Source: Alphaproteobacteria bacterium
GTDB lineage: Bacteria; Pseudomonadota; Alphaproteobacteria; RF32; CAG-239
Reading direction: 5' to 3'
NCBI GenBank assembly: GCA_017470165.1
Contig: JAFUEX010000024.1
Span: 75,398 to 139,397 of the forward strand
Length of the DNA stretch: 64,000 bases
Part shown: one piece after another, positions 1-64,000 of the stretch
Numbering within the stretch: position 1 is the stretch's first letter
Layout of the letters: every line of letters starts with the position of its first letter
Position numbers and translations under genes: made by a program
The notes under the pieces: model-generated
What the model was told of the DNA's origin: nothing
What the model saw: the letters and a program-made list of their open reading frames with translations, nothing else
Database searches by the model: none

Positions 1-170
1 TTGGCGTCTGCTGTTGCTTCTACCACGTCTTGGACTTGCAGTCTGCGCATCCAGTAGGCGTTGTTTGGCACTTCGCGACCTTCTTCAGGCAAATAGTCGC
101 AGTGCACCGGATCAAAAACTTGCAACGCTTTATCGTCGACTTTTCTGTTTGGATTTGGTTTAACTCGCAT
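1..170 (-). CDS. Partial phage structural protein. The start codon is at 170 and the gene runs off the window.
   Basis: ATG at 168-170 (minus strand) is preceded by an AAGGAG ribosome-binding site. The open frame continues to position 1. Confidence 0.4.
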   Translation of the reverse strand, partial: MRVKPNPNRKVDDKALQVFDPVHCDYLPEEGREVPNNAYWMRRLQVQDVVEATADA

Positions 171-182
171 TTTTTATGCTCC

Positions 183-746
183 TTATTCGTTTGAATGATT
201 GACTTCTAACTGGAATTCTATTCTTTCGTCCGGTCCGGGGACTGGATCTGCAATCGGCTCTATGACATCAACGTCAATATGCGTTTTTTGCAGGTCATCC
301 TCAGCGGTTACGTGGTATTCTTCAAAATAGCTCAGACTGAATGATAAAATTTCAACAACAATCGGGTGTGCACCCTGATCATACATTGAGTATTCCACCG
401 TGTAATTATCGGTCTGTGAGAATAATTTTGTGAACTCGGCATCCGTCATGAGTGCCGTTTCTACAGCCTCGGCTATAGCGTCAGCTTTTGCGGTCCAATT
501 TGTAATCGGAGAGACATATATTTCGACATTGACCTTCAGCGTACAGTTAAATGATTGAACATTCAAACTGCGGGAATTGGCATCTTGTCTGATGGTGACG
601 ACATTTATTCCAGGGAGATTTTTCCCTTCAAAAGGCGTTACCTTGCTGTTGAAGATGTTATCCCCAACAAGCTCTTTTAAAGCTGAATTTTCTTTCAGCT
701 TTGATAAAACCGCCTCTCTTAATTCTTGTCTAGCCAGCATATGCAC
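183..746 (-). CDS. Hypothetical phage head/connector-region protein.
   Basis: 187-aa ORF immediately downstream of the capsid gene in the late operon. No motif was recognised. Confidence 0.4.
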   Translation of the reverse strand: MHMLARQELREAVLSKLKENSALKELVGDNIFNSKVTPFEGKNLPGINVVTIRQDANSRSLNVQSFNCTLKVNVEIYVSPITNWTAKADAIAEAVETALMTDAEFTKLFSQTDNYTVEYSMYDQGAHPIVVEILSFSLSYFEEYHVTAEDDLQKTHIDVDVIEPIADPVPGPDERIEFQLEVNHSNE

Positions 747-1083
747 CCTCGCAAAACAAAACTATTCTACTTTCGCTCCAACCATCCTCAGGTTGTCTGG
801 TGACGGCATAGAGCTTTCCTTTAATAACGAAGCGATCATCCTGTTGCGGGTGTCTTACTCCGAGCTTATCAAAATCCGAAAGTTTGACACTTAGGACTGG
901 CATTGGTGTTTCTACCGGAACTTCTCCGGAAGTGTCCACCACATCAACATTTTCATCCAAGATAGCGGTCAGGTTGTATTCCTTTTCGCTGTCAGCGGGC
1001 ATATAGATCGCCGGATCCCCGAAATAATCAAGGCAGCAATCCATGCAAAGGTCGATGTCGTCATTAAAGTCTGCCATTTTCAA
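730..1083 (-). CDS. Hypothetical phage protein in the head module.
   Basis: 117-aa ORF between the capsid gene and the next gene, with 4-bp overlap (coupled translation). Confidence 0.4.
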   Translation of the reverse strand: MKMADFNDDIDLCMDCCLDYFGDPAIYMPADSEKEYNLTAILDENVDVVDTSGEVPVETPMPVLSVKLSDFDKLGVRHPQQDDRFVIKGKLYAVTRQPEDGWSESRIVLFCEGAYAG

Positions 1084-1129
1084 ATTCCTAAAAAAGGCGG
1101 AAGTTTTAAGGCTTCCGCCTTGAGTTTTC

Positions 1130-2146
1130 CTAGTTCAAGGTTGCCTTGACCAGCAAATCAGGACGTTTGCAGATAGGCAGCGGGTGAGACTGAGTTTGAA
1201 CATCTACGCCACGCCCCATCGGTGCTAATTCCTGTTTAGCATAATAAGGCAAGCCGACCGTGTTGACAGCTTCGACATAATCAGCCGGAGCGAACACAGT
1301 TTCGAACACGTTTCTTGTGCCCAGCGGCAAGAAGATAGCTTCATTGTCCGGGATAAAGCGCAAGACTGAACCTTTAGAGTTCGAAGCCGAGCCTTCGTAT
1401 TCGATGAAGTGAATGCCGTTGAACACGAAATCGTAGCGCAAATCGTCACGATAAGGTGTTGTGCCTTGATATGCATGATAAGCATCTTTGATTGAATCGT
1501 GGTTCACGATGGCTTCGAAGAAGTTACCGGAGCATAAACACAAGACGCCGCTCATAACTTCGCCTTTGAGGTTTTTTTCGAGGTAACGTTTCACATCGCG
1601 CAAGGTTGTCGGGATGTTCGTTTTCGCATCACTTGTTTTGAACTTCTGCTCTTTCTGGTTAACTCCGAACTTGTCGAACAAGTCAACAATCGTGTTGCCT
1701 TCGCCGTCCTTGACAAGGCCTTGCAAAGCACCGCAACGCATATATTCCAGCGTGATTTCGTGCTTTGCTTTCATTTCGGCCAACTTGTCATTGACAACAT
1801 CCTGAACGGCTTCCAATTCGTCAGAGGTGCCGAATTTGCGGATGTTTTGAACGTCGCCTGCATTGATTCTGTCATTCAAGACAAAGTGAGCGACATTCAA
1901 AGAAACGAGCTCGCGTTTGCCGGATGTATTGACAGAGCCGGGTGCGCTCGGTTCGTTGGCGGTCAAGATGTTCAAAACACCGTTTTTCTTCTCAACCTCA
2001 ACGCTGGTTGTCTTGATGCCTTTTTCTTTGAAGATGCCGAGTTGGTTAACCGCACCGTATTGTGTGGGGATAACGTTGACGGCTTCTGTCATTTCGGCGG
2101 TGCCGAAAGCGGCATTATTGAAGATGTCAGCAATAGTTTTTGCCAT
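1130..2146 (-). CDS. Major capsid protein, lambda gpE family.
   Basis: 338 aa, comparable to lambda gpE (341 aa). The C-terminal stretch (FLPLGTRNV...) resembles gpE. It sits after the decoration gene, as in lambda. Confidence 0.7.
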   Translation of the reverse strand: MAKTIADIFNNAAFGTAEMTEAVNVIPTQYGAVNQLGIFKEKGIKTTSVEVEKKNGVLNILTANEPSAPGSVNTSGKRELVSLNVAHFVLNDRINAGDVQNIRKFGTSDELEAVQDVVNDKLAEMKAKHEITLEYMRCGALQGLVKDGEGNTIVDLFDKFGVNQKEQKFKTSDAKTNIPTTLRDVKRYLEKNLKGEVMSGVLCLCSGNFFEAIVNHDSIKDAYHAYQGTTPYRDDLRYDFVFNGIHFIEYEGSASNSKGSVLRFIPDNEAIFLPLGTRNVFETVFAPADYVEAVNTVGLPYYAKQELAPMGRGVDVQTQSHPLPICKRPDLLVKATLN

Positions 2147-2148
2147 GG

Positions 2149-2523
2149 TTATTCTCCTTTCCTTGCGACAATGCCGAGAGCTGCCAAGCCGTCTTTGGCT
2201 TTAGCGATGCCTGTTTCGTCAGTGAACGCATAGATTAACTTGTTTTCTGCTACGATTGCGTGGCGAACCACAACAATCCCTGTGGCATCAGCACTTGTCG
2301 CGTCCACGTCTTTAATCAAGATCGCGGCCGGTACTCCATAGGTGCTACCTGACGGAGCAGACAAGGCTTTGTATTTGCCGGTTGAAGAGTCAATCTCCAA
2401 AACAGCACCGGCTTCCAATTTGCCAGCACCGCTTTTGATGGTGACTGCCTCGCGGGAATATTCAGGAACTTCGTATTTTACGACGTCTGCAATATAATTC
2501 CCTTCAGTATATTTTTCTGTCAT
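2149..2523 (-). CDS. Head decoration protein, gpD-like.
   Basis: 124 aa, placed between the protease/scaffold gene and the capsid gene as lambda D is between C/Nu3 and E. Confidence 0.55.
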   Translation of the reverse strand: MTEKYTEGNYIADVVKYEVPEYSREAVTIKSGAGKLEAGAVLEIDSSTGKYKALSAPSGSTYGVPAAILIKDVDATSADATGIVVVRHAIVAENKLIYAFTDETGIAKAKDGLAALGIVARKGE

Positions 2524-2536
2524 GTTTCAGTTTCCT

Positions 2537-3586
2537 TTACTTCTTTGCAAAACGCTCTTGAGCTCTTTGAGCCAGAGTTTTTGCGGTTTTGTTAACTGCA
2601 ACGGTGCGGGTATTGCTTACGCCGTTATAATCGTTGCTGCGTTTTTCCAAGATTTTCTCTCGGACTTGATCCACAGTCATTTTTGACTGGTCAAACAAGC
2701 GAGCTTGTTTGATAGACATTCCTGCTACTTCACAAAGGCCATAGATAGCGTCACGGCGAGAGATACCGGCACGAGCGGCGCGCTTAGAAGACTTGCGTTC
2801 TTCTTTGTCTTCGTCTTCGTCCTCACGGTCCTCTTTGTCTTCGTCGTCTTCGCGATCTTCTTCGTTTTCAGGAGCATCTTTTGTGGGATCTTCTTCATCG
2901 TCGGATCTGGTTTCCTCATCGATTTCATCTTCGAAGTCTTTGATTTCGTCCTCGTCCTCGCGTTTGGATCTTTTGACCATTTTTTTCTCCTTAGTTGAGC
3001 TGCGAACAGTGATAACGCAATCGCTCGTCCGCGTTTCCGCGCGAACGGTAGCCTTTGCATCCGCAGGAACTGTCACAGCACTCAGTTCCAACGGTGTCCA
3101 TTTGACGGCGCGGAAGATTTTTTCTCCATTTTCTTCATAAACCTCATATTCCTCAACGGTATATCCGACAGAAATATTGCGGATAATGCCCTGAGTGACG
3201 AGGTTCCACACCTTGTCAATCTTTTCGTCGTCCTTTCCAAAGCGGATAAGTGCGCGACCTTCGCCTTTTTCTTCGTCAATCCATGCTTTTTCGACAACAC
3301 CGAGAACGGCGTCAAGCTCAAACGCGTTATGCATTGCCAAGAACGGCGAACTCCCAGCGTTAAGGCGATCCATGTTGACAGCTTTGGTGGAGACTTCTAA
3401 TTCTTCAGTAAAAGTGCCGAAATCCCAGTTAAATTGTGTTGCTCTGGCTCCGGTAGTCCATACGATTTCAATGGTACGATTTTCGGCGTTGATGCTTTCC
3501 GGGGCGATGAACGCTCTGCGTTGTATTCCGGGAAGTTTTTTTGTTTCTTTGCTCATATTGTCGTATCCTTTTGCTTTTTTCGTCAT
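2537..3586 (-). CDS. Prohead protease (HK97/S78-like) fused to an acidic scaffold-like C-terminal domain.
   Basis: The N-terminal region carries a conserved motif (DRLNAGSSPFLAMHN) typical of caudovirus prohead proteases. The C-terminal 100 aa are extremely D/E/K-rich (scaffold-like). The gene sits between the portal and decoration genes. Confidence 0.55.
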   Translation of the reverse strand: MTKKAKGYDNMSKETKKLPGIQRRAFIAPESINAENRTIEIVWTTGARATQFNWDFGTFTEELEVSTKAVNMDRLNAGSSPFLAMHNAFELDAVLGVVEKAWIDEEKGEGRALIRFGKDDEKIDKVWNLVTQGIIRNISVGYTVEEYEVYEENGEKIFRAVKWTPLELSAVTVPADAKATVRAETRTSDCVITVRSSTKEKKMVKRSKREDEDEIKDFEDEIDEETRSDDEEDPTKDAPENEEDREDDEDKEDREDEDEDKEERKSSKRAARAGISRRDAIYGLCEVAGMSIKQARLFDQSKMTVDQVREKILEKRSNDYNGVSNTRTVAVNKTAKTLAQRAQERFAKK

Positions 3587-3646
3587 TTTTGACTTTCTAA
3601 ATCTAATATAAAATTATTTGATACAAATGTTCAAAAAATTTTTTTA

Positions 3647-5119
3647 TTATTTTTCGTCTGCCTCGTCTTTTTCGTCCGTTTTATCTCTCGAATTGGGCTT
3701 CGGAGCCCCTAGACCGTTTGTCGGATCAACCGTGAAAACGAGCCCAAGACCGGCAGCGCGTTCAGCATCAGCGGCTATTTGTTCGTCGACCTCGGCCGCA
3801 TCCCCACCCATTTCGGATATAATTTGCGAACGTGACGCAAATCCGCACAAAACTTTTTCCTTTTGGGCTGCAATTTCCTGTTGCGGGTTGACATACGCCC
3901 AACCAGCAGGCTGGAATCGTGCCCGATGGAATTTTTGCGGATCCTGCGTGTATTCGTTGATATTGACTTCAAGCGCACCGGATAGAACTGCGGCTTCAAT
4001 GAATTTATCCCAGATTCGGCGCAACACCTGATGGACAAGGCGATTTTGTTCTTGCCGATGTTTGCGCTGTGTGATATTTAATCCCATTCTGCTGGACGAG
4101 AAGTTTGTTTTGCTCATATCGTTCGTAAATTCTTCATACGTCAGCTGAATTGTGGCCGCCAAAGCGCGCAAACTTTGCGCCATGTACGGCTCGTATGAAG
4201 TTCCACTTTCGGCCGGAGCATTGAATTTGATATCTTCTCCGGGGGCGAGCGTCGTGATGGTTCCGGTTGTGATTTCAGCGATAGCCTCTCCGGGACCGGC
4301 ATCCTCATCTTCATCATCCGCATTTAATGTGCCATCCGCGACCGGCGTTGTGACAAATCCGGCCAGCATGGCGGCGAGTTTTTTCTTTGCAAGTTCTGCT
4401 TCATCATATTCGAGCATCTCGCGGGCTTTGAGCAATCCGGCAAATGCTTCCGGAACGCCTCGCACCTGTCCAGCCCACAATTGTTTGAAGTAATGGCAAA
4501 CCTCATCTGCCGGAACTTCAACCGTTTCAAGGTAATTTCCGGACACAATGCTTTCGTTCGGATGTTTTTTATAAAAAATGTATGACACGCGGTGTCCTGC
4601 TTTGTCAAATTTAACCCCTGCAACAGTTTCGCCGCCGTCAGCGTCGGCGTGATTTTCATCAAGCTTGCATTGATCAGCCTGCAGGAGCTGTAATTTTAGA
4701 GGGACGACGCCGAAATTTTCAGGCACAAAACGGATAAACACTTCACCGCCTTCCCAGCGTTCGCGAACTGCCAAGGAAAGGAGACTTGTCAGGTCATTTA
4801 CGCCCTCAAGGTCGCACTCGTGGCACCATTCGCTCCAAAGATGTTTTAATCTTTCGCAAAGATCACAATCATCATGTTTTGGCAAAATTCTGATGCCGGG
4901 ACCCACTATATTGCTGGCAATTGTTTCGTATGCGCTGTTCATGTACGGATAATTTCGTGTTAAATCTCGGGATTTTCTACGCAGTTCATCAAGCGAATAA
5001 ATGATAGCCGTATTCGGACCGGCCGAAGAAACACGCCAAGCACGCATACGACCGCGTCCTGTGGCTCCGAATGCAGGATCGGTCATTAGTCTTTTGGATC
5101 TTTTTTTGAATTTGAACAT
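3647..5119 (-). CDS. Portal protein, lambda gpB family.
   Basis: 490 aa. Positioned after the gpW-like gene and before the protease gene. The C-terminal tail is acidic. Confidence 0.7.
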   Translation of the reverse strand: MFKFKKRSKRLMTDPAFGATGRGRMRAWRVSSAGPNTAIIYSLDELRRKSRDLTRNYPYMNSAYETIASNIVGPGIRILPKHDDCDLCERLKHLWSEWCHECDLEGVNDLTSLLSLAVRERWEGGEVFIRFVPENFGVVPLKLQLLQADQCKLDENHADADGGETVAGVKFDKAGHRVSYIFYKKHPNESIVSGNYLETVEVPADEVCHYFKQLWAGQVRGVPEAFAGLLKAREMLEYDEAELAKKKLAAMLAGFVTTPVADGTLNADDEDEDAGPGEAIAEITTGTITTLAPGEDIKFNAPAESGTSYEPYMAQSLRALAATIQLTYEEFTNDMSKTNFSSSRMGLNITQRKHRQEQNRLVHQVLRRIWDKFIEAAVLSGALEVNINEYTQDPQKFHRARFQPAGWAYVNPQQEIAAQKEKVLCGFASRSQIISEMGGDAAEVDEQIAADAERAAGLGLVFTVDPTNGLGAPKPNSRDKTDEKDEADEK

Positions 5120-5343
5120 TATAACCCCCGATGTGTGACTGTTTTGATGACGCGGGTTTTTCTGATGCCAAGCTCGGCATCGATTGCGTCAATGGCGGCT
5201 TTGATGTCGCTCATGCTTCTGAATGTGGTGGTTTTGCCGTTATGGCTGATGGATGCAACGCCACTTGTGTAAGCGTTCACGAGCTTTTTTCTGCGTTCTT
5301 TCAGCTCGCTGATTTCGTTTTCTGTTAAATTATTCTTTGCCAT
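5119..5343 (-). CDS. Head-tail joining protein, gpW-like.
   Basis: 74 aa with a pattern similar to lambda gpW (...TSGVASISHNGKTTTFRSMSDIKAAIDAIDAELG). Its stop overlaps the portal start codon. Confidence 0.55.
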   Translation of the reverse strand: MAKNNLTENEISELKERRKKLVNAYTSGVASISHNGKTTTFRSMSDIKAAIDAIDAELGIRKTRVIKTVTHRGL

Positions 5344-5489
5344 GATTGCCTCGCATTTCGTATATCTAAAACTATTTTAGTCATTTTTGCCTTAAATGTT
5401 CAAAAAATTTTTTTTATTTCTTGACTATTCTTGTTTTTTATTGATATAATTCTGGCATAAAGTCATTTTTGACTTAAAATTTATTTTGT

Positions 5490-5566
5490 CGCGGGGTGGA
5501 GCAGTTAGTTAGCTCGCTGGTTTCATACTCCAGAGGTCGATGGTGCAAATCCATCTCCCGCAACCA
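5490..5566 (+). tRNA. tRNA-Met (anticodon CAT), initiator-like, encoded by the phage.
   Basis: 77 nt beginning CGCGGGGTGGAGCAG and ending TCCCGCAACCA, similar to E. coli tRNA-fMet. It has a C1:A72 mismatch, a TTCATAC anticodon loop, a perfect T-arm and an encoded CCA. Confidence 0.8.
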
Positions 5567-5660
5567 ACACAAGAAGATATTGTGGTATTTCTTCTTAAAA
5601 AAAGTGTTCCACACGTCGGTAGTTGTGAGCTCGATGTCGTTAATGTGAACTCTCATTTAT

Positions 5661-5745
5661 AGGACTGTAGCTCAATGGTAGAGCGTTCTGTGTGCACAGA
5701 TTAAACCGAGCAGTTTGTATGTGGGTTCGACTCCCGCCGGTCCGA
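5661..5745 (+). ncRNA. tRNA-like sequence with a non-canonical anticodon arm; possibly a tRNA pseudogene or decoy.
   Basis: Acceptor, D-arm (GCTC-AATGGTA-GAGC) and T-arm (GTGGG-TTCGACT-CCCGC) are canonical. The anticodon region is a perfect 14-nt palindrome (TCTGTGTGCACAGA), which gives a 4-nt loop. A long hairpin-forming variable region follows. Confidence 0.45.
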
Positions 5746-5883
5746 CCTATTACTTATGTCTGAGAGAACGCCGGTCGGATCGGCTTAAGACAAAACAGCT
5801 TAACCGAAAAGATTGGCAAGGAACACCGGATGGTTGCAAACGTCTGGTGTTTTCTTTTTGACTTTCAAGAAGAACGTGCTCCT

Positions 5884-5953
5884 GGCGGGAGGCTGCTGGG
5901 ACGGTTCCTCGCTCTGCGGTTCCCGTAGCCGGGCTGCGGGTGATTCGCTTTCG
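5884..5953. repeat. Left copy of a ~70-bp GC-rich direct repeat flanking the moron cassette.
   Basis: Shares the 18-nt exact core tgcggttcccgtagccgg and ~70% flanking identity with the copy at 7310-7380. Confidence 0.8.
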
Positions 5954-5999
5954 ATTGCGTATGTCATTCATGGCGCGCGCGGGCGGAGCCTTCCCAGAG

Positions 6000-6042
6000 C
6001 TTTTGCTTAAAGCAAAAGAAAGGTGTCGAATTCGACACCTTT
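6000..6042. terminator. Two adjacent perfect palindromes forming a probable (bidirectional) terminator.
   Basis: The palindromes are cttttgcttaaagcaaaag and aaaggtgtcgaattcgacaccttt. They lie just 3' of the minus-strand small ORF and are followed by T-rich sequence. Confidence 0.5.
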
Positions 6043-6047
6043 GGATG

Positions 6048-6197
6048 TTATTTGCCAATGTTATAGGCTTGGCATGCGGGCTGGTATCCGTGTTCGCACC
6101 GGATCTTGTTTTCCCAAACATCACCGACAATCAGCAAAAAATACATTGCCGCAAAAAATAAAATCATTGAAAAACCGTCTAAGATGTATTTAATCAT
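6048..6197 (-). CDS. 49-aa small membrane protein, paralogous to the ORF at 14018-14167.
   Basis: Translates to MIKYILDGFSMILFFAAMYFLLIVGDVWENKIRCEHGYQPACQAYNIGK, about 70% identical to the 14018 peptide. It is below the 60-aa cutoff of the ORF track. A terminator hairpin lies downstream. Confidence 0.6.
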   Translation of the reverse strand: MIKYILDGFSMILFFAAMYFLLIVGDVWENKIRCEHGYQPACQAYNIGK

Positions 6198-6525
6198 TTT
6201 CTGTAACCTTTTTTAGTGTTGTGCCATCTTAGCTATGAGAAGGTGGCGGACTCAACTAAAGCCGGTTACAGTTTGTAAGGCTTCGGGCTTTATTCAATAT
6301 ATTCGGCCTCTCATCCGCCATAATTTTGGTATAAAAAAACGCCTTCTTCGGGGGCGGTATACCGCTGTAACCTGTTTTAGTATCTACAGTATACACAAAA
6401 AATAGTTAAAAGTCAGTTAATAAATTCATTTTTTTATTTTTTTTGCTTTCCGGGAGTTGAAGCCGCTCGAAAGCGTGGGATTATTTCCGTTCCGGTCTTG
6501 TATTCTCCGCGCTCCCGGAGCGGTT

Positions 6526-7170
6526 TTATTCAAAATATCTTTTCAGCTTACCATCTCCTAGAATTTTTGCTACATCCTCTGCTTCTATTACATCTCCATT
6601 ATCATTGTAAAACTCCACTATGTTTGCCACGTTAAAAACGTGGTTTTCCTTGCGAAGCTTGCAATATCCGACAAGGTAAATTTCAGCCGAATATTCATTT
6701 TTTTGCTTTTGGGTTTGCCTTAATTGTTTTTTATAATCGCTCATCATTTCGCTATAGTAGGCTTTTTCTCCAGCCTCACACTTCGGGACTGAATCGATTT
6801 TGTATTGCATATCGTCAATTGCGGCCCTATCTTCAAGAATTGCCTGTTTAAATTCTTTGTTGTATTTCAGAATAAGCTGGATTTTTGCCGTTCTTGTCGT
6901 TGTTTCATCTTTGGAGTTGATATATTTGAAGGTCAAATCAATTCCGGTTTGGCTCCGCCACAGGACGTCGACAAATTCCTCATTTTCTTTTCGGAGTATT
7001 TCAGGCTTTTGTTTTTCTTTCAAATTGACATAAACAATCAGGGAGGCGATGATCCCGATTATTGCTCCACCATAAATAAAATCACAGCAGTTAAAAACAA
7101 CTGGAATAAACATAACCCAGAAGCCGACTATCGCGGATTTTACTATTGTGTAATCTATTTTTTTCTTCAT
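6526..7170 (-). CDS. Moron-encoded membrane protein (two N-terminal transmembrane helices plus a soluble domain), function unknown.
   Basis: 214-aa ORF with very low GC relative to the phage. It is inserted between TerL and gpW inside the direct-repeat-bracketed cassette. Possible -35/-10 elements lie in 7171-7300. Confidence 0.6.
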   Translation of the reverse strand: MKKKIDYTIVKSAIVGFWVMFIPVVFNCCDFIYGGAIIGIIASLIVYVNLKEKQKPEILRKENEEFVDVLWRSQTGIDLTFKYINSKDETTTRTAKIQLILKYNKEFKQAILEDRAAIDDMQYKIDSVPKCEAGEKAYYSEMMSDYKKQLRQTQKQKNEYSAEIYLVGYCKLRKENHVFNVANIVEFYNDNGDVIEAEDVAKILGDGKLKRYFE

Positions 7171-7309
7171 AACCCTGTGCCTTTTCTTAAAGATAATACT
7201 CCAAGTTTGACTTTATTATCCGATAAAAGTTCTAAAAAGTCAAGCATAAAGTCAAATTTGCCTTATTTTTTTGACTTTATGTGAAAATTGTTTATTGTAT
7301 GGTGCTCAT

Positions 7310-7380
7310 GGCGGGGGCGGCTTGGCGCGATTCTCCGCATTGCGGTTCCCGTAGCCGGAACGCGAGTGTTACGCTTTTGG
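7310..7380. repeat. Right copy of the ~70-bp GC-rich direct repeat.
   Basis: See 5884-5953; same orientation. Confidence 0.8.
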
Positions 7381-7450
7381 GTACGTCTACCGATAATGGC
7401 ACGCGCCGGCGTAACCAACCCAAGGACTTTTTGCCTTGAAAGTCAAAAAG

Positions 7451-9385
7451 CTATAATGATCCAAAACGTCCGACAATGCGACGCTTTTTCTTTTTTTGCA
7501 GGATCTTTGGTTTCGGTATGCTGTCAATGTTGACATCTGGGTTTTTCTCAACCATCTCGCGCACTTTTTCCGCATATTCCTGCCGTGCCAACATTCTTTC
7601 CCAACGGCGCCGCAAGTCAAGTCCTTGAAGCTTCATGCCTTCGAGCGCGGCGAGTGAATATCCGAAGATATCCAACGCTTCGTTGCGCTTTCGTCCGGGA
7701 CGCAATGCGTAATATCTTATTTTTCGACCTTTGACATATGATGTTTTGGCTTCTTCAGCTGTCAGCTGGACAAAGTGGTTTTCGTCATAGTCCATGTTGA
7801 AGTGACAATATCCGGGGGCTTGCGGATCATCAAGGCGCAAGCGGTTGTAGATGACATCTTTGACGGTGTCGGTGCCGACGAGGAAGAAGTCCAAATTCGT
7901 CTTTTTGAGCTTTCCGGGGGCTTTTTTTATAATCGGGCGACCTTCTCCAGCCATACCTTTAACCGCCCAAACACGCCGGTTCCATCGTTCCTGACAGAAT
8001 TTTCCGACCATTTGCGTCAAATAACCGCTATCCACACAGCAGGCGGATATAGACATTTCACCGACGAGTTCGTGTTCAATTGGCGTTAAGAGTAATTCGT
8101 CCAGTTCTTCCCAGATACGCTCCGCACCCGGATCACCGAGCAAAACTTTTTTACCAAGTCCATAGCTTTGATTGTTTGATGTCCAACCGATTCGCTCCAG
8201 CTCTATACGGTTATCTTGGACGTCGACGCCGGCCGTTATAACAACGACATCAGGCGGTGCTTTGCTGTAGGTTTCGCGGCGAGCGACCAACTTATCTTCC
8301 TCTACGCGCTCTCCTTTGTCTTCCCAAACTTCGCCTAGTGAAGTGTTAATGAATGTTTTTAATGCTTCCGGATCTTCTTTTGCATCCAAAAACGACCGAA
8401 CAACTTCCTCTAATTTCACCCATGGCGAATAACCTTCCCACAAAGCAAATCCAGCGTGCCCATGGAATGGCTTTGTTGCTCTCCATTCACCGAGACTGAT
8501 TGCGTGCCAACGCTCCACATCATTCCAAAGGCACCCGCAATGCGTGCAGGCGTACATTGCTGTTTTTGCGCTATCCTCTTTGGTTTCGAGCTTTTCCCAT
8601 TTGACGTTTTTCCACTCAATCCGCTGATATTCTCCGCAATGTGGACAAGGCACATAAAAATAACGTTGGTCGGATCGACGGAATGATGCATCTATTTTGC
8701 TCATGCCCTTTATCGTTGGTGTTGAGCACTTTATAACTTTTCTATTCCAAAACGTTGTCGTTCTTTTAACCGCCAACTTTACCGGATCGCCTTCCTGACC
8801 GGCTGACAATGGATAGCGGTCGATTTCGTCGAGCAATACAATTCTGATTGGACGGCTGGCCAAACTTGCGGCAGAGTTCGCTCCGGCCATGGTAATATGT
8901 CCGCCGGGGAACGATTTGTGCAATACCGTATTTCCACTGTCTTTACTGTCGGACACTTTGTTCTGCAGGCACGGTGTATCACGGAGCATCGGCGACAGAC
9001 GGTCGGTTGACCAACTCTTGGCAACCTCGACCGTTGGTTGAAGAAGCAGAATCGGGCAAGGATCCTTGTCTATGTAATAACCCACCGCATTGTTTAACAT
9101 TTCTGTTTTGCCTACCTGCGAGCTGGCGACAATCGTTATTTCTTCGCAGTCAATGTCTGATATGGCATCCATAAGCCCGCGCTGATATTCGGCTCGGCTG
9201 GTATTCCATTGTCCGGGCTCGGCTGAGCTTTCGGACGATAAGACGCGGTTTGCATCCGCCCATTCCGATATTGTTTGACGTGGCGGTAGCTCCAATCCTT
9301 TCAGAAAGCCCTCGCAAAAACTGCGCACCCCCTCAAAGATCAGCCATTCGTCCGAGAATTGTTCTGGCGCACCGTTCACACTCAT
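7451..9385 (-). CDS. Terminase large subunit, GpA family.
   Basis: 644 aa (lambda gpA is 641 aa). Has a Walker A-like motif (SSQVGKTE) and sits directly downstream of TerS. Confidence 0.8.
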   Translation of the reverse strand: MSVNGAPEQFSDEWLIFEGVRSFCEGFLKGLELPPRQTISEWADANRVLSSESSAEPGQWNTSRAEYQRGLMDAISDIDCEEITIVASSQVGKTEMLNNAVGYYIDKDPCPILLLQPTVEVAKSWSTDRLSPMLRDTPCLQNKVSDSKDSGNTVLHKSFPGGHITMAGANSAASLASRPIRIVLLDEIDRYPLSAGQEGDPVKLAVKRTTTFWNRKVIKCSTPTIKGMSKIDASFRRSDQRYFYVPCPHCGEYQRIEWKNVKWEKLETKEDSAKTAMYACTHCGCLWNDVERWHAISLGEWRATKPFHGHAGFALWEGYSPWVKLEEVVRSFLDAKEDPEALKTFINTSLGEVWEDKGERVEEDKLVARRETYSKAPPDVVVITAGVDVQDNRIELERIGWTSNNQSYGLGKKVLLGDPGAERIWEELDELLLTPIEHELVGEMSISACCVDSGYLTQMVGKFCQERWNRRVWAVKGMAGEGRPIIKKAPGKLKKTNLDFFLVGTDTVKDVIYNRLRLDDPQAPGYCHFNMDYDENHFVQLTAEEAKTSYVKGRKIRYYALRPGRKRNEALDIFGYSLAALEGMKLQGLDLRRRWERMLARQEYAEKVREMVEKNPDVNIDSIPKPKILQKKKKRRIVGRFGSL

Positions 9386-9698
9386 TCTTTATCAGCCTTT
9401 TGACCTTGCGGGCATCATTTTCAGCGGACACTTTGGCCGCCAGTCGTGCCGGTAATCCGGCGAGCTGGTCACGGAGCAAACGCCCAAGGTTGAACGCCAA
9501 GCGTTCTTGCTCTGCCTTATTGATAATGATGCCCTGTTTTTCTTCATACTCAACCTTTTTCAGCTTTCCTTCGTATTCGCCTCTTTCGGGGGGGGGGAGC
9601 TCACTTGGAAGTTCTGGCACTACGTAGTCAGCCGGTCCGAATTCTTCTTCAGCTGTTGATAATTTCGGAGATTGCCCTTTGAATTTCCTTGATGACAC
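9333..9698 (-). CDS. Paralog of the TerS C-terminal domain, as a separate overlapping ORF.
   Basis: The 121-aa ORF is clearly homologous to residues ~100-190 of the adjacent TerS (KKVEYEEKQGIIINKAEQERLAFNLGRLLRDQLAGLPARLAAKV vs RKIEYEQKMGTVVNKEGVEKAAFGVSRILREKLKALPNRLAPKV). It contains a C10 homopolymer at 9587-9596. Confidence 0.5.
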   Translation of the reverse strand: MSSRKFKGQSPKLSTAEEEFGPADYVVPELPSELPPPERGEYEGKLKKVEYEEKQGIIINKAEQERLAFNLGRLLRDQLAGLPARLAAKVSAENDARKVKRLIKNECERCARTILGRMADL

Positions 9699-10221
9699 TT
9701 TCCACCTCGTCCGTTAAGATTTTGAAATTCTCTTTTTGATCGGTAACCATTGTCACTTTTGGCGCGAGGCGGTTCGGTAGTGCCTTTAGTTTTTCACGCA
9801 ATATACGCGACACGCCGAATGCTGCCTTTTCGACACCTTCTTTGTTGACAACGGTCCCCATCTTTTGTTCATATTCAATTTTGCGCAAGCGGGCGGCATA
9901 GCTTTCCTTAACGGCTCGACTTTTTTGATAAGTGACACTCGATTGGGAATGCTGTCCGGACTCCTCTTCCGGTGCCGCCTCTTGCCTCAATGCCATGCCG
10001 ACGGATTGGGCAGATCTGCCGTCGCTTCGTGGCATTGTAGTCGCAGGATCGTTTGCCGGATCTGCGGTCGCCTTGATTTTGGAGATAGAGGCCTCAAGCT
10101 CTACCATTTCGCGACCGTTCTCACGTGACAGGACAATCCGCCCTTGCTTTATCAGCGAGGAGACGTATTGGTGCGAACGATTTATTCTGCGAGCAAACTC
10201 ACTCTTGGTTATAACTGTCAT
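9649..10221 (-). CDS. Terminase small subunit (Nu1-like, N-terminal HTH).
   Basis: 190 aa with an N-terminal HTH-like segment (SEFARRINRSHQYVSSLIKQGRI). Located immediately upstream of TerL. Confidence 0.6.
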   Translation of the reverse strand: MTVITKSEFARRINRSHQYVSSLIKQGRIVLSRENGREMVELEASISKIKATADPANDPATTMPRSDGRSAQSVGMALRQEAAPEEESGQHSQSSVTYQKSRAVKESYAARLRKIEYEQKMGTVVNKEGVEKAAFGVSRILREKLKALPNRLAPKVTMVTDQKENFKILTDEVESVIKEIQRAISEIINS

Positions 10222-11593
10222 ATTCTCTGCCCTCTACTTCATCAAATGCTTTGCCGTCGCTTTCGCGGTAGGCTTTTCCGCCAAATGTGTCTTGCCACCG
10301 CTTGACGTCTACATCGCAATATTGCGGATCCAATTCCATGAGGCGAGCCTTTCGGTTTAGATTTTCCGCCGCAATAAGCGTTGAGCCCGAACCGCCGAAT
10401 AAATCCATTACGATTTCATTCCGGCAAGAGCTGTTTAACATTGCGCGCTGAGCCAGCTCAACCGGCTTTTGTGTCGGATGCACATATGTGCTGGCATTAT
10501 CGCGCTTAATGGTCCAAATCTCACGACCGGCTTTTAACTCCTTCAGGAGCTCTACCAGCGCGTCACGATCCCATTGCTCGAATTCCCAATCATTGGTTTT
10601 CCAAAATGTCTTTTGCGCACGGTCGCCGAACCATTTGCAATTCTCTCCGTCATGGCAACCATAGAAGCACGGCTCATATGCCCAATGGTAGTCAGAGTGT
10701 CCGAGCACCATTCCTTTATCCCAGATGATGACTTGCTTCGGCTTCAGCTCCGCGCCTTTGATGGCGGTTTCAAAATTTACATGATTACTGTTTGCGTACC
10801 AGATATAAAACGCGCGTCCTTTTCTCAAATACCGTTTTATGTTTTTGAATGCTTCGAGCAGGAACAGAAACAAATCATCTTCACGGAGCTTGTCGTTTTT
10901 GATTATTTGCCATTCTCGGCCGTTCGGATTATTCGTTCCTTTGTAGCTCACGCCATATGGCGGATCTGTAAAGACTAAATCAGCCAGCGCGCCGTCCATC
11001 AATTTATCTACATCATCGGCGTTTGTGCTATCGCCGCACATGACGCGGTGCGGACCGCAAATCCAAACATCACCCCGGCGCGACTTTACCATATCCGGAA
11101 CGGGCGGAGCATTATCCAATTTTTCAACATTAACCTCTTTTGGCTCGTCATCCAAGGAAGTGAGTTCTTCTTCTAATTCGTCGCTTGTCCATCCGGTAGC
11201 TTCAAGATCTGCACCTAGTTCGGACAAACGATCCATTTGTGCTTGCAAATTTTCCCAATTCCATTCTGCCATTTCCGCGGATTTATTATCAAAAATTTGA
11301 TACTGGATCCGCTCGGCTTCCGTCAGATTATGCAGGACAATGACCGGAACTTTTTTTATTCCGAGTTTTAACGCTGCGAGCCGTCTGCCGTGTCCGGCAA
11401 CAATCATTTTGTCGTCATCAATCAAAATCGGGTTTGTCCACCGCTTCGACATTGATTGCGCAATAAGTTCGATTTGTTTTTCCGGATGATTTTTTGTATT
11501 GAGTGGATCCGGCACTAATTCTGATAAATCCATAAGTTCCAGCTTCATGGCGGATAATTTTTCAGCAATTTCCTTTTCGTTTATCTCAGTCAT
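10199..11593 (-). CDS. ParB/Srx-like nuclease domain fused to a beta-class N6A/N4C DNA methyltransferase.
   Basis: The N-terminus carries a ParB-type motif (IVAGHGRRLAALKLG). A DPPY motif IV (FTDPPYGVSY) precedes motif I (DLFGGSGST) near the C-terminus. The start was chosen at MTEINEK and the upstream ATG at 11659 is also possible. Confidence 0.7.
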   Translation of the reverse strand: MTEINEKEIAEKLSAMKLELMDLSELVPDPLNTKNHPEKQIELIAQSMSKRWTNPILIDDDKMIVAGHGRRLAALKLGIKKVPVIVLHNLTEAERIQYQIFDNKSAEMAEWNWENLQAQMDRLSELGADLEATGWTSDELEEELTSLDDEPKEVNVEKLDNAPPVPDMVKSRRGDVWICGPHRVMCGDSTNADDVDKLMDGALADLVFTDPPYGVSYKGTNNPNGREWQIIKNDKLREDDLFLFLLEAFKNIKRYLRKGRAFYIWYANSNHVNFETAIKGAELKPKQVIIWDKGMVLGHSDYHWAYEPCFYGCHDGENCKWFGDRAQKTFWKTNDWEFEQWDRDALVELLKELKAGREIWTIKRDNASTYVHPTQKPVELAQRAMLNSSCRNEIVMDLFGGSGSTLIAAENLNRKARLMELDPQYCDVDVKRWQDTFGGKAYRESDGKAFDEVEGREYDSYNQE

Positions 11594-11791
11594 TTTCGCA
11601 ACTCGTTTTTTTGGGTTGAAACATAGCGAAAGGCCGCGCCTCGCGCTGACCCCCGGCATTTAGCCGTCAGGAAGAACCTATCGTTTAGAATGCCATTTAA
11701 AGCCCCATAAACGCCCTCTGGTGCGTGAGCCTTTTTCTCTGTGTATGGTGTCTTATTTGCGTATAAAATCATTTTCTGCCCTCGTTTTTTT

Positions 11792-12445
11792 CTACCTTGC
11801 CGTCTTCAATGCATAGTCCATCGCCTTATCTAATTCCTTAGCAAAATTCATTTGATAAATACGTTGAGCCATTTTGTGCAAATTAAGCACCGGCCTTATA
11901 TCTTGCTTCTTTTTTCTTAGAAAAATAGGCGTCAATTTTCGACTTTTTCCAGCTCTTGTGACAAGCAATCTATTACCGCGCTTGCTTTTAATGAAAAAGT
12001 TACCTTTACTTTTGCTACCCTGTCCGGGGTAGGCTTGTTTTACTCCATATCCGAGTTTACGTCCTTTGAGTGGCACCCATCTATATTTTGCTGACTGTCC
12101 AAGGGTTCTACGCTCTGTCATATGTTCTCCCATGAGTTCAGCTATACCCCAGTGCGTAACGCCAACGATTGAGTGCATTGCATCTAATCCGTCTTTTTTA
12201 TTTGCCGGTATGGCATGGACCGCACGCGCAGGGGATGGTCCTTGTCCTACTTTCGCATGGGTGGCGTTTTGAAGATACGTTTTATGAACCACATTTAATC
12301 TTAAATTTGCTAATTTAACAACATCATCCGCCGCTTTAATAGCCACTCTTGTTAAAGCGAGCGAACAAGCGAATGGTAGCTGTTTTTGAGCTATATCGTC
12401 GAGATATTCTGGGAAATCTTTTAAATCTATGTTTATTTCTGCCAT
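11792..12445 (-). CDS. Hypothetical phage protein, first gene of the late/packaging operon.
   Basis: ORF with an AAGAGGG ribosome-binding site 7 nt upstream of the MAEINID start. No motif was recognised. Confidence 0.4.
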   Translation of the reverse strand: MAEINIDLKDFPEYLDDIAQKQLPFACSLALTRVAIKAADDVVKLANLRLNVVHKTYLQNATHAKVGQGPSPARAVHAIPANKKDGLDAMHSIVGVTHWGIAELMGEHMTERRTLGQSAKYRWVPLKGRKLGYGVKQAYPGQGSKSKGNFFIKSKRGNRLLVTRAGKSRKLTPIFLRKKKQDIRPVLNLHKMAQRIYQMNFAKELDKAMDYALKTAR

Positions 12446-12530
12446 TTTTCTGCCCTCTTGCCTTATTGTAGTCATAAATGACGGAAAAAGTCAAAAAATA
12501 ATTTGATAATTTTTTTTATATTTTTTTCCA

Positions 12531-12831
12531 ATTCACCGATTTCACCGATTTTAGGGGAATTTTGGGTTATTCCCTTATAGAATTCAAAAGATATACTGAA
12601 AAATTACAAAAAAGTTATAAAATTGGTTAAATCAGTGAATAATGTTAAAAATCAAAGACTTAATCTGTTAAGCAATATAAAGCACACCCCCATTTTTGAA
12701 AAAAAAGTTGCAAAAAACGGTGAAATTAGTCAATCGGTGAATAAAAAAATTGCAAAAAATCTGATTTTTTAAAACCTTAACTCAAAAATCCGGCTTAAAA
12801 ATGGATGATTTTTCCCTTAAAATCGGTGAAT
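12531..12831. promoter_or_regulatory. Divergent regulatory region with iterated ATTCACCGATT motifs.
   Basis: Direct copies at 12531-12541 and 12541-12550. Inverted copies (AATCGGTGAAT) at 12732-12742 and 12821-12831. A degenerate copy at 12629-12640. A GGGAAT-n8-ATTCCC palindrome at 12555-12575. Confidence 0.5.
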
Positions 12832-12904
12832 TTTCGCATTTTCGAATGCGTAAAAGTCAAAAATGACTATTTACTTGACTTTATCTTGCGGTTAGATTAT
12901 ATTA

Positions 12905-12927
12905 AAAATAATGCTTGACATTTGTAC
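12905..12927 (+). promoter_or_regulatory. Promoter-like element AAATAATGCTTGACATTTGTA upstream of the Bro-N gene.
   Basis: Contains a TTGACA -35 hexamer. A near-identical 22-mer recurs at 14213-14236. Confidence 0.45.
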
Positions 12928-13125
12928 GGGGTTTTGGCAAGCTGAAGACCTAAAAACTTGATCAATACGGCTTCAACACCCCGTCAGAGTGTATTTTTTA
13001 TGCCTGTTTGGCGGATGAGAGCTGTAAATATATTGAATAGCAGCCAAAGCCTTTATTGATCGGCTTTTAGTGAGTCCGCCGCCTTGCTCAATCTCAAGCG
13101 GTAACATCTAAAGAAAGATCAATAA

Positions 13126-14007
13126 ATGAATAATATTACCGTATTTAATTTTAATCAAAATCAAGTCAGAACTCAAACTATCGACAGCGAGCCGTGGTTT
13201 TGTTTGTCGGACGTTTGCGACGTGCTTAATATACAGAGATGTAGGATTGAGCGACTTTCTGCAGATGGGTGGATTAAAAATCAACTCATCGATAAATTAG
13301 GCAGATTTCAGGAAAGATATTTTATCAACGAACCGAACTTATACCGTTTAATTTTCCGTTCCAACAAACCACAAGCCCAAGCATTTGCCGATTGGGTATA
13401 TAATGAAGTGTTACCCAGTATTCGTAAAACCGGCGGTTATGGCTCTGTGGACGTTCCTGCGCTTGCCAAAGCTGTGGCAAATGAGTTGAAGTTTGTGCCG
13501 ACAACCGTGAGATTGCCTCTTGATGTGGAAGCGTTCTTCAGGAATTGTGTTGAATTGTCAGTCGCCGTTACGTCATGCGCAGAAACATACAACGCTTATA
13601 AAAAATGGTGTCAGTCCGAGGGTTATTGTCCGCTGACAGCCAATAAGCTCGGTCGCTCTTTGAAGGCTCTCGGCGTTCAAAAATGTTCAACTAGACGTGG
13701 TGAGAAGGCCTATCGTTTGGCATTAAAGGAGCCACAACCGGAGAATTACCGCTATAATTTTACTCCGGTGACGGAATTTTGCGGTGCCGGTGTGTATAAA
13801 AATAGGAGTGGTCAAGTCTTTCAGGCTATTGCCGGATTTGATGATAAGATTTTTTATACTTATTTTAATATGCATACCGCACGGGCTGAAGGCAAGAGCC
13901 ACGATATTCCGCTCAAGGTTTTTAATGCCAATGTCGTGGCAAAGATGACTTCCAAGACGGAGCTTATTCCTTTGGATGGTGAAATTGACTATGTTTCAGC
14001 TGATTAA
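13126..14007 (+). CDS. Bro-N domain antirepressor-like protein with a PriCT-like C-terminal domain.
   Basis: The N-terminal motif (FNFNQNQVRTQTIDSEPWFCLSDVCDVLNI) is typical of Bro-N/KilA-N. The C-terminal ~60 aa are homologous to the C-terminus of the phage primase at 16919-19414 (YKKWCQ...NKLGR...GEKAY). Confidence 0.6.
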   Translation: MNNITVFNFNQNQVRTQTIDSEPWFCLSDVCDVLNIQRCRIERLSADGWIKNQLIDKLGRFQERYFINEPNLYRLIFRSNKPQAQAFADWVYNEVLPSIRKTGGYGSVDVPALAKAVANELKFVPTTVRLPLDVEAFFRNCVELSVAVTSCAETYNAYKKWCQSEGYCPLTANKLGRSLKALGVQKCSTRRGEKAYRLALKEPQPENYRYNFTPVTEFCGAGVYKNRSGQVFQAIAGFDDKIFYTYFNMHTARAEGKSHDIPLKVFNANVVAKMTSKTELIPLDGEIDYVSAD

Positions 14008-14017
14008 GGAGATATGC

Positions 14018-14167
14018 CATGATAAAATATATTTTGGACGGCATCTCTATGCTGATGTTCTTTGCCTTGCTTTATGCGTTACTTATTATTGGTGATGCGT
14101 GGGAGAATAAAATCCGCTGTGATCGAGGTTATCAGCCCGCTTGTCAGGCAATGCGGTTAGGTCGGTA
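14018..14167 (+). CDS. 49-aa small membrane protein, paralog of 6048-6197.
   Basis: AAGGAG ribosome-binding site, then ATG. Translates to MIKYILDGISMLMFFALLYALLIIGDAWENKIRCDRGYQPACQAMRLGR and is followed by a rho-independent terminator. Confidence 0.6.
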
Positions 14168-14171
14168 AAAT

Positions 14172-14203
14172 AAGGGCGGTTTAATTACCGCCCGATTTTT
14201 TTC
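14172..14203 (+). terminator. Rho-independent terminator.
   Basis: gggcggtttaattaccgccc hairpin followed by a T7 run. Confidence 0.6.
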
Positions 14204-14212
14204 GTTATTTAT

Positions 14213-14260
14213 AAAATAATGCTTGACATTTTGTAGTTTATAGGCTACATTATATATAAA
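14213..14260 (+). promoter_or_regulatory. Sigma70-like promoter (duplicate of the 12905 element) for the DUF4160/DUF2442 module.
   Basis: AAATAATGCTTGACATTTTGTA with TTGACA, a 17-nt spacer, then TACATT/TATATA. Confidence 0.5.
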
Positions 14261-14282
14261 ATAAAGAAAGGAGAAATTAAAA

Positions 14283-14537
14283 ATGCCAATTATCGCTCGT
14301 TTTTATGGTCTGGTTATTAAAATGTTTTTAATCGGTAGCGAACATAATCCGCCGCACATTCACGTTGTTTATGGCGAATTCAGTGCTCTGTATAACATTC
14401 AGACGCTGGAATTAATGGAAGGTGATTTGCCATCACGCGCTGCTGCTATGGTTAAAGAATGGCTCAGTATTCATAAAGATGATTTAATGGAAATGTGGAA
14501 CAGCCAAAAATTCAAGACTTTGCCACCATTAAAATAG
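14283..14537 (+). CDS. DUF4160-family protein.
   Basis: 84 aa. The N-terminal pattern (IIARFYGLVIKMFLIGSEHNPPHIHVVYGEF) matches the DUF4160 family, which is usually paired with DUF2442. Confidence 0.55.
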   Translation: MPIIARFYGLVIKMFLIGSEHNPPHIHVVYGEFSALYNIQTLELMEGDLPSRAAAMVKEWLSIHKDDLMEMWNSQKFKTLPPLK

Positions 14538-14548
14538 GGAGGTGTCCG

Positions 14549-15037
14549 ATGTTTATTAAAATTAAAAAAATAGAGATTCTGCCGGATTATGCTATCAAGG
14601 CAACCTTTGATCATGATGTTGTCAAAACCTATGATTTTAAGCCTTTATTTGATAAATATCCGGTATTTGAGCCGCTTAAAAATGAGACGTTTTTTGCAAA
14701 CGCTGTTATTGATTGCGGTGGTTATGGTTTGATGTGGACTGATGATATTGATATTGATGCTGGGGAACTTTGGTATAACGGCATAACGACGCTTGATACC
14801 GAACAGGATATTGTAAATTATCTTAATGCCGTTGTTAATGAAACAGACACCAAGCTGTTTATCAAAGCTTTAAAAGATATTGCAAAGTCAAAAGGTGTTA
14901 ATGATTTGGCAAAAAAAATGGGAGTAAATCGTGAAAGCCTTTATAAATCGTTAGACGGTGAGCGCAAACCCAAGTATGAAACAATCGACAAGTTTCTACG
15001 GGCAATCGGCATGAAAATAACATTTTGTCCGGCATAA
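14549..15037 (+). CDS. DUF2442 domain fused to an HTH addiction-module-antidote-like domain.
   Basis: GGGAGG ribosome-binding site before the ATG at 14549. The N-terminus (IEILPDYAIKATFDHDVVKTYDF) is DUF2442-like. The C-terminus (KDIAKSKGVNDLAKKMGVNRESLYKSL) is HTH antidote-like. Confidence 0.55.
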   Translation: MFIKIKKIEILPDYAIKATFDHDVVKTYDFKPLFDKYPVFEPLKNETFFANAVIDCGGYGLMWTDDIDIDAGELWYNGITTLDTEQDIVNYLNAVVNETDTKLFIKALKDIAKSKGVNDLAKKMGVNRESLYKSLDGERKPKYETIDKFLRAIGMKITFCPA

Positions 15038-15040
15038 ATA

Positions 15041-15062
15041 AAGCGGGGTTAATTCCCCGCTT
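15041..15062. terminator. Bidirectional terminator hairpin between convergent genes.
   Basis: aagcggggttaattccccgctt perfect stem. Confidence 0.5.
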
Positions 15063-15288
15063 CATCCTTTCCTAGTAATTTTATTAAAACCGCCATTCCT
15101 TCAGGAGTGACATTTTGAGCGACGACGGCTCCGTTTCGCATATATTTAACCGTTCCGTCTTTTTGAAAAGATAGACCGTTCCAATGCGCTTGTCTGAGAC
15201 GTCCGCCGATGGTTCTTCTATAACCGAACTTCATGCCGTAGCTGTGCAGTTGGTCAAATGTTTTTACTTCATCCGGTCGTAATGGCAT
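15049..15288 (-). CDS. Hypothetical protein.
   Basis: 79-aa ORF at the end of the early leftward operon. Its stop overlaps the dUTPase start. Confidence 0.35.
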   Translation of the reverse strand: MPLRPDEVKTFDQLHSYGMKFGYRRTIGGRLRQAHWNGLSFQKDGTVKYMRNGAVVAQNVTPEGMAVLIKLLGKDEAGN

Positions 15289-15731
15289 TATTTATCTCCT
15301 GTGCTTCCGAAGCCGTGTTCGCCTCGTTCGGTTTTACTTAAATTCTGGCTATATTTCATTTTCGGCTTATAAATCGGCACAATAACCAACTGTGCGATTT
15401 TTTCGAATGGTTCGATCCGGACAGCTCTTTTATTGGTGTTGTAGATGCTGATTTTGATTTCTCCCCGGTAGCTTTCGTCTATCGTTCCATATTGAGCCAC
15501 AATTCCGCGCTGGGTATGTCCGGAGCGTGGTCTGACTTGAAGCTCAATGTGTCGGCCGAAAATCTTAAAATATTTAACCTCGACGCCGATGCCGGTCGGC
15601 ACAGTTACAATCGTTTGCGGTGGAATAACCAGAGGACGTTTTATAGCTGCTCTGATGTCGTATCCGCTGTCGCCTACGCGGGTTATTGGACCAATAGCCC
15701 AATTTTTGAACTTTTTAACAAGAAGTTTCAT
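15288..15731 (-). CDS. dut: dUTP diphosphatase.
   Basis: Carries dUTPase motifs (RPRSGHTQRG and GTIDESYRGEIKISIYN). Confidence 0.75.
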   Translation of the reverse strand: MKLLVKKFKNWAIGPITRVGDSGYDIRAAIKRPLVIPPQTIVTVPTGIGVEVKYFKIFGRHIELQVRPRSGHTQRGIVAQYGTIDESYRGEIKISIYNTNKRAVRIEPFEKIAQLVIVPIYKPKMKYSQNLSKTERGEHGFGSTGDK

Positions 15732-15970
15732 TATGCTGCTCTCCGATAAAGGTTACAATGACAAACACCGTCTTTGGCGATATCCTCTTTGCAGTGCTGG
15801 CTGATGCAGGCGCGGTCGCTGTCACGGTCGCACGGACATTGAGCCCAGCATTCACGCCCAAAGAAGCGGAGCTTTGCTCTGGCGATTGCATCCACATTTT
15901 CGGTTAGCTCATAGCCGTTGTCTTTAGCTGTTTTTTGTATATTTTCTTTGATTGTCTGGAAGTCTTCCAT
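15731..15970 (-). CDS. Ferredoxin-thioredoxin-reductase catalytic-subunit-like protein.
   Basis: Cysteine pattern CPC...C...HC...CHC (QCPCDRDSDRACISQHCKEDIAKDGVCHC) resembles the FtrC signature. Confidence 0.4.
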   Translation of the reverse strand: MEDFQTIKENIQKTAKDNGYELTENVDAIARAKLRFFGRECWAQCPCDRDSDRACISQHCKEDIAKDGVCHCNLYRRAA

Positions 15971-15982
15971 TTTATTTTCCTT

Positions 15983-16159
15983 TCAAATGATGATTAAAAT
16001 GATGATTGCTGCAATAATTGCCGCGGTTGTGTAGCCGGTAATAAAGCCCAAGATCCAAGCCTTGAATTTGATATCCGGGATTTTCTTCTGCAGGGCTACA
16101 TATTTTTTGAGTGCGTCGAAGTATGATCTTCCGAAATCTAGCTTGAATTCTTTGTTCAT
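15983..16159 (-). CDS. 58-aa tail-anchored small membrane protein.
   Basis: Translates to MNKEFKLDFGRSYFDALKKYVALQKKIPDIKFKAWILGFITGYTTAAIIAAIIILIII. It sits directly after the 16163-16672 gene and is below the ORF-track cutoff. Confidence 0.35.
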   Translation of the reverse strand: MNKEFKLDFGRSYFDALKKYVALQKKIPDIKFKAWILGFITGYTTAAIIAAIIILIII

Positions 16160-16162
16160 GGC

Positions 16163-16672
16163 TTATCTCCCAAAATAGCGTTGAGTTAGATCTTTGATTA
16201 AATTGATAAACCGCTCCGGATCGTTCGTGTTGATAAATTTTCCGTCGCTGGTTCTTAATATACTGAAGCGCATCTCTCCTTCTTTGGTGTGGTTGAGTAT
16301 CGTAATGTGATAACCGCCACAGGCTTTATCGAAGTCTGCCGACGGTCCTGCCGGGCGGTAGGAGCAGGACACTTGGTTTATCGACTTGTTTGGAGATACA
16401 GCACCGCCCGAACTAATCAGCTTTGTGAGCTGTGTTGAAACTTGCGCTTGTTTATTCCGTCTGAGATTTTTCTGGAAGTCTTCTTCAAAAATAAAATATT
16501 TATGTTTACCATATCTGAAGCTTTTATCGTCTTCCATTTCCGCTTTGGTGCAATGTTGTTTTATTTTCGGTGTGCCGAACGCCTTTTCCGGTGTCCAGCC
16601 AAGTCTTTGAACCCTGTAATAATAACAGGATAGTGTTATTCCGGCTTGTTTACATCTTTCTTTTATTGTCAT
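16163..16672 (-). CDS. Hypothetical phage protein.
   Basis: 169-aa ORF. Its translation-initiation region matches the conserved leader also seen at 6191-6215. Confidence 0.4.
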   Translation of the reverse strand: MTIKERCKQAGITLSCYYYRVQRLGWTPEKAFGTPKIKQHCTKAEMEDDKSFRYGKHKYFIFEEDFQKNLRRNKQAQVSTQLTKLISSGGAVSPNKSINQVSCSYRPAGPSADFDKACGGYHITILNHTKEGEMRFSILRTSDGKFINTNDPERFINLIKDLTQRYFGR

Positions 16673-16685
16673 TCTGTAACCTTTC

Positions 16686-16946
16686 TTAGTGTTTTGTTGG
16701 AGATTCTGGTATAAAATACTTGCGCTTAGCTATTTTTGGTTCGACTTGAATTGCGACAATGTGATCTTTGGCCAAATGCCACCAGTTGAAGCCGTCGGTC
16801 ATGGTTATGCGCTTTTTGTCGGTATTGTCATATTCCGCAAGGATCCTGTTCACTTCCTCATCGTTCGCTTCATGGTCAATGCATTGCAGACCGGATAAGT
16901 AGATCCTTATTTTCATAGCTACCACCCTCTGTTGAACTCTGACCAA
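16686..16946 (-). CDS. Hypothetical phage protein.
   Basis: 86-aa ORF overlapping the primase gene end. Confidence 0.35.
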   Translation of the reverse strand: MVRVQQRVVAMKIRIYLSGLQCIDHEANDEEVNRILAEYDNTDKKRITMTDGFNWWHLAKDHIVAIQVEPKIAKRKYFIPESPTKH

Positions 16947-19414
16947 GTTTCTTCACGAAGTTTTATGCCTACATATGCTTTTTCTCCGCGTGGCGTTGTG
17001 CCCTTGGTTATATGCCTTTCATATAACCGGCGACCGAGCTTGTTTTTGCTGTATGGCGTATGACCGGCATCCTGACACCATTTTTTATAGTTTTCGTAGA
17101 GGCTGGCGCATGAGATTGTCGCGCCCACAGATTTAATTGTGTTTTCTTCAAGATAACTGCCAAGAACGTCCATTTCCGAGCGGTATTCCTGCGTTGCTTC
17201 GCGCACCGCATCAGGTGGGTTCAATCCTTGCCGTTGCCATTCTAAGCAACCCTTGACCGCCCACGCCAGAATGCCGGGTAGCTCATTTTTCAGCTTCGTA
17301 ATCAGGAGTTTGTCTTTGAATGGTCCGTCAATTGGCGCATCCGGATCTGTCTTGTCATAAAATTTCGCTTCAAATGGTATTAAAAGCAAACGCCGCCAGA
17401 TGCCGTCGTCGGTGCCGCGGATTTCAGGTTTATGGTTTGTGGCCAGCCACAGCTTAAAATGCGGCGTAAATTCGAACGGATTTTGATGTAAATTTCGCGC
17501 CGTTATTGTCGTGTCGCCGGTCGCCTCTTTGATTAGGCTTTCATCAAGAGCTCGGTCGGCTTTTGTTTCCGACGCGGTGACGAAACGGGCAGAGCGGAGC
17601 ATTGCAAGGAACGGGTTAGCATCATTTGCGCGACCTGTTTCCATAAACGCATCAGCTTTGGTTTTGACGTGATAATCATTCATTAAGGCTTGGACGGTGT
17701 CCAAAAATGTGGATTTACCATTTGAACCTTTACCATGGAGCACAAACATACATTGCTCTCTGGTATCGCCGGACAGACTGTAACCGATGGCACGTTGCAC
17801 AAAGCTGATCATGTCCGTGTCATTGTTTAAGATTTCCCGCAGAAATTTCTGCCATGCCGGACATTTTGCTTTTGGATCAAATGCAACCGTGCTTTGTTTT
17901 GTGCAATAAAAATCCGGGCTATGGTTCATGAGCTTGCCGGTCGTCAGGTCAATGACGCCATTTGCACAATTAAAGTAGAGCTGATCGCAATCCAGTTTTT
18001 TGATGTCTACGCATAAATCCGGCTGCGCTAATTTGAGCGCGTAGTTAATGCGTCCGCCTTCTTGGCTCTTTTTGCACCAGTTCTTTATGCCGGATTTTTG
18101 ATGTTCTTCGACATAGTCGGCTTCTTTGGCTATATCGAGGGCGGTTCTTTTGGCCATATTGATAACGCGCAGATCTGCGTGCTCGTGTTCCCATACACCT
18201 TTGCTGTAAATTATCCACCCCATACCCGGTGCAAATTTGACTATTTTACCCCAGCGGGTGACAATTCTTTGCGAATTGCCGACGTCGGTTCTCGGCCGAT
18301 ATGCCAATTTTGCGAATATGCTTTCTTCCGGATCCGGATATTCCGGCATCGTGCTGTTATAGTATTCTTCCGGTGGCTCAGGTTCTGCGTCGCGGGCATC
18401 TCGGACAGGTTGTGCTTCGTTGATCATCTTAACAACAGCATCGGCTCCTACTTCCTGCAGAAGCTGATTACTGTCCTTTATCGATAATGGCGGACGTGCG
18501 CACATTAGGTTTGTGAACCCACGGTCCAAAAATCCGGCCAGAATTTTATTCATGGTTTCGTCCGGCTTGCTTCCCGGTTCGTCGTTGTCGCGGACGACGA
18601 TTAAGGCGCGTCCTTTAGGCTCATCAATTTTGCTCATGAAGTTGATGCCCATTGTGCACCATACTTCCATTTTTGTTGTTTGCGCGAGTGTGAGTGCGTC
18701 TTCAGGTCCCTCGGTTAATAGGACAGGTCCATTCGGATCGCTTCCTTTGATTTTAATAGGACAACCGGCAGGAAAGCCGTTGGTGCGTTTCTTAACGGCA
18801 AGATTTGCCTTATGCCCTTGTGCGTCCAGATATACACTTTGAACCGCCCGGATGACGCCTTTATCATCGCGCGCGATACAGACCAGCGATCCGCCCCCAC
18901 GAGACTTGTTTGGCCGGAATTTAAACTGATTAAGTGGGGCACCTGTAATGCCTCGGCTTTTGAGGTATAATTGCGCAGGAGTGCCGCGTAAATCAACAAG
19001 CTCGGAGGTAATTTTATCAAGTTTTTTCTGTTTCTCCTCATCATATTCGTCTTGCTCCTGTTGCTGTTGCGCGGTGTCAACTGCCGGTCTATCGTATTTC
19101 GGGGTGTATTCTTTTGTTTCCCCGCCTTCCATCCCGAACATTCCAGCCAGTTTGCGGGCTGCTTCTACGCGATCAAGGCGGAACACTTTCGCGCATATTC
19201 CGATTGGATCGCCGACCGGCTCATCTGAAGAAAAATCCGAGCCTTTACCTGTTTTAATGTTAATCAACAAACTTTTTCCAGGGTGTCCGTCCCAATCTCC
19301 GCATTGGAATTCATTTCCAACCCTTTTTCCTTGCGGCAACCAATCCTTGAGTAATCCCTCAAGATTTGCCAAGGCTCTCGCGTTGACCGCTTCAAAATCA
19401 ACCATTCCTGCCAT
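16919..19414 (-). CDS. DNA primase/helicase (Toprim domain plus D5/P4-type SF3 helicase).
   Basis: Toprim-like segment (LLTEGPEDALTL...VRDNDEPG) and Walker A (LHGKGSNGKST). The C-terminal PriCT-like tail is shared with the Bro protein. 831 aa. Confidence 0.75.
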   Translation of the reverse strand: MAGMVDFEAVNARALANLEGLLKDWLPQGKRVGNEFQCGDWDGHPGKSLLINIKTGKGSDFSSDEPVGDPIGICAKVFRLDRVEAARKLAGMFGMEGGETKEYTPKYDRPAVDTAQQQQEQDEYDEEKQKKLDKITSELVDLRGTPAQLYLKSRGITGAPLNQFKFRPNKSRGGGSLVCIARDDKGVIRAVQSVYLDAQGHKANLAVKKRTNGFPAGCPIKIKGSDPNGPVLLTEGPEDALTLAQTTKMEVWCTMGINFMSKIDEPKGRALIVVRDNDEPGSKPDETMNKILAGFLDRGFTNLMCARPPLSIKDSNQLLQEVGADAVVKMINEAQPVRDARDAEPEPPEEYYNSTMPEYPDPEESIFAKLAYRPRTDVGNSQRIVTRWGKIVKFAPGMGWIIYSKGVWEHEHADLRVINMAKRTALDIAKEADYVEEHQKSGIKNWCKKSQEGGRINYALKLAQPDLCVDIKKLDCDQLYFNCANGVIDLTTGKLMNHSPDFYCTKQSTVAFDPKAKCPAWQKFLREILNNDTDMISFVQRAIGYSLSGDTREQCMFVLHGKGSNGKSTFLDTVQALMNDYHVKTKADAFMETGRANDANPFLAMLRSARFVTASETKADRALDESLIKEATGDTTITARNLHQNPFEFTPHFKLWLATNHKPEIRGTDDGIWRRLLLIPFEAKFYDKTDPDAPIDGPFKDKLLITKLKNELPGILAWAVKGCLEWQRQGLNPPDAVREATQEYRSEMDVLGSYLEENTIKSVGATISCASLYENYKKWCQDAGHTPYSKNKLGRRLYERHITKGTTPRGEKAYVGIKLREETWSEFNRGW

Positions 19415-19826
19415 TTTTTAACCTCATTTCATCCATAATTTGTGTTTCTACCAACTCAGGATCTTTGCAGACGATATAAATTCCGCCCATATCCTGAATC
19501 ATCTTTCCGAACCGCTTCTGCTGCTCGGTTTGCTTATACCGACCGTATTTTGTTTCGATATAAAGTGCTTTACCGTCCGGTGCGATAATTCCGGCAATAT
19601 CGCCGGATCCTATCAGACCGAAGTTGACGGGATGAGCTCGGCGGAGCAGTATGTCGCCCGGCTCCGTTACGATTGTTCTGCCCATACCGTCAACAACCCT
19701 CGTTCCGGCTTTCAAATTGTAGCGTTGGCCTTGCCATGCTTGACCGGTATTATTCCGCCAGAGCTTGAGCCACGACTTCGTTCCAAGCTTCAGCATTACT
19801 TTTTTGAGAGTTTCGGTTTCGGCCAT
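19398..19826 (-). CDS. VRR-NUC domain nuclease.
   Basis: PDGKALYIETKYGRYKQTEQQKRF pattern. The typical phage context is next to a primase and an SF2 helicase. Confidence 0.55.
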   Translation of the reverse strand: MAETETLKKVMLKLGTKSWLKLWRNNTGQAWQGQRYNLKAGTRVVDGMGRTIVTEPGDILLRRAHPVNFGLIGSGDIAGIIAPDGKALYIETKYGRYKQTEQQKRFGKMIQDMGGIYIVCKDPELVETQIMDEMRLKNGRNG

Positions 19827-19828
19827 GT

Positions 19829-20173
19829 TTATCTCCTCGACATTAAGAGTTCATCTAGCTCCGCTTCAGCGATGGTGGAGATGTTACCTTCAAGGGCAAT
19901 CTTGGCAAAGAGCTTTACTCTTACCACTTTGCGAAAATCTTGAGGCGTCATAACCTGCGCGTTTGCGCTACACATATCGCTGATTTGGATTTTGCCGTCC
20001 AGCATCTCTATGCATTTGGCAAGTTTGATGTTGGCTCCGGTGTCTATTCCATAAACTCCGGCTCCGGCATAGAAGTCCATATTATGGACTGCATAATAAT
20101 CGCCTTCGTTCAATCCGAGGACTGGACAGTCTGCGTCCAACTTCATAATTTTTATTTTATTGTTATCAGGCAT
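19829..20173 (-). CDS. Hypothetical protein.
   Basis: 114-aa ORF in the early operon. Confidence 0.35.
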   Translation of the reverse strand: MPDNNKIKIMKLDADCPVLGLNEGDYYAVHNMDFYAGAGVYGIDTGANIKLAKCIEMLDGKIQISDMCSANAQVMTPQDFRKVVRVKLFAKIALEGNISTIAEAELDELLMSRR

Positions 20174-20190
20174 TTGTTTTTTCCTTTCAT

Positions 20191-20442
20191 TTAGATGTTT
20201 AAAGCCTTGCGGTAGGTGTCGACCAAGAGCTCTTGCTCATCCCTATCCGCAGCGTTCATTTTACGCAGTTTTAAGACTACTCTCATAATCTTAACATCAA
20301 ACCCTGCGCCCTTTGCTTCGGCGAAAACGTCGCGGATATCGCTTGAAATGCCTTTCTTTTCTTCCTCTAGACGCTCGATGCGTTCAATGAGACTTGTTAA
20401 TCTATCGACGGCTATTCCGCCTATTTGGTTTTGTTCACTCAT
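20191..20442 (-). CDS. GapR-like DUF2312 nucleoid-associated protein.
   Basis: 83 aa with the GapR family signature (IERIERLEEEKKGISSDIRDVFAEAKGAGFDVKIMRVVLKLRK). Confidence 0.6.
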   Translation of the reverse strand: MSEQNQIGGIAVDRLTSLIERIERLEEEKKGISSDIRDVFAEAKGAGFDVKIMRVVLKLRKMNAADRDEQELLVDTYRKALNI

Positions 20443-20821
20443 TTGTATCTCCTTTTCTTGTCATGAGTATTTTTAATAAGGCATCAAATGCCTCGGCCGG
20501 TTTTGGCCTTTTCTTTCCGGTGGCTTGGATTAACCCTTTATATTTGAAGTAACCTTCCACCAGTAGAAACTCGTCTATTTGAATTGCGTCTGTCAGGTAT
20601 GCCAATGACTTCCGCCATTCGTTTTCGCAGTCTGCTTCGAACATTTTTACAGCTTCCTTCCGATCCCTGTTGCGATGCTCTTGCGCATATATGTTTTCCA
20701 CTTTTCCCGCAAACGCGTCACACCATGCTTGTCTTAAAATTCCGGCTATCAAGTTTTCCTCTGGTGTTTCGAAGAGGAACTTTGCGGGAAGGTGTGTTTT
20801 GTGTCTGCGGTGTTTTGTCAT
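20435..20821 (-). CDS. Hypothetical protein.
   Basis: 128-aa ORF. Confidence 0.35.
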   Translation of the reverse strand: MTKHRRHKTHLPAKFLFETPEENLIAGILRQAWCDAFAGKVENIYAQEHRNRDRKEAVKMFEADCENEWRKSLAYLTDAIQIDEFLLVEGYFKYKGLIQATGKKRPKPAEAFDALLKILMTRKGDTNE

Positions 20822-22260
20822 GTACGTCTACGCTCCTCTCTTGCTCTGCGGCCGTTGTAGACGTAACGCGCCCATGCGGCGGGGTTTTTGTATCCTTTGG
20901 CTTTCCCGAACTCTATGAGTTCTTCCATCGTTTGAGCCCTTCCGCGTTGGATCTTTTCGGCGCGTTTCTTGAATTCAACAAGTTCGCCTTCAACTTCCTC
21001 GATTTCTATTTTCGTTTTTGTGGCTGGCGTTCCACATACGGGGCAGACAGTAACTGTCGAGGGATATACCGCATAACATTGCAGGCATTGCCGACAGGCT
21101 AATCCGCCCCCACCAGAGGAGCGACCACGTCTTATTCTGCCGTCAAGCGTCCATTGATGCGGATCATCCGGCAGTCCATGCTCATTGCAGTTTCCGACAT
21201 GGTCAAGAATGATTGTTTCCGATTTTCCGGGATAAGGTCTTAATGCTCGTCCGACTTGCTGTAGATAAAGTCCGAGCGATTTTGTTTTTCTCAAAAGGAT
21301 TGCGGCTCCGACGACCGGGATATCGGTTCCCTCGCTGACGATTTCGCAGGATGTCAGAACATCCAGTCGACCATTGCCGAGATCATTGATTGCTTTGTTG
21401 CGCTGATAATCGTCCATATTACCGTCGACGCTGGCGGCTCTGTATCCGGCCGCATTGAAATTGTCGGCAACGTATTTTGCGTATTCAACCGTTGGGCAGA
21501 ATGCAATTGCCGGAACTCCTTCGCAGTATTTTCTATAGTGAGCTATAACGTCGCCGATGATTCGGGGCTTGTTTAATCTTTTTTCTTGCTCTTTCCGGTC
21601 AAAATCCCCGGCTATCGTTTTTAAATTATCAAAATCCGCTTGGATTGGCGGGCAATATACGCGCGGTTTTGTTAAATACCCACGCTCTATAAGTTCTGAG
21701 ATTGTCGGTCCAATTATGAGCTTGTCAAAAATTCCGCCGCAATGCTTTCCGAGCCCTTGGCCGTCGAGACGTTCAGGGGTTGCAGATACACCGAGGACTT
21801 TCGCGCCCGGATAGCTTTGCACGATTTTGAGCCACGTGCCTGCGACGCCGTGATGAGCTTCATCTATAAGTATCAAATCAAACTTTGGCAAATCAGCCAT
21901 GCGGCGGACTAGCGTTTGAACCGTCGCTATATAGATCTTGCTCTCATCGCGAAAAAAGCTCTTTTTAAATTTTTCTATTTGGATTTTTATTGCGTTTTGC
22001 ACCACTTTAGCAGGTGCGACTATTGAATGCGTAATTCCGAACCTTGCCAATGCTTTTGCCGTTTGGACGATAAGCTCTTGGCGGTGCACTAAGACGACGG
22101 TGCAGGTTCCTTTTGCTGAAGCGTTTTCACATATTTTTGCCAAGATGACGGTTTTCCCCGCTCCGGTTGGGGCTGTCAAAAATGGTGCTTTGAACCCCTC
22201 TCTGAATGCTTCCCGGACGTCGTTTACCGCTTTTTGTTGATAGTCACGTAGCTCTATCAT
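20818..22260 (-). CDS. DEAD/DEAH-box (SF2) helicase.
   Basis: DYQQKAV, APTGAGKT and ILIDEAHH motifs, with CxxC...CxxC near the C-terminus. The start was chosen at MIELRDYQ and the longer ORF reaches 22398. Confidence 0.7.
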   Translation of the reverse strand: MIELRDYQQKAVNDVREAFREGFKAPFLTAPTGAGKTVILAKICENASAKGTCTVVLVHRQELIVQTAKALARFGITHSIVAPAKVVQNAIKIQIEKFKKSFFRDESKIYIATVQTLVRRMADLPKFDLILIDEAHHGVAGTWLKIVQSYPGAKVLGVSATPERLDGQGLGKHCGGIFDKLIIGPTISELIERGYLTKPRVYCPPIQADFDNLKTIAGDFDRKEQEKRLNKPRIIGDVIAHYRKYCEGVPAIAFCPTVEYAKYVADNFNAAGYRAASVDGNMDDYQRNKAINDLGNGRLDVLTSCEIVSEGTDIPVVGAAILLRKTKSLGLYLQQVGRALRPYPGKSETIILDHVGNCNEHGLPDDPHQWTLDGRIRRGRSSGGGGLACRQCLQCYAVYPSTVTVCPVCGTPATKTKIEIEEVEGELVEFKKRAEKIQRGRAQTMEELIEFGKAKGYKNPAAWARYVYNGRRAREERRRT

Positions 22261-22563
22261 GTACAACCCCTGTCTTTTAACCCTGCCTTTGTTGCTCAAT
22301 TGTGGCGGGCGGCACAGGGTTATTGTGTTTTTGTGCTGATCAAGCACTTCCGCCCGTCGAAATAGACTATAAAAGTATTTTTTGACTTTTGCAAGCACTT
22401 TTTTTGATTTTAATAAACTTTTTTTGCTGTTATTATACTTTATCCTTATTTTTCGGGGTTTTATATGTGTGTAAAGTCAAAAAAATTTCCGTTTTATGAC
22501 TTTTTCATTGAAAAAATCAAAAAATAGAGTTATATTGAGTCAAACTGTTAAAAGGAGAAAAAT

Positions 22564-23133
22564 ATGACACGTAATACATTAAACCAAGGTCCGAAGCGCG
22601 ATGTCAGCCCTCTGGGTAGAAAATTGCACCAGCTTATTCGTGCTGCGAACTATGATTATATTAAAGATTTTGAAAAAGAATCAGGGGTTCGCCCCGATTC
22701 GATTCGTCGCGTGATCGGCGGATATACCAAAAGTTTGCCATTTTCCGACCTACAAAAAGTTGCAACAACTCTTAAAATATCCGTTCAAGAGCTTATGACC
22801 GGATCGGCTGATGGCGAAGCGATTGCCACTTGCAATCTCGTTCCGGGCGCAAAAGAGCCATGTTGGTATCAGGTACATTCTGACGAAATGGCTCCAACAC
22901 TCAAAAGTGGCGACAATGTCCTCGTAGATACAGGCATCAGGACAGTTATTGAGGCCGGTATTTATTTGCTTGGAACACCATCCAGCACGGCATTCCGACG
23001 TATTTCTCACAACCCTGTTACTGGCAAATTGCGGGTTGAGGCCGACAATAAGACTTATTCATATGTTGAGGAAGTTGAGGCCGAAAAATTATCTATTAGA
23101 GGTCGTGTAATCGGAATCTTCCACCGAATTTAA
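22564..23133 (+). CDS. CI/LexA-like phage repressor (HTH plus S24 peptidase).
   Basis: N-terminal HTH and a C-terminal S24-like segment (SDEMAPTLKSGDNVLVD). Transcribed divergently from the early leftward operon. Confidence 0.65.
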   Translation: MTRNTLNQGPKRDVSPLGRKLHQLIRAANYDYIKDFEKESGVRPDSIRRVIGGYTKSLPFSDLQKVATTLKISVQELMTGSADGEAIATCNLVPGAKEPCWYQVHSDEMAPTLKSGDNVLVDTGIRTVIEAGIYLLGTPSSTAFRRISHNPVTGKLRVEADNKTYSYVEEVEAEKLSIRGRVIGIFHRI

Positions 23134-23292
23134 TAAAAAAATACCCCTTTAAAAGCCCTATTTTAAGCCGTTTTTGGATTTTTTTTCTAAAAACGGTATT
23201 TTTTTCTTGATTTTCTGTTTTAAATTGATTAAAGTCATTTTTGACGATTAAAGTCATTAAATACTTTTAACAGTTTAACACAGGGTTATTAA

Positions 23293-24120
23293 ATGAGTAC
23301 GATTATTCGATGTTCTTCTCTCTCGCACTATTCGGATTGCACCCGAAGAGCAGCGGCAAAAATGTTTTTCAAGGAAATTTCGGAAGAGTATGGATTTGAC
23401 CTGACGCTGGTTAACACCTCAGCTGGTGCTGCCGTCGGTACGGCCATGCATAAAGCTTTGGAAGCTGCGATTGTTCTGCGCTCCAAAGGCTTGCCGTATT
23501 CCGACGAAATTAAAAAGGTTGCTGAAACATCCATTCTTGAAACGGTCCGTGAGGGTATTGTCTGGGATGATACGACGTTTGATAAGGCGACCGGTGTAAT
23601 GCAGGCCGTCCGTCAGACTCACTCAATCTTGGACGTTATGCCGGATTTACAGGAGATTGCCATTGAGGGCGAATTTACCGCCGATCTTGGCGACGACTTT
23701 ATTTTGTCCGGACATATCGACATCCGGGGACGTGAGGGAGAGTTGAATACGATTCAAGATTTTAAATCCGGTACGACGGCGCGCGTTAATATTCCGCAGT
23801 ACGGCGGTTATTCTCTACTTACCAGAACGGCCGGTTATAAAGTCGATCTACTCCGTGAAATATACGCCAAACGTGTCGGCAAAACAAAAGCCCAACCGGC
23901 TCCGGTCATTAAGGACTACGAACCGGCTATGGCTGAGAATTTCGCGTGGGCGGTTATAAAAAAGATCAAATCGGATATGCAGACTTTTCGCAAGACTGGA
24001 TCTCCGTGGGTTTGGTTGCCGAACCCGAACTCTATGATGTGCTCTCCGCATTATTGTCCTGCGTATGGCACAAAATTTTGCAAATGCCGTTCATTAAAGA
24101 AAGGAGAAAATAATGGCTAA
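23293..24120 (+). CDS. PD-(D/E)xK exonuclease, Cas4/RecB-like, with a C-terminal Cys cluster.
   Basis: HIDIRGREGELNTIQDFKSG is a D...E-x-K-type motif. The C-terminal CSPHYCPAYGTKFCKC is an Fe-S-like cluster. Confidence 0.5.
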   Translation: MSTIIRCSSLSHYSDCTRRAAAKMFFKEISEEYGFDLTLVNTSAGAAVGTAMHKALEAAIVLRSKGLPYSDEIKKVAETSILETVREGIVWDDTTFDKATGVMQAVRQTHSILDVMPDLQEIAIEGEFTADLGDDFILSGHIDIRGREGELNTIQDFKSGTTARVNIPQYGGYSLLTRTAGYKVDLLREIYAKRVGKTKAQPAPVIKDYEPAMAENFAWAVIKKIKSDMQTFRKTGSPWVWLPNPNSMMCSPHYCPAYGTKFCKCRSLKKGENNG

Positions 24121-24940
24121 CGAAATTGTAACAAAAGAACCGCAAAATGCCGTTTCTACGGATATTCTGTCAGACTTTACGGTTTTTGAAAACGCTCAGA
24201 GAATTGGCAAGATACTGACGCAGTCCGCAATCATTCCATCCAATTTCCAAAATAATCTGCCGAATGTCATGGTTGCTTTGGAGATTTCATGCAGGAATAA
24301 ATTGTCGCCTATCGTCGTGATGCAGAATTTAAATGTTATTCAAGGGCGTCCTTCCTGGTCCTCTAAATTCATTATCGCCGCATTAAGCACGAGCCGTGTG
24401 TTAAATCTTCACTATGAGCTTGTCGAAGATGGAGAGATTGAAGTTCCGGGCGGTTTTAATGGCGCAAAAAAGAAAATTAAAAACTTAAAATGTCGCGCAA
24501 TTGCCAATGATCGCAAAACAGGCGAAGAGCGCATCGGTCCATGGGTAACCATGCAAATGGCCATTGCCGAGGGCTGGTATAGTAAAAGCGGGAGTAAATG
24601 GCAGACAATGCCTGAGGTTATGATCCGCTACCGTGCTGCGACATTCTTCGCGAATGTTTATTATCCGGATTTGTCAGTCGGTATCGATGTCGCCGATGAT
24701 GACGCTTCAGCTCCGGCCAATGTTCCGGCTGTAAATCGTGAAACAGTAACGACCGGTGAAATTGTTGAGCCAGCTCCTGAAGCCCCGGCAAAACCAAAAC
24801 GCAAAAAAGAAGAACCAAAAACGATTGAGGCAGAGGCCGAGCCTGTTACCGTAGAAGCTGAACCGGTTGAAGATAAACCGGCTCAGGTTGTGGCTCCGCA
24901 GACAGACAATGAAGATGCATGGGGGGCTTTCGATGATTAA
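24113..24940 (+). CDS. RecT-like single-strand annealing protein.
   Basis: GPWVT...MPEVMIRYRAATFF resembles the RecT C-terminal motif (GPWVTHW...KTAIRRLFK). The tail is acidic/Pro-rich. It is coupled to the upstream nuclease. Confidence 0.5.
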   Translation: MANEIVTKEPQNAVSTDILSDFTVFENAQRIGKILTQSAIIPSNFQNNLPNVMVALEISCRNKLSPIVVMQNLNVIQGRPSWSSKFIIAALSTSRVLNLHYELVEDGEIEVPGGFNGAKKKIKNLKCRAIANDRKTGEERIGPWVTMQMAIAEGWYSKSGSKWQTMPEVMIRYRAATFFANVYYPDLSVGIDVADDDASAPANVPAVNRETVTTGEIVEPAPEAPAKPKRKKEEPKTIEAEAEPVTVEAEPVEDKPAQVVAPQTDNEDAWGAFDD

Positions 24941-26585
24941 AGCAACAGTTAAAGATTTTATGGGTTGCTCATCCGCCGAAATTGTCGCGGACAAAGTGGC
25001 TCTTTTGCTTGGTTTAAACGGTCAAGGGAAGACAAGCTCGTTACTTCCTATTTCAGCGGCTCTGCGCGGTGGTGTTCCTTTGGGTTTGCAAAAAACAAAA
25101 GCCGGAATGCTGGTTAAGACCGGCGCAGGTGTTTCTTCTATCGTTTTAGAGAATGATACATCAAAGGTTTCGGTTACTTGGCCAAAATGCGAACGACGCG
25201 CCGAAGGTGCAGACGCTCCTGAAGCTTCAGATATTGCCGTCGGTGCGATTAAATTTCCATTCATGCCGGATAAAGACAAAGTTGAGCTGTTACGTGGACT
25301 TTTGAAGTGTGAGCCTAAAAAAGAGGATTTATTCTCCGCTTTGCAGTCAAAAGGTTTGTCTGAGAAAGTTTGCGAGATTGTCTGGCACAGCATTGAGGTT
25401 GAAGGCTGGGATGCTTCCCTTGATCGTGCCAAAGAAAAAGGCCGGAGCTTAAAATCTCAATGGGCATTAAATGCCGGGGAAGCATACGGCGAAAAAAAAG
25501 GCGCGAACTGGTTCCCGGTTGGCTGGGAGAATGACCTTGAGGGATTGTCTGCAGAAGCTTTGGAGACAGAAATCACAACCGCGCGGGCGGAGCTTGAGTT
25601 CAAAATTGCCAATCAGGCTGTTTCTGAGGATGAGTTGGCTCGCCTTCAGGAGATCGCTTCTAAAATTGAAGAATTGCGAGCGGCTCATAATTCAGCCGTC
25701 GAGGCTTTTAATCAAAAAGGCCTTGAACTAAAGAATGCGCAGGATGCCCGCAAAAAATTGCCGGAATTACCTCGTTATGATTTGGTTTGTCCTCATTGCG
25801 GCAAGCCGGTCGCGTATGAGAATGGCAAACTCGTTGAAGTAAAGCAAACAATATCTGATGATGAACGCGCAGAAATGGAGCAAAAAATCCTTGATGCAGA
25901 TAATGCTGTCAGTAAAGCTACGCGCGAATTGTCCACATCCAAGACAGAGGTTGCCCTTGCCGAGCAGAAAGTAAAAGAGGCGGAGAAGGCTTCTGAAGAA
26001 TATCTGGCCAAAAAGGACAAGACTGTTTCGCAGGTAGAAGTTGACGAGGCTCGCGAGGCCGTTCGTAAATCTGAGGCTCGCCGTGATGCCTTTAATAAGT
26101 ATCACGAGGGCGTTCGTATCCATAATAATATCATTGAAAATCAAAAAATAATTGATGTTTTGGATCCGGAAGGCATTCGTCGTGAATCGCTTCAAAAAGG
26201 CCTTGATAATTTTAACGGCGATCTTGAGGCTCTTTGTCGTGTTGCTTGCTGGCAAAACGTCACGGTTGACGGAGATATGTCTGTTAATTACGCCGGTCGT
26301 CCGATCGTTCTTTGCTCGGAGAGTGAAAAGTTCCGCGCATTCGTAACCCTGCAATGCCTGATTGCTGATCTTGATGGTTCTTCGGCGGTGGTTATTGATG
26401 CGGCTGATATTCTCGACAGCAAATCGCGCGCCGGTTTATTCAAGCTCTTAGCTTCTCAGGACTATTGTTCATTTGTCGGTATGACGGTCAGCAGGCCGGA
26501 TAAAGTGCCAAGCCTTCAAAAGCTCGGCATTGGCCGGAAGTATTGGGTTGAGAGTGGTATTTGTGAGGAGATCTACAATGGCTGA
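24933..26585 (+). CDS. SbcC/Rad50-like SMC-type ATPase with a zinc hook.
   Basis: Walker A (GLNGQGKTS), a long coiled-coil-like middle region with CPHCGKPV (CxxC hook), and a C-terminal Walker B/D-loop-like VVIDAADILD. Confidence 0.55.
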   Translation: MIKATVKDFMGCSSAEIVADKVALLLGLNGQGKTSSLLPISAALRGGVPLGLQKTKAGMLVKTGAGVSSIVLENDTSKVSVTWPKCERRAEGADAPEASDIAVGAIKFPFMPDKDKVELLRGLLKCEPKKEDLFSALQSKGLSEKVCEIVWHSIEVEGWDASLDRAKEKGRSLKSQWALNAGEAYGEKKGANWFPVGWENDLEGLSAEALETEITTARAELEFKIANQAVSEDELARLQEIASKIEELRAAHNSAVEAFNQKGLELKNAQDARKKLPELPRYDLVCPHCGKPVAYENGKLVEVKQTISDDERAEMEQKILDADNAVSKATRELSTSKTEVALAEQKVKEAEKASEEYLAKKDKTVSQVEVDEAREAVRKSEARRDAFNKYHEGVRIHNNIIENQKIIDVLDPEGIRRESLQKGLDNFNGDLEALCRVACWQNVTVDGDMSVNYAGRPIVLCSESEKFRAFVTLQCLIADLDGSSAVVIDAADILDSKSRAGLFKLLASQDYCSFVGMTVSRPDKVPSLQKLGIGRKYWVESGICEEIYNG

Positions 26586-26787
26586 TAAGGATGATATTGT
26601 AACTGCGATTGACCCGAAAACGCTATCAAAACGCTGGAATGTGTCCACCAAGACGCTGTCTGCTTGGCGCACGGCTGGTCGCGGTCCGAAGTTTTTCTAC
26701 GCGAACGAGGATGACAAGTCCTCTGTTCGCTACCCATTGAAGGAAATTGAAGCCCAAGAGGCTCGGCTTCATGATCACAGCCTTTAA
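26578..26787 (+). CDS. Excisionase/AlpA-family HTH protein.
   Basis: LSKRWNVSTKTLSAWRTAGRGPKF is typical of phage Xis/AlpA DNA-binding domains. Confidence 0.5.
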   Translation: MADKDDIVTAIDPKTLSKRWNVSTKTLSAWRTAGRGPKFFYANEDDKSSVRYPLKEIEAQEARLHDHSL

Positions 26788-26801
26788 CAAAGGAAAATGT
26801 T

Positions 26802-26966
26802 ATGCCGATACGCGAAAAGATTGAGGAATTTATGAAAAAAGCTATTTCGACGGCTCGTTATGTTGCTTTACCGAATGCCGATAAAAAAACGGCATCGCAA
26901 ATGGTGAAAGAGCTCGAAGAAGAGGCCGAAGAACTTAAAGAGGAGATGGCTCGTGTTCTGCGTTAA
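26802..26966 (+). CDS. 54-aa acidic small protein.
   Basis: MPIREKIEEFMKKAISTARYVALPNADKKTASQMVKELEEEAEELKEEMARVLR, below the ORF-track cutoff. Confidence 0.3.
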   Translation: MPIREKIEEFMKKAISTARYVALPNADKKTASQMVKELEEEAEELKEEMARVLR

Positions 26967-27354
26967 TTGTCAAAAAGAGGTTGATGCGCAAATTGTTACG
27001 GGTGCAGACGTGTACGGTCTTCTGACGTTCAATAAATCAGAGCCGTTCGCTCGCTGTCCGCATTGCGGCAATTATGGCGAATATGCCATAGATAAGGAGC
27101 CGCCGTTTTCGGTCATTCCTAATTTTGAATTACGCAAGGCTTATAATCACATCGATTGTCATTTTCAATGCCTTTGGATGCAGAAAAAAATGACCAAGGC
27201 TGAAGCTGAAGCCAAAATGGCTTGGCTTATGTATAACGGTTCTCATCCGTATCGCACGCATGAAATCCGCACACGCGATGAGGCTGTCAAGGCCTATCGC
27301 TTCGCAAAACAGCTTTATAAGGAGTATATTTCAGATGCTACAAAAAATTCATAG
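26953..27354 (+). CDS. Zinc-ribbon protein.
   Basis: CVNC...CPHC pairs in a 133-aa ORF. Confidence 0.4.
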   Translation: MFCVNCQKEVDAQIVTGADVYGLLTFNKSEPFARCPHCGNYGEYAIDKEPPFSVIPNFELRKAYNHIDCHFQCLWMQKKMTKAEAEAKMAWLMYNGSHPYRTHEIRTRDEAVKAYRFAKQLYKEYISDATKNS

Positions 27355-27499
27355 TTTATTTTGTCGCCATTTTTGGCTTCATGTGTTAACCCTCGGCGGT
27401 TTTTGTTCAACAAAACACGGAATGTATGAAATTCCGGGCAATATTTATATTGACTACTGTCCGAAGTGCCATTCTATACGGGGGCGCCATGAAAGATAA
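27335..27499 (+). CDS. 54-aa zinc-ribbon protein.
   Basis: MLQKIHSLFCRHFW...CPKCHSIRGRHER. It is embedded in the longer 27260-27499 track ORF in the same frame. Confidence 0.3.
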   Translation: MLQKIHSLFCRHFWLHVLTLGGFCSTKHGMYEIPGNIYIDYCPKCHSIRGRHER

Positions 27500-28118
27500 G
27501 GAAATCACAGCCGAAATCATCCGCAGATTGCGCTTAATGCCGGAACATAGGAGAGATATTTATTTCCCTGAATTCCGCTGGTGCGCAGGTGTGGCTGGTT
27601 CGCGCCGTGCAGACGCATTCTTTATTCTTGCGCGTCCGCCTTATTTTTCCGTTACCTATGAAGTTAAAGCAAATCATTGGGATTTTGAGCGGGATCTGCA
27701 GAACGCAGAAAAGCATAGCAAAGCTCGGCAATACTCAAACATCTTCTATTATGCGGCTCCGGCCGGTGCTATTCGTCCGGAAGAGTTACCGGAGTGGGCT
27801 GGCTTGGTTGAGTTTGATTTATCAATTCTGGCCGATGAATACACACAAGGTGCAATGGTTGTCAAGCAAGCCCCGCTTCATGACAGAGAGGATCCGGGTT
27901 GGGATTTGATCGCAAGCATTGCAAAACGGCTTCAGGATCCTGCGTTTCGTTTCGAGGCTCACGGTATGCACCTGATTTCAAATGATCAGCTCATGCAGTT
28001 GAAGTCTTTAATCGGTCAGCAGGTCCAAGCAAATAAAATTCTGCAGGCCGGATCCTCGGCAATGATGTCGGCTTTGGCTATTGTCAGCAAAATTTTTAAC
28101 CGAAAGGACAAGCTATGA
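27489..28118 (+). CDS. MmcB-like PD-(D/E)xK family protein.
   Basis: AGSRRADAFFI...YEVKANHWDFERD...NIFYYAAP resembles the MmcB/DUF1052 pattern. Confidence 0.4.
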   Translation: MKDKEITAEIIRRLRLMPEHRRDIYFPEFRWCAGVAGSRRADAFFILARPPYFSVTYEVKANHWDFERDLQNAEKHSKARQYSNIFYYAAPAGAIRPEELPEWAGLVEFDLSILADEYTQGAMVVKQAPLHDREDPGWDLIASIAKRLQDPAFRFEAHGMHLISNDQLMQLKSLIGQQVQANKILQAGSSAMMSALAIVSKIFNRKDKL

Positions 28119-29495
28119 CAGAGATTGTTTTTGTTGACTTGTTCTCCGGCATCGGCGGGTTTGCGGAAGGTTTCCGCCGGGCTGGATTAAAATTCAGATA
28201 TCACGCTTTTTCCGAAATAGATAAAAACGCGATTAGTATTTATAAAAAACACTTTCCTGAAGCAAAGGAGTTAGGCGATGTCCGAACAATTAGAGATTTT
28301 TCAACCATCAGAAATCAACGGGGGGGGGTGCCGCTGGTCGTCACTTTCGGATTTCCTTGTCAAGATCTATCAGTTGCTGGCAAAAGGCGAGGACTTGAAG
28401 GCTCTCGAAGCGGGTTATTCTTTGAAGCAATGCGGGTTATCCGAGAATTGCAACCCGATGTTTTTATCTTTGAAAACGTCAAAGGTCTTCTCTCAAGTAA
28501 CAAAGGACAAGACTTTGTCCGCTGTCTGCAGGAAATTGCCGACCTTGGGAATTATGACGGGCAATGGCAGCTTGTCAATACTAGCTGGATATTACCCCAA
28601 AATCGAGAGCGGATTTACTTTGTCGGCACTCTTAGAGGACAAACCAGACGCCAAGTATTTCCTCTCGTCGACAGCGGTCAGTCGGATTCTCGGTTACAAG
28701 GACAACGAGCTTGCTGCCTTACAGCAAGATATTTCCAGTCAACCGGCGGCGGAACGTATTTTATTGAACGTAAACAGCATAAAGAAGGCAACGATGAAAA
28801 ATCCGCAAGGAACAAGAATTAACACGATTGACGGCAATTCTGTCGCTTTGCAGTCATGCGCTGGCGGCATGGGTGCAAAAACAGGACTGTATTGCGTTCC
28901 GCGTGGCAAGCGCGACGGCGGTTTTAAGGACGGTGACACTTGTCCGACAATAACCGCGAACGCCTTTCAGCAAAATAATTTCATCGTTCCCGTTTTAACG
29001 CCTGATCGCGTAAATAAAAGGCAAAATGGACGCCGCTTCAAAGAAGCCGGAGAACCTTCATTTACCCTGACAACGCAAGATAGACACGGCATTTATGACG
29101 GCATTGATATCCGTCGTCTGACACCTCTTGAATGTGAACGTCTACAGGGTTTTCCGGACGGTTGGACGGAGACCGGCGAAAATGGGCAGAGAATGTCGGA
29201 CACGGCACGTTATAAGGCACTCGGCAACGCGGTCAGCGTGTGCTTTCCTGAATTGATCGCAAAATCTTTGTTTATGGAGAATGAAATGACAGCAGACGTT
29301 ATTCAGTTCCCTCAAAAGAAAAAGGAGAACTTGAACGCGGTCTATGTCCTTTTGGATACGGTCCGCAAAATGCACGATGAGGACGGCTATCGCTTTGCTT
29401 CCTCGGAGTTGAAAGAAAACAGCCAAGGCAAGGTGGTCTTGACTTTGGTTATGGATAAACCAGATCCGGACGACCTTCCGGACATAACAGCATAG
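28115..29495 (+). pseudogene. C5-cytosine DNA methyltransferase disrupted by a single frameshift near 28640.
   Basis: Frame A has motif I (FSGIGGF), motif IV (GFPCQDLSVAGK), motif VI (ENVKGL) and motif VIII (QNRERIYFVG). Frame B continues with AKYFLS, motif IX (RRLTPLECERLQGFPDGW) and motif X (YKALGNAVSV). A G9 tract lies at 28320-28328. Confidence 0.7.
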
Positions 29496-29504
29496 GAGAA
29501 TAAA

Positions 29505-29792
29505 ATGGCAAATCAAAGTGTGGGCAATGGCGCCCTTTTCAAAAACGATAAGCAGGGCGTTGATACGCGTCCGGATTATACCGGAACTGCAAAAATATGG
29601 GACAAGGAGTTTTTCTTGTCAGCTTGGATTAAAAAAAGCCAGTCTGGCAAAACTTATATGTCGCTTTCGTTCAAAGTAAACGAGAAAGGATCGCAGGCTT
29701 CAGGTAGTCAAGCTACTGCTCAACCTACTGGTCAACCTGCTGACCAAGCTCCGGCTTCTTCAGCCCCGGTTGATGATGATATTCCGTTCTAG
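29505..29792 (+). CDS. Short SSB-like protein with a C-terminal DDDIPF tip.
   Basis: 95 aa with an N-terminal ~60-aa globular part. The middle is a Q/P/A/S-rich low-complexity linker. The protein ends in the exact SSB acidic tip DDDIPF. Confidence 0.5.
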   Translation: MANQSVGNGALFKNDKQGVDTRPDYTGTAKIWDKEFFLSAWIKKSQSGKTYMSLSFKVNEKGSQASGSQATAQPTGQPADQAPASSAPVDDDIPF

Positions 29793-29830
29793 GAGACAGC
29801 CCATGAAAAATAAAAATAAAAGGAGAAAAA

Positions 29831-30145
29831 ATGTTTAACACTTTGTTTTTGCCGTTAAAGGCTGGATGGTTCGACAAGATAAAGTCTGGCAAAAAGACTT
29901 TTGAGTTCCGGGCTTGCAAGCCTTATTGGATTGTCAGGCTCACGCCGACAGTTGCTTATTTCAAGGATGGGACGGTTCTTGAAGATAAGGACTTAAAAAT
30001 TTACACGTCCGTTCGATTTGCGCGCGGTTATTCCGGGGAACAAATCACTTTTAAGATTGCCGGTTGTGAAGTCGTTGACGGCTCAAATACTGATTTAGCC
30101 ATTAACGAGCCGGTGTTTGCAATTAAACTTGGAGAAAGGTTATAA
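29831..30145 (+). CDS. ASCH/PUA-like domain protein.
   Basis: FDKIKSGKKTFEFR near the N-terminus resembles the ASCH motif. Confidence 0.3.
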   Translation: MFNTLFLPLKAGWFDKIKSGKKTFEFRACKPYWIVRLTPTVAYFKDGTVLEDKDLKIYTSVRFARGYSGEQITFKIAGCEVVDGSNTDLAINEPVFAIKLGERL

Positions 30146-30147
30146 AA

Positions 30148-31164
30148 ATGAAAAAAACAGCAGAATTTGTGTCATTAGGGCATCCGGATAAAACAGCGGA
30201 TTTTATTTCGAGTTATGTGCTTGACCGTTTAATTGAGCAGGATCCTCACGTAAAATATGCGGTTGAGGTCATGGTTAAAGATAACGAGGTTATTTTGGGC
30301 GGTGAAGTCAAGGGTAACGTTGAGTTCTCTCTAGCCACCCTTCAAACTTGGATTTATGATGCCTTGGCAAAAATAGGCTATACCGAGGACTATTCAAAGC
30401 GGTGGGGTGTCAATGCCATCAATCCCTTAAAGGTTAACGTCACGAATTTAATCGGTAAACAGTCAGGAGATATCAACCAAGGCGTTGAAGCTGACGGCTG
30501 GGGTGATCAAGGTGTCTTTGTTGGCTACGCTTGCAAAAGTGAAGGCAAAGTCAGCCGAGAGCTCTTCCTTGCGCGTAAATTAAACCACGCTCTCTATGAA
30601 ATGGCCAAAACGAGCGAAAATTTTGGAATTGATATTAAAACGCAAATAACAATGAATGACATCGGCGGTGTCGAAACGGCGATTGTTGCGATTCCCATGC
30701 TCAAAGAGATTGATCTGCGCGACTTTGTCACTTCTGTTCTTGGCGAGGAGCCGGAGAATATCATTATAAACGGGACTGGTCGTTATGTTATGCATTCTTC
30801 TATTGCTGATTGCGGGGTTACCGGTCGTAAGCTCGCTTGCGACTTCTATTCTACAACTTGCGCCGTCGGTGGTGGTTCGCCATGGACAAAGGACGCCAGC
30901 AAGGCAGACGTTTCATTGAATATCCTTGCTCGCAAATTGGCTGTTGAAAATTTAGACGGTGCGCATGAATGCTGGGTTTATCTTTCTTCGTGCATTGGTC
31001 GCGCCGATTTGCCGTCCGTTGAGGTTGTTCGCAAGACTGGCATGGCGATCGGCTATAGAGATGTCAAGATTGGCAAACCGTCAGAAATTATCGAGGAGCT
31101 TGGGTTGAATAAGCCGGTATTCGCCGACTTGTGTGCTCGTGGTATTACCGAGGTTTATAAATAA
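30148..31164 (+). CDS. S-adenosylmethionine synthetase-like protein (short MetK).
   Basis: The N-terminal GHPDKTADFISSYVLD matches the MetK GHPDK signature. 338 aa against ~384 aa for bacterial MetK. Confidence 0.55.
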   Translation: MKKTAEFVSLGHPDKTADFISSYVLDRLIEQDPHVKYAVEVMVKDNEVILGGEVKGNVEFSLATLQTWIYDALAKIGYTEDYSKRWGVNAINPLKVNVTNLIGKQSGDINQGVEADGWGDQGVFVGYACKSEGKVSRELFLARKLNHALYEMAKTSENFGIDIKTQITMNDIGGVETAIVAIPMLKEIDLRDFVTSVLGEEPENIIINGTGRYVMHSSIADCGVTGRKLACDFYSTTCAVGGGSPWTKDASKADVSLNILARKLAVENLDGAHECWVYLSSCIGRADLPSVEVVRKTGMAIGYRDVKIGKPSEIIEELGLNKPVFADLCARGITEVYK

Positions 31165-31190
31165 AAAACAGCCATACTTTAAAGTTTTAT

Positions 31191-31231
31191 AACGGCAGTC
31201 ATAAAGTATCATTTGACTGCCGTTATTTTTG
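31191..31231 (+). terminator. Rho-independent terminator after the MetK-like gene.
   Basis: aacggcagtca...tgactgccgtt stem followed by a T-run. Confidence 0.6.
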
Positions 31232-31317
31232 GTTAAAAATTCGCATCTGCTACCTATTTGCTACCTGCATTTTTTAACTTCATTTTAAAGTTTTGATTTT
31301 ATTGTGTTTTTGGCACT

Positions 31318-31373
31318 ACCTCGTCAGGCTCATAACCTGAAGGTCGGAGGTTCAAATCCTCCCCCCGCAACCA
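31318..31373 (+). tRNA. 3' fragment of a host tRNA-Met(CAT) (fMet-like); candidate att core.
   Basis: CTCGTCAGGCTCATAACCTGAAGGTCGGAGGTTCAAATCCTCCCCCCGCAACCA matches E. coli tRNA-fMet from the D-stem onward. The 5' acceptor and D-arm are absent. Confidence 0.6.
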
Positions 31374-31384
31374 TTACACAGCAA

Positions 31385-31420
31385 GGCTTTGAAAGGCATT
31401 TCAAAGTCTTCTTTTTTTAC
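31385..31420 (+). terminator. Rho-independent terminator of the host tRNA gene.
   Basis: ctttgaaaggcatttcaaag hairpin followed by a T7 run. Confidence 0.6.
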
Positions 31421-31876
31421 TCATTTTTAGTCGGGGTAATACTGGGGCAATAATTGAAATTAAATAATATTAATGTTTTCAGCCATCAGGCAAAAAAAAC
31501 GGAGCTCCGCTATATTCAGCATAATTTTATTTTCTGCTTGCTTTTCATAAATTTTTTCGTTACGAATCTAAGTATGTTAATGATTTTATCATTAGCATTG
31601 AGTGCCTGCCAAAGGTGCAAGAGAGCTGTCGTAAGCTCATATCTACTTCGGTGTTAGGATATAACATCGTTATATTGTTAGCTGTTCGTAGCGGCTTACA
31701 ATAAATATATCCCCGATTCATAGCAATATGGTCGGGGAGCTCTTAGCGGATGTCCAAGAGCCATATTGCAAAAATATGTTTCTAAAGGTTAAGAGAATCA
31801 TTTAAGTAGATATGATTTACGAACTCTCCGACCACCTGTAACAGGGTGGTTTAACTTTTTTATAGAGAGTTTTATA

Positions 31877-32515
31877 ATGAGAAATACTTTTTTATTGGCG
31901 GGTGTCGTCGTTTCTTTATTTGCTTTTAATGCAAATGCTTTAGATTTTCAGCAATATGTTTCAGTTAAGGCTACTTACAGCGATATGAATAATACGGTCA
32001 AGGATCACAAGACATATCACGTTGTAGAGCCTGGTAAAGTTTCTGGAACTTATAAGACTTCTTTAGATGATGAGGTCTTTGGTGGTAGCTTTGCTTATGG
32101 CGTTAAGATGAATGCCGTTAGAACAGAACTAGAATTGAATTTACACCAAGAAGCAAAGAAAACTATTCATGAGGTAGATGGAAATGCAAAAATTAAAATA
32201 AAAAATAATTCCGCCTTTTTGAATGCTTACTATGATATTGATACTGGAACTAAATTTACGCCTTATATCGGTGGTGGTTTGGGTGTTGCTCGCATTAAAG
32301 TCAGTGGTACAAAATCTTCTGATGAATTTGCTTGGCAATTAGGTGCCGGTGTTTCTTATGCTGCAACCGAAAATATATCTGTTGATTTAGGGTATAGATA
32401 TATAGATTATGGTTCACATACAATTAATAGAGAAGTAACAGCAAGAAAAACAAGCAAAACAGATTTCGAGTCTGATTCTAACGAATTTTATTTAGGTGTT
32501 AGATACGCATTCTAA
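31877..32515 (+). CDS. Outer-membrane beta-barrel protein (Omp25/Omp31/OmpA-like small barrel).
   Basis: Has a signal peptide, alternating amphipathic strands and a terminal aromatic (YLGVRYAF). Low GC. Confidence 0.55.
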   Translation: MRNTFLLAGVVVSLFAFNANALDFQQYVSVKATYSDMNNTVKDHKTYHVVEPGKVSGTYKTSLDDEVFGGSFAYGVKMNAVRTELELNLHQEAKKTIHEVDGNAKIKIKNNSAFLNAYYDIDTGTKFTPYIGGGLGVARIKVSGTKSSDEFAWQLGAGVSYAATENISVDLGYRYIDYGSHTINREVTARKTSKTDFESDSNEFYLGVRYAF

Positions 32516-33593
32516 GATTAATGAATAAGAGCAATTTTATTTTTCATAGAGGGGCTGAGTTTTCACAAAGCCCCTTTTTCCGTTCTAAAGAAAAGAGGAC
32601 TCCCTAGGAGTTTTATACGGTCTTTAAGAAAGGGATTTATCAATGGCAACATTCGAAGACGGCGAAAAAGTAAGAATTAACAAACAATATCAGGAAATTG
32701 TTCGGAAAATTCCACTTTCAGCACCTTTGGATTTAAGGCGGGCGGTTGAAGTTGCCGCTCGGATTATTTTCTGTATCTGACTTTCCAACTACCTTGACTG
32801 TTCAGATGGCAGATAGCGCAAGAAAGTATCTTTGAACTGAGATTTTTATATCTGCACTTATCCGCTAGTCAACTGAAAAGGTCAGTCCGTTTGCCGATAC
32901 TTTAGCTTTTTTTCTCTTTCTTTGAAATAATTTTCAATATATTCACTTACCTGTTCGTTTTTTTCATCAACTGAAAAATACATACCGCCACAGGTATCGT
33001 GAAAATGAAGTTCGATTCCAAAATTTTCTTTTATTTTCTTCTTTAGATCTATAACAATATTTAACATATTTTCTACTGCCTGTTAAAATATATTTTTGTA
33101 TTATAATATAATTTATTTATTTTTTTCTATTATATTTTTTAGGGAAGAGCATGAAAAGATTTTAATTTTGAACAAACTAAAATTATCATTAAAAAAATCA
33201 ACATGTTAATTCGGTATAATTTTCCTTTTTTGTTAGTCTTGCACAACCAGTAAAATCAAGGCTTTCAGAGTTTTCTGGAAGCCTTTAATTTTTGCCAGTG
33301 CTACGCAGGTGCTACACCATTTTTTGGAAATTTAGTCTTGGTTCGGTTGCTTAAAAGCGATTAAAAATCCCCGATTTCCCTTGTGAATAAAAAATGTTAA
33401 AGAAGTCTCATTCTTTAACATTTTCTCTGGAATTGCCTAAAATACTATAGTTTTGAAAATGGCTAAAATACCGAATATAAAAAATGTTAAACTTTGTTCG
33501 GATTACAAACATTATTTAACATTCATACAATACTTTCACATTGACTTTTGAAATGCAAAAATTAATATTAATTTCAATATGACGAGGTAACAC

Positions 33594-34670
33594 ATGAAAA
33601 AATTTGTTTTGATTTCTAGTTTGTTAATAGCTTTTAGTATCAATGTTTGGGCTAATGAAACTAAAAATTCGGCTTGGGAGGGTCTTTGGGATTATCAAAG
33701 ATATGCAGTAAATCCCTCCGGCGTTTTAGAAATAACTGATTGTCAAAATAATTTGTGCCATTTTAGTATTAATACTGCCAATGGGGCACATACTTGTATG
33801 CTTGAAGGAAAATTAAAAACAAGTGCTTATAAAGCTGAATATAGGGAAAAAATAGAAACAGCAGAAGGTAAGTATGATGATATCGTTATTACATTTGAAC
33901 TGAATCCCGATAAAAACTTTATAGAGATAGATGCAAATTATGCTTCTCGTATGTATTGCGGTATGCAAGGATATTTTATTGGCAAATATGAAAATCAAAA
34001 CAATCCGCTACGTTATGATACTGGTTTTGATTGCTGGGCAAAAGATTTAACAGATACACAAAAAATTATTTGCGCTGAAGAAGAATTAGCTCGTGCTGAT
34101 AAAGAGATGACTGAAAATTATCAATCCGAACAAACAAACGAATGGTATAATAAACGGGAAATTTGCCATAATGATAAAAGATGTCTGTGGGAATTTTATA
34201 TTTCTTCCATAAAGTCCGCTTATGAGAAGAAAAATAACAAATCTGTTAATTTCTATGAATACATGGGTAATTTGTCAGATGATACCCCATATTATCCGAC
34301 AGATTTTTCTTTACTTTATGATTTTTTCATCAAAAATATGCAAAACAAAGATTTTGAACAGTGGAAAGTTGCTTTTTCTCAAATTTCTATGGACAATAGT
34401 AAATGTAATCAATGTCGTTACCATGAATATGGTTTGCCTGGTTTATATACCATTGCGGAATCAGCTTTTTATATCAACAAAAATGAAATATGGCTTGCTT
34501 TTTTACACATTGATAATGATACAAATAAAAAGCATATAGTGATATATGCTATGCCTGATAGGGAAGAAAAAGATATTCCTGCTGAATTTGACAACTGGCT
34601 GGATCGCTTAAAAGAACATTTTCCTGATGGAATTAAACTAAAGTATTTTACCGACACAAAAAATAAGTGA
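33594..34670 (+). CDS. Secreted DUF1311 (LprI-like) domain protein.
   Basis: Signal peptide. The DTQKIICAEEELARADKEMTENYQ motif is typical of the DUF1311/LprI N-terminal domain. Very AT-rich. Confidence 0.45.
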   Translation: MKKFVLISSLLIAFSINVWANETKNSAWEGLWDYQRYAVNPSGVLEITDCQNNLCHFSINTANGAHTCMLEGKLKTSAYKAEYREKIETAEGKYDDIVITFELNPDKNFIEIDANYASRMYCGMQGYFIGKYENQNNPLRYDTGFDCWAKDLTDTQKIICAEEELARADKEMTENYQSEQTNEWYNKREICHNDKRCLWEFYISSIKSAYEKKNNKSVNFYEYMGNLSDDTPYYPTDFSLLYDFFIKNMQNKDFEQWKVAFSQISMDNSKCNQCRYHEYGLPGLYTIAESAFYINKNEIWLAFLHIDNDTNKKHIVIYAMPDREEKDIPAEFDNWLDRLKEHFPDGIKLKYFTDTKNK

Positions 34671-34915
34671 ATGATATCGTTTTTTATTAATACATTTAAT
34701 GACTTTTAAAAGATATCATTCACTTTAATATTAAGGATATTTTCTCAATAATTCCAGAGCTTTTGCATTTTCAAGAGTAAATCGGTTGTTAGTAATGTTA
34801 TTTCTGTAGGATGCTGAGCTATTTCTGAAATTATTGGGATTTCCTCTTTCAGTTTGGTAACGGTTTCTGATTCGGAGTTTATGTTTTTGCATAGGGTGTC
34901 TTTATATTGATTGCA

Positions 34916-35482
34916 CTAAGATTTTGATTGTTTGGCTTCGGACTCGTTTTGGGTTTGGGCTGCTTCCTTATCAGCAGTTTGTGACTGCGCTTTGCTCTCT
35001 TCTGCCTGAAGTTTTTCATACTCTTCTTCAGTAATCTCTTGGGGGAGATTTTTGTTGACTTCATTGACGGTGCTGTTCTGCGATGTGCCGTCAACTTTCA
35101 AAGTGTCACCGAATTCGCTTGCGCTGATGCCGGTCGGCTTGAAGGCTACTTGTGCTGAGAGGTTGGTTTGACTGCGGTCGGTAAAATAGTCAATCAACAT
35201 TCCCATCCAAGAGATGAGAAACAGGCCGATAGCCAAAGAGCCAAACCATTTCCAGTTGATTTTGCCCCAGATACAGCCCCAGGCCAGACCGACCAAGCCG
35301 AATCCGCCCAAACAATAGGCAATGTATTTGAACTCGTTGATGGCAGTGGCGGCGCGGGAACGAATCGTAAAGAGGATGGAGGCCTCAGCCGATGTGATGC
35401 AGACGCCCAAGGCCAGCAGAATTACGCAGAATACCAAGCATAAGCGGCGGAAGTCGAGGGAAAAAGAAAATAGTTTGGTCAT
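34916..35482 (-). CDS. VirB2/TrbC-like pilin paralog.
   Basis: AGGAGG ribosome-binding site. Hydrophobic leader plus GGFGLVGLAWGCIWGKINWKWFGSLAIGLFLISW, shared with the two neighbouring paralogs. Confidence 0.55.
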   Translation of the reverse strand: MTKLFSFSLDFRRLCLVFCVILLALGVCITSAEASILFTIRSRAATAINEFKYIAYCLGGFGLVGLAWGCIWGKINWKWFGSLAIGLFLISWMGMLIDYFTDRSQTNLSAQVAFKPTGISASEFGDTLKVDGTSQNSTVNEVNKNLPQEITEEEYEKLQAEESKAQSQTADKEAAQTQNESEAKQSKS

Positions 35483-35492
35483 GGTGTCCTCC

Positions 35493-35948
35493 TTAGCGTA
35501 GGCTGCGGGCGTTGGATTTTTTGAGGGTGTCTTCCCAATTTTTTTCGTTGGGGGCATATTTGGTCATATCACCGCTGAGAGAGTCTTCTTTGTCGTTACC
35601 GGCTTGGGATAGAGTGTTGGAAACACCGAAAGTTTTGCCGCCGGTCATTAACTGGACAATGCCGCCGGCAGTGGCCATAACTACCAGCGAGATGAGGATG
35701 GCACCCAGCCATTTCCAATTGAGGTTGCCAAAGATGCCTCCGACGCCGACGGCAACAATGCCGAATCCGGCGACGATGTAAATCAAATCGCGCAATTCAG
35801 AGAATATTTTAAGACCACTGGCGACCAAGGCAGAGAAGAGGCCGGAACCGCCGGTGGAGGTGTCGGCGGCAAAGGCCAAGGCCGGCAGCAGACACAAGCA
35901 CAAGGCCGGCAGCAAAATCAATCGGGTAGGAAACTTTTTACTTGGCAT
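35493..35948 (-). CDS. VirB2/TrbC-like pilin paralog.
   Basis: Signal peptide plus AGFGIVAVGVGGIFGNLNWKWLGAILISLVVMATAGGIV. Confidence 0.55.
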   Translation of the reverse strand: MPSKKFPTRLILLPALCLCLLPALAFAADTSTGGSGLFSALVASGLKIFSELRDLIYIVAGFGIVAVGVGGIFGNLNWKWLGAILISLVVMATAGGIVQLMTGGKTFGVSNTLSQAGNDKEDSLSGDMTKYAPNEKNWEDTLKKSNARSLR

Positions 35949-36143
35949 TGTAGTTCTCCGCTTGCGGTTAATGGTTTTTTGGTTCAGTGACTATCAGGCT
36001 ATTGCATTGTTGGTGTTTTTTTGTGTGGGGGACCACGTTTGTCCTTTCGTTTTCTTTCGTCTTTCCTTTAGCGTGACAGGAAAGGGGGTGTCCGCTCAGG
36101 GGGCGGTGCCTTGTGGTCATGGGATGCCTTATTCGCCGCTTAA

Positions 36144-36244
36144 GCGGCTCAGGCATGACAGGACAAGAGAGGCGGCTCAGGCATGACAGGACAAGAGAGG
36201 CGGCTCAGGCATGACAGGACAAGAGAGGTCGCTCAGGCATGACA
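36144..36244. repeat. 28-bp tandem repeat (gcggctcaggcatgacaggacaagagag) x3.3 within a repeat-dense intergenic tract.
   Basis: Three exact units plus a partial fourth. Related dispersed copies lie at 36070-36110 and 36630-36710. Inverted tgtcaccgctgagcg copies lie at 36255-36330. Confidence 0.85.
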
Positions 36245-36860
36245 TTCTATTATTGTCACCGCTGAGCGAGGAACGAGCGAATAAGCGATCTCTTTTTTTA
36301 TGTCACCGCTGAGTGCCGCAAGGCACGAATAAGCGGTCGCATGAGCCTAAAAACGTTTCTTTTTACGTTACTTTTGTACGCACAAAAGTAACCAAAAAGC
36401 GTCGGGCTATTCGCCGCGGGGCGGTTTTTTTCAAGGCATAGGGCTGCGACCTACTTACACGCGACCAGAAAGCGCGTGACGAGGTCGCAAAAGGATGACC
36501 ATCGCCAGCCTTGAGAAAAAGCCGCTGTTTCCCGCTTTGCTCATCAAGCCCGAAGCTAAAGGTTTTTTTGTTGTCACTGTGCCTTGTGACGATGAGACCC
36601 CTGATTTTTCTGCGGTGCATACCGCAGAAAAAGGGGTGACAGGACAAGAGAGGCGGCTCAGGGGTGACAAGAAAGGGGGTGTCCGCTCAGGGGTGACAGG
36701 ATGGGAAAAAACACTGGATAGTGCAATAGTATAATAGTTACAATAATTTAACTCAGGTGGTTTTGAGTTTGCTGATATCTCCTGAGGATGAAGGGGATAT
36801 GGGTAAGCTCAAAGAGGGGTGGTAGAGGGGAGGGCGAACCCTCCCCAATGGATATATGAC

Positions 36861-37238
36861 CTAGTTCTCACCAAAGCTATAAGTATCACCCATACCACCC
36901 GTATTAGTAAGGCTTTGGTTGCCTGTACCCTGACCTGTGGTATTTGTGGTGGCGTATTCAACAATAGCACCGGCAGCTGCCAAGATACCCAAACCGACGG
37001 CTAAGGCGGCAAACCATTTCCAGTTGATTTTGCCGAAGATAGCGGCGAAGGCGATACCTACCAAACCGAAACCGCCGACGATGTAGATGATGGTGCGCAC
37101 GGCCTTAAAAGCCTCCAAGGCCTTACCTGCAGCAATTCCCATCACGGAAGCGGCGGCGGCAGCTTGTTCAATCAAGCCGAACATAGCGGCAAACATTACG
37201 ATCCCGAATGTCCAAATGTTTTTGCGAATAAAGTTCAT
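36861..37238 (-). CDS. VirB2/TrbC-like pilin paralog.
   Basis: GGFGLVGIAFAAIFGKINWKWFAALAVGLGILAAAGAIV matches the other two paralogs. Confidence 0.55.
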   Translation of the reverse strand: MNFIRKNIWTFGIVMFAAMFGLIEQAAAAASVMGIAAGKALEAFKAVRTIIYIVGGFGLVGIAFAAIFGKINWKWFAALAVGLGILAAAGAIVEYATTNTTGQGTGNQSLTNTGGMGDTYSFGEN

Positions 37239-37390
37239 ATCAGTTCTCCTTTTTTAAATTTTGCAAAACTTAACTTACAATTATATTGTAACGCATTCTG
37301 GAAGATTTTACCAGTGAAAATGTTTTTAGCACAAAAAGGTTAAGATATTGTTTATGGGGAGAAAATTTTGCTGTAACAAAAAATTCATCT

Positions 37391-37942
37391 TTAGCGGCCG
37401 CGGGTGGAGGTGCGCTCGAGGTCTTGGGCAAGCAGGCGCTGGCGTATGAGCTCGTATTCTTTGGCGCGGCGCTGGCGCTCTTTTTGCTCGGCAGGGGTTT
37501 CGCGATGGTTAGCCTTGGCGGCGCGCAAGGCGATGAGCTTGTTGAGCAGAGCTTTTTGCGAGAGGCCTTGGGTGGCCTCGGTGAGAAAAGAGGTGATGTT
37601 GGCCGGGGTGAGCAGCGCCTCGATATCGACCGAAGAGAGCAGAGAATCGCGGGCGATGATTTGGTTGAGCTCGACATTGAGCGCTTCTTCCCAATCGGTG
37701 TCGTCATCATCGTCGAGGCCGGAGGAGATGATTTTGAGCAGGGATTCCTTGAACAATTTGTTGACCAATTTGAGAAAATTGCGAGGGGTTACCGTGCCGT
37801 TGGCCGAGGCGCGCATCAGGGCAAACAACAGCAGATTTTTGACATATTTTTTCTGGAGGGACGAGAGCTTGAGGTTGCCGCGGATGCCGGCTTTGGCGGC
37901 GGCGAGGACAGTGTTGCGTTCGGCGGTGAAATTATAGGCCAT
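37391..37942 (-). CDS. Hypothetical protein.
   Basis: GC-rich ORF with a coherent frame. Several overlapping opposite-strand ORFs are judged spurious. Confidence 0.4.
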   Translation of the reverse strand: MAYNFTAERNTVLAAAKAGIRGNLKLSSLQKKYVKNLLLFALMRASANGTVTPRNFLKLVNKLFKESLLKIISSGLDDDDDTDWEEALNVELNQIIARDSLLSSVDIEALLTPANITSFLTEATQGLSQKALLNKLIALRAAKANHRETPAEQKERQRRAKEYELIRQRLLAQDLERTSTRGR

Positions 37943-38468
37943 GGGGGTCTCCTTGATAAAAAGCGGTGAGCAGAGGCTGAAAGGCGGCGGCAACTTGGGC
38001 ATAGACTTCGCGTTTGAAGCTGACCGCCAATGCGGGGGCTAAGAGCAGACTGTCCCAGCGCGAGGCTTTGAACTCTATCTCCTCGGGGCGGACGGCAAAA
38101 TTGAGCTCGGGCTCAGGGGTGGTGAGGGCAAACAAAAACCAATGCTGCTCTTGCCCGATATAGTCGGCAAGGCGGAAGGGGGGCGGAAAATCATAGCGCA
38201 AGGGCTGCGGCAGGGCGGCGATGAGCTTTACCGCGGTGAGGCCGGTTTCTTCGTAAAGCTCGCGATAGGCGGCAGATAAAGGAGATTCGCCGGAATCGAT
38301 GCCGCCTTGGGGAAACTGCCAGCATAAATCCGGTTGGTCGGCGCGGGCACAATACAAAACCTGAGAGGCCGAGCGCGCAACAATGATGCCGACATTGGGG
38401 CGATAGCGGCCGGAAGAGAGCCTTGATGAGGTGTTTGGCGAATCTGAAGCGGAAAAAGCTGACATCAT
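37932..38468 (-). CDS. rppH: RNA pyrophosphohydrolase (Nudix).
   Basis: Nudix box GGIDSGESPLSAAYRELYEETGL. Conserved neighbourhood with ctpA. Confidence 0.65.
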   Translation of the reverse strand: MMSAFSASDSPNTSSRLSSGRYRPNVGIIVARSASQVLYCARADQPDLCWQFPQGGIDSGESPLSAAYRELYEETGLTAVKLIAALPQPLRYDFPPPFRLADYIGQEQHWFLFALTTPEPELNFAVRPEEIEFKASRWDSLLLAPALAVSFKREVYAQVAAAFQPLLTAFYQGDPHGL

Positions 38469-39643
38469 TCGACCACCAGATTGGAAAGCGGCACTAGCGC
38501 AAAGGGTTTGATGATGTCGACAGTTTTGGCTTCCTCGTAGGAAAGCTGGGGCGAAAAGGTTTCTATCCAGCGGTGGAGCGCCAAGATGCCCAAGGGCTTA
38601 TCGTCGGCCACAATCAAAATCTGCCCCTTGTCAAAGGCGATGTTTTCGGCTTTTTTGATTTGCTCGTCAATCTCAGCGGGAAGCATATCGCGGTGGATGA
38701 TGATATCGGCCTTGCGGCGCGGAAGAGAGGAAATTTTGAGGCTGCTGAGTACATCGCTGCCGGTGGCATCAATCATCAACAGGCCGCGGTCGCGGATTTC
38801 CTCTAAGATGGGGGTGAGCTTGGCGATGTCGCTGCCGGTGATGGCGCCGGAGCGGATGATGACGCCGCCGATGGGGGCGGGTTGGGCAATAATGCGGTGA
38901 AAACGCTGGCGCAAATCATCGTTGTCGAGGCTGAAATTTAAGGCCAAGGGGCCGGTGTCTTCACGTAGGAAATCAGCCGAGGCCAAAGGAATGTCAACAT
39001 AAGTCTCGTGGCCTTTTTGGCGGGCAGCGGAGATGTCGGCGGCGGCATGGGTGAGGTAGGGCTGAAAGCTGAGCGAAACCTCGGGGGCAAAGGCCGAGGC
39101 GATTTTGGCAATGGCGGCTCCGTCAAAGCCGAGGTTGGCGATGACGATGGCGATTTTTTTGAAATTGGGCTGCGTGGGGGTGGTTTGGCCATATTCGCTC
39201 CACGGATGGTGGCCGTCGATGCTGTTTTTGGGCAGGAGGAGGCCGTCTTCGCTTGTCTCGGTCAGCTCAGGGATGAGGTCTATCGCCTTGAGCGAGACAG
39301 GATAGGTGCGCGAGGGGAGCTTGGAGAGGCTGGGAATGCCGTTGATGAGAGATTCGAGCGAAAATTCGGCCGTCTCAACCTTGGGGGAAGGTTGGGGCTG
39401 TGGTTTTTCAAAGTCGAGGTCGGTGTCGTCTTCGGACTTGGTCACCGTATCGAGGTTGTCAGGCAGAGTGAGCAAAAGAGCCGGCGCTTTGTTGTCTTTG
39501 TCAAACATCAGGCGGTCGATTTTGGAAAGATAGACCGGCTCGCTCTTGCGCTGGGCAAATAAATAGCCAATGCCCAAAACCAATGCGGTGATGATGAGGC
39601 CGACAATGACCAATTTGTCGTAGCGTTCCAGATTTTTTGCCAT
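38465..39643 (-). CDS. Divergent polysaccharide deacetylase (YibQ family).
   Basis: N-terminal transmembrane segment and an IAIVIANLGFDGAA motif. Conserved position downstream of ctpA. Confidence 0.55.
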   Translation of the reverse strand: MAKNLERYDKLVIVGLIITALVLGIGYLFAQRKSEPVYLSKIDRLMFDKDNKAPALLLTLPDNLDTVTKSEDDTDLDFEKPQPQPSPKVETAEFSLESLINGIPSLSKLPSRTYPVSLKAIDLIPELTETSEDGLLLPKNSIDGHHPWSEYGQTTPTQPNFKKIAIVIANLGFDGAAIAKIASAFAPEVSLSFQPYLTHAAADISAARQKGHETYVDIPLASADFLREDTGPLALNFSLDNDDLRQRFHRIIAQPAPIGGVIIRSGAITGSDIAKLTPILEEIRDRGLLMIDATGSDVLSSLKISSLPRRKADIIIHRDMLPAEIDEQIKKAENIAFDKGQILIVADDKPLGILALHRWIETFSPQLSYEEAKTVDIIKPFALVPLSNLVVE

Positions 39644-39658
39644 CAGAAAGAGGCCTCC

Positions 39659-40951
39659 TTAGTGATGGGGAGAGTAGACGTTGAGGCCTTTGACCAAGTC
39701 GACCGCACGTAAAAGCTGATAGTCTTTGCGCCAGCTTTGGTCGTCGTCTTTTTTGCCGGCCTCTTTGGCGATGGATTTCAGGGTCTCGTTTTTGAGGGCG
39801 TTGGTGTATTCCGCTTCGCTGAAGCCATATTCATCGGTGTATTCTTCCAATTTGGCCGGATGGACGATGATGTCGGGCTCAATGCCGGTGGCTTGTATCG
39901 AACGCCCCGAGGGAGTGTAGTAGCGGGCTGTGGTTACACGCATGGCGCCGCCGTTGCCCAAGGGGATGACAGTTTGGACGCTGCCTTTGCCAAAGGATTT
40001 TTCGCCGATGACAACCGCGCGCTTGTGGTCTTGCAGAGCGCCGGCCACAATCTCGGAGGCCGAGGCCGAGCCGTTGTTGATGATGACTACTATCGGCAGG
40101 CCGGATGTGATGTCGCCGCCTTTGGCCGAATAGCGCAAGGTGTCTTCTTCGCTGCGGGAGCGGGTGGAGACAACCTCGCCCTTGTCAAGAAACAGAGACG
40201 AGACGGCAACCGCCTGATCGAGCAGGCCGCCGGGGTTGTTGCGGACATCAAGCACGATGCCTTTAAGCGGGGTGGAGGCAGATTTTTGCGCTTTGGTATA
40301 GGCTTTTTTGATGTCTTCGGCAACATCTTCGGAAAAAGAACTGATGCGCAGGTAAAGAATGTTGCCGTCTTTGAGCTCGCTCTTGACAGACTGAGTTTTT
40401 ATTTCTTCGCGCTTGAGGGTGATGTCAAAGGGTTTTTCGTTGATGCGGCGGATGGTCAACTTGACTTTGGTGCCGGGTTTGCCGCGCATTTTGTCAACCG
40501 CCTCGTTGAGGGTCATACCGATGATGGTTTCGCCGTCGATGTTGGTGATGTAGTCACCGGGTTTGAGGCCGGCGCGGAAGGCCGGTGTGTCGTCAATCGG
40601 TGAGACAATCTTGACCACACCCTGCTCCATGGTTATCTCAATGCCGAGGCCGCCGAACTTGCCGGAGGTTTGCTCGTTCATATATTTGAAGTCTTTGGAG
40701 TCAAGGTAGCTCGAATGCGGGTCAAGCGAGGTGAGCATCCCGTTGATGGCGGATTCAATGAGCTTTTGGTCGGAGATTTCTTCAACATAGGCGGCTTTGG
40801 TGCGCTCCATAACCTCGCCAAACAAATTGAGTAGCGCATAGGTGTCAGCCTCGCTCGCAGCCGGTGCGGCAACCGCTGAGGCCGAAAAGGAGAAACTGAA
40901 AGCAGCCAGAAGAATTGTCACTTGTTTTTTTATCATTGTCAGGTCTTTCAT
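39659..40951 (-). CDS. ctpA: Carboxyl-terminal processing protease (S41, PDZ).
   Basis: Signal peptide, PDZ ([13 protein letters not shown]) and S41 core ([35 protein letters not shown]). Confidence 0.8.
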   Translation of the reverse strand: [430 protein letters not shown]

Positions 40952-40970
40952 CTTGGGTTGAATCCTTAAA

Positions 40971-42164
40971 TTATAGCTTGAACCATACATCAGGGTTTAT
41001 CGGTTGGTTGTTCTTGCGAATCTCGATATAAAGCTCCGCATTGTCTTGGGGCATAAGACCGACCGGCTCTCCGGCCAACAGCATCTGCCCTAACTCAACG
41101 TCAATCTGTCCCAAGCCGGCAAGCAAAGACAGATAGCCGTCATCGTGCTCCACAATAATCATATCGCCATAGCTGCGAAAAGGTCCGGCAAAAATCACCG
41201 TGCCGTCAAAGGGGGCTATAACTTGCGCCGACGGGCGGGTGGCGATGGTGAGGCCTTTGCTGGTGACACCTTTGACTTTTTGGTCGCCGTAGCGGCTGAT
41301 AATCGAACCGCGGGCTGGCAAGGAAAGCGAGCCTTTGGCCTTGGCGAAACCGGATACTATTCCAGTTATAGAACCATCGCCGGATTTAATCAAGTCAGCA
41401 GATTGTTTTTCCTCCAGTTTTCTTGAGGCGCGTTTGGCGGTGCGCTGCTGCTCGATTTTTTGCAATAAGTCGCGTAAATCTTGAGCCTGCGAGGCAAGTT
41501 TGTCCATATTTTTTTGCGCTTGGGCACTTTTGATTTCCACTTTGGTTTTGAGCGAGGCTTTGGCTTGCGCCAAATTTTGCATTCGGCGATGCTCGGTTTG
41601 CAGAGATTTTTTTTGCTTGGTTATTTCGATAACCTGTTTTTCAATCTTGCTCTTTTGCATGGCAATTTGGGTGAAGTGGTGGCGGATTTGCTGAGCGTTG
41701 GCGTCCAAATAAGGCACGGTCTCGCGCAGGATGATGGCGCTGCGGATAATGTCAACCGGTGTGAGCGGTTGAACCAACAGAGATTCGGTTGGTTTGAGCG
41801 CCAGATTTTGGATGGCAGAGAGAGTTTTGACCAAATTGGCGTCTTCGGTGCGGAAAGATTCCTCGGCGGCGGTGAGGTCGTGCTGCAGGTGCTCAAGCTG
41901 CTTTTCCATACGGGAGAGTTTGTCCTCGCTGTTTTGAATTTTGCGGGCGGTGCTTATCATATCCTGATTGACTTTGGCCAGCTCTTGCCCGATTTTGGCA
42001 GCCTGCTGCTGCAATTTTTGGTGCTCGAGACTTTGCTGACGCGCCATGGCTTCGACCTTTTTGAGGTCGTCTTGCGAGACATCGGAAGCTGCTGTGGCCG
42101 CTGAGACAAAACAAAGTCCCAGCAGCAAACAACAATTTAGCAAGAGCAGGCGAAAGTTCATCAA
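40971..42164 (-). CDS. EnvC-like murein hydrolase activator (coiled-coil plus M23 domain).
   Basis: Long coiled-coil N-terminal half and a C-terminal LysM/M23-like segment. Located between gpmI and ctpA. Confidence 0.6.
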   Translation of the reverse strand: MMNFRLLLLNCCLLLGLCFVSAATAASDVSQDDLKKVEAMARQQSLEHQKLQQQAAKIGQELAKVNQDMISTARKIQNSEDKLSRMEKQLEHLQHDLTAAEESFRTEDANLVKTLSAIQNLALKPTESLLVQPLTPVDIIRSAIILRETVPYLDANAQQIRHHFTQIAMQKSKIEKQVIEITKQKKSLQTEHRRMQNLAQAKASLKTKVEIKSAQAQKNMDKLASQAQDLRDLLQKIEQQRTAKRASRKLEEKQSADLIKSGDGSITGIVSGFAKAKGSLSLPARGSIISRYGDQKVKGVTSKGLTIATRPSAQVIAPFDGTVIFAGPFRSYGDMIIVEHDDGYLSLLAGLGQIDVELGQMLLAGEPVGLMPQDNAELYIEIRKNNQPINPDVWFKL

Positions 42165-42165
42165 G

Positions 42166-52111: not shown

Positions 52112-53362
52112 TTAGGCGCGGCGTTCGAGTTTGGCGATAAAGAAACCGTCGGCGCCGCCAAATTCAGACAGGTGGTGCGGCAAAATGCGCAAAAAACCTT
52201 GGGGAGATATAATGGAGGTCAGGGTGAGAGGAATTTTCGGGGCCAAACTGACTGTGCGAAATTCGGGATGCTCGTCCAAAAAAGAAAGAATTTGTTTTTC
52301 ACCCTCAAGCGAACATAAGGAACAAGTGCAATAAAGCAGAATGCCTGAGGGGACAATGTGGGAAGCAGACAGGTCGAGAAGACGTTGCTGCAAGGCGGCT
52401 TGTTTGGTGATGTCGGCGGCGGTTTTGAGGTGGGCAACTTCGGGGTGGCGCCGCAAAGTGCCGGTGGCTGAGCAGGGAGCGTCAAGCAGGATTATGTCGT
52501 ACATATCGGAGGTTTGTGTAAAATAATCAATAGCATCGGCACAGATAACCTCTTGAGGTGACAAGTGCAGACGGTCGAGATTTTCGCGTAAAATTGCCAG
52601 CCGCGGCGAGGAAATATCTAACGCGGTGACCTTGGCGCCTTGCACCAGAAGCTGAGCGGTTTTGCCTCCGGGGGCGGCGCAGACATCCAAGACGCGTTTG
52701 CCGCGCAGGTCGGAAAGCATTTTTACCGGCAGAGAGGATGAGAAGTCCTGCACTTGCCAAGTGCCGGCGTTGTAATCGGGCAGCTCGGAGATTTTGCCTT
52801 GGGATTTGAAGCGCAGAGTGCCCAAGGGAAGGATTTTTCCCATTGATGACAGCAGCGAATCGCGATGAAATAAGGTGACGTCCAACAAAGGCTCAAGCAT
52901 TGATGATTGCTCAATTCGAGCCACAACTTTCGGAGAATAATCTTGCAGTAACAGCGAGCGAAAACGCGGTGGAAAAAACTCGTTGGTATCGGCGGCCAGC
53001 AATTCCGACTTGGCGGAATTTATTTTGCGTAATACGGCATTGACGAATCCGGCGGCAAAGCGATTTTGTGATTTTTTGACAAGCCCGACATAAGAATTGA
53101 TAACCGCATAAGCCGGAGATTTCATATAGAGTAATTCGGCAGCACCCAAGAGGAGGGCGTATTTGGTAGTGTTGTGCTGTTTGAGGATTTTGGGAGAGGC
53201 AAATTTGCGTAAAATGCTTGTAATATAGGTCATATGACGCAAGGTGGTGCGGACGAGCATATGGATGAAAGCGGCATTGTCCGAAGGAGCGGAGCCGATG
53301 GCGGGAGCTGAGGTTAAAATATCGGTGAAAATTTTTAAGGCGTCGGCGCGGCTGTCAGACAT
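52112..53362 (-). CDS. rsmB: 16S rRNA m5C967 methyltransferase (Sun/NOL1 family).
   Basis: SAM motif VLDVCAAPGGKT and catalytic DAPCSATGTLRRHPE. Confidence 0.75.
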   Translation of the reverse strand: MSDSRADALKIFTDILTSAPAIGSAPSDNAAFIHMLVRTTLRHMTYITSILRKFASPKILKQHNTTKYALLLGAAELLYMKSPAYAVINSYVGLVKKSQNRFAAGFVNAVLRKINSAKSELLAADTNEFFPPRFRSLLLQDYSPKVVARIEQSSMLEPLLDVTLFHRDSLLSSMGKILPLGTLRFKSQGKISELPDYNAGTWQVQDFSSSLPVKMLSDLRGKRVLDVCAAPGGKTAQLLVQGAKVTALDISSPRLAILRENLDRLHLSPQEVICADAIDYFTQTSDMYDIILLDAPCSATGTLRRHPEVAHLKTAADITKQAALQQRLLDLSASHIVPSGILLYCTCSLCSLEGEKQILSFLDEHPEFRTVSLAPKIPLTLTSIISPQGFLRILPHHLSEFGGADGFFIAKLERRA

Positions 53363-53513
53363 GGCTTGTTCGTTCCTTAGCTGAGGGTTAACTTGCCGCT
53401 ATATTACAAAATCGGCAAAGTAATTACAAGATTAAAAAATGCCTCTTGTAAAATATATTAAACTGAGATATTTTGGGGTTAATTGGTAATTTTTTAGATG
53501 GTTTGAAAAAATA

Positions 53514-55964
53514 ATGAGCAAAAAATATAATGGAAAAAATACTTTTGCCGAGTGGCAGCAAGACTGGGCAATGGAGGATAGATACAACTTTAAGGCCATT
53601 GAGAAAAAATGGCAGGAAATTTGGGAAGACGAAAAGGCTTATCATGTCGAGATTGATAAGAATAAGGAGAAGTTTTATGCTTTGGTAGAGTTCCCTTATC
53701 CCTCGGGAGCCGGTTTGCACGTCGGGCATCCTCGTTCGTATACGGCGCTGGATGTGATTGCGCGCAAAAAACGGATGCAAGGGTTTAATGTGCTTTATCC
53801 GATGGGGTTTGATGCGTTTGGGCTGCCGGCCGAGAATTATGCGATTAAGACCGGTATTCATCCGGCGGTGTCGACAAAAGAAAATATAGCCAATTTTACG
53901 CGTCAGCTGAAGATGATCGGTTTGTCGTTTGACTGGGACAGATGTATTTCTACCTGTGATCCGGAGTATTATAAGTGGACACAGTGGATGTTTATCAAGT
54001 TTTTTGAAAAAGGACTGGCGTATAAGGCAAAGATGGCGGTTAACTGGTGTCCTTCCTGCAAAGCGGGGCTGGCTAATGAGGAGGTGGTTAACGGTCGTTG
54101 CGAACGCTGCGGCGAGGAGGTGGTGCGCCGCGACAAAGAGCAATGGATGATGGCGATTACCAAATATGCCGACCGGTTGATAAATGATTTGGACGGTGTT
54201 GATTTTATTGAGCGGGTGAAAGCGCAGCAAGCCAACTGGATAGGGCGTTCGGAAGGAGCAGAGCTGGATTTCGAGTTTGGTTCGGACAGGCTCAAAGTGT
54301 TTACTACACGGCCGGATACGGCGTTTGGTGTGACTTATATGGTGTTGGCGCCGGAGCACCCATTTGTGGCTAAATATATGAGCAAATTTGACAATCCGCA
54401 AGAAGTGGCAGCCTATGTTGCCGAGACGGCCAAAAAGTCGGATTTGCAACGTTCGATAAGCGAGGAGAAGACTGGGGTTGAGCTTAAAGGGATGAAGGCG
54501 AAAAACCCCTTTACGGGAGAGATGATTCCGGTGTTTATTTCCGATTATGTGTTGACCGGATATGGTACGGGCGCCATTATGGCGGTGCCGGCGCATGATC
54601 AGCGAGATTATGATTTTGCCAAGGCGTTTGGGCTGCCGATTGTGCAGGTATTGGCCGGCGGCGATATTTCCGAGAAGGCGTGGGAAGAAGACGGCGAACA
54701 CATAAATTCGGGGTTTTTGAACGGATTGAACAAAGAAGAGGCTATTCGCAAGGCGATAGACTATGCCAAAGATAAAGGTTTTGGCAATGCTAAGGTTAAT
54801 TTTAAGCTGCGTGATTGGGTGTTCTCGCGTCAGCGTTATTGGGGCGAGCCGATACCGATGGTTTATTGCGAAAAATGCGGCTGGCAGCCGATACCGGAGG
54901 CGGAGCTGCCGCTGACTTTGCCCGAAGTGAGTGATTATCGGCCTAATGATGAAGGAGAGTCTCCTTTGTCGAAGGCGACAGAATGGGTGAATACAACTTG
55001 TCCGAAGTGCCATGGTCCAGCGCGGCGGGAGACTGATACAATGCCGCAGTGGGCGGGTTCGTCGTGGTATTTTCTGCGCTATTGCGATCCACATAATGAC
55101 AAAGAATTTGCCGCTAAAGAGGCGTTGGATTATTGGATGAATGTTGACTGGTATAACGGGGGTATGGAACACACCACTTTGCACTTGTTGTACTCGCGCT
55201 TTTGGCATAAGTTTTTGTATGATTGCGGCTATGTGACAAGCAAGGAGCCCTATAATAAACGCACATCGCATGGGATGATTTTGGCGGCCAATGGCGAAAA
55301 GATGTCAAAGTCGCGCGGCAATGTGGTTAATCCGGACGAGATTGTGAATAATTATGGGGCAGACAGTTTCAGGCTGTATGAAATGTTTATCGGTCCGTTT
55401 GACCAGACAGCAATGTGGTCGGAAGAAAGCCTGATGGGGGTTTATCGGTTTGTCGGCAAGGTATATAACTTGTTTAGAAAAGTCGGGCAAGCCGCACTGA
55501 CGGAAAAAGATTTGCGAGCGATGCATGGCTGTATTTTGGAAGTAAGCGAAAGAATTGACCAGATGAAGTTTAACACTGCGGTGTCGTCACTGATGAGCTA
55601 TGTTAATTATTTGTCGGGGATGGAGATGGTGCCAAGCGAGATGTATGAGGTGCTGCTGAAACTTATCTCGCCGTTTACGCCGCATTTGGCCGAAGAGCTG
55701 TGGGCAAGGCTGGGACATGATAAGCTGATTGTTAAGGAAGAATGGCCCAAGGGCGATGCTAAGTTGGCGGAGAATAATGTGGTGACCTATGCCGTGCAGA
55801 TTTGCGGCAAAATGCGCGGCACTATAGAAATGCCCAAAGATGCGGCAAAAGATGAGGTGGAGAAAAAGGCCTTGGAGCTGCATAATGTTAAGAAAATGTT
55901 GGAGGACAAGGAAATTAGAAAAATTATTGTGGTTCCGAACAAAATTGTGAACATAGTTGCGTAG
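53514..55964 (+). CDS. leuS: Leucyl-tRNA synthetase.
   Basis: 816 aa with a HIGH-type motif (PSGAGLHVGH) and KMSKS. Confidence 0.9.
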   Translation: MSKKYNGKNTFAEWQQDWAMEDRYNFKAIEKKWQEIWEDEKAYHVEIDKNKEKFYALVEFPYPSGAGLHVGHPRSYTALDVIARKKRMQGFNVLYPMGFDAFGLPAENYAIKTGIHPAVSTKENIANFTRQLKMIGLSFDWDRCISTCDPEYYKWTQWMFIKFFEKGLAYKAKMAVNWCPSCKAGLANEEVVNGRCERCGEEVVRRDKEQWMMAITKYADRLINDLDGVDFIERVKAQQANWIGRSEGAELDFEFGSDRLKVFTTRPDTAFGVTYMVLAPEHPFVAKYMSKFDNPQEVAAYVAETAKKSDLQRSISEEKTGVELKGMKAKNPFTGEMIPVFISDYVLTGYGTGAIMAVPAHDQRDYDFAKAFGLPIVQVLAGGDISEKAWEEDGEHINSGFLNGLNKEEAIRKAIDYAKDKGFGNAKVNFKLRDWVFSRQRYWGEPIPMVYCEKCGWQPIPEAELPLTLPEVSDYRPNDEGESPLSKATEWVNTTCPKCHGPARRETDTMPQWAGSSWYFLRYCDPHNDKEFAAKEALDYWMNVDWYNGGMEHTTLHLLYSRFWHKFLYDCGYVTSKEPYNKRTSHGMILAANGEKMSKSRGNVVNPDEIVNNYGADSFRLYEMFIGPFDQTAMWSEESLMGVYRFVGKVYNLFRKVGQAALTEKDLRAMHGCILEVSERIDQMKFNTAVSSLMSYVNYLSGMEMVPSEMYEVLLKLISPFTPHLAEELWARLGHDKLIVKEEWPKGDAKLAENNVVTYAVQICGKMRGTIEMPKDAAKDEVEKKALELHNVKKMLEDKEIRKIIVVPNKIVNIVA

Positions 55965-55987
55965 TGGTTTGAGCGAAAAAAAGGGGA

Positions 55988-56527
55988 TTGAAGATGAAAA
56001 TTGTTAAAATGCTGATTGCGGCGGGAATGTTGTCGGCTTGCGGGTTTCAACCGTTGTATGTGCAACGCAGCAACAGTTCGGATTGGTATTTTAATGACAA
56101 ATTTGACACGTCGATAACTCAAGAGATGGCGCAGATTAAGGTGCTGACCATTAAAGACCGTTTTGGCCAGCAGCTTAGAAACAATCTGTTGGATTTGCTG
56201 ACGCCGCGCGGAGTGCCCCAGAATGCTAAATATCGTCTGGATGTGAAGCTGACCGACAAACGAGTTACGCAGCAAGCGATGCGCAACGACGTTACGGCTA
56301 CTAATGAGCGGATAAAATATTTGGTGAGCTATAGTTTGTTTGAGGGGGCGGATAAATTGGTGAGCGGCGAATCGATAGCTTTTGTGAGCTATGATATTTT
56401 GGCCAATCCTTATTCGACTACGATGTCGCAAAAAAAGGCGGAAGAGGATGCTACCAAAATTATTGCCAATGATATCGCGCTGCGATTGGGGGCGTATTTC
56501 CACACGCGGATGGGCGGCGAGAGATGA
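55988..56527 (+). CDS. lptE: LPS-assembly lipoprotein.
   Basis: Lipobox LSACG. Conserved leuS-lptE-holA synteny. Confidence 0.65.
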   Translation: MKMKIVKMLIAAGMLSACGFQPLYVQRSNSSDWYFNDKFDTSITQEMAQIKVLTIKDRFGQQLRNNLLDLLTPRGVPQNAKYRLDVKLTDKRVTQQAMRNDVTATNERIKYLVSYSLFEGADKLVSGESIAFVSYDILANPYSTTMSQKKAEEDATKIIANDIALRLGAYFHTRMGGER

Positions 56528-57558
56528 TATTTAAGGCGGCGCAAGTCGAAAGTTATTGCAAAAAGCCGGATATGAATATCAAGGCGGTGCTGGTGTATGG
56601 TCCAAACGAGGGACTGGCCGCCGAATATGCCAGAAAATTTGCCTTAAGTGTGGTGGCGGATTTGAATGATCCGTTTTGTGCGGTGGATATGAGCTGGGAT
56701 GAGGTTAAACGCGATGTCGGGCGATTGGTCGGCGAATATAATGCGCAGTCGTTGTTGGCCGGTCGGCGAGTGATTTTGCTGCGGGATGCGGATAATGATT
56801 TGACCAAAGTGCTGCAAAGTTTTATTGAAGAGAGCAAGTCGGATACTTTGTTGGTGGTAAACGGCGGGGCGACGCTGAATAATCGCAGTTCGCTGGTGAA
56901 TTATTTTAATACGGAAAAGTTTTTGGCCGCGGCGGCTTGTTATGAAGACCGCGATGAAGGAGTTGCCACATCGGCGCGGCAAATGCTGACGGAAAATCAG
57001 ATAACCTATACCAGAGAGGCTTTTGAGCTGTTGTGCAGTCGGTTGTCGAATGACCGTAAGTCAAATATCAATGAGATTGACAAGCTGGTGACTTATGTCG
57101 GCAGCAAGAAGCATTTTGATATTGAAGATGTGCGCAAAACGGTGTTTGATGCCTCGGTGTCGGCCGCGGATGATTTGGGGTTTTATGTGTTTTCGGGACT
57201 AAAAATCAAGGCGCTGAATGCTTTGAAAAACTTGCTCAACGAGGGGGTTGAAGAGGTGCAGATAGTTCGCGCCTTGAGCCGCCATGCCAATATGCTGTTG
57301 GAGGGAAAAGCCCTGACGGAAGATGGTATAAACGCCGGTGAGGCGATTAAAAAAGTGCTATCGAAACGGCTGTTTTATCGTTATGATATGGGGGAGCGGC
57401 AAATCAGTGCTTGGTCAAAAGACCGGCTGTTTGATGCAATGTCGCTGCTGTATAAAGCGGAGAGAGATTGTAAAACCACTAATTATCCTTCGGTTGAGAT
57501 AGTGAATTATTTGGTTTTGACGCTGACGGCGGCCGGAGCCAAACTGTTGCATCGTTGA
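56524..57558 (+). CDS. holA: DNA polymerase III delta subunit.
   Basis: 344 aa, overlapping the lptE stop. HolA-like pattern and synteny. Confidence 0.65.
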   Translation: MIFKAAQVESYCKKPDMNIKAVLVYGPNEGLAAEYARKFALSVVADLNDPFCAVDMSWDEVKRDVGRLVGEYNAQSLLAGRRVILLRDADNDLTKVLQSFIEESKSDTLLVVNGGATLNNRSSLVNYFNTEKFLAAAACYEDRDEGVATSARQMLTENQITYTREAFELLCSRLSNDRKSNINEIDKLVTYVGSKKHFDIEDVRKTVFDASVSAADDLGFYVFSGLKIKALNALKNLLNEGVEEVQIVRALSRHANMLLEGKALTEDGINAGEAIKKVLSKRLFYRYDMGERQISAWSKDRLFDAMSLLYKAERDCKTTNYPSVEIVNYLVLTLTAAGAKLLHR

Positions 57559-57642
57559 TTTTTTTATTTACAAGCAGAGATAAAAATGCTATGTCAAACA
57601 TAGTTTGCTAGAATTATGTTTAATTATTAAATCAATAAAATT

Positions 57643-58248
57643 ATGGATGCAATAGATGTTTTAGCCTTAGTGGTTTTGGCAACGATGTTGGCCGGTTTGA
57701 TACGACTGATAGTGATTGCTGCCAAAGAAAAAAAGAACAATCCGAAAAATGCGACGGATAAAGATTCGATAATGCGAGAATTGTTCGGTCCGATTACTTA
57801 TGTTGAAGAAAAAGGTTTGGGACTTGAGCCGCCGTACAACGGAAAGATGCCGCATAAGATAGAATTTGAGGTCGGATGTTTGCCGCGCTATGTTTATGAA
57901 AATTTGCAAGAAAGCGAAAAGATGCTGGAAGGATGCGGCAGGATAATCGGTTATCGTATAGGCGAGGACTTGGTTATCGGGGCTATGATCGGCGGTGATG
58001 ATTTCGGTTGGCTGGCCGGTCAGGCAGCAAGGTTTATCGAGTATTATAACGGGCGGTTGTTGACTTTTGAACAATCAAAAGTGTTGGCCGGTTGTTTGAG
58101 AAGGTTGGATGAACTGCGAAGCGCCTGCGGTGATACACCGATGCCTAGGATGTGGTGGATAAAAGGCTTTGATGTTTTTGATGCTGTTACCGGAGATCTG
58201 CTGATATTGCCGGATTTGGATCGCGGCGGTGTGGTTATGGCATTATAA
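57643..58248 (+). CDS. Hypothetical protein with an N-terminal transmembrane helix.
   Basis: 201-aa ORF. Confidence 0.4.
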   Translation: MDAIDVLALVVLATMLAGLIRLIVIAAKEKKNNPKNATDKDSIMRELFGPITYVEEKGLGLEPPYNGKMPHKIEFEVGCLPRYVYENLQESEKMLEGCGRIIGYRIGEDLVIGAMIGGDDFGWLAGQAARFIEYYNGRLLTFEQSKVLAGCLRRLDELRSACGDTPMPRMWWIKGFDVFDAVTGDLLILPDLDRGGVVMAL

Positions 58249-58374
58249 GACTGATGAAAGAAAACGCTTCTGACTTGAGAGAAAAGTCGAAGCGTTTTTG
58301 ATTTTTTAATAAAATATTATGGATTTGTGCTTTATAGTGCGGAAAAGGTAAGGTTATAAGCAGAGGATACAAAT

Positions 58375-59040
58375 TTGATATTTTGGGTGGCCGGAGCTTT
58401 TTTGTGGGGAATGATGACGCCTTATATGGCAAGGCGTTTTGCTAAGTTTATGCCGGCTACTTTGGCTTGTGCGGTGGTGGAGCTTTTGCGAATCGAGAAA
58501 CGCGGCAAAAATTATCGTAAAACAGATTTGTATAAAAAACTGGTATGGCGCTCGGTGATGGCGGGGTTGATTAATGCGATGCTGACGTTGGGCGTATGGG
58601 TGTTTTTGGCCAAGCCGGAGCTTGCGACGGTTTATGTTTGGGTGTTGCTTTTGGCTGCTGAGATTGATATCAGGATGTTTGTGCTGCCGGATATTTTGAC
58701 CATACCGCTGATGATAATCGGAATAGCTGCGGCTTATGCCGGATTTGGCGTGGTGACGATAGACGAGAGTGTATGGGGCGCGCTGGCGGGATATTTTCTG
58801 CCGGCGGCGGTGAGTTTGCTGGTGGTATGGTATCGGCGAGATGCTTTTGGCGGCGGAGATATAAAACTGCTGGCGGCTGTCGGGGCGTGGCTGGGAGTTG
58901 AAGGATTGTTGTATGTGATTGCCGTTGCTTCAGTTTTGGGATTGGTGACGGCGGCGGTGCAAAAAAAGCGCGAGTTGGCTTTCGGGCCGATGTTGGCAGT
59001 GGCCGGAATAGCGATGATGTTTTGGATTGGGATAAAATAA
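58375..59040 (+). CDS. A24-family prepilin peptidase (CpaA/TadV-like).
   Basis: Multi-transmembrane protein with the GGGDIKLLAAVGAWLG motif. Confidence 0.6.
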   Translation: MIFWVAGAFLWGMMTPYMARRFAKFMPATLACAVVELLRIEKRGKNYRKTDLYKKLVWRSVMAGLINAMLTLGVWVFLAKPELATVYVWVLLLAAEIDIRMFVLPDILTIPLMIIGIAAAYAGFGVVTIDESVWGALAGYFLPAAVSLLVVWYRRDAFGGGDIKLLAAVGAWLGVEGLLYVIAVASVLGLVTAAVQKKRELAFGPMLAVAGIAMMFWIGIK

Positions 59041-59052
59041 GGGAGGTTTGAG

Positions 59053-59784
59053 ATGACGGATAAGAAAACCGCAACAACAGGTAAAAAGAAACTGAATAAA
59101 CTATATTACAATGATAATCAGCGGCGATTGGTGACTTTGCTGGGAAGCAAAGGGTTTGACCGGTTTATTATGTTGATTATTTTGGCTGATGCGGTGCTGC
59201 AAGGACTGATGACTTCTCCGACAATGACTTTCTACTATGATAATGTGATGTATTTGCTGGATAGAATGTTTATGGGAATATTTATCAGCGAGATATTTTT
59301 GAAAATGGTTACGTGGCGGAAAGAGTTTTTTAGGTCGAATTGGAATATTTTTGATTTGGTCGTGGTGGGAGTATCCTCGCTGCCGCTGATGAGTATTTTT
59401 ATTGTGCTGCGTACTTTCCGCCTGCTTAGATTGATAAAATATGAAAATCGCAATGATAAGGTGGGAATGGTCGTTGAGGTATTTTTGCGGATGATGCCGG
59501 TATTTGCTGCATATATGGCAGTTTTTGCGGTGTTCTTTTATATATTTGCGATTATGGCGGTTAATATGTTCGGGGATACTTTTGTGGTGTTTGGCAGCTT
59601 GGGGGAGGCGACTTTTTCGTTGCTGCAAGTGTTTACGCTGGACGGATGGGCAAGCACAATAGCGCGTCCGGTGATGGTGGTTTATCCGATGGCGTGGGCA
59701 TTCTTTAGCGTGTTTTTGCTGATGACTTTTCTTTTGACGCTGAGTTTCGCGGTGGTGGTGTTGAAACTGGAGCTGAAAAGATAA
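59053..59784 (+). CDS. Voltage-gated ion channel, NaChBac-like single 6-transmembrane domain.
   Basis: S4-like RTFRLLRLIK and pore helix/selectivity filter LQVFTLDGWAST. Confidence 0.55.
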   Translation: MTDKKTATTGKKKLNKLYYNDNQRRLVTLLGSKGFDRFIMLIILADAVLQGLMTSPTMTFYYDNVMYLLDRMFMGIFISEIFLKMVTWRKEFFRSNWNIFDLVVVGVSSLPLMSIFIVLRTFRLLRLIKYENRNDKVGMVVEVFLRMMPVFAAYMAVFAVFFYIFAIMAVNMFGDTFVVFGSLGEATFSLLQVFTLDGWASTIARPVMVVYPMAWAFFSVFLLMTFLLTLSFAVVVLKLELKR

Positions 59785-59806
59785 ACACGTTGAGGAAAGC
59801 GGAGGT

Positions 59807-60625
59807 TTAGAGTTTATAGGGCGGACAGGTAAGACCGGCTGGCGAAAGAGTGAAAATTTCCGCGCCGTCGGCAGTTACCGCTAATGAGTGCTCAAATTGA
59901 GCGGACAAGGAGCGGTCTTTGGTGACGGCTGTCCAATCGTTGGCCAAGATAGTGGCGTCTTTTTTGCCGAAGTTTATCATCGGCTCAATAGTGAAAAACA
60001 TTCCTTCTTCTATGCGGGGGCCGGTACCTTTTTTGCCGCAATGCATAACGTTGGGTTCGTCGTGAAAGACTTTGCCTAGGCCGTGCCCGCAAAACATATC
60101 AACCACCGAATAGCCGTAATGATGGGCGATTTCTTCAATAACTGCGCCAATGTCGCCAAAATGAGCTCCGGGTTTGACGGCTTCGATGCCGCGCATTAAG
60201 CATTCGTAAGTTACCTCGCATAAGCGCTTGGCTTTGACGGAGGGTTTGCCGGCATAGTACATTCTTGAGGTATCGCCATGCCAGCCGTCAACGATGACAG
60301 TAACATCGATGTTTAATATTTCGCCATTGAGCAGTTTGCGCTCGGGTGAGGGGATGCCATGGCAGATTTCGTGATTGATGGAAATGCAGGTGTATTTGGG
60401 ATAGCCATGGTAACCGATGCAGGCCGAAGTGCCACCATGCTCAGTGATGTATTGGTTGCAAAGATTGTCAAGATATTCGGTGGTAACATCGGGTGTGACA
60501 TAAGGGGTGATGAAGTCGAGTGTGGCGGCGGCCAAGGCGCCGGCTTTGCGCATACCGGCAAAATCGCCGGCATCGGTGTGGATGACTATTCCGTTTTGAT
60601 TGCGATGAGAGTTGTGATTTGACAT
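59807..60625 (-). CDS. map: Methionine aminopeptidase type I.
   Basis: MetAP motifs (CHGIPS, FCGHGLG, metal ligands). Confidence 0.85.
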   Translation of the reverse strand: MSNHNSHRNQNGIVIHTDAGDFAGMRKAGALAAATLDFITPYVTPDVTTEYLDNLCNQYITEHGGTSACIGYHGYPKYTCISINHEICHGIPSPERKLLNGEILNIDVTVIVDGWHGDTSRMYYAGKPSVKAKRLCEVTYECLMRGIEAVKPGAHFGDIGAVIEEIAHHYGYSVVDMFCGHGLGKVFHDEPNVMHCGKKGTGPRIEEGMFFTIEPMINFGKKDATILANDWTAVTKDRSLSAQFEHSLAVTADGAEIFTLSPAGLTCPPYKL

Positions 60626-60641
60626 TTTAACACCTTTTTGG

Positions 60642-61331
60642 TTAGAAGCTGATTTCTAATTTGCGGCCTAAGGATATGGCATCTTCGCGCAAATTGCAAC
60701 TATAACAGACAAAATTGATACCATCTTGACGGGCATCGTAAATCTTGGCAGAGGCTTGAGGATTGATATCCCAGACAAATTTGGCGCTGATGCAGTCGTC
60801 ACGGGGGGATATCAACACAACATAAGCCGAAGCTCCGGTGGCGACTTTTTGCCGCATGGCTTCAAACATACGAGTTTCAAAAAAATCGATGTTGTGCGGA
60901 AAGATGGCTTGGCCGCCTTTTTTGCGGTAGATGGAAGTGACGTACACATAGGCTTTGGTGCCGGCAGAGGCTTCCAGCTCGAAGTCGATACCGGATTCCT
61001 CGTCGGGTTTGAGCGGACGGCAATGAGCATAGTGGGTAAACTCGGGCAAGTTTTTGGCGCGGAATGCCTCGGCAAACAGAACCTTGTTATATTTGGGGTT
61101 GGCAAATATCCACCCTTGCGGAGTTTTGAGAAAGTGAACACTGTATTTTACGATACGCTCCGGCGCGTTTATTTGCAACAAAACCGGCATATCGGGACGA
61201 CAAATTTCGGCAATTTCCAAGGCGCCGCAAAAGGCTGCCTCCGTTTTGCCGTCGGTGAGCTCGACATCAACCAAAAAATCGTTGTAGACAGCCTTGATTT
61301 TGCCGGCTGCCAATTCGCCATTGTACCGCAA
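60642..61331 (-). CDS. sfsA: Sugar fermentation stimulation protein A homolog.
   Basis: 229 aa with SfsA-like overall pattern. Confidence 0.45.
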   Translation of the reverse strand: MRYNGELAAGKIKAVYNDFLVDVELTDGKTEAAFCGALEIAEICRPDMPVLLQINAPERIVKYSVHFLKTPQGWIFANPKYNKVLFAEAFRAKNLPEFTHYAHCRPLKPDEESGIDFELEASAGTKAYVYVTSIYRKKGGQAIFPHNIDFFETRMFEAMRQKVATGASAYVVLISPRDDCISAKFVWDINPQASAKIYDARQDGINFVCYSCNLREDAISLGRKLEISF

Positions 61332-61394
61332 AAGTCCCTCGTTAACTTGTTCTAAACACTAAAACCCTCTGTCGGAAGAGGGTTTTGATAAAAT

Positions 61395-61481
61395 TGGTGC
61401 TCTGGAAAAGACTCGAACTTTCACGAGGAACCCCTCACAAGTACCTGAAACTTGCGCGTCTACCAATTCCGCCACCAGAGC
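61395..61481 (-). tRNA. tRNA-Leu (anticodon CAG).
   Basis: Reverse complement is GCTCTGGTGGCGGAATTGGTAGACGCGCAAGTTTCAGGTACTTGT...GAGCACCA, a class II tRNA-Leu. Confidence 0.85.
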
Positions 61482-61517
61482 TTCATCTGTGTGATGTGTA
61501 TAAAACCTTTTTATCAA

Positions 61518-62345
61518 TTAGTCAAGAAACTTATGCAAATATCCGTAAGAATCTAATAATAAAAACGAACCCAGTGCGAGACGATAGATGACAAAGGGGA
61601 GAAATGTCGATTTTTTCAGCCACCACATTACGGCATAAATGGCAATTATAGAGGCAACATAAGAATAAACCACGCCGTCGAATAATTGGCAGATTTCCAT
61701 AAGATTGCCGTTTTCGACAACTTTCCAACCGACTAAAATAGCGGCACCTAAAATGGTGGGAATGGACAGCAACATAGAAAATTTGGCAGCCTCGCGGCGT
61801 TCAATGCCCAAAAAACGCGCCATAGTTATGGTTATGCCCGAACGTGAAGTCCCAGGGATGAGAGCCAAACACTGAGCGCAACCGATGAGCAGGGCATCAA
61901 CCACTCCCATATGCTTGATTTGGCGGATGGTCATGGAACAAGAATCGGCGATGAACAGTAAAATGCCGTAACCCAAAATTGTCCAGCCTATCAGGCGGGT
62001 GCTGCGCATCCACTCGGTGCCGTAGCTTTTGAGACTGAGGCCGGCGATTATTACTGGCAGAGTGCCGATGAACAACAGCCAGAAAAGGCGAGCGCCGTCA
62101 AGAGCCAGCGAGGGAATAAATTTGGTTTTCCATAAGCCCTTGAGCATGGCGGCAATGTCGGAGGAAAAATACAGCATAACCGCCAGAATAGAACCTAAAT
62201 GAACTGCGACATCCAAGGTCAGCCCCTGATCGGGGAAATAGGTAAACTTGGAGAGCAAAATGAGATGCCCCGAAGAGCTTACCGGCAAAAATTCGGTGAT
62301 GCCTTGGAGAATCGAAAGATATAAAATATGCAGGTTGCTTAACAC
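61518..62345 (-). CDS. uppP: Undecaprenyl-diphosphate phosphatase.
   Basis: BacA/UppP motifs (SSSGHLIL, PGTSRSG). Confidence 0.8.
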   Translation of the reverse strand: MLSNLHILYLSILQGITEFLPVSSSGHLILLSKFTYFPDQGLTLDVAVHLGSILAVMLYFSSDIAAMLKGLWKTKFIPSLALDGARLFWLLFIGTLPVIIAGLSLKSYGTEWMRSTRLIGWTILGYGILLFIADSCSMTIRQIKHMGVVDALLIGCAQCLALIPGTSRSGITITMARFLGIERREAAKFSMLLSIPTILGAAILVGWKVVENGNLMEICQLFDGVVYSYVASIIAIYAVMWWLKKSTFLPFVIYRLALGSFLLLDSYGYLHKFLD

Positions 62346-62348
62346 GGC

Positions 62349-62771
62349 TTATACTCTTTCTTTGATGCCGAAAGCGGTGCAGATGCGTTTGCGCAAAGCC
62401 AGCGGAGATATCGGCTTGACCAAATATTCGTGGATGCCGATGTTTTTTGCGTCAAGCACGGTTTTTTCTTTGGTGTCAATGGTAACCATAATAATCGGCA
62501 AATCTTTGTTGTCGCCGATTTTGCCTTCTTTGATTTGTCGCGCTAAATCCAGTCCGCTGGGTTCGGGAAGCTGGTGGTCGAGCAGCAGTACATCTATTTT
62601 GTAGCTGCGGATAATCTCGGCTGCTTCTTGCGAAGTGGCGGCCTCACGGGTGTTTTTTATCCCGATTTGGTAGAGCGCAGTCTTGGTGAAAGTGCGCGAA
62701 AACTTGTCATCGTCAACTATAAGGCAGGTTATGGCATCCCAATTGATTTGTTTGTTGCTGACATCATTCAT
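62349..62771 (-). CDS. Single-domain response regulator (receiver domain).
   Basis: CLIVDDD...IDVLLLDHQLP...K pattern of a CheY-like receiver. Confidence 0.6.
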   Translation of the reverse strand: MNDVSNKQINWDAITCLIVDDDKFSRTFTKTALYQIGIKNTREAATSQEAAEIIRSYKIDVLLLDHQLPEPSGLDLARQIKEGKIGDNKDLPIIMVTIDTKEKTVLDAKNIGIHEYLVKPISPLALRKRICTAFGIKERV

Positions 62772-62824
62772 TTTTTTATGCTTTCCGAAAACTTAGTTTA
62801 TGGTTACGAGTTTAGACCTTTTGT

Positions 62825-64000: not shown

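What the first reader, a model, noticed from the sequence alone, without database searches (positions are those of the whole stretch)
29505..29792. Mini-SSB: a 95-aa protein ending in the canonical SSB tip DDDIPF.
The protein has a ~60-aa N-terminal domain, then a Q/P/A/S-rich disordered linker, then the exact C-terminal hexapeptide used by bacterial SSB to recruit RecO, ExoI, PriA, RecQ and others.

Its N-terminal domain is too short for a full OB fold. It could titrate SSB-interactome partners or deliver them to phage DNA, as a hub-mimic or anti-defence protein.
Basis: partly seen in the sequence, partly recalled or inferred. Interest (0 to 1): 0.6.

Follow-up and report, generated by a model that had tools for sequence, protein, structure and literature searches.

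The report
Small non-OB phage SSB-like protein
This prophage gene belongs to a very large, untested phage family that joins a tiny non-OB beta-sheet domain to the standard bacterial SSB recruiting tail, and it sits where phages normally keep their single-stranded-DNA-binding protein.

Summary
A 95-aa ORF at 29505..29792 (+) has a good RBS, a conserved ~58-aa N-domain, an A/S/Q/P-rich linker and a terminal DDDIPF.

It is not an oddity. An N-domain-only profile finds 7,493 cluster representatives. About 76% of the 145 newly returned top hits carry an acidic-[ILVA]PF tip. PHROGs (phrog_18154) and many GenBank phage records already call members "ssDNA-binding protein". No paper characterising the family turned up.

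The N-domain is not an OB fold. AlphaFold2 gives three confident strands. In natural tandem two-copy relatives, each copy forms four strands at pLDDT ~90. No PDB match is significant. The nearest Pfam family is DUF736, and only weakly.

In other phages the gene directly follows ERF, Sak or YqaJ recombination genes, or a DNA polymerase. Here it shares an operon with a PD-(D/E)XK exonuclease and a RecT-like protein. No canonical SSB was found in the window or in 50 related loci.

Best reading: the prophage's own compact SSB analogue, working as a dimer and recruiting RecT and host SSB partners through its tip. DNA binding is inferred, not shown. The decoy or anti-defence reading is not supported by context. 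It is a new member of a known but uncharacterised kind.

The parts
29494..29499 (+). Shine-Dalgarno AGGAGA, 5 nt upstream of the ATG
   Evidence: Read directly from the sequence.
29505..29792 (+). Mini-SSB coding sequence (95 aa plus stop)
   Evidence: Full-length match to phrog_18154 'single strand DNA binding protein', E=4.9e-11. 173 homologues.
29526..29678 (+). Conserved N-terminal beta domain, residues 8-58. Invariant residues are G9, L11, F12, K13, N14, G27 and W41.
   Evidence: Alignments A1 and A2. AF2 strands 25-31, 34-44 and 50-58 at pLDDT about 90. Tandem homologue model with 4 strands per repeat. Weak DUF736 relation, profile positions 26-77. The N-domain (residues 1-60) has pI 9.4.
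29679..29771 (+). Disordered A/S/Q/P/G-rich linker, residues 59-89
   Evidence: Composition. pLDDT 51-58. 11% identity to distant homologues, against 54% for the domain.
29772..29789 (+). SSB-Ct tip DDDIPF, residues 90-95
   Evidence: DDDIPF is the commonest ending in the family, 71 of 265 proteins. It is the only part of E. coli SSB that matches the window.
23293..24120 (+). PD-(D/E)XK exonuclease, same operon (context)
   Evidence: Pfam PDDEXK_1 E=3.2e-5. phrog_69 exonuclease E=7.4e-10.
24113..24940 (+). RecT-like single-strand annealing protein (context, probable partner)
   Evidence: phrog_561 RecT-like E=1.6e-53. The same synteny is seen in relatives L003-L005.
24867..26585 (+). SbcC/SMC-like ATPase (context)
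   Evidence: phrog_77 E=1.7e-8. Weak LmuB-like match in PADLOC, E=2e-5.
28115..29495 (+). C5 cytosine DNA methylase immediately upstream, split over two reading frames (context)
   Evidence: Pfam DNA_methylase on both ORFs. PADLOC orphan MTase.
30148..31164 (+). Phage-encoded SAM synthetase, last gene before the prophage end (context)
   Evidence: Pfam S-AdoMet_synt N, M and C domains. Conserved in relatives.
31311..31362 (+). Partial tRNA (3' part), probable att remnant marking the right end of the prophage
   Evidence: Rfam tRNA model positions 8-63, 27.8 bits, E=0.0016. Sequence.

Best explanation
The gene encodes the prophage's own compact SSB analogue. Its basic N-terminal beta domain of about 55 aa is related to DUF736 and is not an OB fold.

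Inferred steps:
- The N-domain pairs with a second copy to form an eight-stranded unit that binds ssDNA.
- It coats the ssDNA made by the neighbouring PD-(D/E)XK exonuclease and by phage replication (primase and helicase lie on the other strand).
- The flexible linker presents the host-identical DDDIPF tip, which recruits the phage RecT-like annealing protein and host SSB-interacting proteins onto phage ssDNA.

Shown here: gene reality, domain layout, family size, tip conservation, non-OB prediction, gene neighbourhood, and no detectable canonical SSB nearby.

Inferred only: ssDNA binding, dimerisation and the partners of the tip.
For: 1. Family and labels. The query gives a full-length hit to phrog_18154, and an N-domain hit to phrog_7364; both are labelled 'single strand DNA binding protein'. 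Many cultured phages annotate members as SSB.

2. Gene position. The gene lies directly after ERF in L008, L009, L011 and Microcystis phage Mae-JY35. It follows Sak in L006 and L042, and ERF-YqaJ in L007. Of 20 upstream neighbours sampled from GTDB genomes, 3 are ERF, 4 YqaJ and 1 Sak. In the Z-genome phages DMU1 and PMBT28 the order is helicase, DNA polymerase, this gene, PurZ. In the window it shares an operon with an exonuclease and a RecT-like gene, and that synteny is kept in relatives.

3. No detectable canonical SSB. tblastn with E. coli SSB matches only the tail in the window. The E. coli OB domain gives no hit at E<=1 in all 50 loci (512 kb), including the complete DMU1 genome. DMU1 has its own primase, helicases and polymerase, and this is its only annotated SSB.

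4. Features of the N-domain. It is basic (pI 9.4; family mean 8.4) with an acidic tail (pI 4.05). F12, K13 and W41 are invariant and Y25 nearly so.

5. Dimer inference. About a fifth of the top 150 profile hits are natural tandem two-domain proteins with the same tip. The invariant GxLFKN segment is unstructured in the monomer model (pLDDT 49-64). In the tandem model it is strand 1 of each repeat (pLDDT ~90, pTM 0.66).

6. Literature on tip function. RecT proteins recognise the 7 C-terminal residues of SSB (bioRxiv 10.1101/2020.04.14.041095). The last six residues of HK620 SSB are needed to stimulate its neighbouring annealase Sak4 (PMC5928155).

7. Indirect functional hint. Co-expressing PMBT28 helicase and 'SSB' raised dZ incorporation by DpoZ (PMC12944874 and bioRxiv 10.1101/2025.10.22.683976). 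The gene after dpoZ in PMBT28 is a family member ending PPMDFDDDIPF. I infer, but did not confirm, that this is the 'SSB' used.
Against: - No experiment shows ssDNA binding for any family member. The SSB labels in PHROGs and GenBank are untested annotations.
- The fold has no significant match to any solved ssDNA-binding structure. The best Foldseek E-values are 0.09-0.2, and sequence and profile searches of the PDB are empty.
- The PC4-like resemblance is not significant (hhalign probability 7-8%).
- In the window and its closest relatives the gene is several genes downstream of RecT. It lies between a cytosine methylase and a SAM synthetase, not beside the annealase.
- Dimerisation is inferred from tandem relatives and was not modelled directly.
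- The canonical-SSB search used only the E. coli OB domain with tblastn, which could miss divergent OB-fold or gp2.5/gp32-type SSBs.
Confidence: 0.6

Rival explanations
1. SSB-tip decoy or hub mimic. The N-domain only oligomerises or anchors the protein and does not bind ssDNA. The multivalent DDDIPF tips titrate host SSB-interacting proteins (ExoI, RecQ, RecO, PriA, chi), or blunt defence systems that monitor SSB or ssDNA.
For: The N-domain is not an OB fold and has no significant structural match to a known DNA binder. The tip is the best-conserved feature after the domain. In the window the immediate neighbours are DNA-modification genes, a C5 methylase and a SAM synthetase, which are counter-restriction-type functions. 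One relative shares an early operon with an Acb2/Tad1-like gene. Phage SSBs are known triggers of several defence systems (titles and abstracts).
Against: The strong, repeated adjacency to SSAPs, exonucleases and DNA polymerases argues for an on-DNA role. So does the apparent lack of any other SSB in a self-replicating phage genome. A pure decoy would not need a basic domain with invariant aromatic and lysine residues across thousands of lineages. There is no PADLOC match.
Confidence: 0.15
2. SSAP accessory or adaptor. The N-domain binds the cognate annealing protein, or host-SSB-coated ssDNA, rather than naked ssDNA. It supplies the annealase in trans with an SSB-like tail that couples it to host replisome and repair proteins.
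For: Many family members have translationally coupled (overlapping stop/start) gene pairs with ERF or Sak. The protein is very small.
Against: The same domain partners with unrelated SSAP families (ERF, Sak/Rad52-like, RecT-like) and also with DNA polymerases. This is easier to explain by a shared substrate, ssDNA, than by a shared protein surface. The weak relatedness to DUF736 of conjugative elements, which transfer ssDNA, points the same way.
Confidence: 0.12
3. Degenerate remnant of a canonical ssb gene: an OB domain truncated by deletion, with only the tail retained.
For: The tail resembles that of bacterial SSB. E. coli SSB residues 143-178 align to the linker and tip.
Against: The N-domain is conserved over thousands of clusters with a stable length; the median for single-domain members is 89 aa. 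It has no similarity to OB-fold SSB. It relates to DUF736 instead.
Confidence: 0.02

Closest known systems
Bacterial SSB (E. coli SSB, Pfam PF00436)
   Same: Both have a disordered low-complexity linker followed by the identical C-terminal hexapeptide DDDIPF. Both have a basic DNA-binding-type head and an acidic tail. From established knowledge, the tip recruits RecO, ExoI, PriA, RecQ, chi and others.
   Different: There is no OB fold. The head is about 55 aa of beta strands rather than about 112 aa. There is no PF00436 match and no sequence similarity outside the tail. The oligomeric state is probably a dimer rather than a tetramer (inferred).
Phage SSBs encoded next to annealases, such as HK620 SSB with Sak4 (PMC5928155)
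   Same: The gene lies next to, or in an operon with, a single-strand annealing protein. The C-terminal six residues resemble the host SSB tip. In HK620 those residues are required to stimulate the annealase.
   Different: The paper describes HK620 SSB as a bona fide SSB of about 95 kDa apparent mass. From my own knowledge it is a canonical OB-fold SSB. This protein is 10 kDa and non-OB.
PHROG 18154 / 7364 small phage 'SSB' proteins (Acinetobacter DMU1 and SH-Ab 15497, Salmonella PMBT28, Chaseviridae such as Escherichia phage flopper and Erwinia phage Y2)
   Same: These belong to the same family. They have the same N-domain motif (GxLF.N...PDY.G...W...S[LM]S), a linker and a DDDIPF-type tip.
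   Different: They share only about 37-50% identity in the N-domain. Their linkers differ (Q-rich in flopper) and so do their modules (replication in DMU1 and PMBT28; a recombination operon here). None has published biochemistry in the library I searched.
DUF736 (Pfam PF05284), a backbone gene of Mesorhizobium ICEs (PMC8627217)
   Same: There is weak but recurrent profile similarity over DUF736 positions 26-77: 44 of 66 family members at E<=1, and one above the gathering score. RefSeq names a tandem, tip-bearing plasmid relative 'DUF736 domain-containing protein'. Both occur on mobile elements that have ssDNA intermediates.
   Different: The query itself does not hit PF05284. The match covers only the middle half of the profile. 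From memory, unverified, classical ICE DUF736 proteins lack the linker and SSB tip.
PC4-like / Whirly / Pur-alpha ssDNA-binding beta-sheet folds (including the T5 PC4-like SSB and YdbC; review PMC7549692)
   Same: Both are small beta-beta-beta-beta units that act as dimers or tandem repeats. The top, non-significant, Foldseek hits of the monomer model are PC4, Pur-alpha and MoSub1. Two family members weakly hit Pfam Whirly.
   Different: No C-terminal helix is predicted. The similarity is not significant: Foldseek E 0.2-1 with TM 0.27-0.38, and hhalign probability 7-8%. The tandem model does not retrieve PC4-like structures.
T7 gp2.5
   Same: It is a phage SSB whose acidic C-terminal tail ends in an aromatic residue and mediates partner binding. 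It functions as a dimer (established knowledge; PMC10359462 is listed).
   Different: gp2.5 is a 232-aa OB-fold protein with a different tail sequence.

Membership tests
Canonical bacterial/phage SSB (PF00436, OB fold) | N-terminal OB-fold ssDNA-binding domain matching PF00436 | tested here: not met
   There is no Pfam or NCBIfam hit even at E<=10. tblastn with E. coli SSB matches only residues 143-178, the tail. The AF2 models are not OB folds, and Foldseek returns no SSB or OB structure.
Canonical bacterial/phage SSB (PF00436, OB fold) | Intrinsically disordered linker followed by an acidic tip ending in IPF | tested here: met
   The sequence ends ...APVDDDIPF. The linker is rich in A, S, Q, P and G, with pLDDT 51-58.
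Canonical bacterial/phage SSB (PF00436, OB fold) | High-affinity ssDNA binding and homo-oligomerisation | not testable with these tools
   This needs EMSA or anisotropy and SEC-MALS. The only indirect support is the tandem relatives.
PHROG 18154 small phage 'single strand DNA binding protein' | Full-length match to the family HMM | tested here: met
   E=4.9e-11, residues 8-95 against profile positions 7-105 of 105.
PHROG 18154 small phage 'single strand DNA binding protein' | Location in a phage replication or recombination module | tested here: met
   In the window it shares an operon with an exonuclease and a RecT-like gene. Relatives lie next to ERF, Sak, YqaJ or a DNA polymerase.
DUF736 (PF05284) | Score at or above the Pfam gathering threshold (22.1 bits) | tested here: not met
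   The query has no hit. Forty-four of 66 relatives hit at E<=1, mostly below threshold, and only P0110 reaches 23.8 bits.
DUF736 (PF05284) | Coverage of the whole 99-position domain | tested here: not met
   The matches cover only profile positions about 26-77.
PC4-like / Whirly ssDNA-binding fold | Beta-beta-beta-beta-alpha unit that pairs into a two-unit domain | tested here: inconclusive
   There are four strands per repeat and tandem or dimer organisation, but no helix is predicted.
PC4-like / Whirly ssDNA-binding fold | Significant structural or profile similarity to PC4, Whirly or PurA | tested here: not met
Known anti-phage defence or anti-defence components (PADLOC) | Match to a PADLOC model | tested here: not met
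   There are 0 families at E<=1e-3. PADLOC holds defence models, not anti-defence models, so this excludes only the former.

The most novel reading that the evidence does not exclude
The ~55-aa domain is a previously unrecognised, non-OB ssDNA-binding fold. It is a four-stranded beta unit that becomes functional only as a homodimer or tandem repeat, and it may share ancestry with DUF736 of conjugative elements. That would make this one of the largest uncharacterised classes of SSB: thousands of phage lineages that re-created the SSB hub architecture (binder, linker, DDDIPF) on a different scaffold. A possible added benefit is escaping host defences that sense OB-fold phage SSBs.
Probability: 0.4. 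Interest if true: 0.65.

Novelty: new member of a known kind. Interest (0 to 1): 0.42.

Why it matters
If the family binds ssDNA, it would be a minimal SSB of about 10 kDa built on a scaffold with no solved relative. It shows that the SSB 'hub' design, a DNA binder plus a flexible linker plus the host tip, has been assembled independently of the OB fold.

Practical consequences:
- These proteins are natural partners of ERF, Sak and RecT recombinases. They could improve the portability of recombineering, as the RecT-SSB tip work suggests.
- They are candidate accessory factors for Z-genome replication (PMBT28).
- They may bear on how SSB-sensing defence systems tell phage SSBs apart.

For this window specifically, the gene is an ordinary member of that family inside a prophage early operon.

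Tried and rejected
- **PDB by sequence:** the single sequence and the family profile both gave no hits at E<=10.
- **PC4-like hypothesis:** it was prompted by weak Foldseek hits to PC4, Pur-alpha and MoSub1 and by two weak Pfam Whirly hits. I tested it with hhalign against human PC4 and against a PC4 alignment. Probability was 7-8%, so it is rejected as evidence and kept only as a lead. The PC4 alignment was of low diversity, mostly vertebrate.
- **Canonical SSB elsewhere:** none was found in the window or the related loci with this limited search.
- **Defence-system membership:** PADLOC gave no hit for the protein.
- **Literature:** searches for DUF736, DDIPF with phage, non-OB phage SSBs and Chaseviridae SSB found no paper characterising this family. 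The DRT10-trigger 'SSB-like protein' Bas52_0087 is a different protein with two OB folds.
- **Truncated canonical ssb:** rejected because the N-domain is conserved in its own right.
- **Model coordinates:** the AF2 models could not be read in the Python sandbox. I therefore could not check whether the tandem model is a closed barrel or an open sheet.

Full report
**1. The observation**

An AGGAGA ribosome-binding site lies 5 nt upstream. The gene starts 9 nt after the stop of the upstream methylase gene.

The protein has a conserved head (residues ~8-58). A linker follows, with composition A7 S5 Q5 P4 G3 T2. The last six residues are DDDIPF. It is the only stop-to-stop segment of 40 aa or more in the six-frame translation of the window with an acidic-x-P[FWYLM] end. 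When E. coli SSB is searched against the window, only its tail (residues 143-178) aligns, and it aligns to this ORF.

**2. It is a member of a very large family**

A word-indexed search returned 173 homologues of 75-112 aa. All 120 listed carry a terminal or near-terminal acidic-[ILV]PF motif.

That search can be biased by the tip itself, so I built a profile of the N-domain alone (A2, 63 positions). I ran it against 1.84 billion cluster representatives. It gave 7,493 hits at E<=1e-3 and 3,146 at E<=1e-10.

Among the 145 new proteins returned, 110 (76%) carry the tip. Most of the rest looked to me like truncated fragments or odd gene calls.

Conservation by region follows the classical SSB pattern. 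Identity to the query in distant homologues is 54% for the domain, 11% for the linker and 69% for the tip. Invariant residues are G9, L11, F12, K13, N14, G27 and W41. Nearly invariant residues include D15, P23, D24, Y25, G48, M52, S53 and L54.

In the GTDB scan, members occur in Alpha-, Beta- and Gammaproteobacteria, Nitrospira, Bacteroidota, Planctomycetota, Verrucomicrobiota, CPR phyla and one Firmicute. The closest relatives come from rumen and gut Alphaproteobacteria MAGs.

**3. What databases already say**

Pfam and NCBIfam give nothing for the query. PHROGs gives a full-length match to phrog_18154 (E=4.9e-11). It also gives an N-domain match to phrog_7364. Both are labelled 'single strand DNA binding protein'.

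tblastn against cultured phages finds members annotated 'ssDNA binding protein':
- Acinetobacter phages DMU1 and SH-Ab 15497
- Klebsiella phages
- Salmonella phage PMBT28 (annotated 'DNA-binding protein')
- Burkholderia phage Bm1
- many Chaseviridae, including Erwinia phage Y2, Pectobacterium phage PM1 and Escherichia phages flopper and 4HA13

Their sequences show the same layout. DMU1 is 100 aa and ends DLDDDLPF. PMBT28 is 113 aa and ends PPMDFDDDIPF. Flopper is 124 aa, with a Q-rich linker, and ends DFDDDIPF.

So the family is known by annotation. I found no paper that characterises it.

**4. The fold**

AlphaFold2 with a 66-sequence alignment gives three confident antiparallel strands: 25-31, 34-44 and 50-58, at pLDDT about 90. 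The tail is disordered. The N-terminal 20 residues have low confidence (pLDDT 49-64) even though they hold the invariant GxLFKN motif.

About one in five of the top profile hits are natural tandem proteins. They are 120-207 aa, have two copies of the domain, and mostly carry the same tip.

A model of one tandem protein (P0150, 141 aa) is confident: mean pLDDT 82.5, pTM 0.66, and ~90 across both repeats. In it, each repeat has four strands, and the GxLFKN segment forms strand 1. I infer that the single-domain proteins need a second copy, in a homodimer, to complete the fold.

Neither model has a significant PDB match. The best Foldseek E-values are 0.2 for the monomer and 0.09 for the tandem, with TM at most 0.51 (avidin permutant), and no OB-fold or SSB entry appears. 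Sequence and profile searches of the PDB are empty.

The domain is not OB by these tests.

The monomer's top weak hits are PC4, Pur-alpha and MoSub1, which are ssDNA-binding beta-sheet folds that work as dimers or tandem repeats. Two family members weakly hit Pfam Whirly. However, hhalign against PC4 gives only 7-8% probability, and no helix is predicted. I keep this only as a lead.

**5. Relation to DUF736**

Forty-four of 66 family members hit Pfam DUF736 at E<=1 (best 2.1e-5). They always align to profile positions ~26-77 of 99, and one member exceeds the gathering score.

RefSeq names a 165-aa tandem plasmid protein 'DUF736 domain-containing protein'. That protein ends EDEDIPF.

DUF736 is a backbone gene of Mesorhizobium ICEs (PMC8627217). 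These are elements that transfer as ssDNA (my own knowledge).

The query itself fails the DUF736 membership test. I call it DUF736-related, not a member.

**6. Genomic context**

Window 1..~31,300 is a prophage. It contains:
- major head, protease, portal and large terminase genes
- a ParB-methylase and an anti-repressor
- primase-helicase (16919..19414, minus strand) and an SF2 helicase (20818..22398, minus strand)
- a CI-like repressor (22564..23133)

A rightward operon follows:
- PD-(D/E)XK exonuclease (23293..24120)
- RecT-like annealase (24113..24940, phrog_561 E=1.6e-53)
- SbcC-like ATPase
- a zinc-finger protein
- an MmcB-like 'DNA repair' protein
- a C5 methylase
- the mini-SSB
- a PHROG-625 protein of unknown function
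- a SAM synthetase

A partial tRNA at 31311..31362 marks the probable att end. The same synteny is kept in a 68%-identical relative.

In more distant relatives the gene sits in the classical ssb slot:

| Upstream gene(s) | Loci |
|---|---|
| ERF (overlapping stop/start in L008, L009, L011) | L008, L009, L011, Microcystis phage Mae-JY35 |
| Sak | L006, L042 |
| ERF then YqaJ | L007 |
| Helicase then DpoZ-type polymerase, with PurZ downstream | DMU1, PMBT28 |

Among 20 upstream neighbours sampled from GTDB genomes, 3 are ERF, 4 YqaJ, 1 Sak and 2 C5 methylase. One each is an IS605 OrfB, a relaxase-like protein and a lysozyme, and 7 are unassigned.

No E. coli-type OB-fold SSB was detectable in any of the 50 fetched loci (512 kb). 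That set includes the complete DMU1 genome, which encodes its own replisome. This tblastn search could miss divergent SSB types.

**7. Mechanism**

The best-supported reading is that this is the prophage's SSB analogue.

Shown here:
- architecture and conservation
- the non-OB prediction
- tandem relatives
- the recombination/replication neighbourhood
- no detectable alternative SSB

Inferred:
- The basic head (pI 9.4), with its invariant Phe, Tyr, Trp and Lys residues, binds ssDNA as a dimer.
- The tip recruits the RecT-like protein and host SSB partners.

The inference about the tip rests on published work. RecTs recognise the last 7 residues of SSB (bioRxiv 10.1101/2020.04.14.041095). The last six residues of HK620 SSB are required to stimulate its neighbouring annealase (PMC5928155).

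There is one indirect functional hint for the family. Adding PMBT28 helicase and 'SSB' raised DpoZ-dependent dZ incorporation in E. coli (PMC12944874 and bioRxiv 10.1101/2025.10.22.683976). The gene after dpoZ in PMBT28 is a family member. I did not confirm that this gene is the one that was cloned.

**8. Rivals**

- A pure tip decoy or anti-defence protein is possible. It fits less well with the SSAP and polymerase adjacency, with the conserved basic/aromatic head, and with the apparent absence of another SSB in self-replicating phages. PADLOC gives no match.
- An SSAP adaptor is less likely. The domain partners with unrelated annealase families and also with polymerases.
- A truncated canonical ssb is excluded by the family-wide conservation of the head.

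**9. Verdict**

It is probably wrong in emphasis, because the protein is more likely an SSB analogue in a recombination module than a decoy.
- The instance is a new member of a known, database-annotated family.
- The family has no experimental or structural characterisation that I could find, and no solved relative.
- Interest is moderate.

Noticed in passing
window 28115..29495: The C5 cytosine methylase just upstream is split over two overlapping reading frames. ORF 28115..28822 matches Pfam DNA_methylase positions 3-167, and ORF 28278..29495 matches positions 233-322. This implies a frameshift near 28620-28650. Relatives have a single 337-398 aa ORF. It could be a pseudogene, a sequencing error or a programmed shift.
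   Followed up: partly
window 31311..31362: A partial tRNA lies about 150 nt after the phage SAM synthetase. It matches Rfam tRNA model positions 8-63 at 27.8 bits, has a CAT anticodon loop and lacks the 5' acceptor arm. It is probably the att remnant at the right end of the prophage.
   Followed up: partly
window 5490..5747: The prophage carries a tRNA-Met (5490..5566) and a second tRNA (5661..5747). Rfam scores the second at 40.1 bits, but ARAGORN cannot assign its anticodon ('tg', tRNA-???). Both lie between the portal gene and a 126-aa ORF (5750..6130, minus strand).
   Followed up: no
window 30148..31164: The prophage encodes a compact (338 aa) SAM synthetase as the last gene of the early operon, next to DNA methylase genes. 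The arrangement (C5 methylase, mini-SSB, small ORF, N6/N4 methylase, SAM synthetase) is conserved in relatives L003-L005. It may secure the SAM supply for phage methylation or counter-defence.
   Followed up: no
L001/L050 (Acinetobacter phage DMU1) 31372..31674; L051 (Salmonella phage PMBT28) 4495..4836: In 2-aminoadenine (Z-genome) phages the family member sits between the DpoZ-type DNA polymerase and PurZ (annotated adenylosuccinate synthetase). The PMBT28 protein ends PPMDFDDDIPF, which by my recollection of E. coli SSB is identical to its last 11 residues.
   Followed up: partly
L049 (Caballeronia plasmid pSBC1_4) 4776..5273: A 165-aa tandem two-domain relative on a 281-kb plasmid ends EDEDIPF. 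RefSeq names it 'DUF736 domain-containing protein'. The family is therefore not restricted to phages.
   Followed up: no
window 27389..27489: ARAGORN calls a 101-nt 'tRNA-His (atg)' that overlaps the start of the MmcB-like gene. Rfam does not confirm it at gathering threshold, so it is probably a false positive.
   Followed up: partly
window 24867..26585: A 572-aa SbcC/SMC-like ATPase lies between the RecT-like gene and the zinc-finger gene. It matches phrog_77 at E=1.7e-8 and weakly matches PADLOC LmuB at E=2e-5. It is conserved in relatives as a 550-aa ORF, and its role in the recombination module is unknown.
   Followed up: no

What the first reader, a model, noticed from the sequence alone, without database searches (positions are those of the whole stretch)
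30148..31164. Phage-encoded short MetK-like SAM synthetase at the prophage end, next to two DNA methyltransferase genes.
The GHPDKTADFIS signature and overall layout indicate a methionine adenosyltransferase. It is about 45 aa shorter than bacterial MetK and divergent.

It lies downstream of the C5-MTase, with a ParB-MTase elsewhere in the phage. It may boost SAM supply for phage DNA methylation or for evading SAM-dependent defences. Alternatively it could be catalytically altered.
Basis: partly seen in the sequence, partly recalled or inferred. Interest (0 to 1): 0.6.

Follow-up and report, generated by a model that had tools for sequence, protein, structure and literature searches.

The report
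Prophage copy of a short SAM synthetase
The last gene of this prophage encodes a compact but apparently fully functional enzyme that makes the methyl donor SAM, a known kind of phage helper gene that most likely feeds the phage's own DNA-methylating enzymes, and the same short enzyme type also sits in the chromosomes of the host's bacterial relatives.

Summary
The ORF at 30148-31164 (+, 338 aa) is real and has a methionine adenosyltransferase (MAT/MetK) fold. All catalytic and ligand-binding residues of E. coli MetK are kept, here and in 192-193 of 193 relatives, and dN/dS is 0.06-0.10. It is therefore very probably an active SAM synthetase, not a pseudo-enzyme.

It is the last gene of a prophage early operon. 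A terminator and the phage-borne 3' piece of tRNA-fMet (attachment core) follow it.

In related viral contigs, 69 of 80 loci carry a ParB-type N6/N4 DNA methyltransferase on the same strand, and 34 are direct neighbours. Here that methyltransferase lies 18.5 kb away beside the terminase. A C5-methyltransferase made of two overlapping ORFs lies 650 bp upstream.

Phage MAT genes next to methylases are already described (Phi1207.3, Javan prophages, viral metK auxiliary genes). This is a new member of a known kind.

One unexpected result: about 60 of the 80 best hits in reference genomes are stand-alone chromosomal genes of uncultured gut Alphaproteobacteria, the host's clade. The "short, divergent" form is therefore probably the host lineage's own MAT type, exchanged with its phages. 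Function was not tested experimentally.

The parts
30148..31164 (+). Short MAT (SAM synthetase-like) gene, 338 aa. Signature motifs: GHPDK (11-15), GWGDQG (117-122), DIK (162-164), DCGVTGRK (221-228), GGGSPWTKD (241-249), SKAD (251-254).
   Evidence: ORF. Pfam/NCBIfam/PHROG matches. PDB sequence matches. AlphaFold model with pLDDT 80.6 and pTM 0.84, and Foldseek top hits all MATs with TM 0.75-0.79. Catalytic residues conserved. dN/dS 0.06-0.10.
30131..30139 (+). Shine-Dalgarno-like GGAGAAAGG, 8 nt before the ATG. It lies inside the end of the upstream gene, whose stop is at 30143-30145, 2 nt before the MAT start.
   Evidence: Read directly from the sequence.
31189..31232 (+). Intrinsic terminator: a 13-bp stem followed by a T-run. 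It closes the early operon.
   Evidence: RNA fold -22.5 kcal/mol, z = -5.2, 0 of 200 shuffles as stable. The element is conserved in relatives L088 and L090.
31320..31373 (+). 3' fragment of tRNA-fMet (…CTCATAACCTGAAGGTCGGAGGTTCAAATCCTCCCCCCGCAACCA). This is the attachment-site core marking the right end of the prophage.
   Evidence: Sequence. No complete tRNA is called here by ARAGORN or Rfam. Similarity to related phages ends at 31373. In L085 and L090 the same element is followed by an integrase. In L084 it is followed by host genes and repeated tRNA-end scars.
29831..30145 (+). 104-aa gene of PHROG 625 with a faint ASCH/PUA-like match. It is always paired with the MAT gene in this phage lineage.
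   Evidence: PHROG 625 at 1.5e-12. Pfam ASCH only at E = 0.034. The pair is present in L083-L090.
28115..28822 (+). C5 DNA methyltransferase, N-terminal half (motifs I-VIII), 235 aa.
   Evidence: PF00145 at 8e-49, profile positions 3-167 of 324. PADLOC orphan methyltransferase PDLC03734, positions 3-169 of 444.
28794..29495 (+). C5 DNA methyltransferase, C-terminal half (target-recognition region and motifs IX-X), in the +1 frame. This frame is open from 28278. An AAGAAGG-N6-ATG at 28794 is a plausible own start.
   Evidence: PF00145 positions 233-322 of 324. PDLC03734 positions 308-435 of 444. The same frame break is present in relative L090 at 81% aa identity. Sequence.
10199..11659 (-). ParB-like domain fused to an N6/N4 DNA methyltransferase (DPPY and FGGSGS motifs), directly upstream of the small and large terminase genes (9649-10221, 7451-9385).
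   Evidence: PF01555 at 1.8e-28 and a weak ParB_N match. PADLOC MTase_II at 3e-105. 38-40% identical to the methyltransferases that neighbour the MAT in viral contigs. Translation. Terminase assignment.
23293..31164 (+). Early operon ending in the MAT gene. Order: PD-(D/E)XK exonuclease, RecT, SbcC-like protein, small ORFs, DUF3268 protein, PHROG 5429 protein, split C5-methyltransferase, SSB-like protein, ASCH-like protein, MAT.
   Evidence: Pfam/PHROG matches. A promoter-like site lies at 23275, after a terminator-like hairpin at 23167-23197 that follows the repressor gene. Genes are tightly packed on one strand.
22564..23133 (+). CI-like repressor with an S24 peptidase domain, in a separate transcription unit upstream of the early operon.
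   Evidence: PF00717 at 4e-8 and PHROG 4 'transcriptional repressor'. Terminator-like hairpin at 23167-23197.

Best explanation
The gene encodes an active, compact methionine adenosyltransferase that makes S-adenosylmethionine from ATP and methionine. It probably works as a homodimer, which is the obligatory catalytic unit of this enzyme family.

It is transcribed as the last gene of the early operon after the CI-like repressor is inactivated. It would add SAM-synthesising capacity to the induced or infected cell, so that the phage's own DNA methyltransferases can fully methylate many replicating genome copies before packaging. Those enzymes are the split C5-methyltransferase in the same operon and the ParB-type N6/N4 methyltransferase next to the terminase. 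Fully methylated progeny DNA would be protected from restriction in the next host.

Shown here: gene, fold, conserved catalytic residues, purifying selection, position in the operon and prophage, and conserved linkage to methyltransferases in related phages.

Inferred: enzymatic activity, timing of expression, and that SAM supply limits phage methylation.

The enzyme type is the same as the chromosomal MAT of the host's clade, so the phage copy is most likely a captured host-lineage gene.
For: Fold and family:
- Pfam N and C domains score above their cut-offs.
- 45 solved MATs match by sequence.
- Foldseek top hits to the AlphaFold model are all MATs, E down to 6e-26, TM 0.75-0.79.

Catalysis:
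- H14, D16, E42, E55, Q98, D118, K165, D238, R244, K245, K265, K269 and D271 (E. coli numbering) are conserved in 192-193 of 193 family members.
- These match the substrate-binding motifs that Kieft et al. list for viral MetK.
- The unusual 'HSS' motif replacing GGP is shared with the C. jejuni MAT, 4le5.

Selection:
- dN/dS is 0.06-0.10 against relatives with dS 0.5-1.8.
- Some relatives carry inteins inside the gene. By general knowledge, inteins persist in functionally constrained sites.

Link to methylation:
- 69 of 80 IMG/VR loci have an N6_N4/ParB methyltransferase on the same strand. 34 are directly adjacent, in either gene order, often with overlapping stop and start codons, usually just before the terminase.
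- 18 of 20 phage-context loci in reference genomes also have it.
- Streptococcus phage Javan346 has SAM synthetase, adenine methyltransferase, cytosine methyltransferase and terminase in a row.
- In Phi1207.3 the authors proposed the SAM synthetase as methyl-donor supplier for the neighbouring methylase.
- This phage has both methyltransferase types intact.

Host-lineage enzyme:
- About 60 of 80 reference-genome loci are stand-alone genes among ordinary cellular genes.
- Their gene tree is congruent with local gene order.
Against: - No activity data exist for any member of this subfamily. PHROG 1569 is labelled 'unknown function'.
- The protein scores 159 bits against the NCBIfam metK equivalog model, whose cut-off is 309. 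The Pfam central domain is below its cut-off.
- It lacks about 33 C-terminal residues including the AAYGHFGR segment, a 12-residue helix, and 5 residues after the gating loop.
- Family-invariant changes lie beside active-site motifs: A116W, G233H, F262P, S263W, R272L/V.
- The AlphaFold model is poor for residues 223-253, which hold the TGRK and GGG loops.
- In this phage the MAT is not adjacent to the ParB-methyltransferase.
- The neighbouring C5-methyltransferase is absent from the closest relatives that keep the MAT. The tie to any one methyltransferase is therefore loose.
- If the host already has the same enzyme type, the need for a second copy is an assumption.
Confidence: 0.6

Rival explanations
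1. Lysogenic-conversion gene. The prophage copy is expressed for the benefit of the lysogen, giving extra SAM for host methylation, polyamines or signalling, rather than serving phage DNA methylation.
For: The gene sits at the very end of the prophage next to the attachment site, a usual place for cargo genes. In Streptococcus agalactiae, deleting a truncated prophage metK changed aggregation and biofilm, and a plasmid copy partly restored the phenotype (PMC8223999).
Against: The gene has no promoter of its own. It starts 2 nt after the upstream gene, inside a tightly packed recombination/early operon that begins after a terminator following the repressor gene. In most related phages it lies beside a methyltransferase and the terminase, not at an end.
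Confidence: 0.15
2. Counter-defence or competition. The phage MAT restores SAM when a host defence or a competing phage's SAM-degrading enzyme depletes it, or it escapes the feedback control acting on the host enzyme.
For: SAM availability is a known battleground. T3 SAM lyase degrades SAM and inhibits MetK to escape type I restriction and BREX (bioRxiv 10.1101/2023.02.27.530186). The phage copy is only about 64% identical to the chromosomal type, so it could differ in regulation.
Against: No defence or anti-defence model matches the protein (PADLOC). No SAM-dependent defence system was seen in the window. The conserved neighbours are methyltransferases, not anti-defence genes.
Confidence: 0.1
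3. Non-catalytic subunit that pairs with the host MAT and alters or blocks it. Active sites of this family lie in the dimer interface.
For: The phage protein is the same enzyme type as the host clade's chromosomal MAT, at 62-67% identity, so mixed dimers are conceivable. The dimer is the obligatory functional unit of MATs (PMC9202080).
Against: Every catalytic residue is invariant across 193 members, and dN/dS is about 0.06-0.10 over the whole gene. A mere binding protein would not need this.
Confidence: 0.05
4. Altered specificity. The enzyme makes a SAM analogue from another nucleotide or amino acid, used for an unusual DNA modification by the linked methyltransferases.
For: Family-invariant substitutions lie next to the nucleotide and triphosphate loops: GAGDQG to GWGDQG, GGP to HSS, GGGAFSGKD to GGGSPWTKD.
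Against: The methionine- and ATP-contacting residues are unchanged. HSS is also present in the C. jejuni MAT. The same enzyme type is a stand-alone chromosomal gene in many bacteria, where ordinary SAM is what is needed. The partner methyltransferases have ordinary DPPY and FxGxG motifs.
Confidence: 0.05

Closest known systems
Prophage SAM synthetases of streptococcal phages (Phi1207.3 orf29, 353 aa; Javan prophages, about 345 aa; S. agalactiae 12/111phiA MetK)
   Same: These are phage- or prophage-encoded MATs that are shortened at the C-terminus. They sit in one module with a ParB-domain DNA methylase and/or a C5 methylase ahead of the terminase. They were proposed to supply the methyl donor.
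   Different: Only about 35% identical to the window protein. The streptococcal proteins keep the canonical GAGDQG, GGS/GGP, GGGAFSGKD and KVDRS motifs and score strongly with all three Pfam domains. The window protein belongs to the separate GWGDQG/HSS/GGGSPWTKD subfamily. In this phage it has moved to the end of the early operon.
Viral metK auxiliary metabolic genes (Kieft et al., bioRxiv 10.1101/2021.01.05.425418)
   Same: That study reports MetK homologues on viral genomes with conserved substrate-binding motifs and dN/dS below 1, abundant in gut samples, sometimes together with dcm. The window gene fits every point.
   Different: That work interprets metK within sulfur and methionine metabolism. 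It does not describe this short subfamily, its tight linkage to ParB-type methyltransferases, or its chromosomal counterpart in gut Alphaproteobacteria.
Bacterial MetK: E. coli (1P7L and others) and the 'unusual' dimeric C. jejuni MAT (4LE5)
   Same: Three-domain MAT fold and all catalytic residues are shared. The HSS motif is shared with the C. jejuni enzyme.
   Different: 28-32% identity and 46 aa shorter. It lacks the C-terminal segment, lies below the NCBIfam equivalog cut-off, and has W118, P245 and W246 substitutions.
T3-type SAM lyase (SAMase)
   Same: Both are phage enzymes acting on the host SAM pool during infection.
   Different: The direction is opposite: SAMase destroys SAM and inhibits MetK to disarm SAM-dependent restriction. 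There is no sequence or fold relation.

Membership tests
Methionine adenosyltransferase (MetK/MAT, EC 2.5.1.6) | Three-domain MAT fold (Pfam PF00438, PF02772, PF02773) | tested here: met
   The N domain (70.9 bits) and C domain (49.6 bits) score above their cut-offs. The central domain scores 27.2, against a cut-off of 29. Foldseek top hits to the AlphaFold model are all MATs, TM 0.75-0.79.
Methionine adenosyltransferase (MetK/MAT, EC 2.5.1.6) | Catalytic, metal-, ATP- and methionine-binding residues (H14, D16, E42, E55, Q98, D118, K165, D238, R244, K245, K265, K269, D271 of E. coli) | tested here: met
   All are present in the window protein and in 192-193 of 193 relatives. They match the motif list quoted from Komoto 2004.
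Methionine adenosyltransferase (MetK/MAT, EC 2.5.1.6) | Score above the curated equivalog threshold (NCBIfam TIGR01034, 309.4 bits) | tested here: not met
   The score is 159.3 bits. NCBI accordingly names it only 'methionine adenosyltransferase domain-containing protein'.
Methionine adenosyltransferase (MetK/MAT, EC 2.5.1.6) | Complete C-terminal segment (…AAYGHFGR…PWEK…) | tested here: not met
   The alignment ends at about E. coli residue 350. The last 33 or so residues are absent in the whole subfamily.
Methionine adenosyltransferase (MetK/MAT, EC 2.5.1.6) | Synthesis of SAM from ATP and methionine by a dimer | not testable with these tools
   This needs an enzyme assay or complementation. 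Only a monomer was modelled, and residues 223-253 have pLDDT below 50.
Phage-encoded MAT auxiliary gene linked to DNA methyltransferases | Encoded inside a phage or prophage genome | tested here: met
   The element is lambda-like, with terminase, portal, protease and capsid genes, a CI-like repressor, RecT and an attachment core. Relatives occur on 47-48 kb phage contigs with an integrase.
Phage-encoded MAT auxiliary gene linked to DNA methyltransferases | Phage DNA methyltransferase(s) in the same genome, typically adjacent | tested here: met
   The same operon holds a split C5-methyltransferase 650 bp upstream. The ParB-N6/N4 methyltransferase lies at 10199-11659. Direct adjacency is seen in relatives (34 of 80 loci) but not in this phage.
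Phage-encoded MAT auxiliary gene linked to DNA methyltransferases | Raises SAM or methylation during infection | not testable with these tools
   This needs SAM measurement and methylome sequencing with and without the gene.

The most novel reading that the evidence does not exclude
The 333-338 aa 'GWGDQG-type' MAT is the only, housekeeping SAM synthetase of a whole clade of uncultured gut and rumen Alphaproteobacteria (Ca. Enterousia, 'Azospirillum sp. 51_20' and relatives). It is a minimal dimeric form lacking the canonical C-terminus. It has been captured several times by the phages of these bacteria, which place it beside ParB-type DNA methyltransferases. More distant phage versions (37-47% identity) branch outside the bacterial clade, so the bacterial enzyme could even be of phage origin.
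Probability: 0.3. Interest if true: 0.5.

Novelty: new member of a known kind. Interest (0 to 1): 0.3.

Why it matters
In itself this is an ordinary auxiliary gene. Phage SAM synthetases next to DNA methylases have been annotated since at least 2014 and catalogued as viral metK.

Its modest value lies in three points:
- It gives a function to a populous phage protein family that PHROGs still lists as unknown (PHROG 1569).
- It shows quantitatively that this family travels with ParB-type methyltransferases near the packaging genes. That makes "SAM supply limits phage self-methylation" a testable idea.
- It reveals that the same minimal MAT is a chromosomal gene in a poorly known group of gut bacteria, with signs of repeated exchange between host and phage.

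A 338-residue MAT that retains all catalytic residues may also interest enzyme engineers.

Tried and rejected
- **Pseudo-enzyme reading:** rejected, because all catalytic residues are invariant and dN/dS is about 0.06-0.10.
- **Longer family members (660-730 aa) as MAT-methyltransferase fusions:** they are not fusions. At least two carry intein/LAGLIDADG insertions inside the MAT. The insert in three others has no Pfam match.
- **C5-methyltransferase as a frameshifted pseudogene or assembly error:** rejected, because the same frame break is present in relative L090 at 81% aa identity and the two ORFs match complementary halves of one methyltransferase profile.
- **tRNA-Met at 5490-5566 as the left attachment site:** rejected. 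It shares only 10 nt with the fragment at 31320-31373 and lies inside the late operon between terminase and portal, so it is a phage tRNA gene. The left prophage end is outside the window.
- **SAM riboswitch upstream of the phage gene or of 11 chromosomal copies:** none found.
- **PADLOC defence models for the MAT, the ASCH-like protein and the low-GC island genes:** no match.
- **H. pylori 'phage' hits in the phage database:** these are the host metK flanking the prophage, not phage genes.
- **My first count of methyltransferases 'at 12 bp downstream in 69 of 80 loci':** this was wrong, because the distance formula mixed upstream and downstream genes.
- **Whether M.EcoGII-type non-specific methylases are ParB fusions:** the papers held could not settle this, so it is not used as evidence.
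- **PDB sequence search for the ASCH-like protein:** gave nothing.
Full report
**1. The observation.**
The window has a single ATG ORF at exactly 30148-31164 (+) of 338 aa, with LGHPDKTADFIS at residues 10-21.
- Pfam finds the N- and C-terminal S-AdoMet synthetase domains above their curated cut-offs. The central domain is just below its cut-off (27.2 against 29 bits).
- NCBIfam's metK equivalog model matches over almost the full length, but at 159 bits against a cut-off of 309.
- PHROGs places the protein in family 1569, 'unknown function', at 1e-70.
- All 45 solved structures that match by sequence are MATs. The best is the C. jejuni enzyme 4le5 (2e-42), and E. coli MetK matches at 1e-31.
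- An AlphaFold model built on 40 homologues (pLDDT 80.6, pTM 0.84) has only MATs among its top Foldseek hits, with TM 0.75-0.79.
- The protein is 46 aa shorter than E. coli MetK and about 32% identical to it.

**2. Catalytic competence.**
I aligned the window protein, 120 database homologues, 72 viral-contig homologues and E. coli MetK.
- H14, D16, E42, E55, Q98, S99, I102, D118, D163, K165, D238, R244, K245, K265, K269, D271 and I302 are conserved in 192-193 of 193 sequences.
They also cover the substrate-binding motifs that Kieft et al. list for viral MetK.

What differs from E. coli MetK:
- About 33 C-terminal residues are missing, including AAYGHFGR.
- A 12-residue segment (IIKPILPAEWLT) is deleted.
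- Five residues just after the gating loop are deleted.
- Five substitutions are invariant within the family: A116W (GWGDQG), G233H (HSS in place of GGP), F262P, S263W (GGGSPWTKD) and R272L/V.
- The HSS motif also occurs in the C. jejuni MAT (alignment).

Other points on function:
- dN/dS against four relatives is 0.06-0.10, with dS 0.5-1.8.
- Some family members of 700-731 aa carry LAGLIDADG inteins inside the MAT.
- The model is unreliable for residues 223-253, which hold the TGRK and GGG loops. In real MATs these loops are ordered at the dimer interface.

I conclude that this is very probably an active MAT. Activity itself was not tested.

**3. Where the gene sits.**
The element is a lambda-like prophage. 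On the minus strand it has gpA-type terminase (7451-9385), lambda-type portal (3647-5119), prohead protease and major capsid genes (1130-2146). It also has a primase/helicase (16919-19414) and a DEAD helicase (20818-22398). On the plus strand, a CI-like S24 repressor (22564-23133) is followed by a terminator-like hairpin.

A tightly packed operon then runs from 23293 to 31164. Its gene order is exonuclease, RecT, SbcC-like protein, small ORFs, DUF3268 protein, PHROG 5429 protein, C5-methyltransferase, SSB-like protein, a 104-aa PHROG 625 protein, and the MAT.
- The MAT start lies 2 nt after the preceding stop and has its own GGAGAAAGG ribosome-binding site.
- After the MAT comes a strong hairpin terminator.
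- At 31320-31373 lies the 3' 54 nt of tRNA-fMet.
- Similarity to related phages ends precisely at 31373.
- In phage-sized contigs of relatives (L085, L090) the same tRNA piece is followed by an integrase and tail/lysis genes.
- In an integrated relative (L084) it is followed by host genes.

The MAT is therefore the last gene at the right prophage junction. The integrase end lies outside the window. The host is an uncultured gut alphaproteobacterium, and NCBI already calls the protein (MBQ9236158.1) a 'methionine adenosyltransferase domain-containing protein'.

**4. The methyltransferases.**
The C5-methyltransferase consists of two overlapping ORFs.
- ORF 28115-28822 holds motifs I-VIII.
- The +1 frame, open from 28278 to 29495, holds the target-recognition region and motifs IX-X.
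- Both match complementary halves of one PADLOC orphan-methyltransferase profile.
- The same break is present in relative L090, at 81% aa identity.
- An AAGAAGG-N6-ATG at 28794 could start the second half.

This looks like a naturally split enzyme, as known to me for M.AquI (recalled from memory, not checked), or a +1 frameshift. It does not look like a dead gene. The gene is missing from the closest relatives L084-L089, which keep the PHROG 625 + MAT pair.

The ParB-N6/N4 methyltransferase (10199-11659, minus strand; DPPY and FGGSGS motifs) lies directly upstream of the terminase genes.

**5. Comparative context.**
A scan of IMG/VR found 80 loci encoding relatives at 36-66% identity.
- Clustering their neighbours showed an N6_N4 methyltransferase family, with a ParB N-terminal domain in a tested representative, on the same strand in 69 of 80 loci.
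- 34 of these are direct neighbours, with a gap of about 100 nt or less, in either order and often with overlapping stop and start codons. About 60 lie within 2 kb.
- Terminase genes usually follow.
- Four of the 11 loci without that family have a C5-methyltransferase nearby.

Annotated phages show the same module:
- Streptococcus phage Javan346 has SAM synthetase, adenine methyltransferase, cytosine methyltransferase and terminase.
- Phi1207.3 has orf29 SAM synthetase, orf32 ParB-methylase and orf33 C5-methylase. [quoted passage not shown]
- Kieft et al. list viral metK as a widespread auxiliary gene that sometimes occurs with dcm.

**6. An unexpected twist.**
A scan of one genome per GTDB species found 438 relatives. 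The best 80, at 62-67% identity, are almost all from uncultured gut and rumen Alphaproteobacteria.
- Only 20 of these loci have phage neighbours such as ParB-methyltransferase, DUF6362, DUF6291, serine recombinase or terminase.
- In the other 60 or so, the gene stands alone with 100-250 nt spacers among ordinary cellular genes. These include alanyl-tRNA synthetase, Na+/H+ antiporter, OmpH, AsmA, NUDIX, GNAT and glycosyltransferases.
- Two or three of these 60 may lie beside prophages.
- In a neighbour-joining tree, the chromosomal copies group by host subclade and share local gene order within subclades. For example, five members of one clade lie next to alaS. This indicates vertical inheritance.
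- Phage-context copies form several separate clades. Some are nested inside chromosomal groups and others, including the window's clade, are basal.
- More distant viral members branch outside.
- One MAG (RGIG5458) has both a chromosomal-type and a phage-type copy.

The short 'divergent' MAT is therefore most likely the host lineage's own enzyme type, exchanged repeatedly with its phages. This in turn supports its being a working SAM synthetase.

**7. Mechanism proposed.**
On induction the early operon is transcribed, and MAT is made together with the recombination genes and the C5-methyltransferase. The additional SAM synthesis sustains methylation of replicating phage DNA by the C5 enzyme and, later, by the ParB-type enzyme made with the packaging genes.

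By my own rough estimate, from general knowledge and not computed here, a burst of about 100 genomes of about 45 kb methylated at short motifs needs 10^4-10^5 or more methyl groups. That is of the order of a bacterial cell's whole SAM pool, so supply could limit methylation.

Shown: anatomy, conservation, linkage. Inferred: activity, timing, limitation.

The rivals are all less well supported, and their evidence is set out under rival explanations. They are host benefit in the lysogen, counter-defence, a non-catalytic subunit, and altered specificity.

**8. Verdict.**
Interest is modest. It comes mainly from the family-level findings: an unannotated PHROG family, quantitative linkage to ParB-type methyltransferases, chromosomal counterparts in gut Alphaproteobacteria, and inteins.

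Noticed in passing
window 28115-29495 (+); also L090 7040-8527: The C5 DNA methyltransferase is encoded by two overlapping ORFs in different frames (motifs I-VIII, then the recognition region plus motifs IX-X in the +1 frame). The second frame stays open for 181 codons inside the first. The same arrangement is conserved in a relative at 81% aa identity, and gene callers pick only the longer second ORF. PHROG 16143 ('DNA methyltransferase', 139 positions) matches the out-of-frame part, so such calls may be common in databases.
   Followed up: partly
proteins P0174, P0188 (700-731 aa); P0175, P0185, P0186 (663-695 aa): Relatives of the short MAT are interrupted by inteins with LAGLIDADG homing endonuclease domains after about residue 126-158. 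In three other proteins a roughly 330-aa insert without a Pfam match sits after the TGRK motif.
   Followed up: partly
window 5490-5566 and 5661-5747 (+): Two tRNA genes lie on the opposite strand inside the phage late operon, between terminase and portal. One is an initiator-like tRNA-Met (CAT). The other is an 85-87 nt tRNA with an anticodon ARAGORN could not name (Rfam 40 bits). The phage also integrates into tRNA-fMet.
   Followed up: no
window 27389-27489 (+): ARAGORN calls a 101-nt 'tRNA-His (atg)' here, inside or at the start of a coding region. Rfam does not confirm it, so it is probably a false positive.
   Followed up: partly
L084 11219-11660: In an integrated relative, the tRNA-fMet 3' end (…CAAATCCTTCCCCCGCAACCA) occurs three times in tandem at about 180-nt spacing after the prophage. 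This looks like scars of repeated integration at the same site.
   Followed up: no
L085 15534-18738; L090 16181-19066: Close relatives of this phage carry a reverse transcriptase next to a tail-fibre-like gene with an mtd domain, which is a diversity-generating retroelement. The corresponding part of this prophage lies left of the window.
   Followed up: no
window 12000-15100: A low-GC (about 36%) insert inside the prophage runs on the opposite strand to its neighbours. It holds a BRO-N/D5-like protein (13126-14007) and a DUF2442 + HI1420-type antitoxin-like HTH protein (14495-15037). It looks like a cargo island.
   Followed up: partly
window 33000-35000 and 47700-50900: Host regions of very low GC (28-35% against about 50% around them) encode proteins of 358, 566 and 453 aa with no Pfam match. 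The 358-, 566- and 453-aa proteins also have no PADLOC match.
   Followed up: partly
window 29831-30145 (+): A 104-aa PHROG 625 protein with only a faint ASCH/PUA-like match is translationally close-coupled to the MAT gene. It is kept with the MAT in all close relatives, even where the C5-methyltransferase is lost. Its role is unknown.
   Followed up: partly
L084 15468-21017: Next to the integration site of a related prophage, the host carries an OLD-family TOPRIM ATPase plus a UvrD helicase (a Gabija-like pair) and a type I restriction R subunit.
   Followed up: no

What the first reader, a model, noticed from the sequence alone, without database searches (positions are those of the whole stretch)
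34916..37238. Three tandem VirB2/TrbC-like pilin paralogs without adjacent T4SS machinery genes.
The three minus-strand genes share the GGFGLVG...FGKINWKWF...LAVGLGIL core but diverge at both termini, with tail lengths of 125, 151 and 189 aa.

Tandem amplification of virB2 with scattered T4SS loci is characteristic of some obligate intracellular alphaproteobacteria and is linked to surface antigenic diversity. Seeing it here next to housekeeping genes suggests a similar diversification strategy.
Basis: partly seen in the sequence, partly recalled or inferred. Interest (0 to 1): 0.55.

Follow-up and report, generated by a model that had tools for sequence, protein, structure and literature searches.

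The report
Detached trio of VirB2-like pilin genes
Three neighbouring genes in an uncultured ruminant-gut alphaproteobacterium encode three old, distinct versions of the pilin (VirB2) subunit of a type IV secretion system; in most related species this trio sits directly in front of the secretion machinery genes, but here it stands alone among housekeeping genes.

Summary
Three intact minus-strand genes lie at 36861-37238 (125 aa), 35493-35948 (151 aa) and 34916-35482 (188 aa). They share a signal peptide, two hydrophobic helices and a GFG...NWKW core. All three hit Pfam TrbC/VirB2: 27.5, 30.4 and 17.4 bits against a cut-off of 27.9.

The "recent tandem amplification" reading is not supported. 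Among 80 species-representative loci of related gut and rumen alphaproteobacterial MAGs, 64 carry exactly three such genes in the same order: a (~114 aa), b (~150 aa) and c (124-2058 aa, the VirB2 hairpin plus huge variable extensions). In 63 loci the array lies directly upstream of virB3-virB4. The window genes are orthologues of a, b and c, and dN/dS is 0.10-0.20.

The window holds no T4SS machinery gene, and neither does about 19 kb further left. The closest relatives also carry detached trios. In one of them the trio and a trio-less virB3-virB4 cluster sit on separate contigs of the same assembly.

The adjacent 48-kb prophage, integrated in tRNA-fMet, did not cause the split. I could not locate VirB4 in the window's own MAG.

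Best reading: these are pilin-type subunits of a split chromosomal T4SS. This is a new variant of a known theme (Anaplasma, Bartonella Trw and Patescibacteria VirB2 arrays).

The parts
36861..37238 (-). g1 = paralogue 'a' (125 aa): canonical short VirB2-like pilin, the most conserved of the three
   Evidence: Pfam TrbC 27.5 bits against a cut-off of 27.9. 100% identical to NCBI MAG protein IJ529_04765. 892 homologues, nearly all of those listed pre-annotated as PF04956. The AF2 model shows a signal helix at 3-28, helices at 34-68 and 73-100, and a disordered tail. 68-82% identical to the 'a' genes of relatives. dN/dS 0.15-0.18.
35949..36860 (.). Abnormally long, repeat-rich spacer between g1 and g2: a 28-bp unit x3.6 at 36144-36244, with related copies at 36073-36102 and 36625-36693
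   Evidence: The a-b spacing in 63 relatives has a median of 100 bp and a maximum of 380 bp. The repeat occurs nowhere else in the window or in the 104 fetched loci, except in the same contig. There is no Rfam match. Two other assemblies of this species break inside it.
35493..35948 (-). g2 = paralogue 'b' (151 aa): second VirB2-like subunit
   Evidence: Pfam TrbC 30.4 bits, above the cut-off of 27.9. 55-62% identical to the second gene of the trio in L004, L091 and L094. Signal peptide ending ALAFA|AD, two hydrophobic helices and a 49-aa polar tail. dN/dS about 0.10.
34916..35482 (-). g3 = paralogue 'c' (188 aa): VirB2-like hairpin plus an 89-aa E/S/Q/K-rich tail. It is a short version of a paralogue that reaches 2058 aa in relatives
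   Evidence: Pfam TrbC 17.4 bits, below the cut-off. An orthologue (L053 c) scores 42.8 bits. 52-60% identical over the core to the c genes of L091 and L094. Positions of the hairpin inside c proteins come. dN/dS about 0.20. The start at 35482 has an AAGGAGG Shine-Dalgarno sequence.
37239..37390 (-). AT-rich 150-bp region upstream of g1, a presumed promoter region (inferred only)
   Evidence: Sequence. The sigma-70 consensus scan found no minus-strand hit here, so this is inference from position and composition only.

Best explanation
The three genes encode three anciently diverged, non-redundant VirB2/TrbC-type subunits (a, b, c) of a chromosomally inherited VirB-like type IV secretion system. 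This system is characteristic of a clade of gut and rumen Alphaproteobacteria.

Each protein would be exported by Sec and would insert as a helical hairpin with a short cytoplasmic loop (G-K/N-x-N-W-K-W). By analogy with solved VirB2/TraA pili, both termini would then lie on the periplasmic side and, after assembly, on the outer face of the pilus.

- Paralogue a (short, 73% mean identity across species) is the likely major pilin.
- Paralogue b is probably an accessory or minor subunit.
- Paralogue c probably uses the pilin hairpin as an anchor to display variable sequence. Here that sequence is only an 89-aa acidic, probably disordered tail; elsewhere it reaches about 2000 aa.

In this organism and its nearest relatives the trio has been separated from virB3-virB4 and the rest of the machinery, and forms its own small operon among housekeeping genes. 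The system is therefore split over at least two loci.

Shown: family membership, orthology, conserved order, purifying selection, detachment in this window, and the split arrangement in relatives.

Inferred: topology, pilus incorporation, the division of labour between a, b and c, and the presence of the machinery elsewhere in this particular genome.
For: **Family membership**
- Pfam TrbC/VirB2 hits for all three genes, with g2 above the gathering score.
- An orthologue of c scores 42.8 bits.
- Signal peptide plus two-helix architecture.

**Conserved trio linked to the machinery in relatives**
- 64 of 80 related species loci have exactly three VirB2-HMM ORFs in tandem.
- In 63 loci the array is followed by virB3-virB4, with a median of 441 bp between the last pilin-like ORF and virB4.

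**Orthology of the three positions**
- Positional classes behave as orthologous groups. Identity within a class is 0.73, 0.63 and 0.53 for a, b and c, against 0.32-0.36 between classes.
- 185 of 192 sequences have at least 4 of their 5 nearest neighbours in the same class.

**The window genes look functional and native**
- dN/dS 0.10-0.20 for all three, compared with relatives that include detached ones.
- Intact ORFs with Shine-Dalgarno sequences.
- GC content of the trio is 49-53%, like the host flank (51.6%). The neighbouring island is 32% and the prophage 45%.

**Split arrangement in relatives**
- Detached trios occur in the closest relatives: L091 (76% identity) and L094/L096 (68%).
- Machinery clusters without any VirB2-like ORF in any frame occur in the same subclade: L089, L097, L101, L103.
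- L094/L096 (trio) and L103/L104 (machinery) come from the same sample, ERZ922531, and the same assembly, GCA_900089725.1.
Against: - VirB4 or any other machinery gene of the window's own MAG (GCA_017480825.1, locus tags IJ529_) could not be found among the listed homologues or cluster members. A T4SS in this genome is therefore not demonstrated.
- GCA_900089725.1 may be a whole-metagenome assembly, so 'same assembly' need not mean 'same genome'.
- g1 and g3 individually fall below Pfam's gathering score.
- Sequence and fold searches against solved structures gave no specific VirB2/TraA match, as expected for a simple hairpin modelled at pLDDT 63.
- The 912-bp repeat insertion between g1 and g2 may uncouple g2-g3 from the g1 promoter. 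No promoter or terminator was convincingly predicted on the minus strand.
- No expression or protein data exist.
Confidence: 0.68

Rival explanations
1. One reading: a lineage-specific tandem amplification of virB2 that produces interchangeable, antigenically diverse surface subunits. This is what is proposed for Anaplasma/Ehrlichia virB2 arrays and Bartonella trwL arrays.
For: - The genes are tandem VirB2 paralogues away from the machinery.
- Divergence is concentrated at the termini.
- Precedents: A. phagocytophilum has 8-15 virB2 copies with hypervariable N- and C-proximal regions in split vir loci (PMC3556328). Tandem VirB2 arrays in Bartonella and Patescibacteria are interpreted in the same way (bioRxiv 10.1101/2025.01.22.634366).
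- A few relatives do have an extra 'a' copy: 5 loci have 4 hits.
Against: - The copy number is three in 64 of 80 species loci, and the order is conserved.
- Each window gene is far closer to its positional orthologue in other species (55-82% in the core) than to its neighbours (about 30%).
- The three classes differ systematically in length and architecture. They are differentiated components, not interchangeable variants.
- dN/dS is 0.1-0.2, with no sign of diversifying selection over the alignable parts.
Confidence: 0.1
2. Orphan remnant or co-opted genes: the T4SS machinery has been lost from this genome. The three small membrane proteins either persist as decaying relics or serve another envelope function.
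For: - No machinery gene lies in about 83 kb around the trio.
- No VirB4 attributable to this MAG was found.
- The c paralogue here has one of the shortest extensions of its class, at 188 aa against a median of 866.
- An insertion of about 800 bp of repeats has landed between g1 and g2.
Against: - All three ORFs are intact and have good ribosome-binding sites.
- dN/dS is 0.10-0.20 even against other detached lineages.
- The g1 region is identical or nearly so in three assemblies from different samples: 100%, 100% and 99.94%.
- VirB4 is very highly conserved (79-92%) throughout the clade, which argues that the system is core.
- Relatives with detached trios occur in the same assembly as trio-less machinery clusters.
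Confidence: 0.17
3. Cargo of a mobile element: the trio belongs to the adjacent prophage or low-GC island, or to a degraded conjugative element, and not to a chromosomal T4SS.
For: The trio lies 3.5 kb from the end of a 48-kb prophage and directly beside a 32%-GC island. The trio sits in different genomic contexts in the window, L091 and L094.
Against: - The prophage ends at its 54-bp attR (31320-31373), a repeat of the tRNA-fMet 3' end. The trio lies outside it.
- The GC content of the trio matches the host flank, not the island or the phage.
- Orthologues are part of a vertically conserved chromosomal operon in 63 species.
- No relaxase, coupling protein or integrase lies next to the trio.
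Confidence: 0.04

Closest known systems
Agrobacterium-type VirB2 / RP4 TrbC pilins (Pfam PF04956, MPF-T type IV secretion systems)
   Same: [quoted passage not shown] In relatives, the gene is placed immediately upstream of virB3-virB4. Profile match to PF04956.
   Different: There are three differentiated paralogues per system instead of one. Paralogue c carries extensions of up to about 2000 aa on either side of the hairpin in relatives. In this genome the genes are not in the virB operon. Whether the proteins are cyclised or C-terminally processed like VirB2/TrbC is unknown. The comparison with VirB2/TrbC processing rests on my own knowledge of those systems.
virB2 paralogue arrays of the split Rickettsiales vir homologue (rvh) T4SS in Anaplasma and Ehrlichia
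   Same: An alphaproteobacterial T4SS with vir genes in several loci and several tandem virB2 paralogues that vary mainly near the termini (PMC3556328). Other T4SS subunits there (VirB6) carry very large repetitive extensions, reminiscent of paralogue c.
   Different: - In Anaplasma the copy number is 8-15 and differs between strains, and the array sits next to virB4-2. Here the number is fixed at three orthologous classes across more than 60 species, and the array in this window has no vir neighbour.
- The rvh hallmarks (duplicated VirB4/8/9, multicopy VirB6, no VirB5; PMC11077975) were not tested.
- The hosts are gut-associated MAGs, not known intracellular bacteria.
Bartonella Trw system (tandem trwL = virB2 copies)
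   Same: Tandemly repeated VirB2 homologues thought to diversify a surface pilus used for adhesion rather than transfer (PMC2883598, listed; summarised).
   Different: The trwL copies lie inside the trw operon, together with amplified trwJIH, and arose by recent amplification. The trio here is ancient, differentiated and detached.
VirB2-like pilin arrays of Patescibacteria (CPR)
   Same: Arrays of 2-11 highly divergent VirB2-like genes, about 25% identical to each other, tandem and sometimes away from virB4 (bioRxiv 10.1101/2025.01.22.634366). This is the closest numerical parallel to a trio that is about 30% identical.
   Different: That lineage has a different T4SS class (monoderm MPF-FATA-like). 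No fixed three-class organisation or giant pilin fusions are reported there.

Membership tests
TrbC/VirB2 pilin family (Pfam PF04956) | Profile HMM score at or above the curated gathering score (27.9 bits) | tested here: met
   g2 scores 30.4 bits. The orthologue of g3 in L053 scores 42.8 bits. Most of the 120 listed homologues of g1 carry a precomputed PF04956 hit. g1 alone scores 27.5 bits, 0.4 below the cut-off, and g3 alone scores 17.4 bits, so those two qualify only through their orthologues and paralogue.
TrbC/VirB2 pilin family (Pfam PF04956) | Signal peptide followed by two hydrophobic alpha-helices joined by a short charged loop | tested here: met
   Hydropathy analysis gives three hydrophobic segments in each protein. 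The AF2 model of g1 shows helices at 3-28, 34-68 and 73-100, with a loop at 69-72 (GKIN) (pLDDT only 62.9).
TrbC/VirB2 pilin family (Pfam PF04956) | Encoded within or next to a T4SS gene cluster (typically just upstream of virB3-virB4) | tested here: not met
   Not met in this window: no T4SS gene lies in the 64 kb or about 19 kb further left. It is met for the orthologues in 63 of 80 related species loci.
TrbC/VirB2 pilin family (Pfam PF04956) | Structural similarity to solved VirB2/TraA pilin subunits | tested here: inconclusive
   The profile search of PDB sequences gave no pilin hit (best E 0.46, an unrelated virion protein). Foldseek returned only generic helical hairpins with E above 1.
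TrbC/VirB2 pilin family (Pfam PF04956) | Polymerises into the T4SS pilus or is required for secretion; maturation by signal-peptide cleavage and, in some systems, cyclisation | not testable with these tools
   Needs experiments.
Rickettsiales (rvh)-type virB2 arrays | Several tandem virB2 paralogues, with vir genes split over separate loci | tested here: inconclusive
   Tandem paralogues and isolation from the machinery are confirmed for the window. A second, machinery-only locus is shown only in relatives, not in this genome.
Rickettsiales (rvh)-type virB2 arrays | Copy number and sequence variable between strains or species (8-15 in A. phagocytophilum; PMC3556328) | tested here: not met
   There are three copies in 64 of 80 species loci, forming orthologous positional classes.
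Rickettsiales (rvh)-type virB2 arrays | rvh hallmarks: duplicated VirB4, VirB8 and VirB9, multicopy VirB6, no VirB5 (PMC11077975) | not tested
   Only about 10 kb downstream of virB4 was available in relatives. The proteins there have no Pfam hits except a VirB8 at the end of L089.
Bartonella Trw-type trwL arrays | Recently amplified, near-identical virB2 copies inside the T4SS operon, alongside amplified virB5-like genes | tested here: not met
   The paralogues are only about 30% identical to each other, they are ancient, and here they lie outside any T4SS operon.

The most novel reading that the evidence does not exclude
This clade of gut and rumen Alphaproteobacteria may build a T4SS filament from three dedicated VirB2-type subunits. 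In this reading the third subunit is a 'pilin-anchored display protein': its hairpin inserts into the pilus lattice, and extensions of up to about 2000 residues, with no known domain, are presented on the pilus surface on the N-terminal side, the C-terminal side or both. They would act as a fast-evolving adhesin or host-contact module, functionally replacing a VirB5-type tip protein.

The window would then show the minimal form (an 89-aa tail) in a sub-lineage where the filament genes have become a separate transcription unit. That would allow the filament to be regulated independently of the secretion channel.
Probability: 0.3. Interest if true: 0.7.

Novelty: new variant of a known kind. Interest (0 to 1): 0.45.

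Why it matters
VirB2 arrays are usually discussed as antigenic-variation devices of intracellular pathogens. Here the same gene family forms a fixed, differentiated three-member set in a large, uncultured group of gut commensals or symbionts. One member is fused, in relatives, to enormous variable regions.

If the three proteins co-assemble, this would be a heteropolymeric or decorated T4SS pilus, which has no described precedent that I could find. It would also point to contact-dependent interactions (with host cells, protists or other bacteria) as a core trait of these poorly known gut Alphaproteobacteria.

The detached arrangement in this window is a natural case for asking whether filament and channel genes can be regulated separately. 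For annotation, it shows that 'hypothetical proteins' of 110-2000 aa in these MAGs are VirB2 derivatives.

Tried and rejected
1. **VirB4 of the window's own MAG.** I searched with the VirB4 of the closest species representative and listed members of 20 clusters. No IJ529_ tag or GCA_017480825.1 record appeared, so the question stays open.

2. **Did the prophage split the operon?** I walked left of the window in two steps. The prophage ends at an integrase and tRNA-fMet, and the host genes beyond it are cca and ialB-like. No vir genes are there. attR was mapped at 31320-31373, so the idea is rejected.

3. **Remnants of vir genes or the c tail.** tblastn against the window found no remnants of virB3, virB4 or a longer c tail.

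4. **A linked neighbour gene.** The 203-aa ORF upstream of g1 (37391-38002) is unrelated to the 178-aa proteins next to the trios of L091 and L094. It has no Pfam hit, and gene callers disagree on its strand.

5. **Solved structures.** The PDB sequence-profile search and Foldseek on the AF2 model were uninformative.

6. **Other protein libraries.** NCBIfam gave no hit for any of the three proteins.

7. **Non-coding RNA in the spacer.** Rfam found nothing in the 912-bp spacer.

8. **Domains in the long extensions.** Pfam on eight c paralogues found nothing significant in the extensions. Pfam on the proteins downstream of virB4 in relatives found nothing beyond weak coiled-coil-type hits.

9. 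**Strict monophyly.** A strict NJ monophyly test of the a, b and c classes failed. A few mislabelled ORFs were responsible: frameshifted or overlapping calls in L038, L040 and L052, and a two-domain ORF in L078. I replaced it with a nearest-neighbour test.

10. **Prior description.** A literature search for 'RF32' plus 'type IV secretion' returned nothing.
Full report
**What is there.**
- g1: 37238..36861, 125 aa.
- g2: 35948..35493, 151 aa.
- g3: 35482..34916, 188 aa.

All three appear in the ORF list and the sequence. The g3 start at 35482 has an AAGGAGG ribosome-binding site and lies 10 nt after the g2 stop. An independent gene call on the same contig also gives 188 aa. The alternative 213-aa start overlaps g2.

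The three proteins align over a common core...Y-x-x-G-F-G..., G-K/N-x-N-W-K-W, and a second hydrophobic stretch. Overall identity is about 27-34%, and the ends diverge. The similarity is significant: g2 vs g3 gives BLASTP E 1.7e-10.

**What family.**
All three hit Pfam TrbC/VirB2 (PF04956) as their best family.
- g2 scores 30.4 bits, above the 27.9-bit gathering score.
- g1 scores 27.5 bits, just under it.
- g3 scores 17.4 bits.

NCBIfam has no model that matches.

Each protein has an N-terminal signal-like hydrophobic segment and two further hydrophobic helices. After those come polar tails of 28, 49 and 89 aa. An AlphaFold2 model of g1 gives a signal helix at 3-28, helices at 34-68 and 73-100 joined by a four-residue loop, and a disordered tail. 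Its confidence is modest, at pLDDT 62.9. Comparison with solved structures by sequence profile and by fold was uninformative, as expected for a bare hairpin.

**Whose genome.**
g1 is 100% identical to a protein of an NCBI MAG labelled 'Alphaproteobacteria bacterium' (locus tag IJ529_04765, assembly GCA_017480825.1). It occurs on contigs of up to 173 kb from ruminant gut metagenomes. The window is identical to those contigs.

The family has 892 detectable homologues, essentially all from gut, rumen or bioreactor metagenomes. One species-representative locus belongs to Candidatus Scatocola faecigallinarum, which NCBI places in Rhodospirillales.

**The key comparative result.**
A scan of one genome per species returned 80 related loci. 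I called ORFs in all of them, searched with an HMM of the family, and searched with the proteins of one relative's operon.
- 64 of the 80 loci have exactly three VirB2-HMM ORFs in tandem. Five have four. The loci with fewer are mostly truncated contigs.
- In 63 loci the array is followed at once by virB3 and virB4. The median distance from the end of the last pilin-like ORF to the start of virB4 is 441 bp, which is just virB3.
- Three loci have at least 6 kb of downstream sequence without virB4. Fourteen are too short to judge.

The three positions are distinct orthologous classes.
- Mean core identity is 0.73 within a, 0.63 within b and 0.53 within c.
- Identity between classes is only 0.32-0.36.
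- 185 of 192 sequences have at least 4 of their 5 nearest neighbours from other loci in the same positional class. The exceptions trace to overlapping or fused ORF calls.

The window's g1, g2 and g3 fall in classes a, b and c respectively. The triplication therefore predates the radiation of this clade. It is not a local amplification.

**Architecture of the classes.**
- Class a is short and uniform: median 114 aa, range 111-157.
- Class b is somewhat longer: median 150 aa, range 112-310. The extra sequence often lies between the signal peptide and the first helix.
- Class c is extraordinarily variable: median 866 aa, range 124-2058. The VirB2 hairpin lies 70-843 residues from the N-terminus and 112-1325 residues from the C-terminus.

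The class c extensions have no significant Pfam domain. One c orthologue scores 42.8 bits against PF04956. The window's c, at 188 aa with an E/S/Q/K-rich tail, is near the minimum.

A motif of the form hydrophobic-x-D-T/S-hydrophobic recurs 30-55 residues after the W-x-W loop. Examples are MGDTY in g1, WEDTL in g2 and FGDTL in g3. Under a strict pattern it occurs in 35/60 a, 21/60 b and 11/60 c proteins. Its meaning is unknown. A processing or recognition site is possible, but that is speculation.

**The window's peculiarity: detachment.**
No T4SS machinery gene is present in the window.
- The left 31 kb is prophage: capsid E, portal, gpA terminase, D5-type primase, methylases and an S24 repressor.
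- On the right of the trio lie rppH, a divergent polysaccharide deacetylase, ctpA, an M23 peptidase, gpmI, a class A PBP, pssA and psd.
- Further right lie rsmB, leuS, holA, a prepilin peptidase, map, sfsA and uppP.
- tblastn with relatives' VirB3 and VirB4 finds nothing.

I tested whether the prophage had split the operon, and it did not.
- Walking left of the window shows that the phage continues with Mu-like tail and baseplate genes, an Mtd-like fibre plus reverse transcriptase, lysis genes and an integrase. It ends at a tRNA-fMet.
- The 3' 54 nt of that tRNA are repeated exactly at window 31320-31373.
- The prophage is therefore about 48.3 kb and ends 3.5 kb short of g3.
- The host genes on its far side are cca and an IalB-like gene, not vir genes.

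Between attR and g3 lies a 32%-GC island with a beta-barrel OMP and a 358-aa secreted protein of unknown family. The trio itself has host-like GC content, at 49-53% against 51.6% for the right flank.

**Detachment is shared with the nearest relatives, and their machinery lies elsewhere.**
The two closest relatives for which longer contigs exist also have a stand-alone trio among housekeeping genes.
- L091 (a 76% identical): rplQ | a127 b142 c335 | an acyl-carrier-protein block.
- L094/L096 (a 68% identical): ACP-yceG-ACP | a121 b144 c289 | ybjN, lgt.

Conversely, VirB4 proteins 90-92% identical to that of the closest species representative lie in clusters that begin with virB3-virB4. They continue with six or seven unannotated proteins and VirB8. 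Upstream are only housekeeping genes: aroK-like, ROK and xerC-like, or ubiE-like and dnaJ. No VirB2-like ORF occurs in any frame of those loci, even at E up to 10.

The trio locus L094/L096 and the machinery locus L103/L104 come from the same sample (ERZ922531) and the same NCBI assembly (GCA_900089725.1). That assembly may be a metagenome rather than a single genome. Even so, a trio without machinery and machinery without a trio make a complementary pair, which is what a split system predicts.

**Are the window's genes alive?**
- The ORFs are intact and have ribosome-binding sites.
- The region is identical or 99.94% identical in three assemblies from different samples.
- Nei-Gojobori dN/dS against L091, L094 and L006 is 0.15-0.18 for g1, about 0.10 for g2 and about 0.20 for g3. 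Synonymous sites are near or at saturation, so these are rough values, but they are clearly below 1.

One irregularity is the g1-g2 spacer. It is 912 bp, against a median of 100 bp and a maximum of 380 bp in 63 relatives. It consists largely of a locus-specific repeat: a 28-bp unit x3.6 plus dispersed copies. It has no Rfam match. Other assemblies break inside it. Whether g2-g3 are still co-transcribed with g1 is unknown. The consensus scans gave no convincing minus-strand promoter or terminator.

**What I could not establish.**
I could not show that this particular genome has the T4SS machinery. The VirB4 search listed 120 close homologues and I examined 20 clusters. None could be tied to GCA_017480825.1. 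The MAG is fragmented, and names are available for only a minority of proteins, so this is absence of evidence.

**Interpretation.**
The best-supported reading (confidence about 0.68) is this. g1-g3 are the a, b and c VirB2-type subunits of a vertically inherited, chromosomal VirB-like T4SS. In this sub-lineage the system is encoded at two or more loci.

By analogy with VirB2/TraA pili, both ends of the hairpin should face the periplasm and then the outside of the filament. This step rests on my knowledge of those structures and was not tested here. On that basis a would be the major pilin, and b and c would be accessory subunits whose extensions are surface-displayed.

The rivals are as follows.
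- Recent amplification for antigenic variation (about 0.10). The fixed orthologous triad contradicts it.
- Orphan or co-opted remnants after loss of the T4SS (about 0.17). This is not excluded, but purifying selection and the relatives argue against it.
- Mobile-element cargo (about 0.04). The att mapping and base composition contradict it.

**Relation to what is known.**
Tandem VirB2 arrays and split vir loci are established in three settings.
- Anaplasma and Ehrlichia: 8-15 strain-variable copies with hypervariable termini (PMC3556328).
- The Bartonella Trw system (PMC2883598).
- Patescibacteria, recently described: arrays of 2-11 pilin genes about 25% identical to each other (bioRxiv 10.1101/2025.01.22.634366).

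The present case shares the theme but differs in three ways. The set is fixed and differentiated into three classes. In relatives, one class is a giant pilin fusion. In this organism the array is a free-standing unit. Full-text searches for RF32 plus 'type IV secretion', and for gut Alphaproteobacteria MAGs plus type IV secretion and VirB2, turned up no description of this system.

I therefore rate it a new variant of a known kind, of moderate interest (0.45). The most novel reading still open is a decorated or heteropolymeric T4SS pilus in a widespread gut lineage. That reading would deserve about 0.7 if shown.

Noticed in passing
window 1-31373 (continues about 16.9 kb left of the window; L105): A prophage of about 48.3 kb is integrated into tRNA-fMet. 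An exact 54-bp copy of the tRNA 3' end sits at 31320-31373 (attR). The full tRNA plus integrase lie at the other end. The phage has a lambda-like head (capsid E, portal, gpA terminase), a Mu-like baseplate, two phage-borne tRNA-like genes (5490-5566, 5661-5747), several DNA methylases and a divergent S-adenosylmethionine-synthetase-like gene (30148-31164). Outside the window it carries an Mtd-like tail fibre next to a reverse transcriptase, which looks like a diversity-generating retroelement.
   Followed up: partly
window 31374-34915: A 32%-GC island lies between the prophage attR and g3. It holds a beta-barrel outer-membrane protein (31877-32515; OMP_b-brl / Surface_Ag_2 hits) and a 358-aa signal-peptide protein (33594-34670) with no Pfam hit even at E 0.1.
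   Followed up: partly
window 35949-36860: The repeat-rich 912-bp spacer between g1 and g2 holds a 28-bp unit x3.6 (36144-36244), related copies at 36073-36102 and 36625-36693, and a plus-strand terminator-like hairpin at 36411-36434. The repeat is found nowhere else in the window or in the 104 fetched loci. It gives no Rfam match and causes contig breaks in two other assemblies. Its origin and function are unexplained.
   Followed up: partly
L004-L085 (relatives), e.g. L017:11182-17358, L050:1593-7721, L008:11220-16781: Paralogue c of the trio reaches 1853-2058 aa, with the VirB2 hairpin embedded mid-protein. There are up to 843 aa before it and 1325 aa after it. The extensions have no recognisable domain. 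Some b paralogues also carry 100-200 extra residues after the signal peptide.
   Followed up: partly
g1 residues 115-119, g2 136-140, g3 123-127; a/b/c proteins of the relatives: A recurrent hydrophobic-x-D-T/S-hydrophobic motif (MGDTY, WEDTL, FGDTL) lies 30-55 residues after the W-x-W loop in all three paralogue classes. Under a strict pattern it occurs in 35/60 a, 21/60 b and 11/60 c proteins. It may be a processing or recognition site.
   Followed up: partly
window 58375-59040; L004 26-9396: The window encodes a type IV prepilin peptidase (Peptidase_A24). In relative L004 a T2SS/type-IV-pilus-like cluster (secretin, T2SSE, T2SSF, PilO-like, TcpQ-like) lies divergently next to the VirB2-virB4 operon. 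The lineage therefore has a second filament system.
   Followed up: no
window 47359-49437: A second low-GC patch (32%) lies beside tRNA-Leu (47359-47445). It holds a 566-aa ORF (47737-49437) with no Pfam hit and is possibly another small genomic island.
   Followed up: no
window 37391-38002: The ORF between rppH and g1 has no family hit. Gene callers disagree on its strand: 181 aa on one strand in L001, 183 aa on the other in L002 and L003. Three long overlapping ORFs occupy both strands here, so the coding status of this 0.6-kb stretch is uncertain.
   Followed up: partly
window 27389-27489: ARAGORN reports a 101-nt 'tRNA-His' (anticodon ATG) inside the prophage. Rfam does not detect it at its gathering score, so it is probably a false positive.
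   Followed up: no

What the first reader, a model, noticed from the sequence alone, without database searches (positions are those of the whole stretch)
35950..36860. Repeat-dense 900-bp non-coding tract between pilin paralogs: a 28-bp tandem repeat x3 plus dispersed and inverted copies.
The unit gcggctcaggcatgacaggacaagagag is repeated three times exactly (36144-36227) with a partial fourth.

Related gctcagg(g/c)gtgacagga units recur at 36070-36110 and 36630-36710. Inverted tgtcaccgctgagcg copies lie at 36255-36330. A perfect hairpin tctgcggtgcataccgcaga lies at 36609-36628.

The unit is too short and contiguous to be a CRISPR array. It could mediate recombination among pilin paralogs, encode a structured RNA, or be a binding array.

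A GGTGACAGG motif also appears upstream of the island gene at 47578.
Basis: seen in the sequence. Interest (0 to 1): 0.55.

Follow-up and report, generated by a model that had tools for sequence, protein, structure and literature searches.

The report
Hairpin-repeat mosaic inserted between pilin genes
The 900-bp gap between two secretion-system pilin genes of an uncultured rumen alphaproteobacterium is a lineage-specific insertion built from one small hairpin-forming repeat module, tandem copies of half that module whose number appears to vary between assemblies, and a conserved core; it looks like a new family of REP/MITE-type repeats rather than a new kind of system.

Summary
A 28-bp unit repeated 3.6 times lies at 36144-36244, and related direct and inverted copies occur only in this tract of the 64-kb window.

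The tract is non-coding. It is an insertion of about 760-800 bp: six related species have only 111-135 nt between the same two virB2 pilin genes.

It is a mosaic of three parts:
- Four copies, in both orientations, of a two-tier hairpin "X module" of about 50 nt. The loops and flanks are conserved and the stems covary (93.5% paired, 8 of 11 pairs with double changes).
- Tandem "half-modules". The 28-mer array is the 3' arm of module X1 plus an 11-nt linker.
- A core of about 190 nt with further hairpins.

Imperfect 36-nt inverted repeats bound the whole segment.

Unit number differs between assemblies (2, 3, at least 4), and assemblies break inside the tract. A second arrangement of the element (L141) and a junction to a flagellin gene (L135) exist in the same population. 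Modules also lie just upstream of pilin1 in three related species.

Best reading: a new REP/BIME- or MITE-like structured repeat family that amplified locally and is prone to recombination. An effect on pilin2/3 expression is probable but unproven. It is not a CRISPR array, not a common genome-wide REP, and matches no known RNA family.

The parts
35987..36021 (.). Left arm of the outer imperfect inverted repeat that bounds the inserted segment
   Evidence: Local alignment with the reverse complement of 36706-36741 gives 27 of 36 matches. Only 4 of 2000 shuffles score as high. It lies about 25 nt inside the point where homology with relatives' pilin1-pilin2 spacer is lost.
36073..36102 (+). Half-module units of the X3 type (right arm AGGGGT); direct repeat of 36664-36693
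   Evidence: 30 nt, 97% identical.
36111..36166 (+). X module copy X1: outer stem ATGCCT/AGGCAT, loop TATTCG, inner stem-loop GCCGC-TTAA-GCGGC, CTC, TGACA
   Evidence: Covariance model R1 scores 66.8 bits, E 4e-15. Fold; covariation.
36144..36244 (+). Tandem array, 28 nt x 3.6. Each unit is the 3' half of X1 (GCGG-CTC-AGGCAT-GACA) plus the 11-nt linker GGACAAGAGAG. Copy number appears to vary between assemblies.
   Evidence: TRF score 188, 97% matches. L137 has 2 full units, the window has 3, L139 has at least 4. The units carry the same right-arm variant as the adjacent X1 (sequence).
36248..36294 (-). X module copy R1, with the non-pairing inner segment CTCGTTCCTCG. This variant is also found in L135 and L150.
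   Evidence: R1 model 47 bits. Same inner sequence in L150:1-30 and L135.
36295..36350 (-). X module copy R2: outer stem ACCGCT/AGCGGT, inner stem GTGCC-GCAA-GGCAC as read on the + strand
   Evidence: R1 model 63.6 bits. Fold -25.4 kcal/mol, z -3.9.
36365..36556 (.). Core shared with other copies. It contains hairpin 36365-36392, a terminator-like GC stem plus T7 on the + strand at 36412-36431, and the long two-tier hairpin 36445-36489.
   Evidence: It is near-identical in L141 and L135. It is about 70% identical and collinear in L149:1-110, a species whose pilin is 80% identical, with an A-U to G-C compensatory change in the inner stem. Folds have z -2.9 and -4.0. Terminator scan.
36584..36647 (+). 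X module copy X3: outer stem ACCCCT/AGGGGT.
   Evidence: R1 model 51.8 bits. Fold -35.5 kcal/mol, z -5.6.
36653..36705 (+). Two half-module units after X3, carrying X3's right-arm variant AGGGGT
   Evidence: Two analogous units end the L141 copy.
36706..36741 (.). Right arm of the outer imperfect inverted repeat. It contains a TATAAT at 36730-36735 on the + strand.
   Evidence: Promoter-like scan.
36774..36846 (-). Ancestral pilin1-pilin2 spacer retained on the pilin1 side: the conserved hairpin GGGGAGGGTTCGCCCTCCCC (36827-36846) and a second hairpin (36774-36800)
   Evidence: Present after pilin1 in L127, L131, L149 and L150, and as a variant in L147 and L148.
35493..35948 (-). VirB2/TrbC pilin paralog 2 (151 aa), now separated from pilin1 by the insertion
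   Evidence: Pfam PF04956, E 4.6e-07. Paralogy shown.
36861..37238 (-). VirB2/TrbC pilin paralog 1 (125 aa)
   Evidence: Pfam PF04956. 892 homologues in gut and rumen Alphaproteobacteria.

Best explanation
The tract is a lineage-specific insertion of about 760 bp (35987-36741). It is made of a previously undescribed family of structured intergenic repeats, of the general kind represented by REP/BIME/REPIN elements and MITEs.

The basic unit, the 'X module', is a two-tier hairpin of about 50 nt: (C)RTGRGA-[N4]CT-TAYTCG-[variable inner stem-loop]-CTC-AG[N4']-TGACA. Its unpaired motifs are conserved and both stems covary. This pattern implies that the element is recognised or selected in folded, single-stranded form, as DNA or as RNA.

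The tract holds four X modules: two pointing each way, with X1 and its array facing R1 head-to-head. It also holds a core of about 190 nt with more hairpins, and runs of 'half-modules'. The conspicuous 28-bp array is a local tandem duplication of the 3' arm of X1 plus its linker. It most likely arose by replication slippage or unequal exchange, which would also explain why the unit number differs between assemblies.

Paralogous copies elsewhere in the species' genome recombine with this one. That gives structural polymorphism and causes assemblies to break here.

The functional consequence is inferred, not shown. The insertion uncouples pilin2 and pilin3 from the pilin1 promoter and places stable stem-loops in any read-through transcript. 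It therefore probably lowers or alters expression of the downstream pilin paralogs, as REP/BIME elements do within E. coli operons (established knowledge, recalled rather than tested here).

Shown: the anatomy, the covariation, the insertion status, the other copies, and the differences in copy number between assemblies. Inferred: the mobility mechanism, the slippage origin, and the effect on expression.
For: Insertion status:
- Six relatives have pilin1-pilin2 spacers of 111-135 nt, against 912 nt here.
- Homology to those spacers is kept on both sides of the segment bounded by the outer inverted repeat. That inverted repeat has p of about 0.002.

Module structure:
- An alignment of 10 module copies from 5 sources is 93.5% paired. 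Eight of 11 pairs have double changes. The covariation score is 0.61 against 0.20 in shuffles (0 of 500 reach it), and slid controls are at most 46% paired.
- Covariance model hits score 44-69 bits, against at most 20 bits in 725 kb of unrelated DNA.

Half-module origin of the array:
- Array units carry X1's right-arm variant AGGCAT. The units after X3 carry X3's variant AGGGGT.

Copy-number differences:
- 2, 3 and at least 4 full units in different assemblies.

Other copies and recombination:
- L141 is a 504-nt contig with the same core and modules in a different order.
- In L135 the segment 36250-36442 is about 10% divergent and is joined to the 3' end of a flagellin gene, while the sequence from 36443 rightwards is identical to the window up to 36916. 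The flagellin identity is confirmed by PF00700 homologues.
- Contig ends fall at 36173, 36443, 36561, 36615, 36683 and 36726.

No alternative identity:
- No Rfam family.
- No match in plasmid or phage collections.
- No coding signal.
Against: - No transposase or RAYT gene is present in the window, and the rest of the genome could not be searched.
- No clean target-site duplication was found. The only candidate is a 7-nt TGGTTTT lying 15-16 nt outside each outer inverted-repeat arm.
- Density is low: there is no copy in the other 63 kb of the window or in the roughly 9 kb beyond it. This is unlike classical REPs.
- In relatives, every module found lies within 300 nt upstream of pilin1 (L131, L149, L150). 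That could mean a locus-specific function rather than selfish spread.
- Only 2-3 independent copies of the whole element were recovered.
- The copy-number evidence rests on short-read assemblies. L137 and L139 may derive from one sample, because L004 and L005, from the same two assemblies, are identical.
Confidence: 0.6

Rival explanations
1. The X module and core are a conserved, functional cis-element or small RNA locus that belongs to the virB2 pilin region of this clade. It might be a protein-recognised stem-loop controlling pilin mRNA stability, processing or termination. On this reading the tract is a rearranged and amplified version of that element, not selfish DNA.
For: - Modules sit about 200-250 nt upstream of the pilin1 start codon in L131, L149 and L150, and a degenerate trace sits there in L127. 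They all face the same way relative to the pilin.
- No module occurs elsewhere in about 65 kb of relatives' loci or in about 73 kb of this genome.
- Stems covary between species while the unpaired motifs stay fixed.
- The core hairpin shows a compensatory change between species.
- A terminator-like stem with a T-run at 36412-36431 could end a + strand transcript of about 370 nt.
Against: - The window species lacks the module upstream of pilin1. L147 and L148 have none at all. So the element is dispensable for pilin1.
- The order and orientation of modules differ in every copy, which is mosaic behaviour typical of repeats.
- One copy is next to a flagellin gene.
- No convincing promoter was found.
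- Both strands fold equally well, z -4.8 and -5.1.
- Sampling is biased, because all relatives' loci were fetched through the pilin gene.
Confidence: 0.2
2. The segment is an invertible, phase-variable DNA switch (an 'inverton'). On this reading, the 36-nt outer inverted repeats, or the inner TGACA/TGTCA pairs, are recombinase sites, and flipping turns pilin2 and pilin3 expression on or off.
For: - A segment of about 755 bp bounded by inverted repeats lies directly upstream of a surface-filament gene in a gut bacterium.
- A perfect TATAAT lies inside the right arm.
Against: - Every contig that enters the tract from either side, from several samples, shows the same orientation.
- The outer inverted repeat is only 75% matched.
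- No recombinase gene lies nearby.
Confidence: 0.05
3. The repeats are protein-binding or nicking sites linked to the type IV secretion system, such as oriT or T-DNA-border-like direct repeats. Alternatively, they are GGA-rich decoy sites of a CsrB-like sponge RNA.
For: - CATCCTG|T on the minus strand at 36696-36703 matches the MOBP/VirD2 nick consensus YATCCTG|Y. That consensus is recalled from memory, not tested here.
- The 30-nt direct repeats 36073/36664 flank about 590 bp.
- The + strand units contain ACAGGA motifs.
Against: - Neither motif is conserved in the modules of L131, L149, L150 or L141.
- An 8-mer match in 1.8 kb of two-strand sequence is expected about 0.1 times by chance.
- No relaxase or CsrA gene is in view.
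Confidence: 0.03
4. The tract is decayed remnant DNA with no element identity, for example an eroded gene or prophage scar that happens to contain a slippage-generated repeat.
For: No homologue was found in any database searched.
Against: - Ten module copies keep a covarying hairpin.
- The core is conserved across species.
- Paralogous near-identical copies exist.
Confidence: 0.05

Closest known systems
REP / BIME / REPIN elements of proteobacteria (mobilised by RAYT Y1 transposases)
   Same: - Short imperfect palindromes in intergenic DNA downstream of genes.
- Copies in alternating orientation combined with linker motifs into mosaics.
- Head-to-head doublets: X1 and its array facing R1, with TGACA-9 nt-TGTCA at the junction.
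- The structure is selected, with compensatory changes.
- Known to affect mRNA stability and to promote rearrangements.
   Different: - Very low density: none in about 73 kb outside the tract.
- The stems are highly variable while the loops are conserved, whereas REP stems are usually conserved within a genome.
- No GTAG-type 5' motif and no RAYT gene were seen.
- A 190-nt core and tandem half-modules are not REP features.
MITEs such as Correia/NEMIS, RPE and ERIC-like elements
   Same: - A non-coding insertion of a few hundred bp bounded by inverted repeats. The inner pair TGTCACCGCTGAGCG / CGCTCAGGGGTGACA is 14 of 15 complementary and 415 nt apart; an outer 36-nt pair bounds the whole segment.
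- The insertion is present in one lineage and absent from relatives.
- Several paralogous copies exist.
- It is inserted within an operon.
   Different: - No clear target-site duplication.
- No cognate IS identified.
- Copies differ in module order instead of being collinear.
Intergenic VNTRs / minisatellites of bacteria (MLVA loci)
   Same: - A perfect 28-bp tandem unit whose number differs between assemblies (2, 3, at least 4).
- Non-coding location.
   Different: Here the unit is recognisably half of a hairpin module, and similar half-units recur at two other places in the tract and in L141.
Integron attC sites and IS200/IS605 (PATE) ends
   Same: Conserved unpaired bases with freely covarying stems, which implies recognition of a folded single strand.
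   Different: - No R''/R' AAC/GTT boxes.
- No integrase or TnpA gene.
- No cassette organisation.

Membership tests
CRISPR array | Repeats of 23-50 nt separated by unique spacers of similar length | tested here: not met
   The units are contiguous, with period 28 equal to the unit length. There are no spacers.
Tandem repeat / VNTR | Head-to-tail copies whose number differs between isolates | tested here: met
   TRF reports 3.6 copies at 97%. L137 has 2 full units and L139 has at least 4. Caveat: these are short-read assemblies and may come from one sample.
REP/BIME | Imperfect palindrome with a conserved structure | tested here: met
   Two-tier hairpin, 93.5% paired, 8 of 11 pairs with double changes.
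REP/BIME | Tens to hundreds of copies dispersed over the genome's intergenic regions | tested here: inconclusive
   There are 0 copies outside the tract in 64 kb plus about 9 kb. At least one further arrangement (L141) and a flagellin-linked junction (L135) exist.
REP/BIME | Cognate RAYT (Y1 transposase) gene in the genome | not testable with these tools
   None is in the window.
MITE | Terminal inverted repeats | tested here: met
   The outer pair has 27 of 36 matches, p about 0.002. The inner pair 36254-36268 / 36684-36698 is 93% complementary.
MITE | Target-site duplication flanking the element | tested here: not met
   No direct repeat abuts the inverted repeats. The only candidate is TGGTTTT, 15-16 nt outside each arm.
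MITE | Empty site in related genomes | tested here: met
   Six relatives have 111-135-nt spacers with conserved flanking hairpins.
Known RNA family (Rfam) | Match at or above the gathering score | tested here: not met
   No match over the tract. The best E-values are 1.1-3.6, far below the gathering scores.
Invertible promoter (inverton) | Both orientations present in the population | tested here: not met
   All contigs that enter the tract are collinear with the window. Raw reads were not available.
oriT / T-DNA border | Conserved nick motif next to an inverted repeat, plus a relaxase gene | tested here: inconclusive
   One copy of YATCCTGY is present, but it is not conserved in the modules of relatives. 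No relaxase is in view.

The most novel reading that the evidence does not exclude
The X module, with the core, is a conserved structured element functionally tied to virB2 pilin genes (and perhaps flagellin genes) in a clade of gut and rumen Alphaproteobacteria. It would be a stem-loop recognised by an unknown protein to set the expression or stability of filament-subunit mRNAs. In this species it has been duplicated and expanded into a variable array that tunes the ratio of pilin paralogs.
Probability: 0.15. Interest if true: 0.55.

Novelty: new member of a known kind. Interest (0 to 1): 0.33.

Why it matters
- It shows how a small hairpin repeat can remodel a type IV secretion pilin operon in an uncultured gut symbiont. 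The repeat splits the operon, creates what appears to be a variable tandem array, and provides substrates for rearrangement with a flagellin locus.
- It gives a defined covariance model for a repeat family that is absent from Rfam.
- It explains why metagenome assemblies of this organism break at this site.
- If the association with pilin genes proves functional, it would point to an unknown regulator of pilin paralog expression.

Tried and rejected
- The genome-contig scan used GCTCAGGNNTGACARGA. This pattern was too short and returned only single chance hits in unrelated phyla. The loci were later reused as a negative control.
- Two JGI metagenome scans for the 28-mer and for the R-module pattern gave 0 hits.
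- An IMG/VR scan for the core hairpin gave 0 hits.
- blastn of the tract against plasmids and phages gave no match.
- Rfam at gathering and at permissive thresholds gave nothing credible.
- tblastn of the three pilins against the tract found no pilin remnant.
- The Prodigal-called 79-aa ORF (36495-36734) has no homologue other than itself and no Pfam hit. Its sequence diverges from L141 after about 21 codons. It was rejected as a gene.
- The 94-aa antisense ORF search found only P0242, a spurious ORF on another copy, which proved useful for retrieving L141.
- Flagellin homologues from other species (L142, L143) carry no module downstream.
- The CsrA-sponge and oriT-nick ideas were rejected because their motifs are not conserved in other module copies.
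- The motif at 47577 was rejected as chance.

Full report
**Observation.** The sequence is as described.
- Tandem Repeats Finder gives 36144-36244, period 28, 3.6 copies, 97% matches, unit GCGGCTCAGGCATGACAGGACAAGAGAG.
- The core GCTCAGSSRTGACA occurs eight times in the 64-kb window, all between 36147 and 36698. Six copies are direct and two are inverted. The expected number is 0.11.
- A 30-nt pair, 36073-36102 and 36664-36693, is 97% identical.
- The hairpin is 36605-36632, with 12-nt arms.
- The lone GGTGACAGG at 47577 is not part of the family.

**Context.**
- The flanking genes are three TrbC/VirB2 pilin paralogs on the minus strand, 30-46% identical to each other.
- Exact look-ups place the window in an uncultured Alphaproteobacteria MAG from ruminant gastrointestinal metagenomes: GCA_017480825.1 and the XIEF21 scaffolds.
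- Positions 1 to about 31 kb are a prophage. The rest is housekeeping chromosome.
- The tract contains no pilin remnant, no Rfam family and no credible ORF. It matches nothing in the plasmid, phage, IMG/VR or JGI metagenome collections.

**The tract is an insertion.**
- In six related species (pilin1 68-80% identical) the pilin1-pilin2 spacer is 111-135 nt. These are L127, L131, L147, L148, L149 and L150.
- Their spacers contain a conserved hairpin, GGGGAGGGTTCGCCCTCCCC, and a second hairpin. The window keeps both at 36827-36846 and 36774-36800. It also keeps the ribosome-binding region in front of pilin2.
- Between these retained parts lie about 795 nt that relatives lack.
- Just inside those limits are imperfect 36-nt inverted repeats, 35987-36021 and 36706-36741. 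They match at 27 of 36 positions, and 4 of 2000 shuffles score as high.

**Anatomy.**
- In 5'-3' order the module is: (C)RTGRGA, a 6-nt outer-stem arm ending in CT, the loop TAYTCG, a variable inner stem-loop, CTC, the complementary outer arm starting with AG, then TGACA.
- The window has four copies: X1 (+36111-36166), X3 (+36584-36647), R1 (-36248-36294) and R2 (-36295-36350).
- The variable 'SSR' positions of the core are simply the outer-stem arm. They covary with the left arm: ATGCCT/AGGCAT, ACCGCT/AGCGGT, ACCCCT/AGGGGT.
- Ten copies from the window, L135, L141, L131 and L149 were aligned (A2). The two helices are 93.5% paired, against 69.8% in shuffles (0 of 500 reach the observed value).
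- Eight of 11 pairs have changes on both sides, the covariation score is 0.61 against 0.20, and slid controls are at most 46% paired.
- A covariance model (R1) scores true copies at 44-69 bits. The best score in 725 kb of unrelated DNA that contains the right-arm 17-mer is 20 bits.

**The 28-bp array is half a module.**
- Each unit equals the 3' inner arm (GCGG), CTC, the outer right arm (AGGCAT), GACA and an 11-nt linker. In other words, it is the right half of X1 repeated.
- The units after X3 (36653-36705), and their near-copy at 36073-36102, carry X3's arm (AGGGGT) instead.
- Half-units therefore always match the neighbouring full module. This points to local tandem duplication rather than independent insertion (sequence).
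- The same 'module followed by two half-units' ending is seen in L141.

**Core.** Positions 36365-36556 contain:
- a 13-bp hairpin (36365-36392);
- a GC stem followed by T7 on the + strand (36412-36431);
- a two-tier hairpin (36445-36489; z -4.0).

This core is nearly identical in L135 and L141. It is collinear at about 70% identity with L149:1-110, from a different species. There the inner stem changed CACGCG/CGCGTG to CGCGCG/CGCGCG, which is a compensatory change.

**Population variation.**
- L137 has two full units, the window has three, and L139 has at least four before its contig ends.
- L137 and L139 may come from one sample assembled twice, because L004 and L005 are identical. The claim is therefore 'more than one allele exists', not a count of samples.
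- Contigs end at 36173, 36443, 36561, 36615, 36683 and 36726.
- L135, whose pilin1 is 99% identical, is collinear with the window from 38111 down to 36250. It has no differences between 36443 and 36916, but about 10% divergence plus a 6-nt indel in 36253-36442.
- Left of 36250, L135 continues into the 3' end of a flagellin gene instead of the array and pilin2.
- The NCBI contig stops exactly at 36443, next to the differing base nearest to pilin1 (36442). This is what an assembly-graph branch would give.
- L141 was retrieved through a spurious ORF. It carries the L135-type core flanked by other modules in a different order, and it ends in repeats on both sides.
- There are therefore at least two, and probably three, paralogous arrangements in this species. 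L135 looks like a recombinant between them, or a chimera formed through them.

**Distribution.**
- With filters off, model R1 finds no module elsewhere in the window.
- It finds none in about 9 kb of adjoining chromosome in L144.
- It finds none elsewhere in the relatives' loci.
- The modules it does find in relatives all lie 200-300 nt upstream of pilin1: L131:4751-4810, L149:183-235 plus an inverted one at 116-172, and L150:1-30. L150's inner segment CTCGTTCCTCG is identical to that of R1 in the window.
- L127 has a degenerate trace. L147 and L148 have none.
- Sampling is biased towards pilin loci, so this association is a lead and not a result.

**Interpretation.** The best-supported reading is a new family of structured intergenic repeats of the REP/BIME/REPIN-MITE kind. 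It entered, or was rearranged into, the pilin1-pilin2 spacer in this lineage, amplified locally, and now appears to behave as a variable-copy-number array and a recombination substrate.
- Conserved unpaired motifs with freely covarying stems indicate recognition of a folded single strand. This is the logic of REP-RAYT, IS200/IS605 ends and attC sites. No cognate enzyme gene is in view.
- The likely effect, which is inferred, is polar. Pilin2 and pilin3 are separated from the pilin1 promoter by about 0.8 kb of stable stem-loops (z about -5 on either strand).
- Membership of REP or MITE families in the strict sense is not claimed. High copy number, a RAYT gene and a target-site duplication were not demonstrated.

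**Rivals.**
- A conserved pilin-associated regulatory element or small RNA: about 0.2.
- An invertible switch: about 0.05. All contigs share one orientation.
- A T4SS nick site or a CsrA decoy: about 0.03. The motifs are not conserved in other copies.
- Meaningless decay: about 0.05. This is contradicted by the covariation.

**Verdict.** The tract is a clearly structured repeat mosaic, apparently variable in copy number, that has not been described before. It belongs to a familiar category, so interest is moderate to low unless the pilin association proves functional.

Noticed in passing
window 1-31000: Prophage: major capsid E, prohead protease, lambda-type portal, gpA terminase, D5-type primase, helicase, two DNA methylases and a Bro-N protein. 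tRNA-like genes lie at 5490-5566 and 5661-5747, and a phage-borne SAM synthetase-like gene at 30148-31164.
   Followed up: partly
window 33000-35000 and 47400-49500: Two low-GC islands (GC 0.28-0.37, against about 0.50 in the flanks). Each has one large ORF without any Pfam hit (358 aa and 566 aa). The second island starts right after tRNA-Leu at 47359-47445, which suggests an integrated element.
   Followed up: partly
window 36774-36846 (minus strand); L127:5400-5470, L131:5378-5450, L149:845-925, L150:638-720: The ancestral pilin1-pilin2 spacer holds two conserved hairpins. One is GGGGAGGGTTCGCCCTCCCC, directly after the pilin1 stop codon. The second has arms that differ between species but stay complementary. 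This may be an attenuator or stabiliser that sets the pilin1:pilin2 ratio.
   Followed up: partly
window 37239-37400 (minus strand) and the upstream regions of pilin1 in L127, L131, L149, L150: About 190 nt upstream of pilin1 is strongly conserved across species. It includes GATGAATTTTTTGTTACAG and the palindromic TTTACAATATAATTGTAAA. This is probably the promoter or operator and a long leader.
   Followed up: no
L147:2447-5156, L148:7699-9898: In more distant relatives the pilin triplet is followed directly by virB3 and virB4. In the window, pilin3 is followed by a low-GC island, an OMP gene and the prophage, so the T4SS genes are not contiguous here.
   Followed up: no
L135:1-374: The 3' end of a flagellin gene (PF00700 homologues) is joined to the right half of the tract in a strain variant. 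Flagellin genes of this clade are mostly recovered as fragments on very short contigs, which suggests multi-copy paralogs.
   Followed up: partly
L131:7022-7078: A module-like hairpin lies downstream of pilin3 in L131. It has the same inner stem-loop, TGCCTTACGGCA, as L135's R2 copy and ends in GGGTGACA. Model R1 did not score it, and its relationship to the family is unclear.
   Followed up: partly
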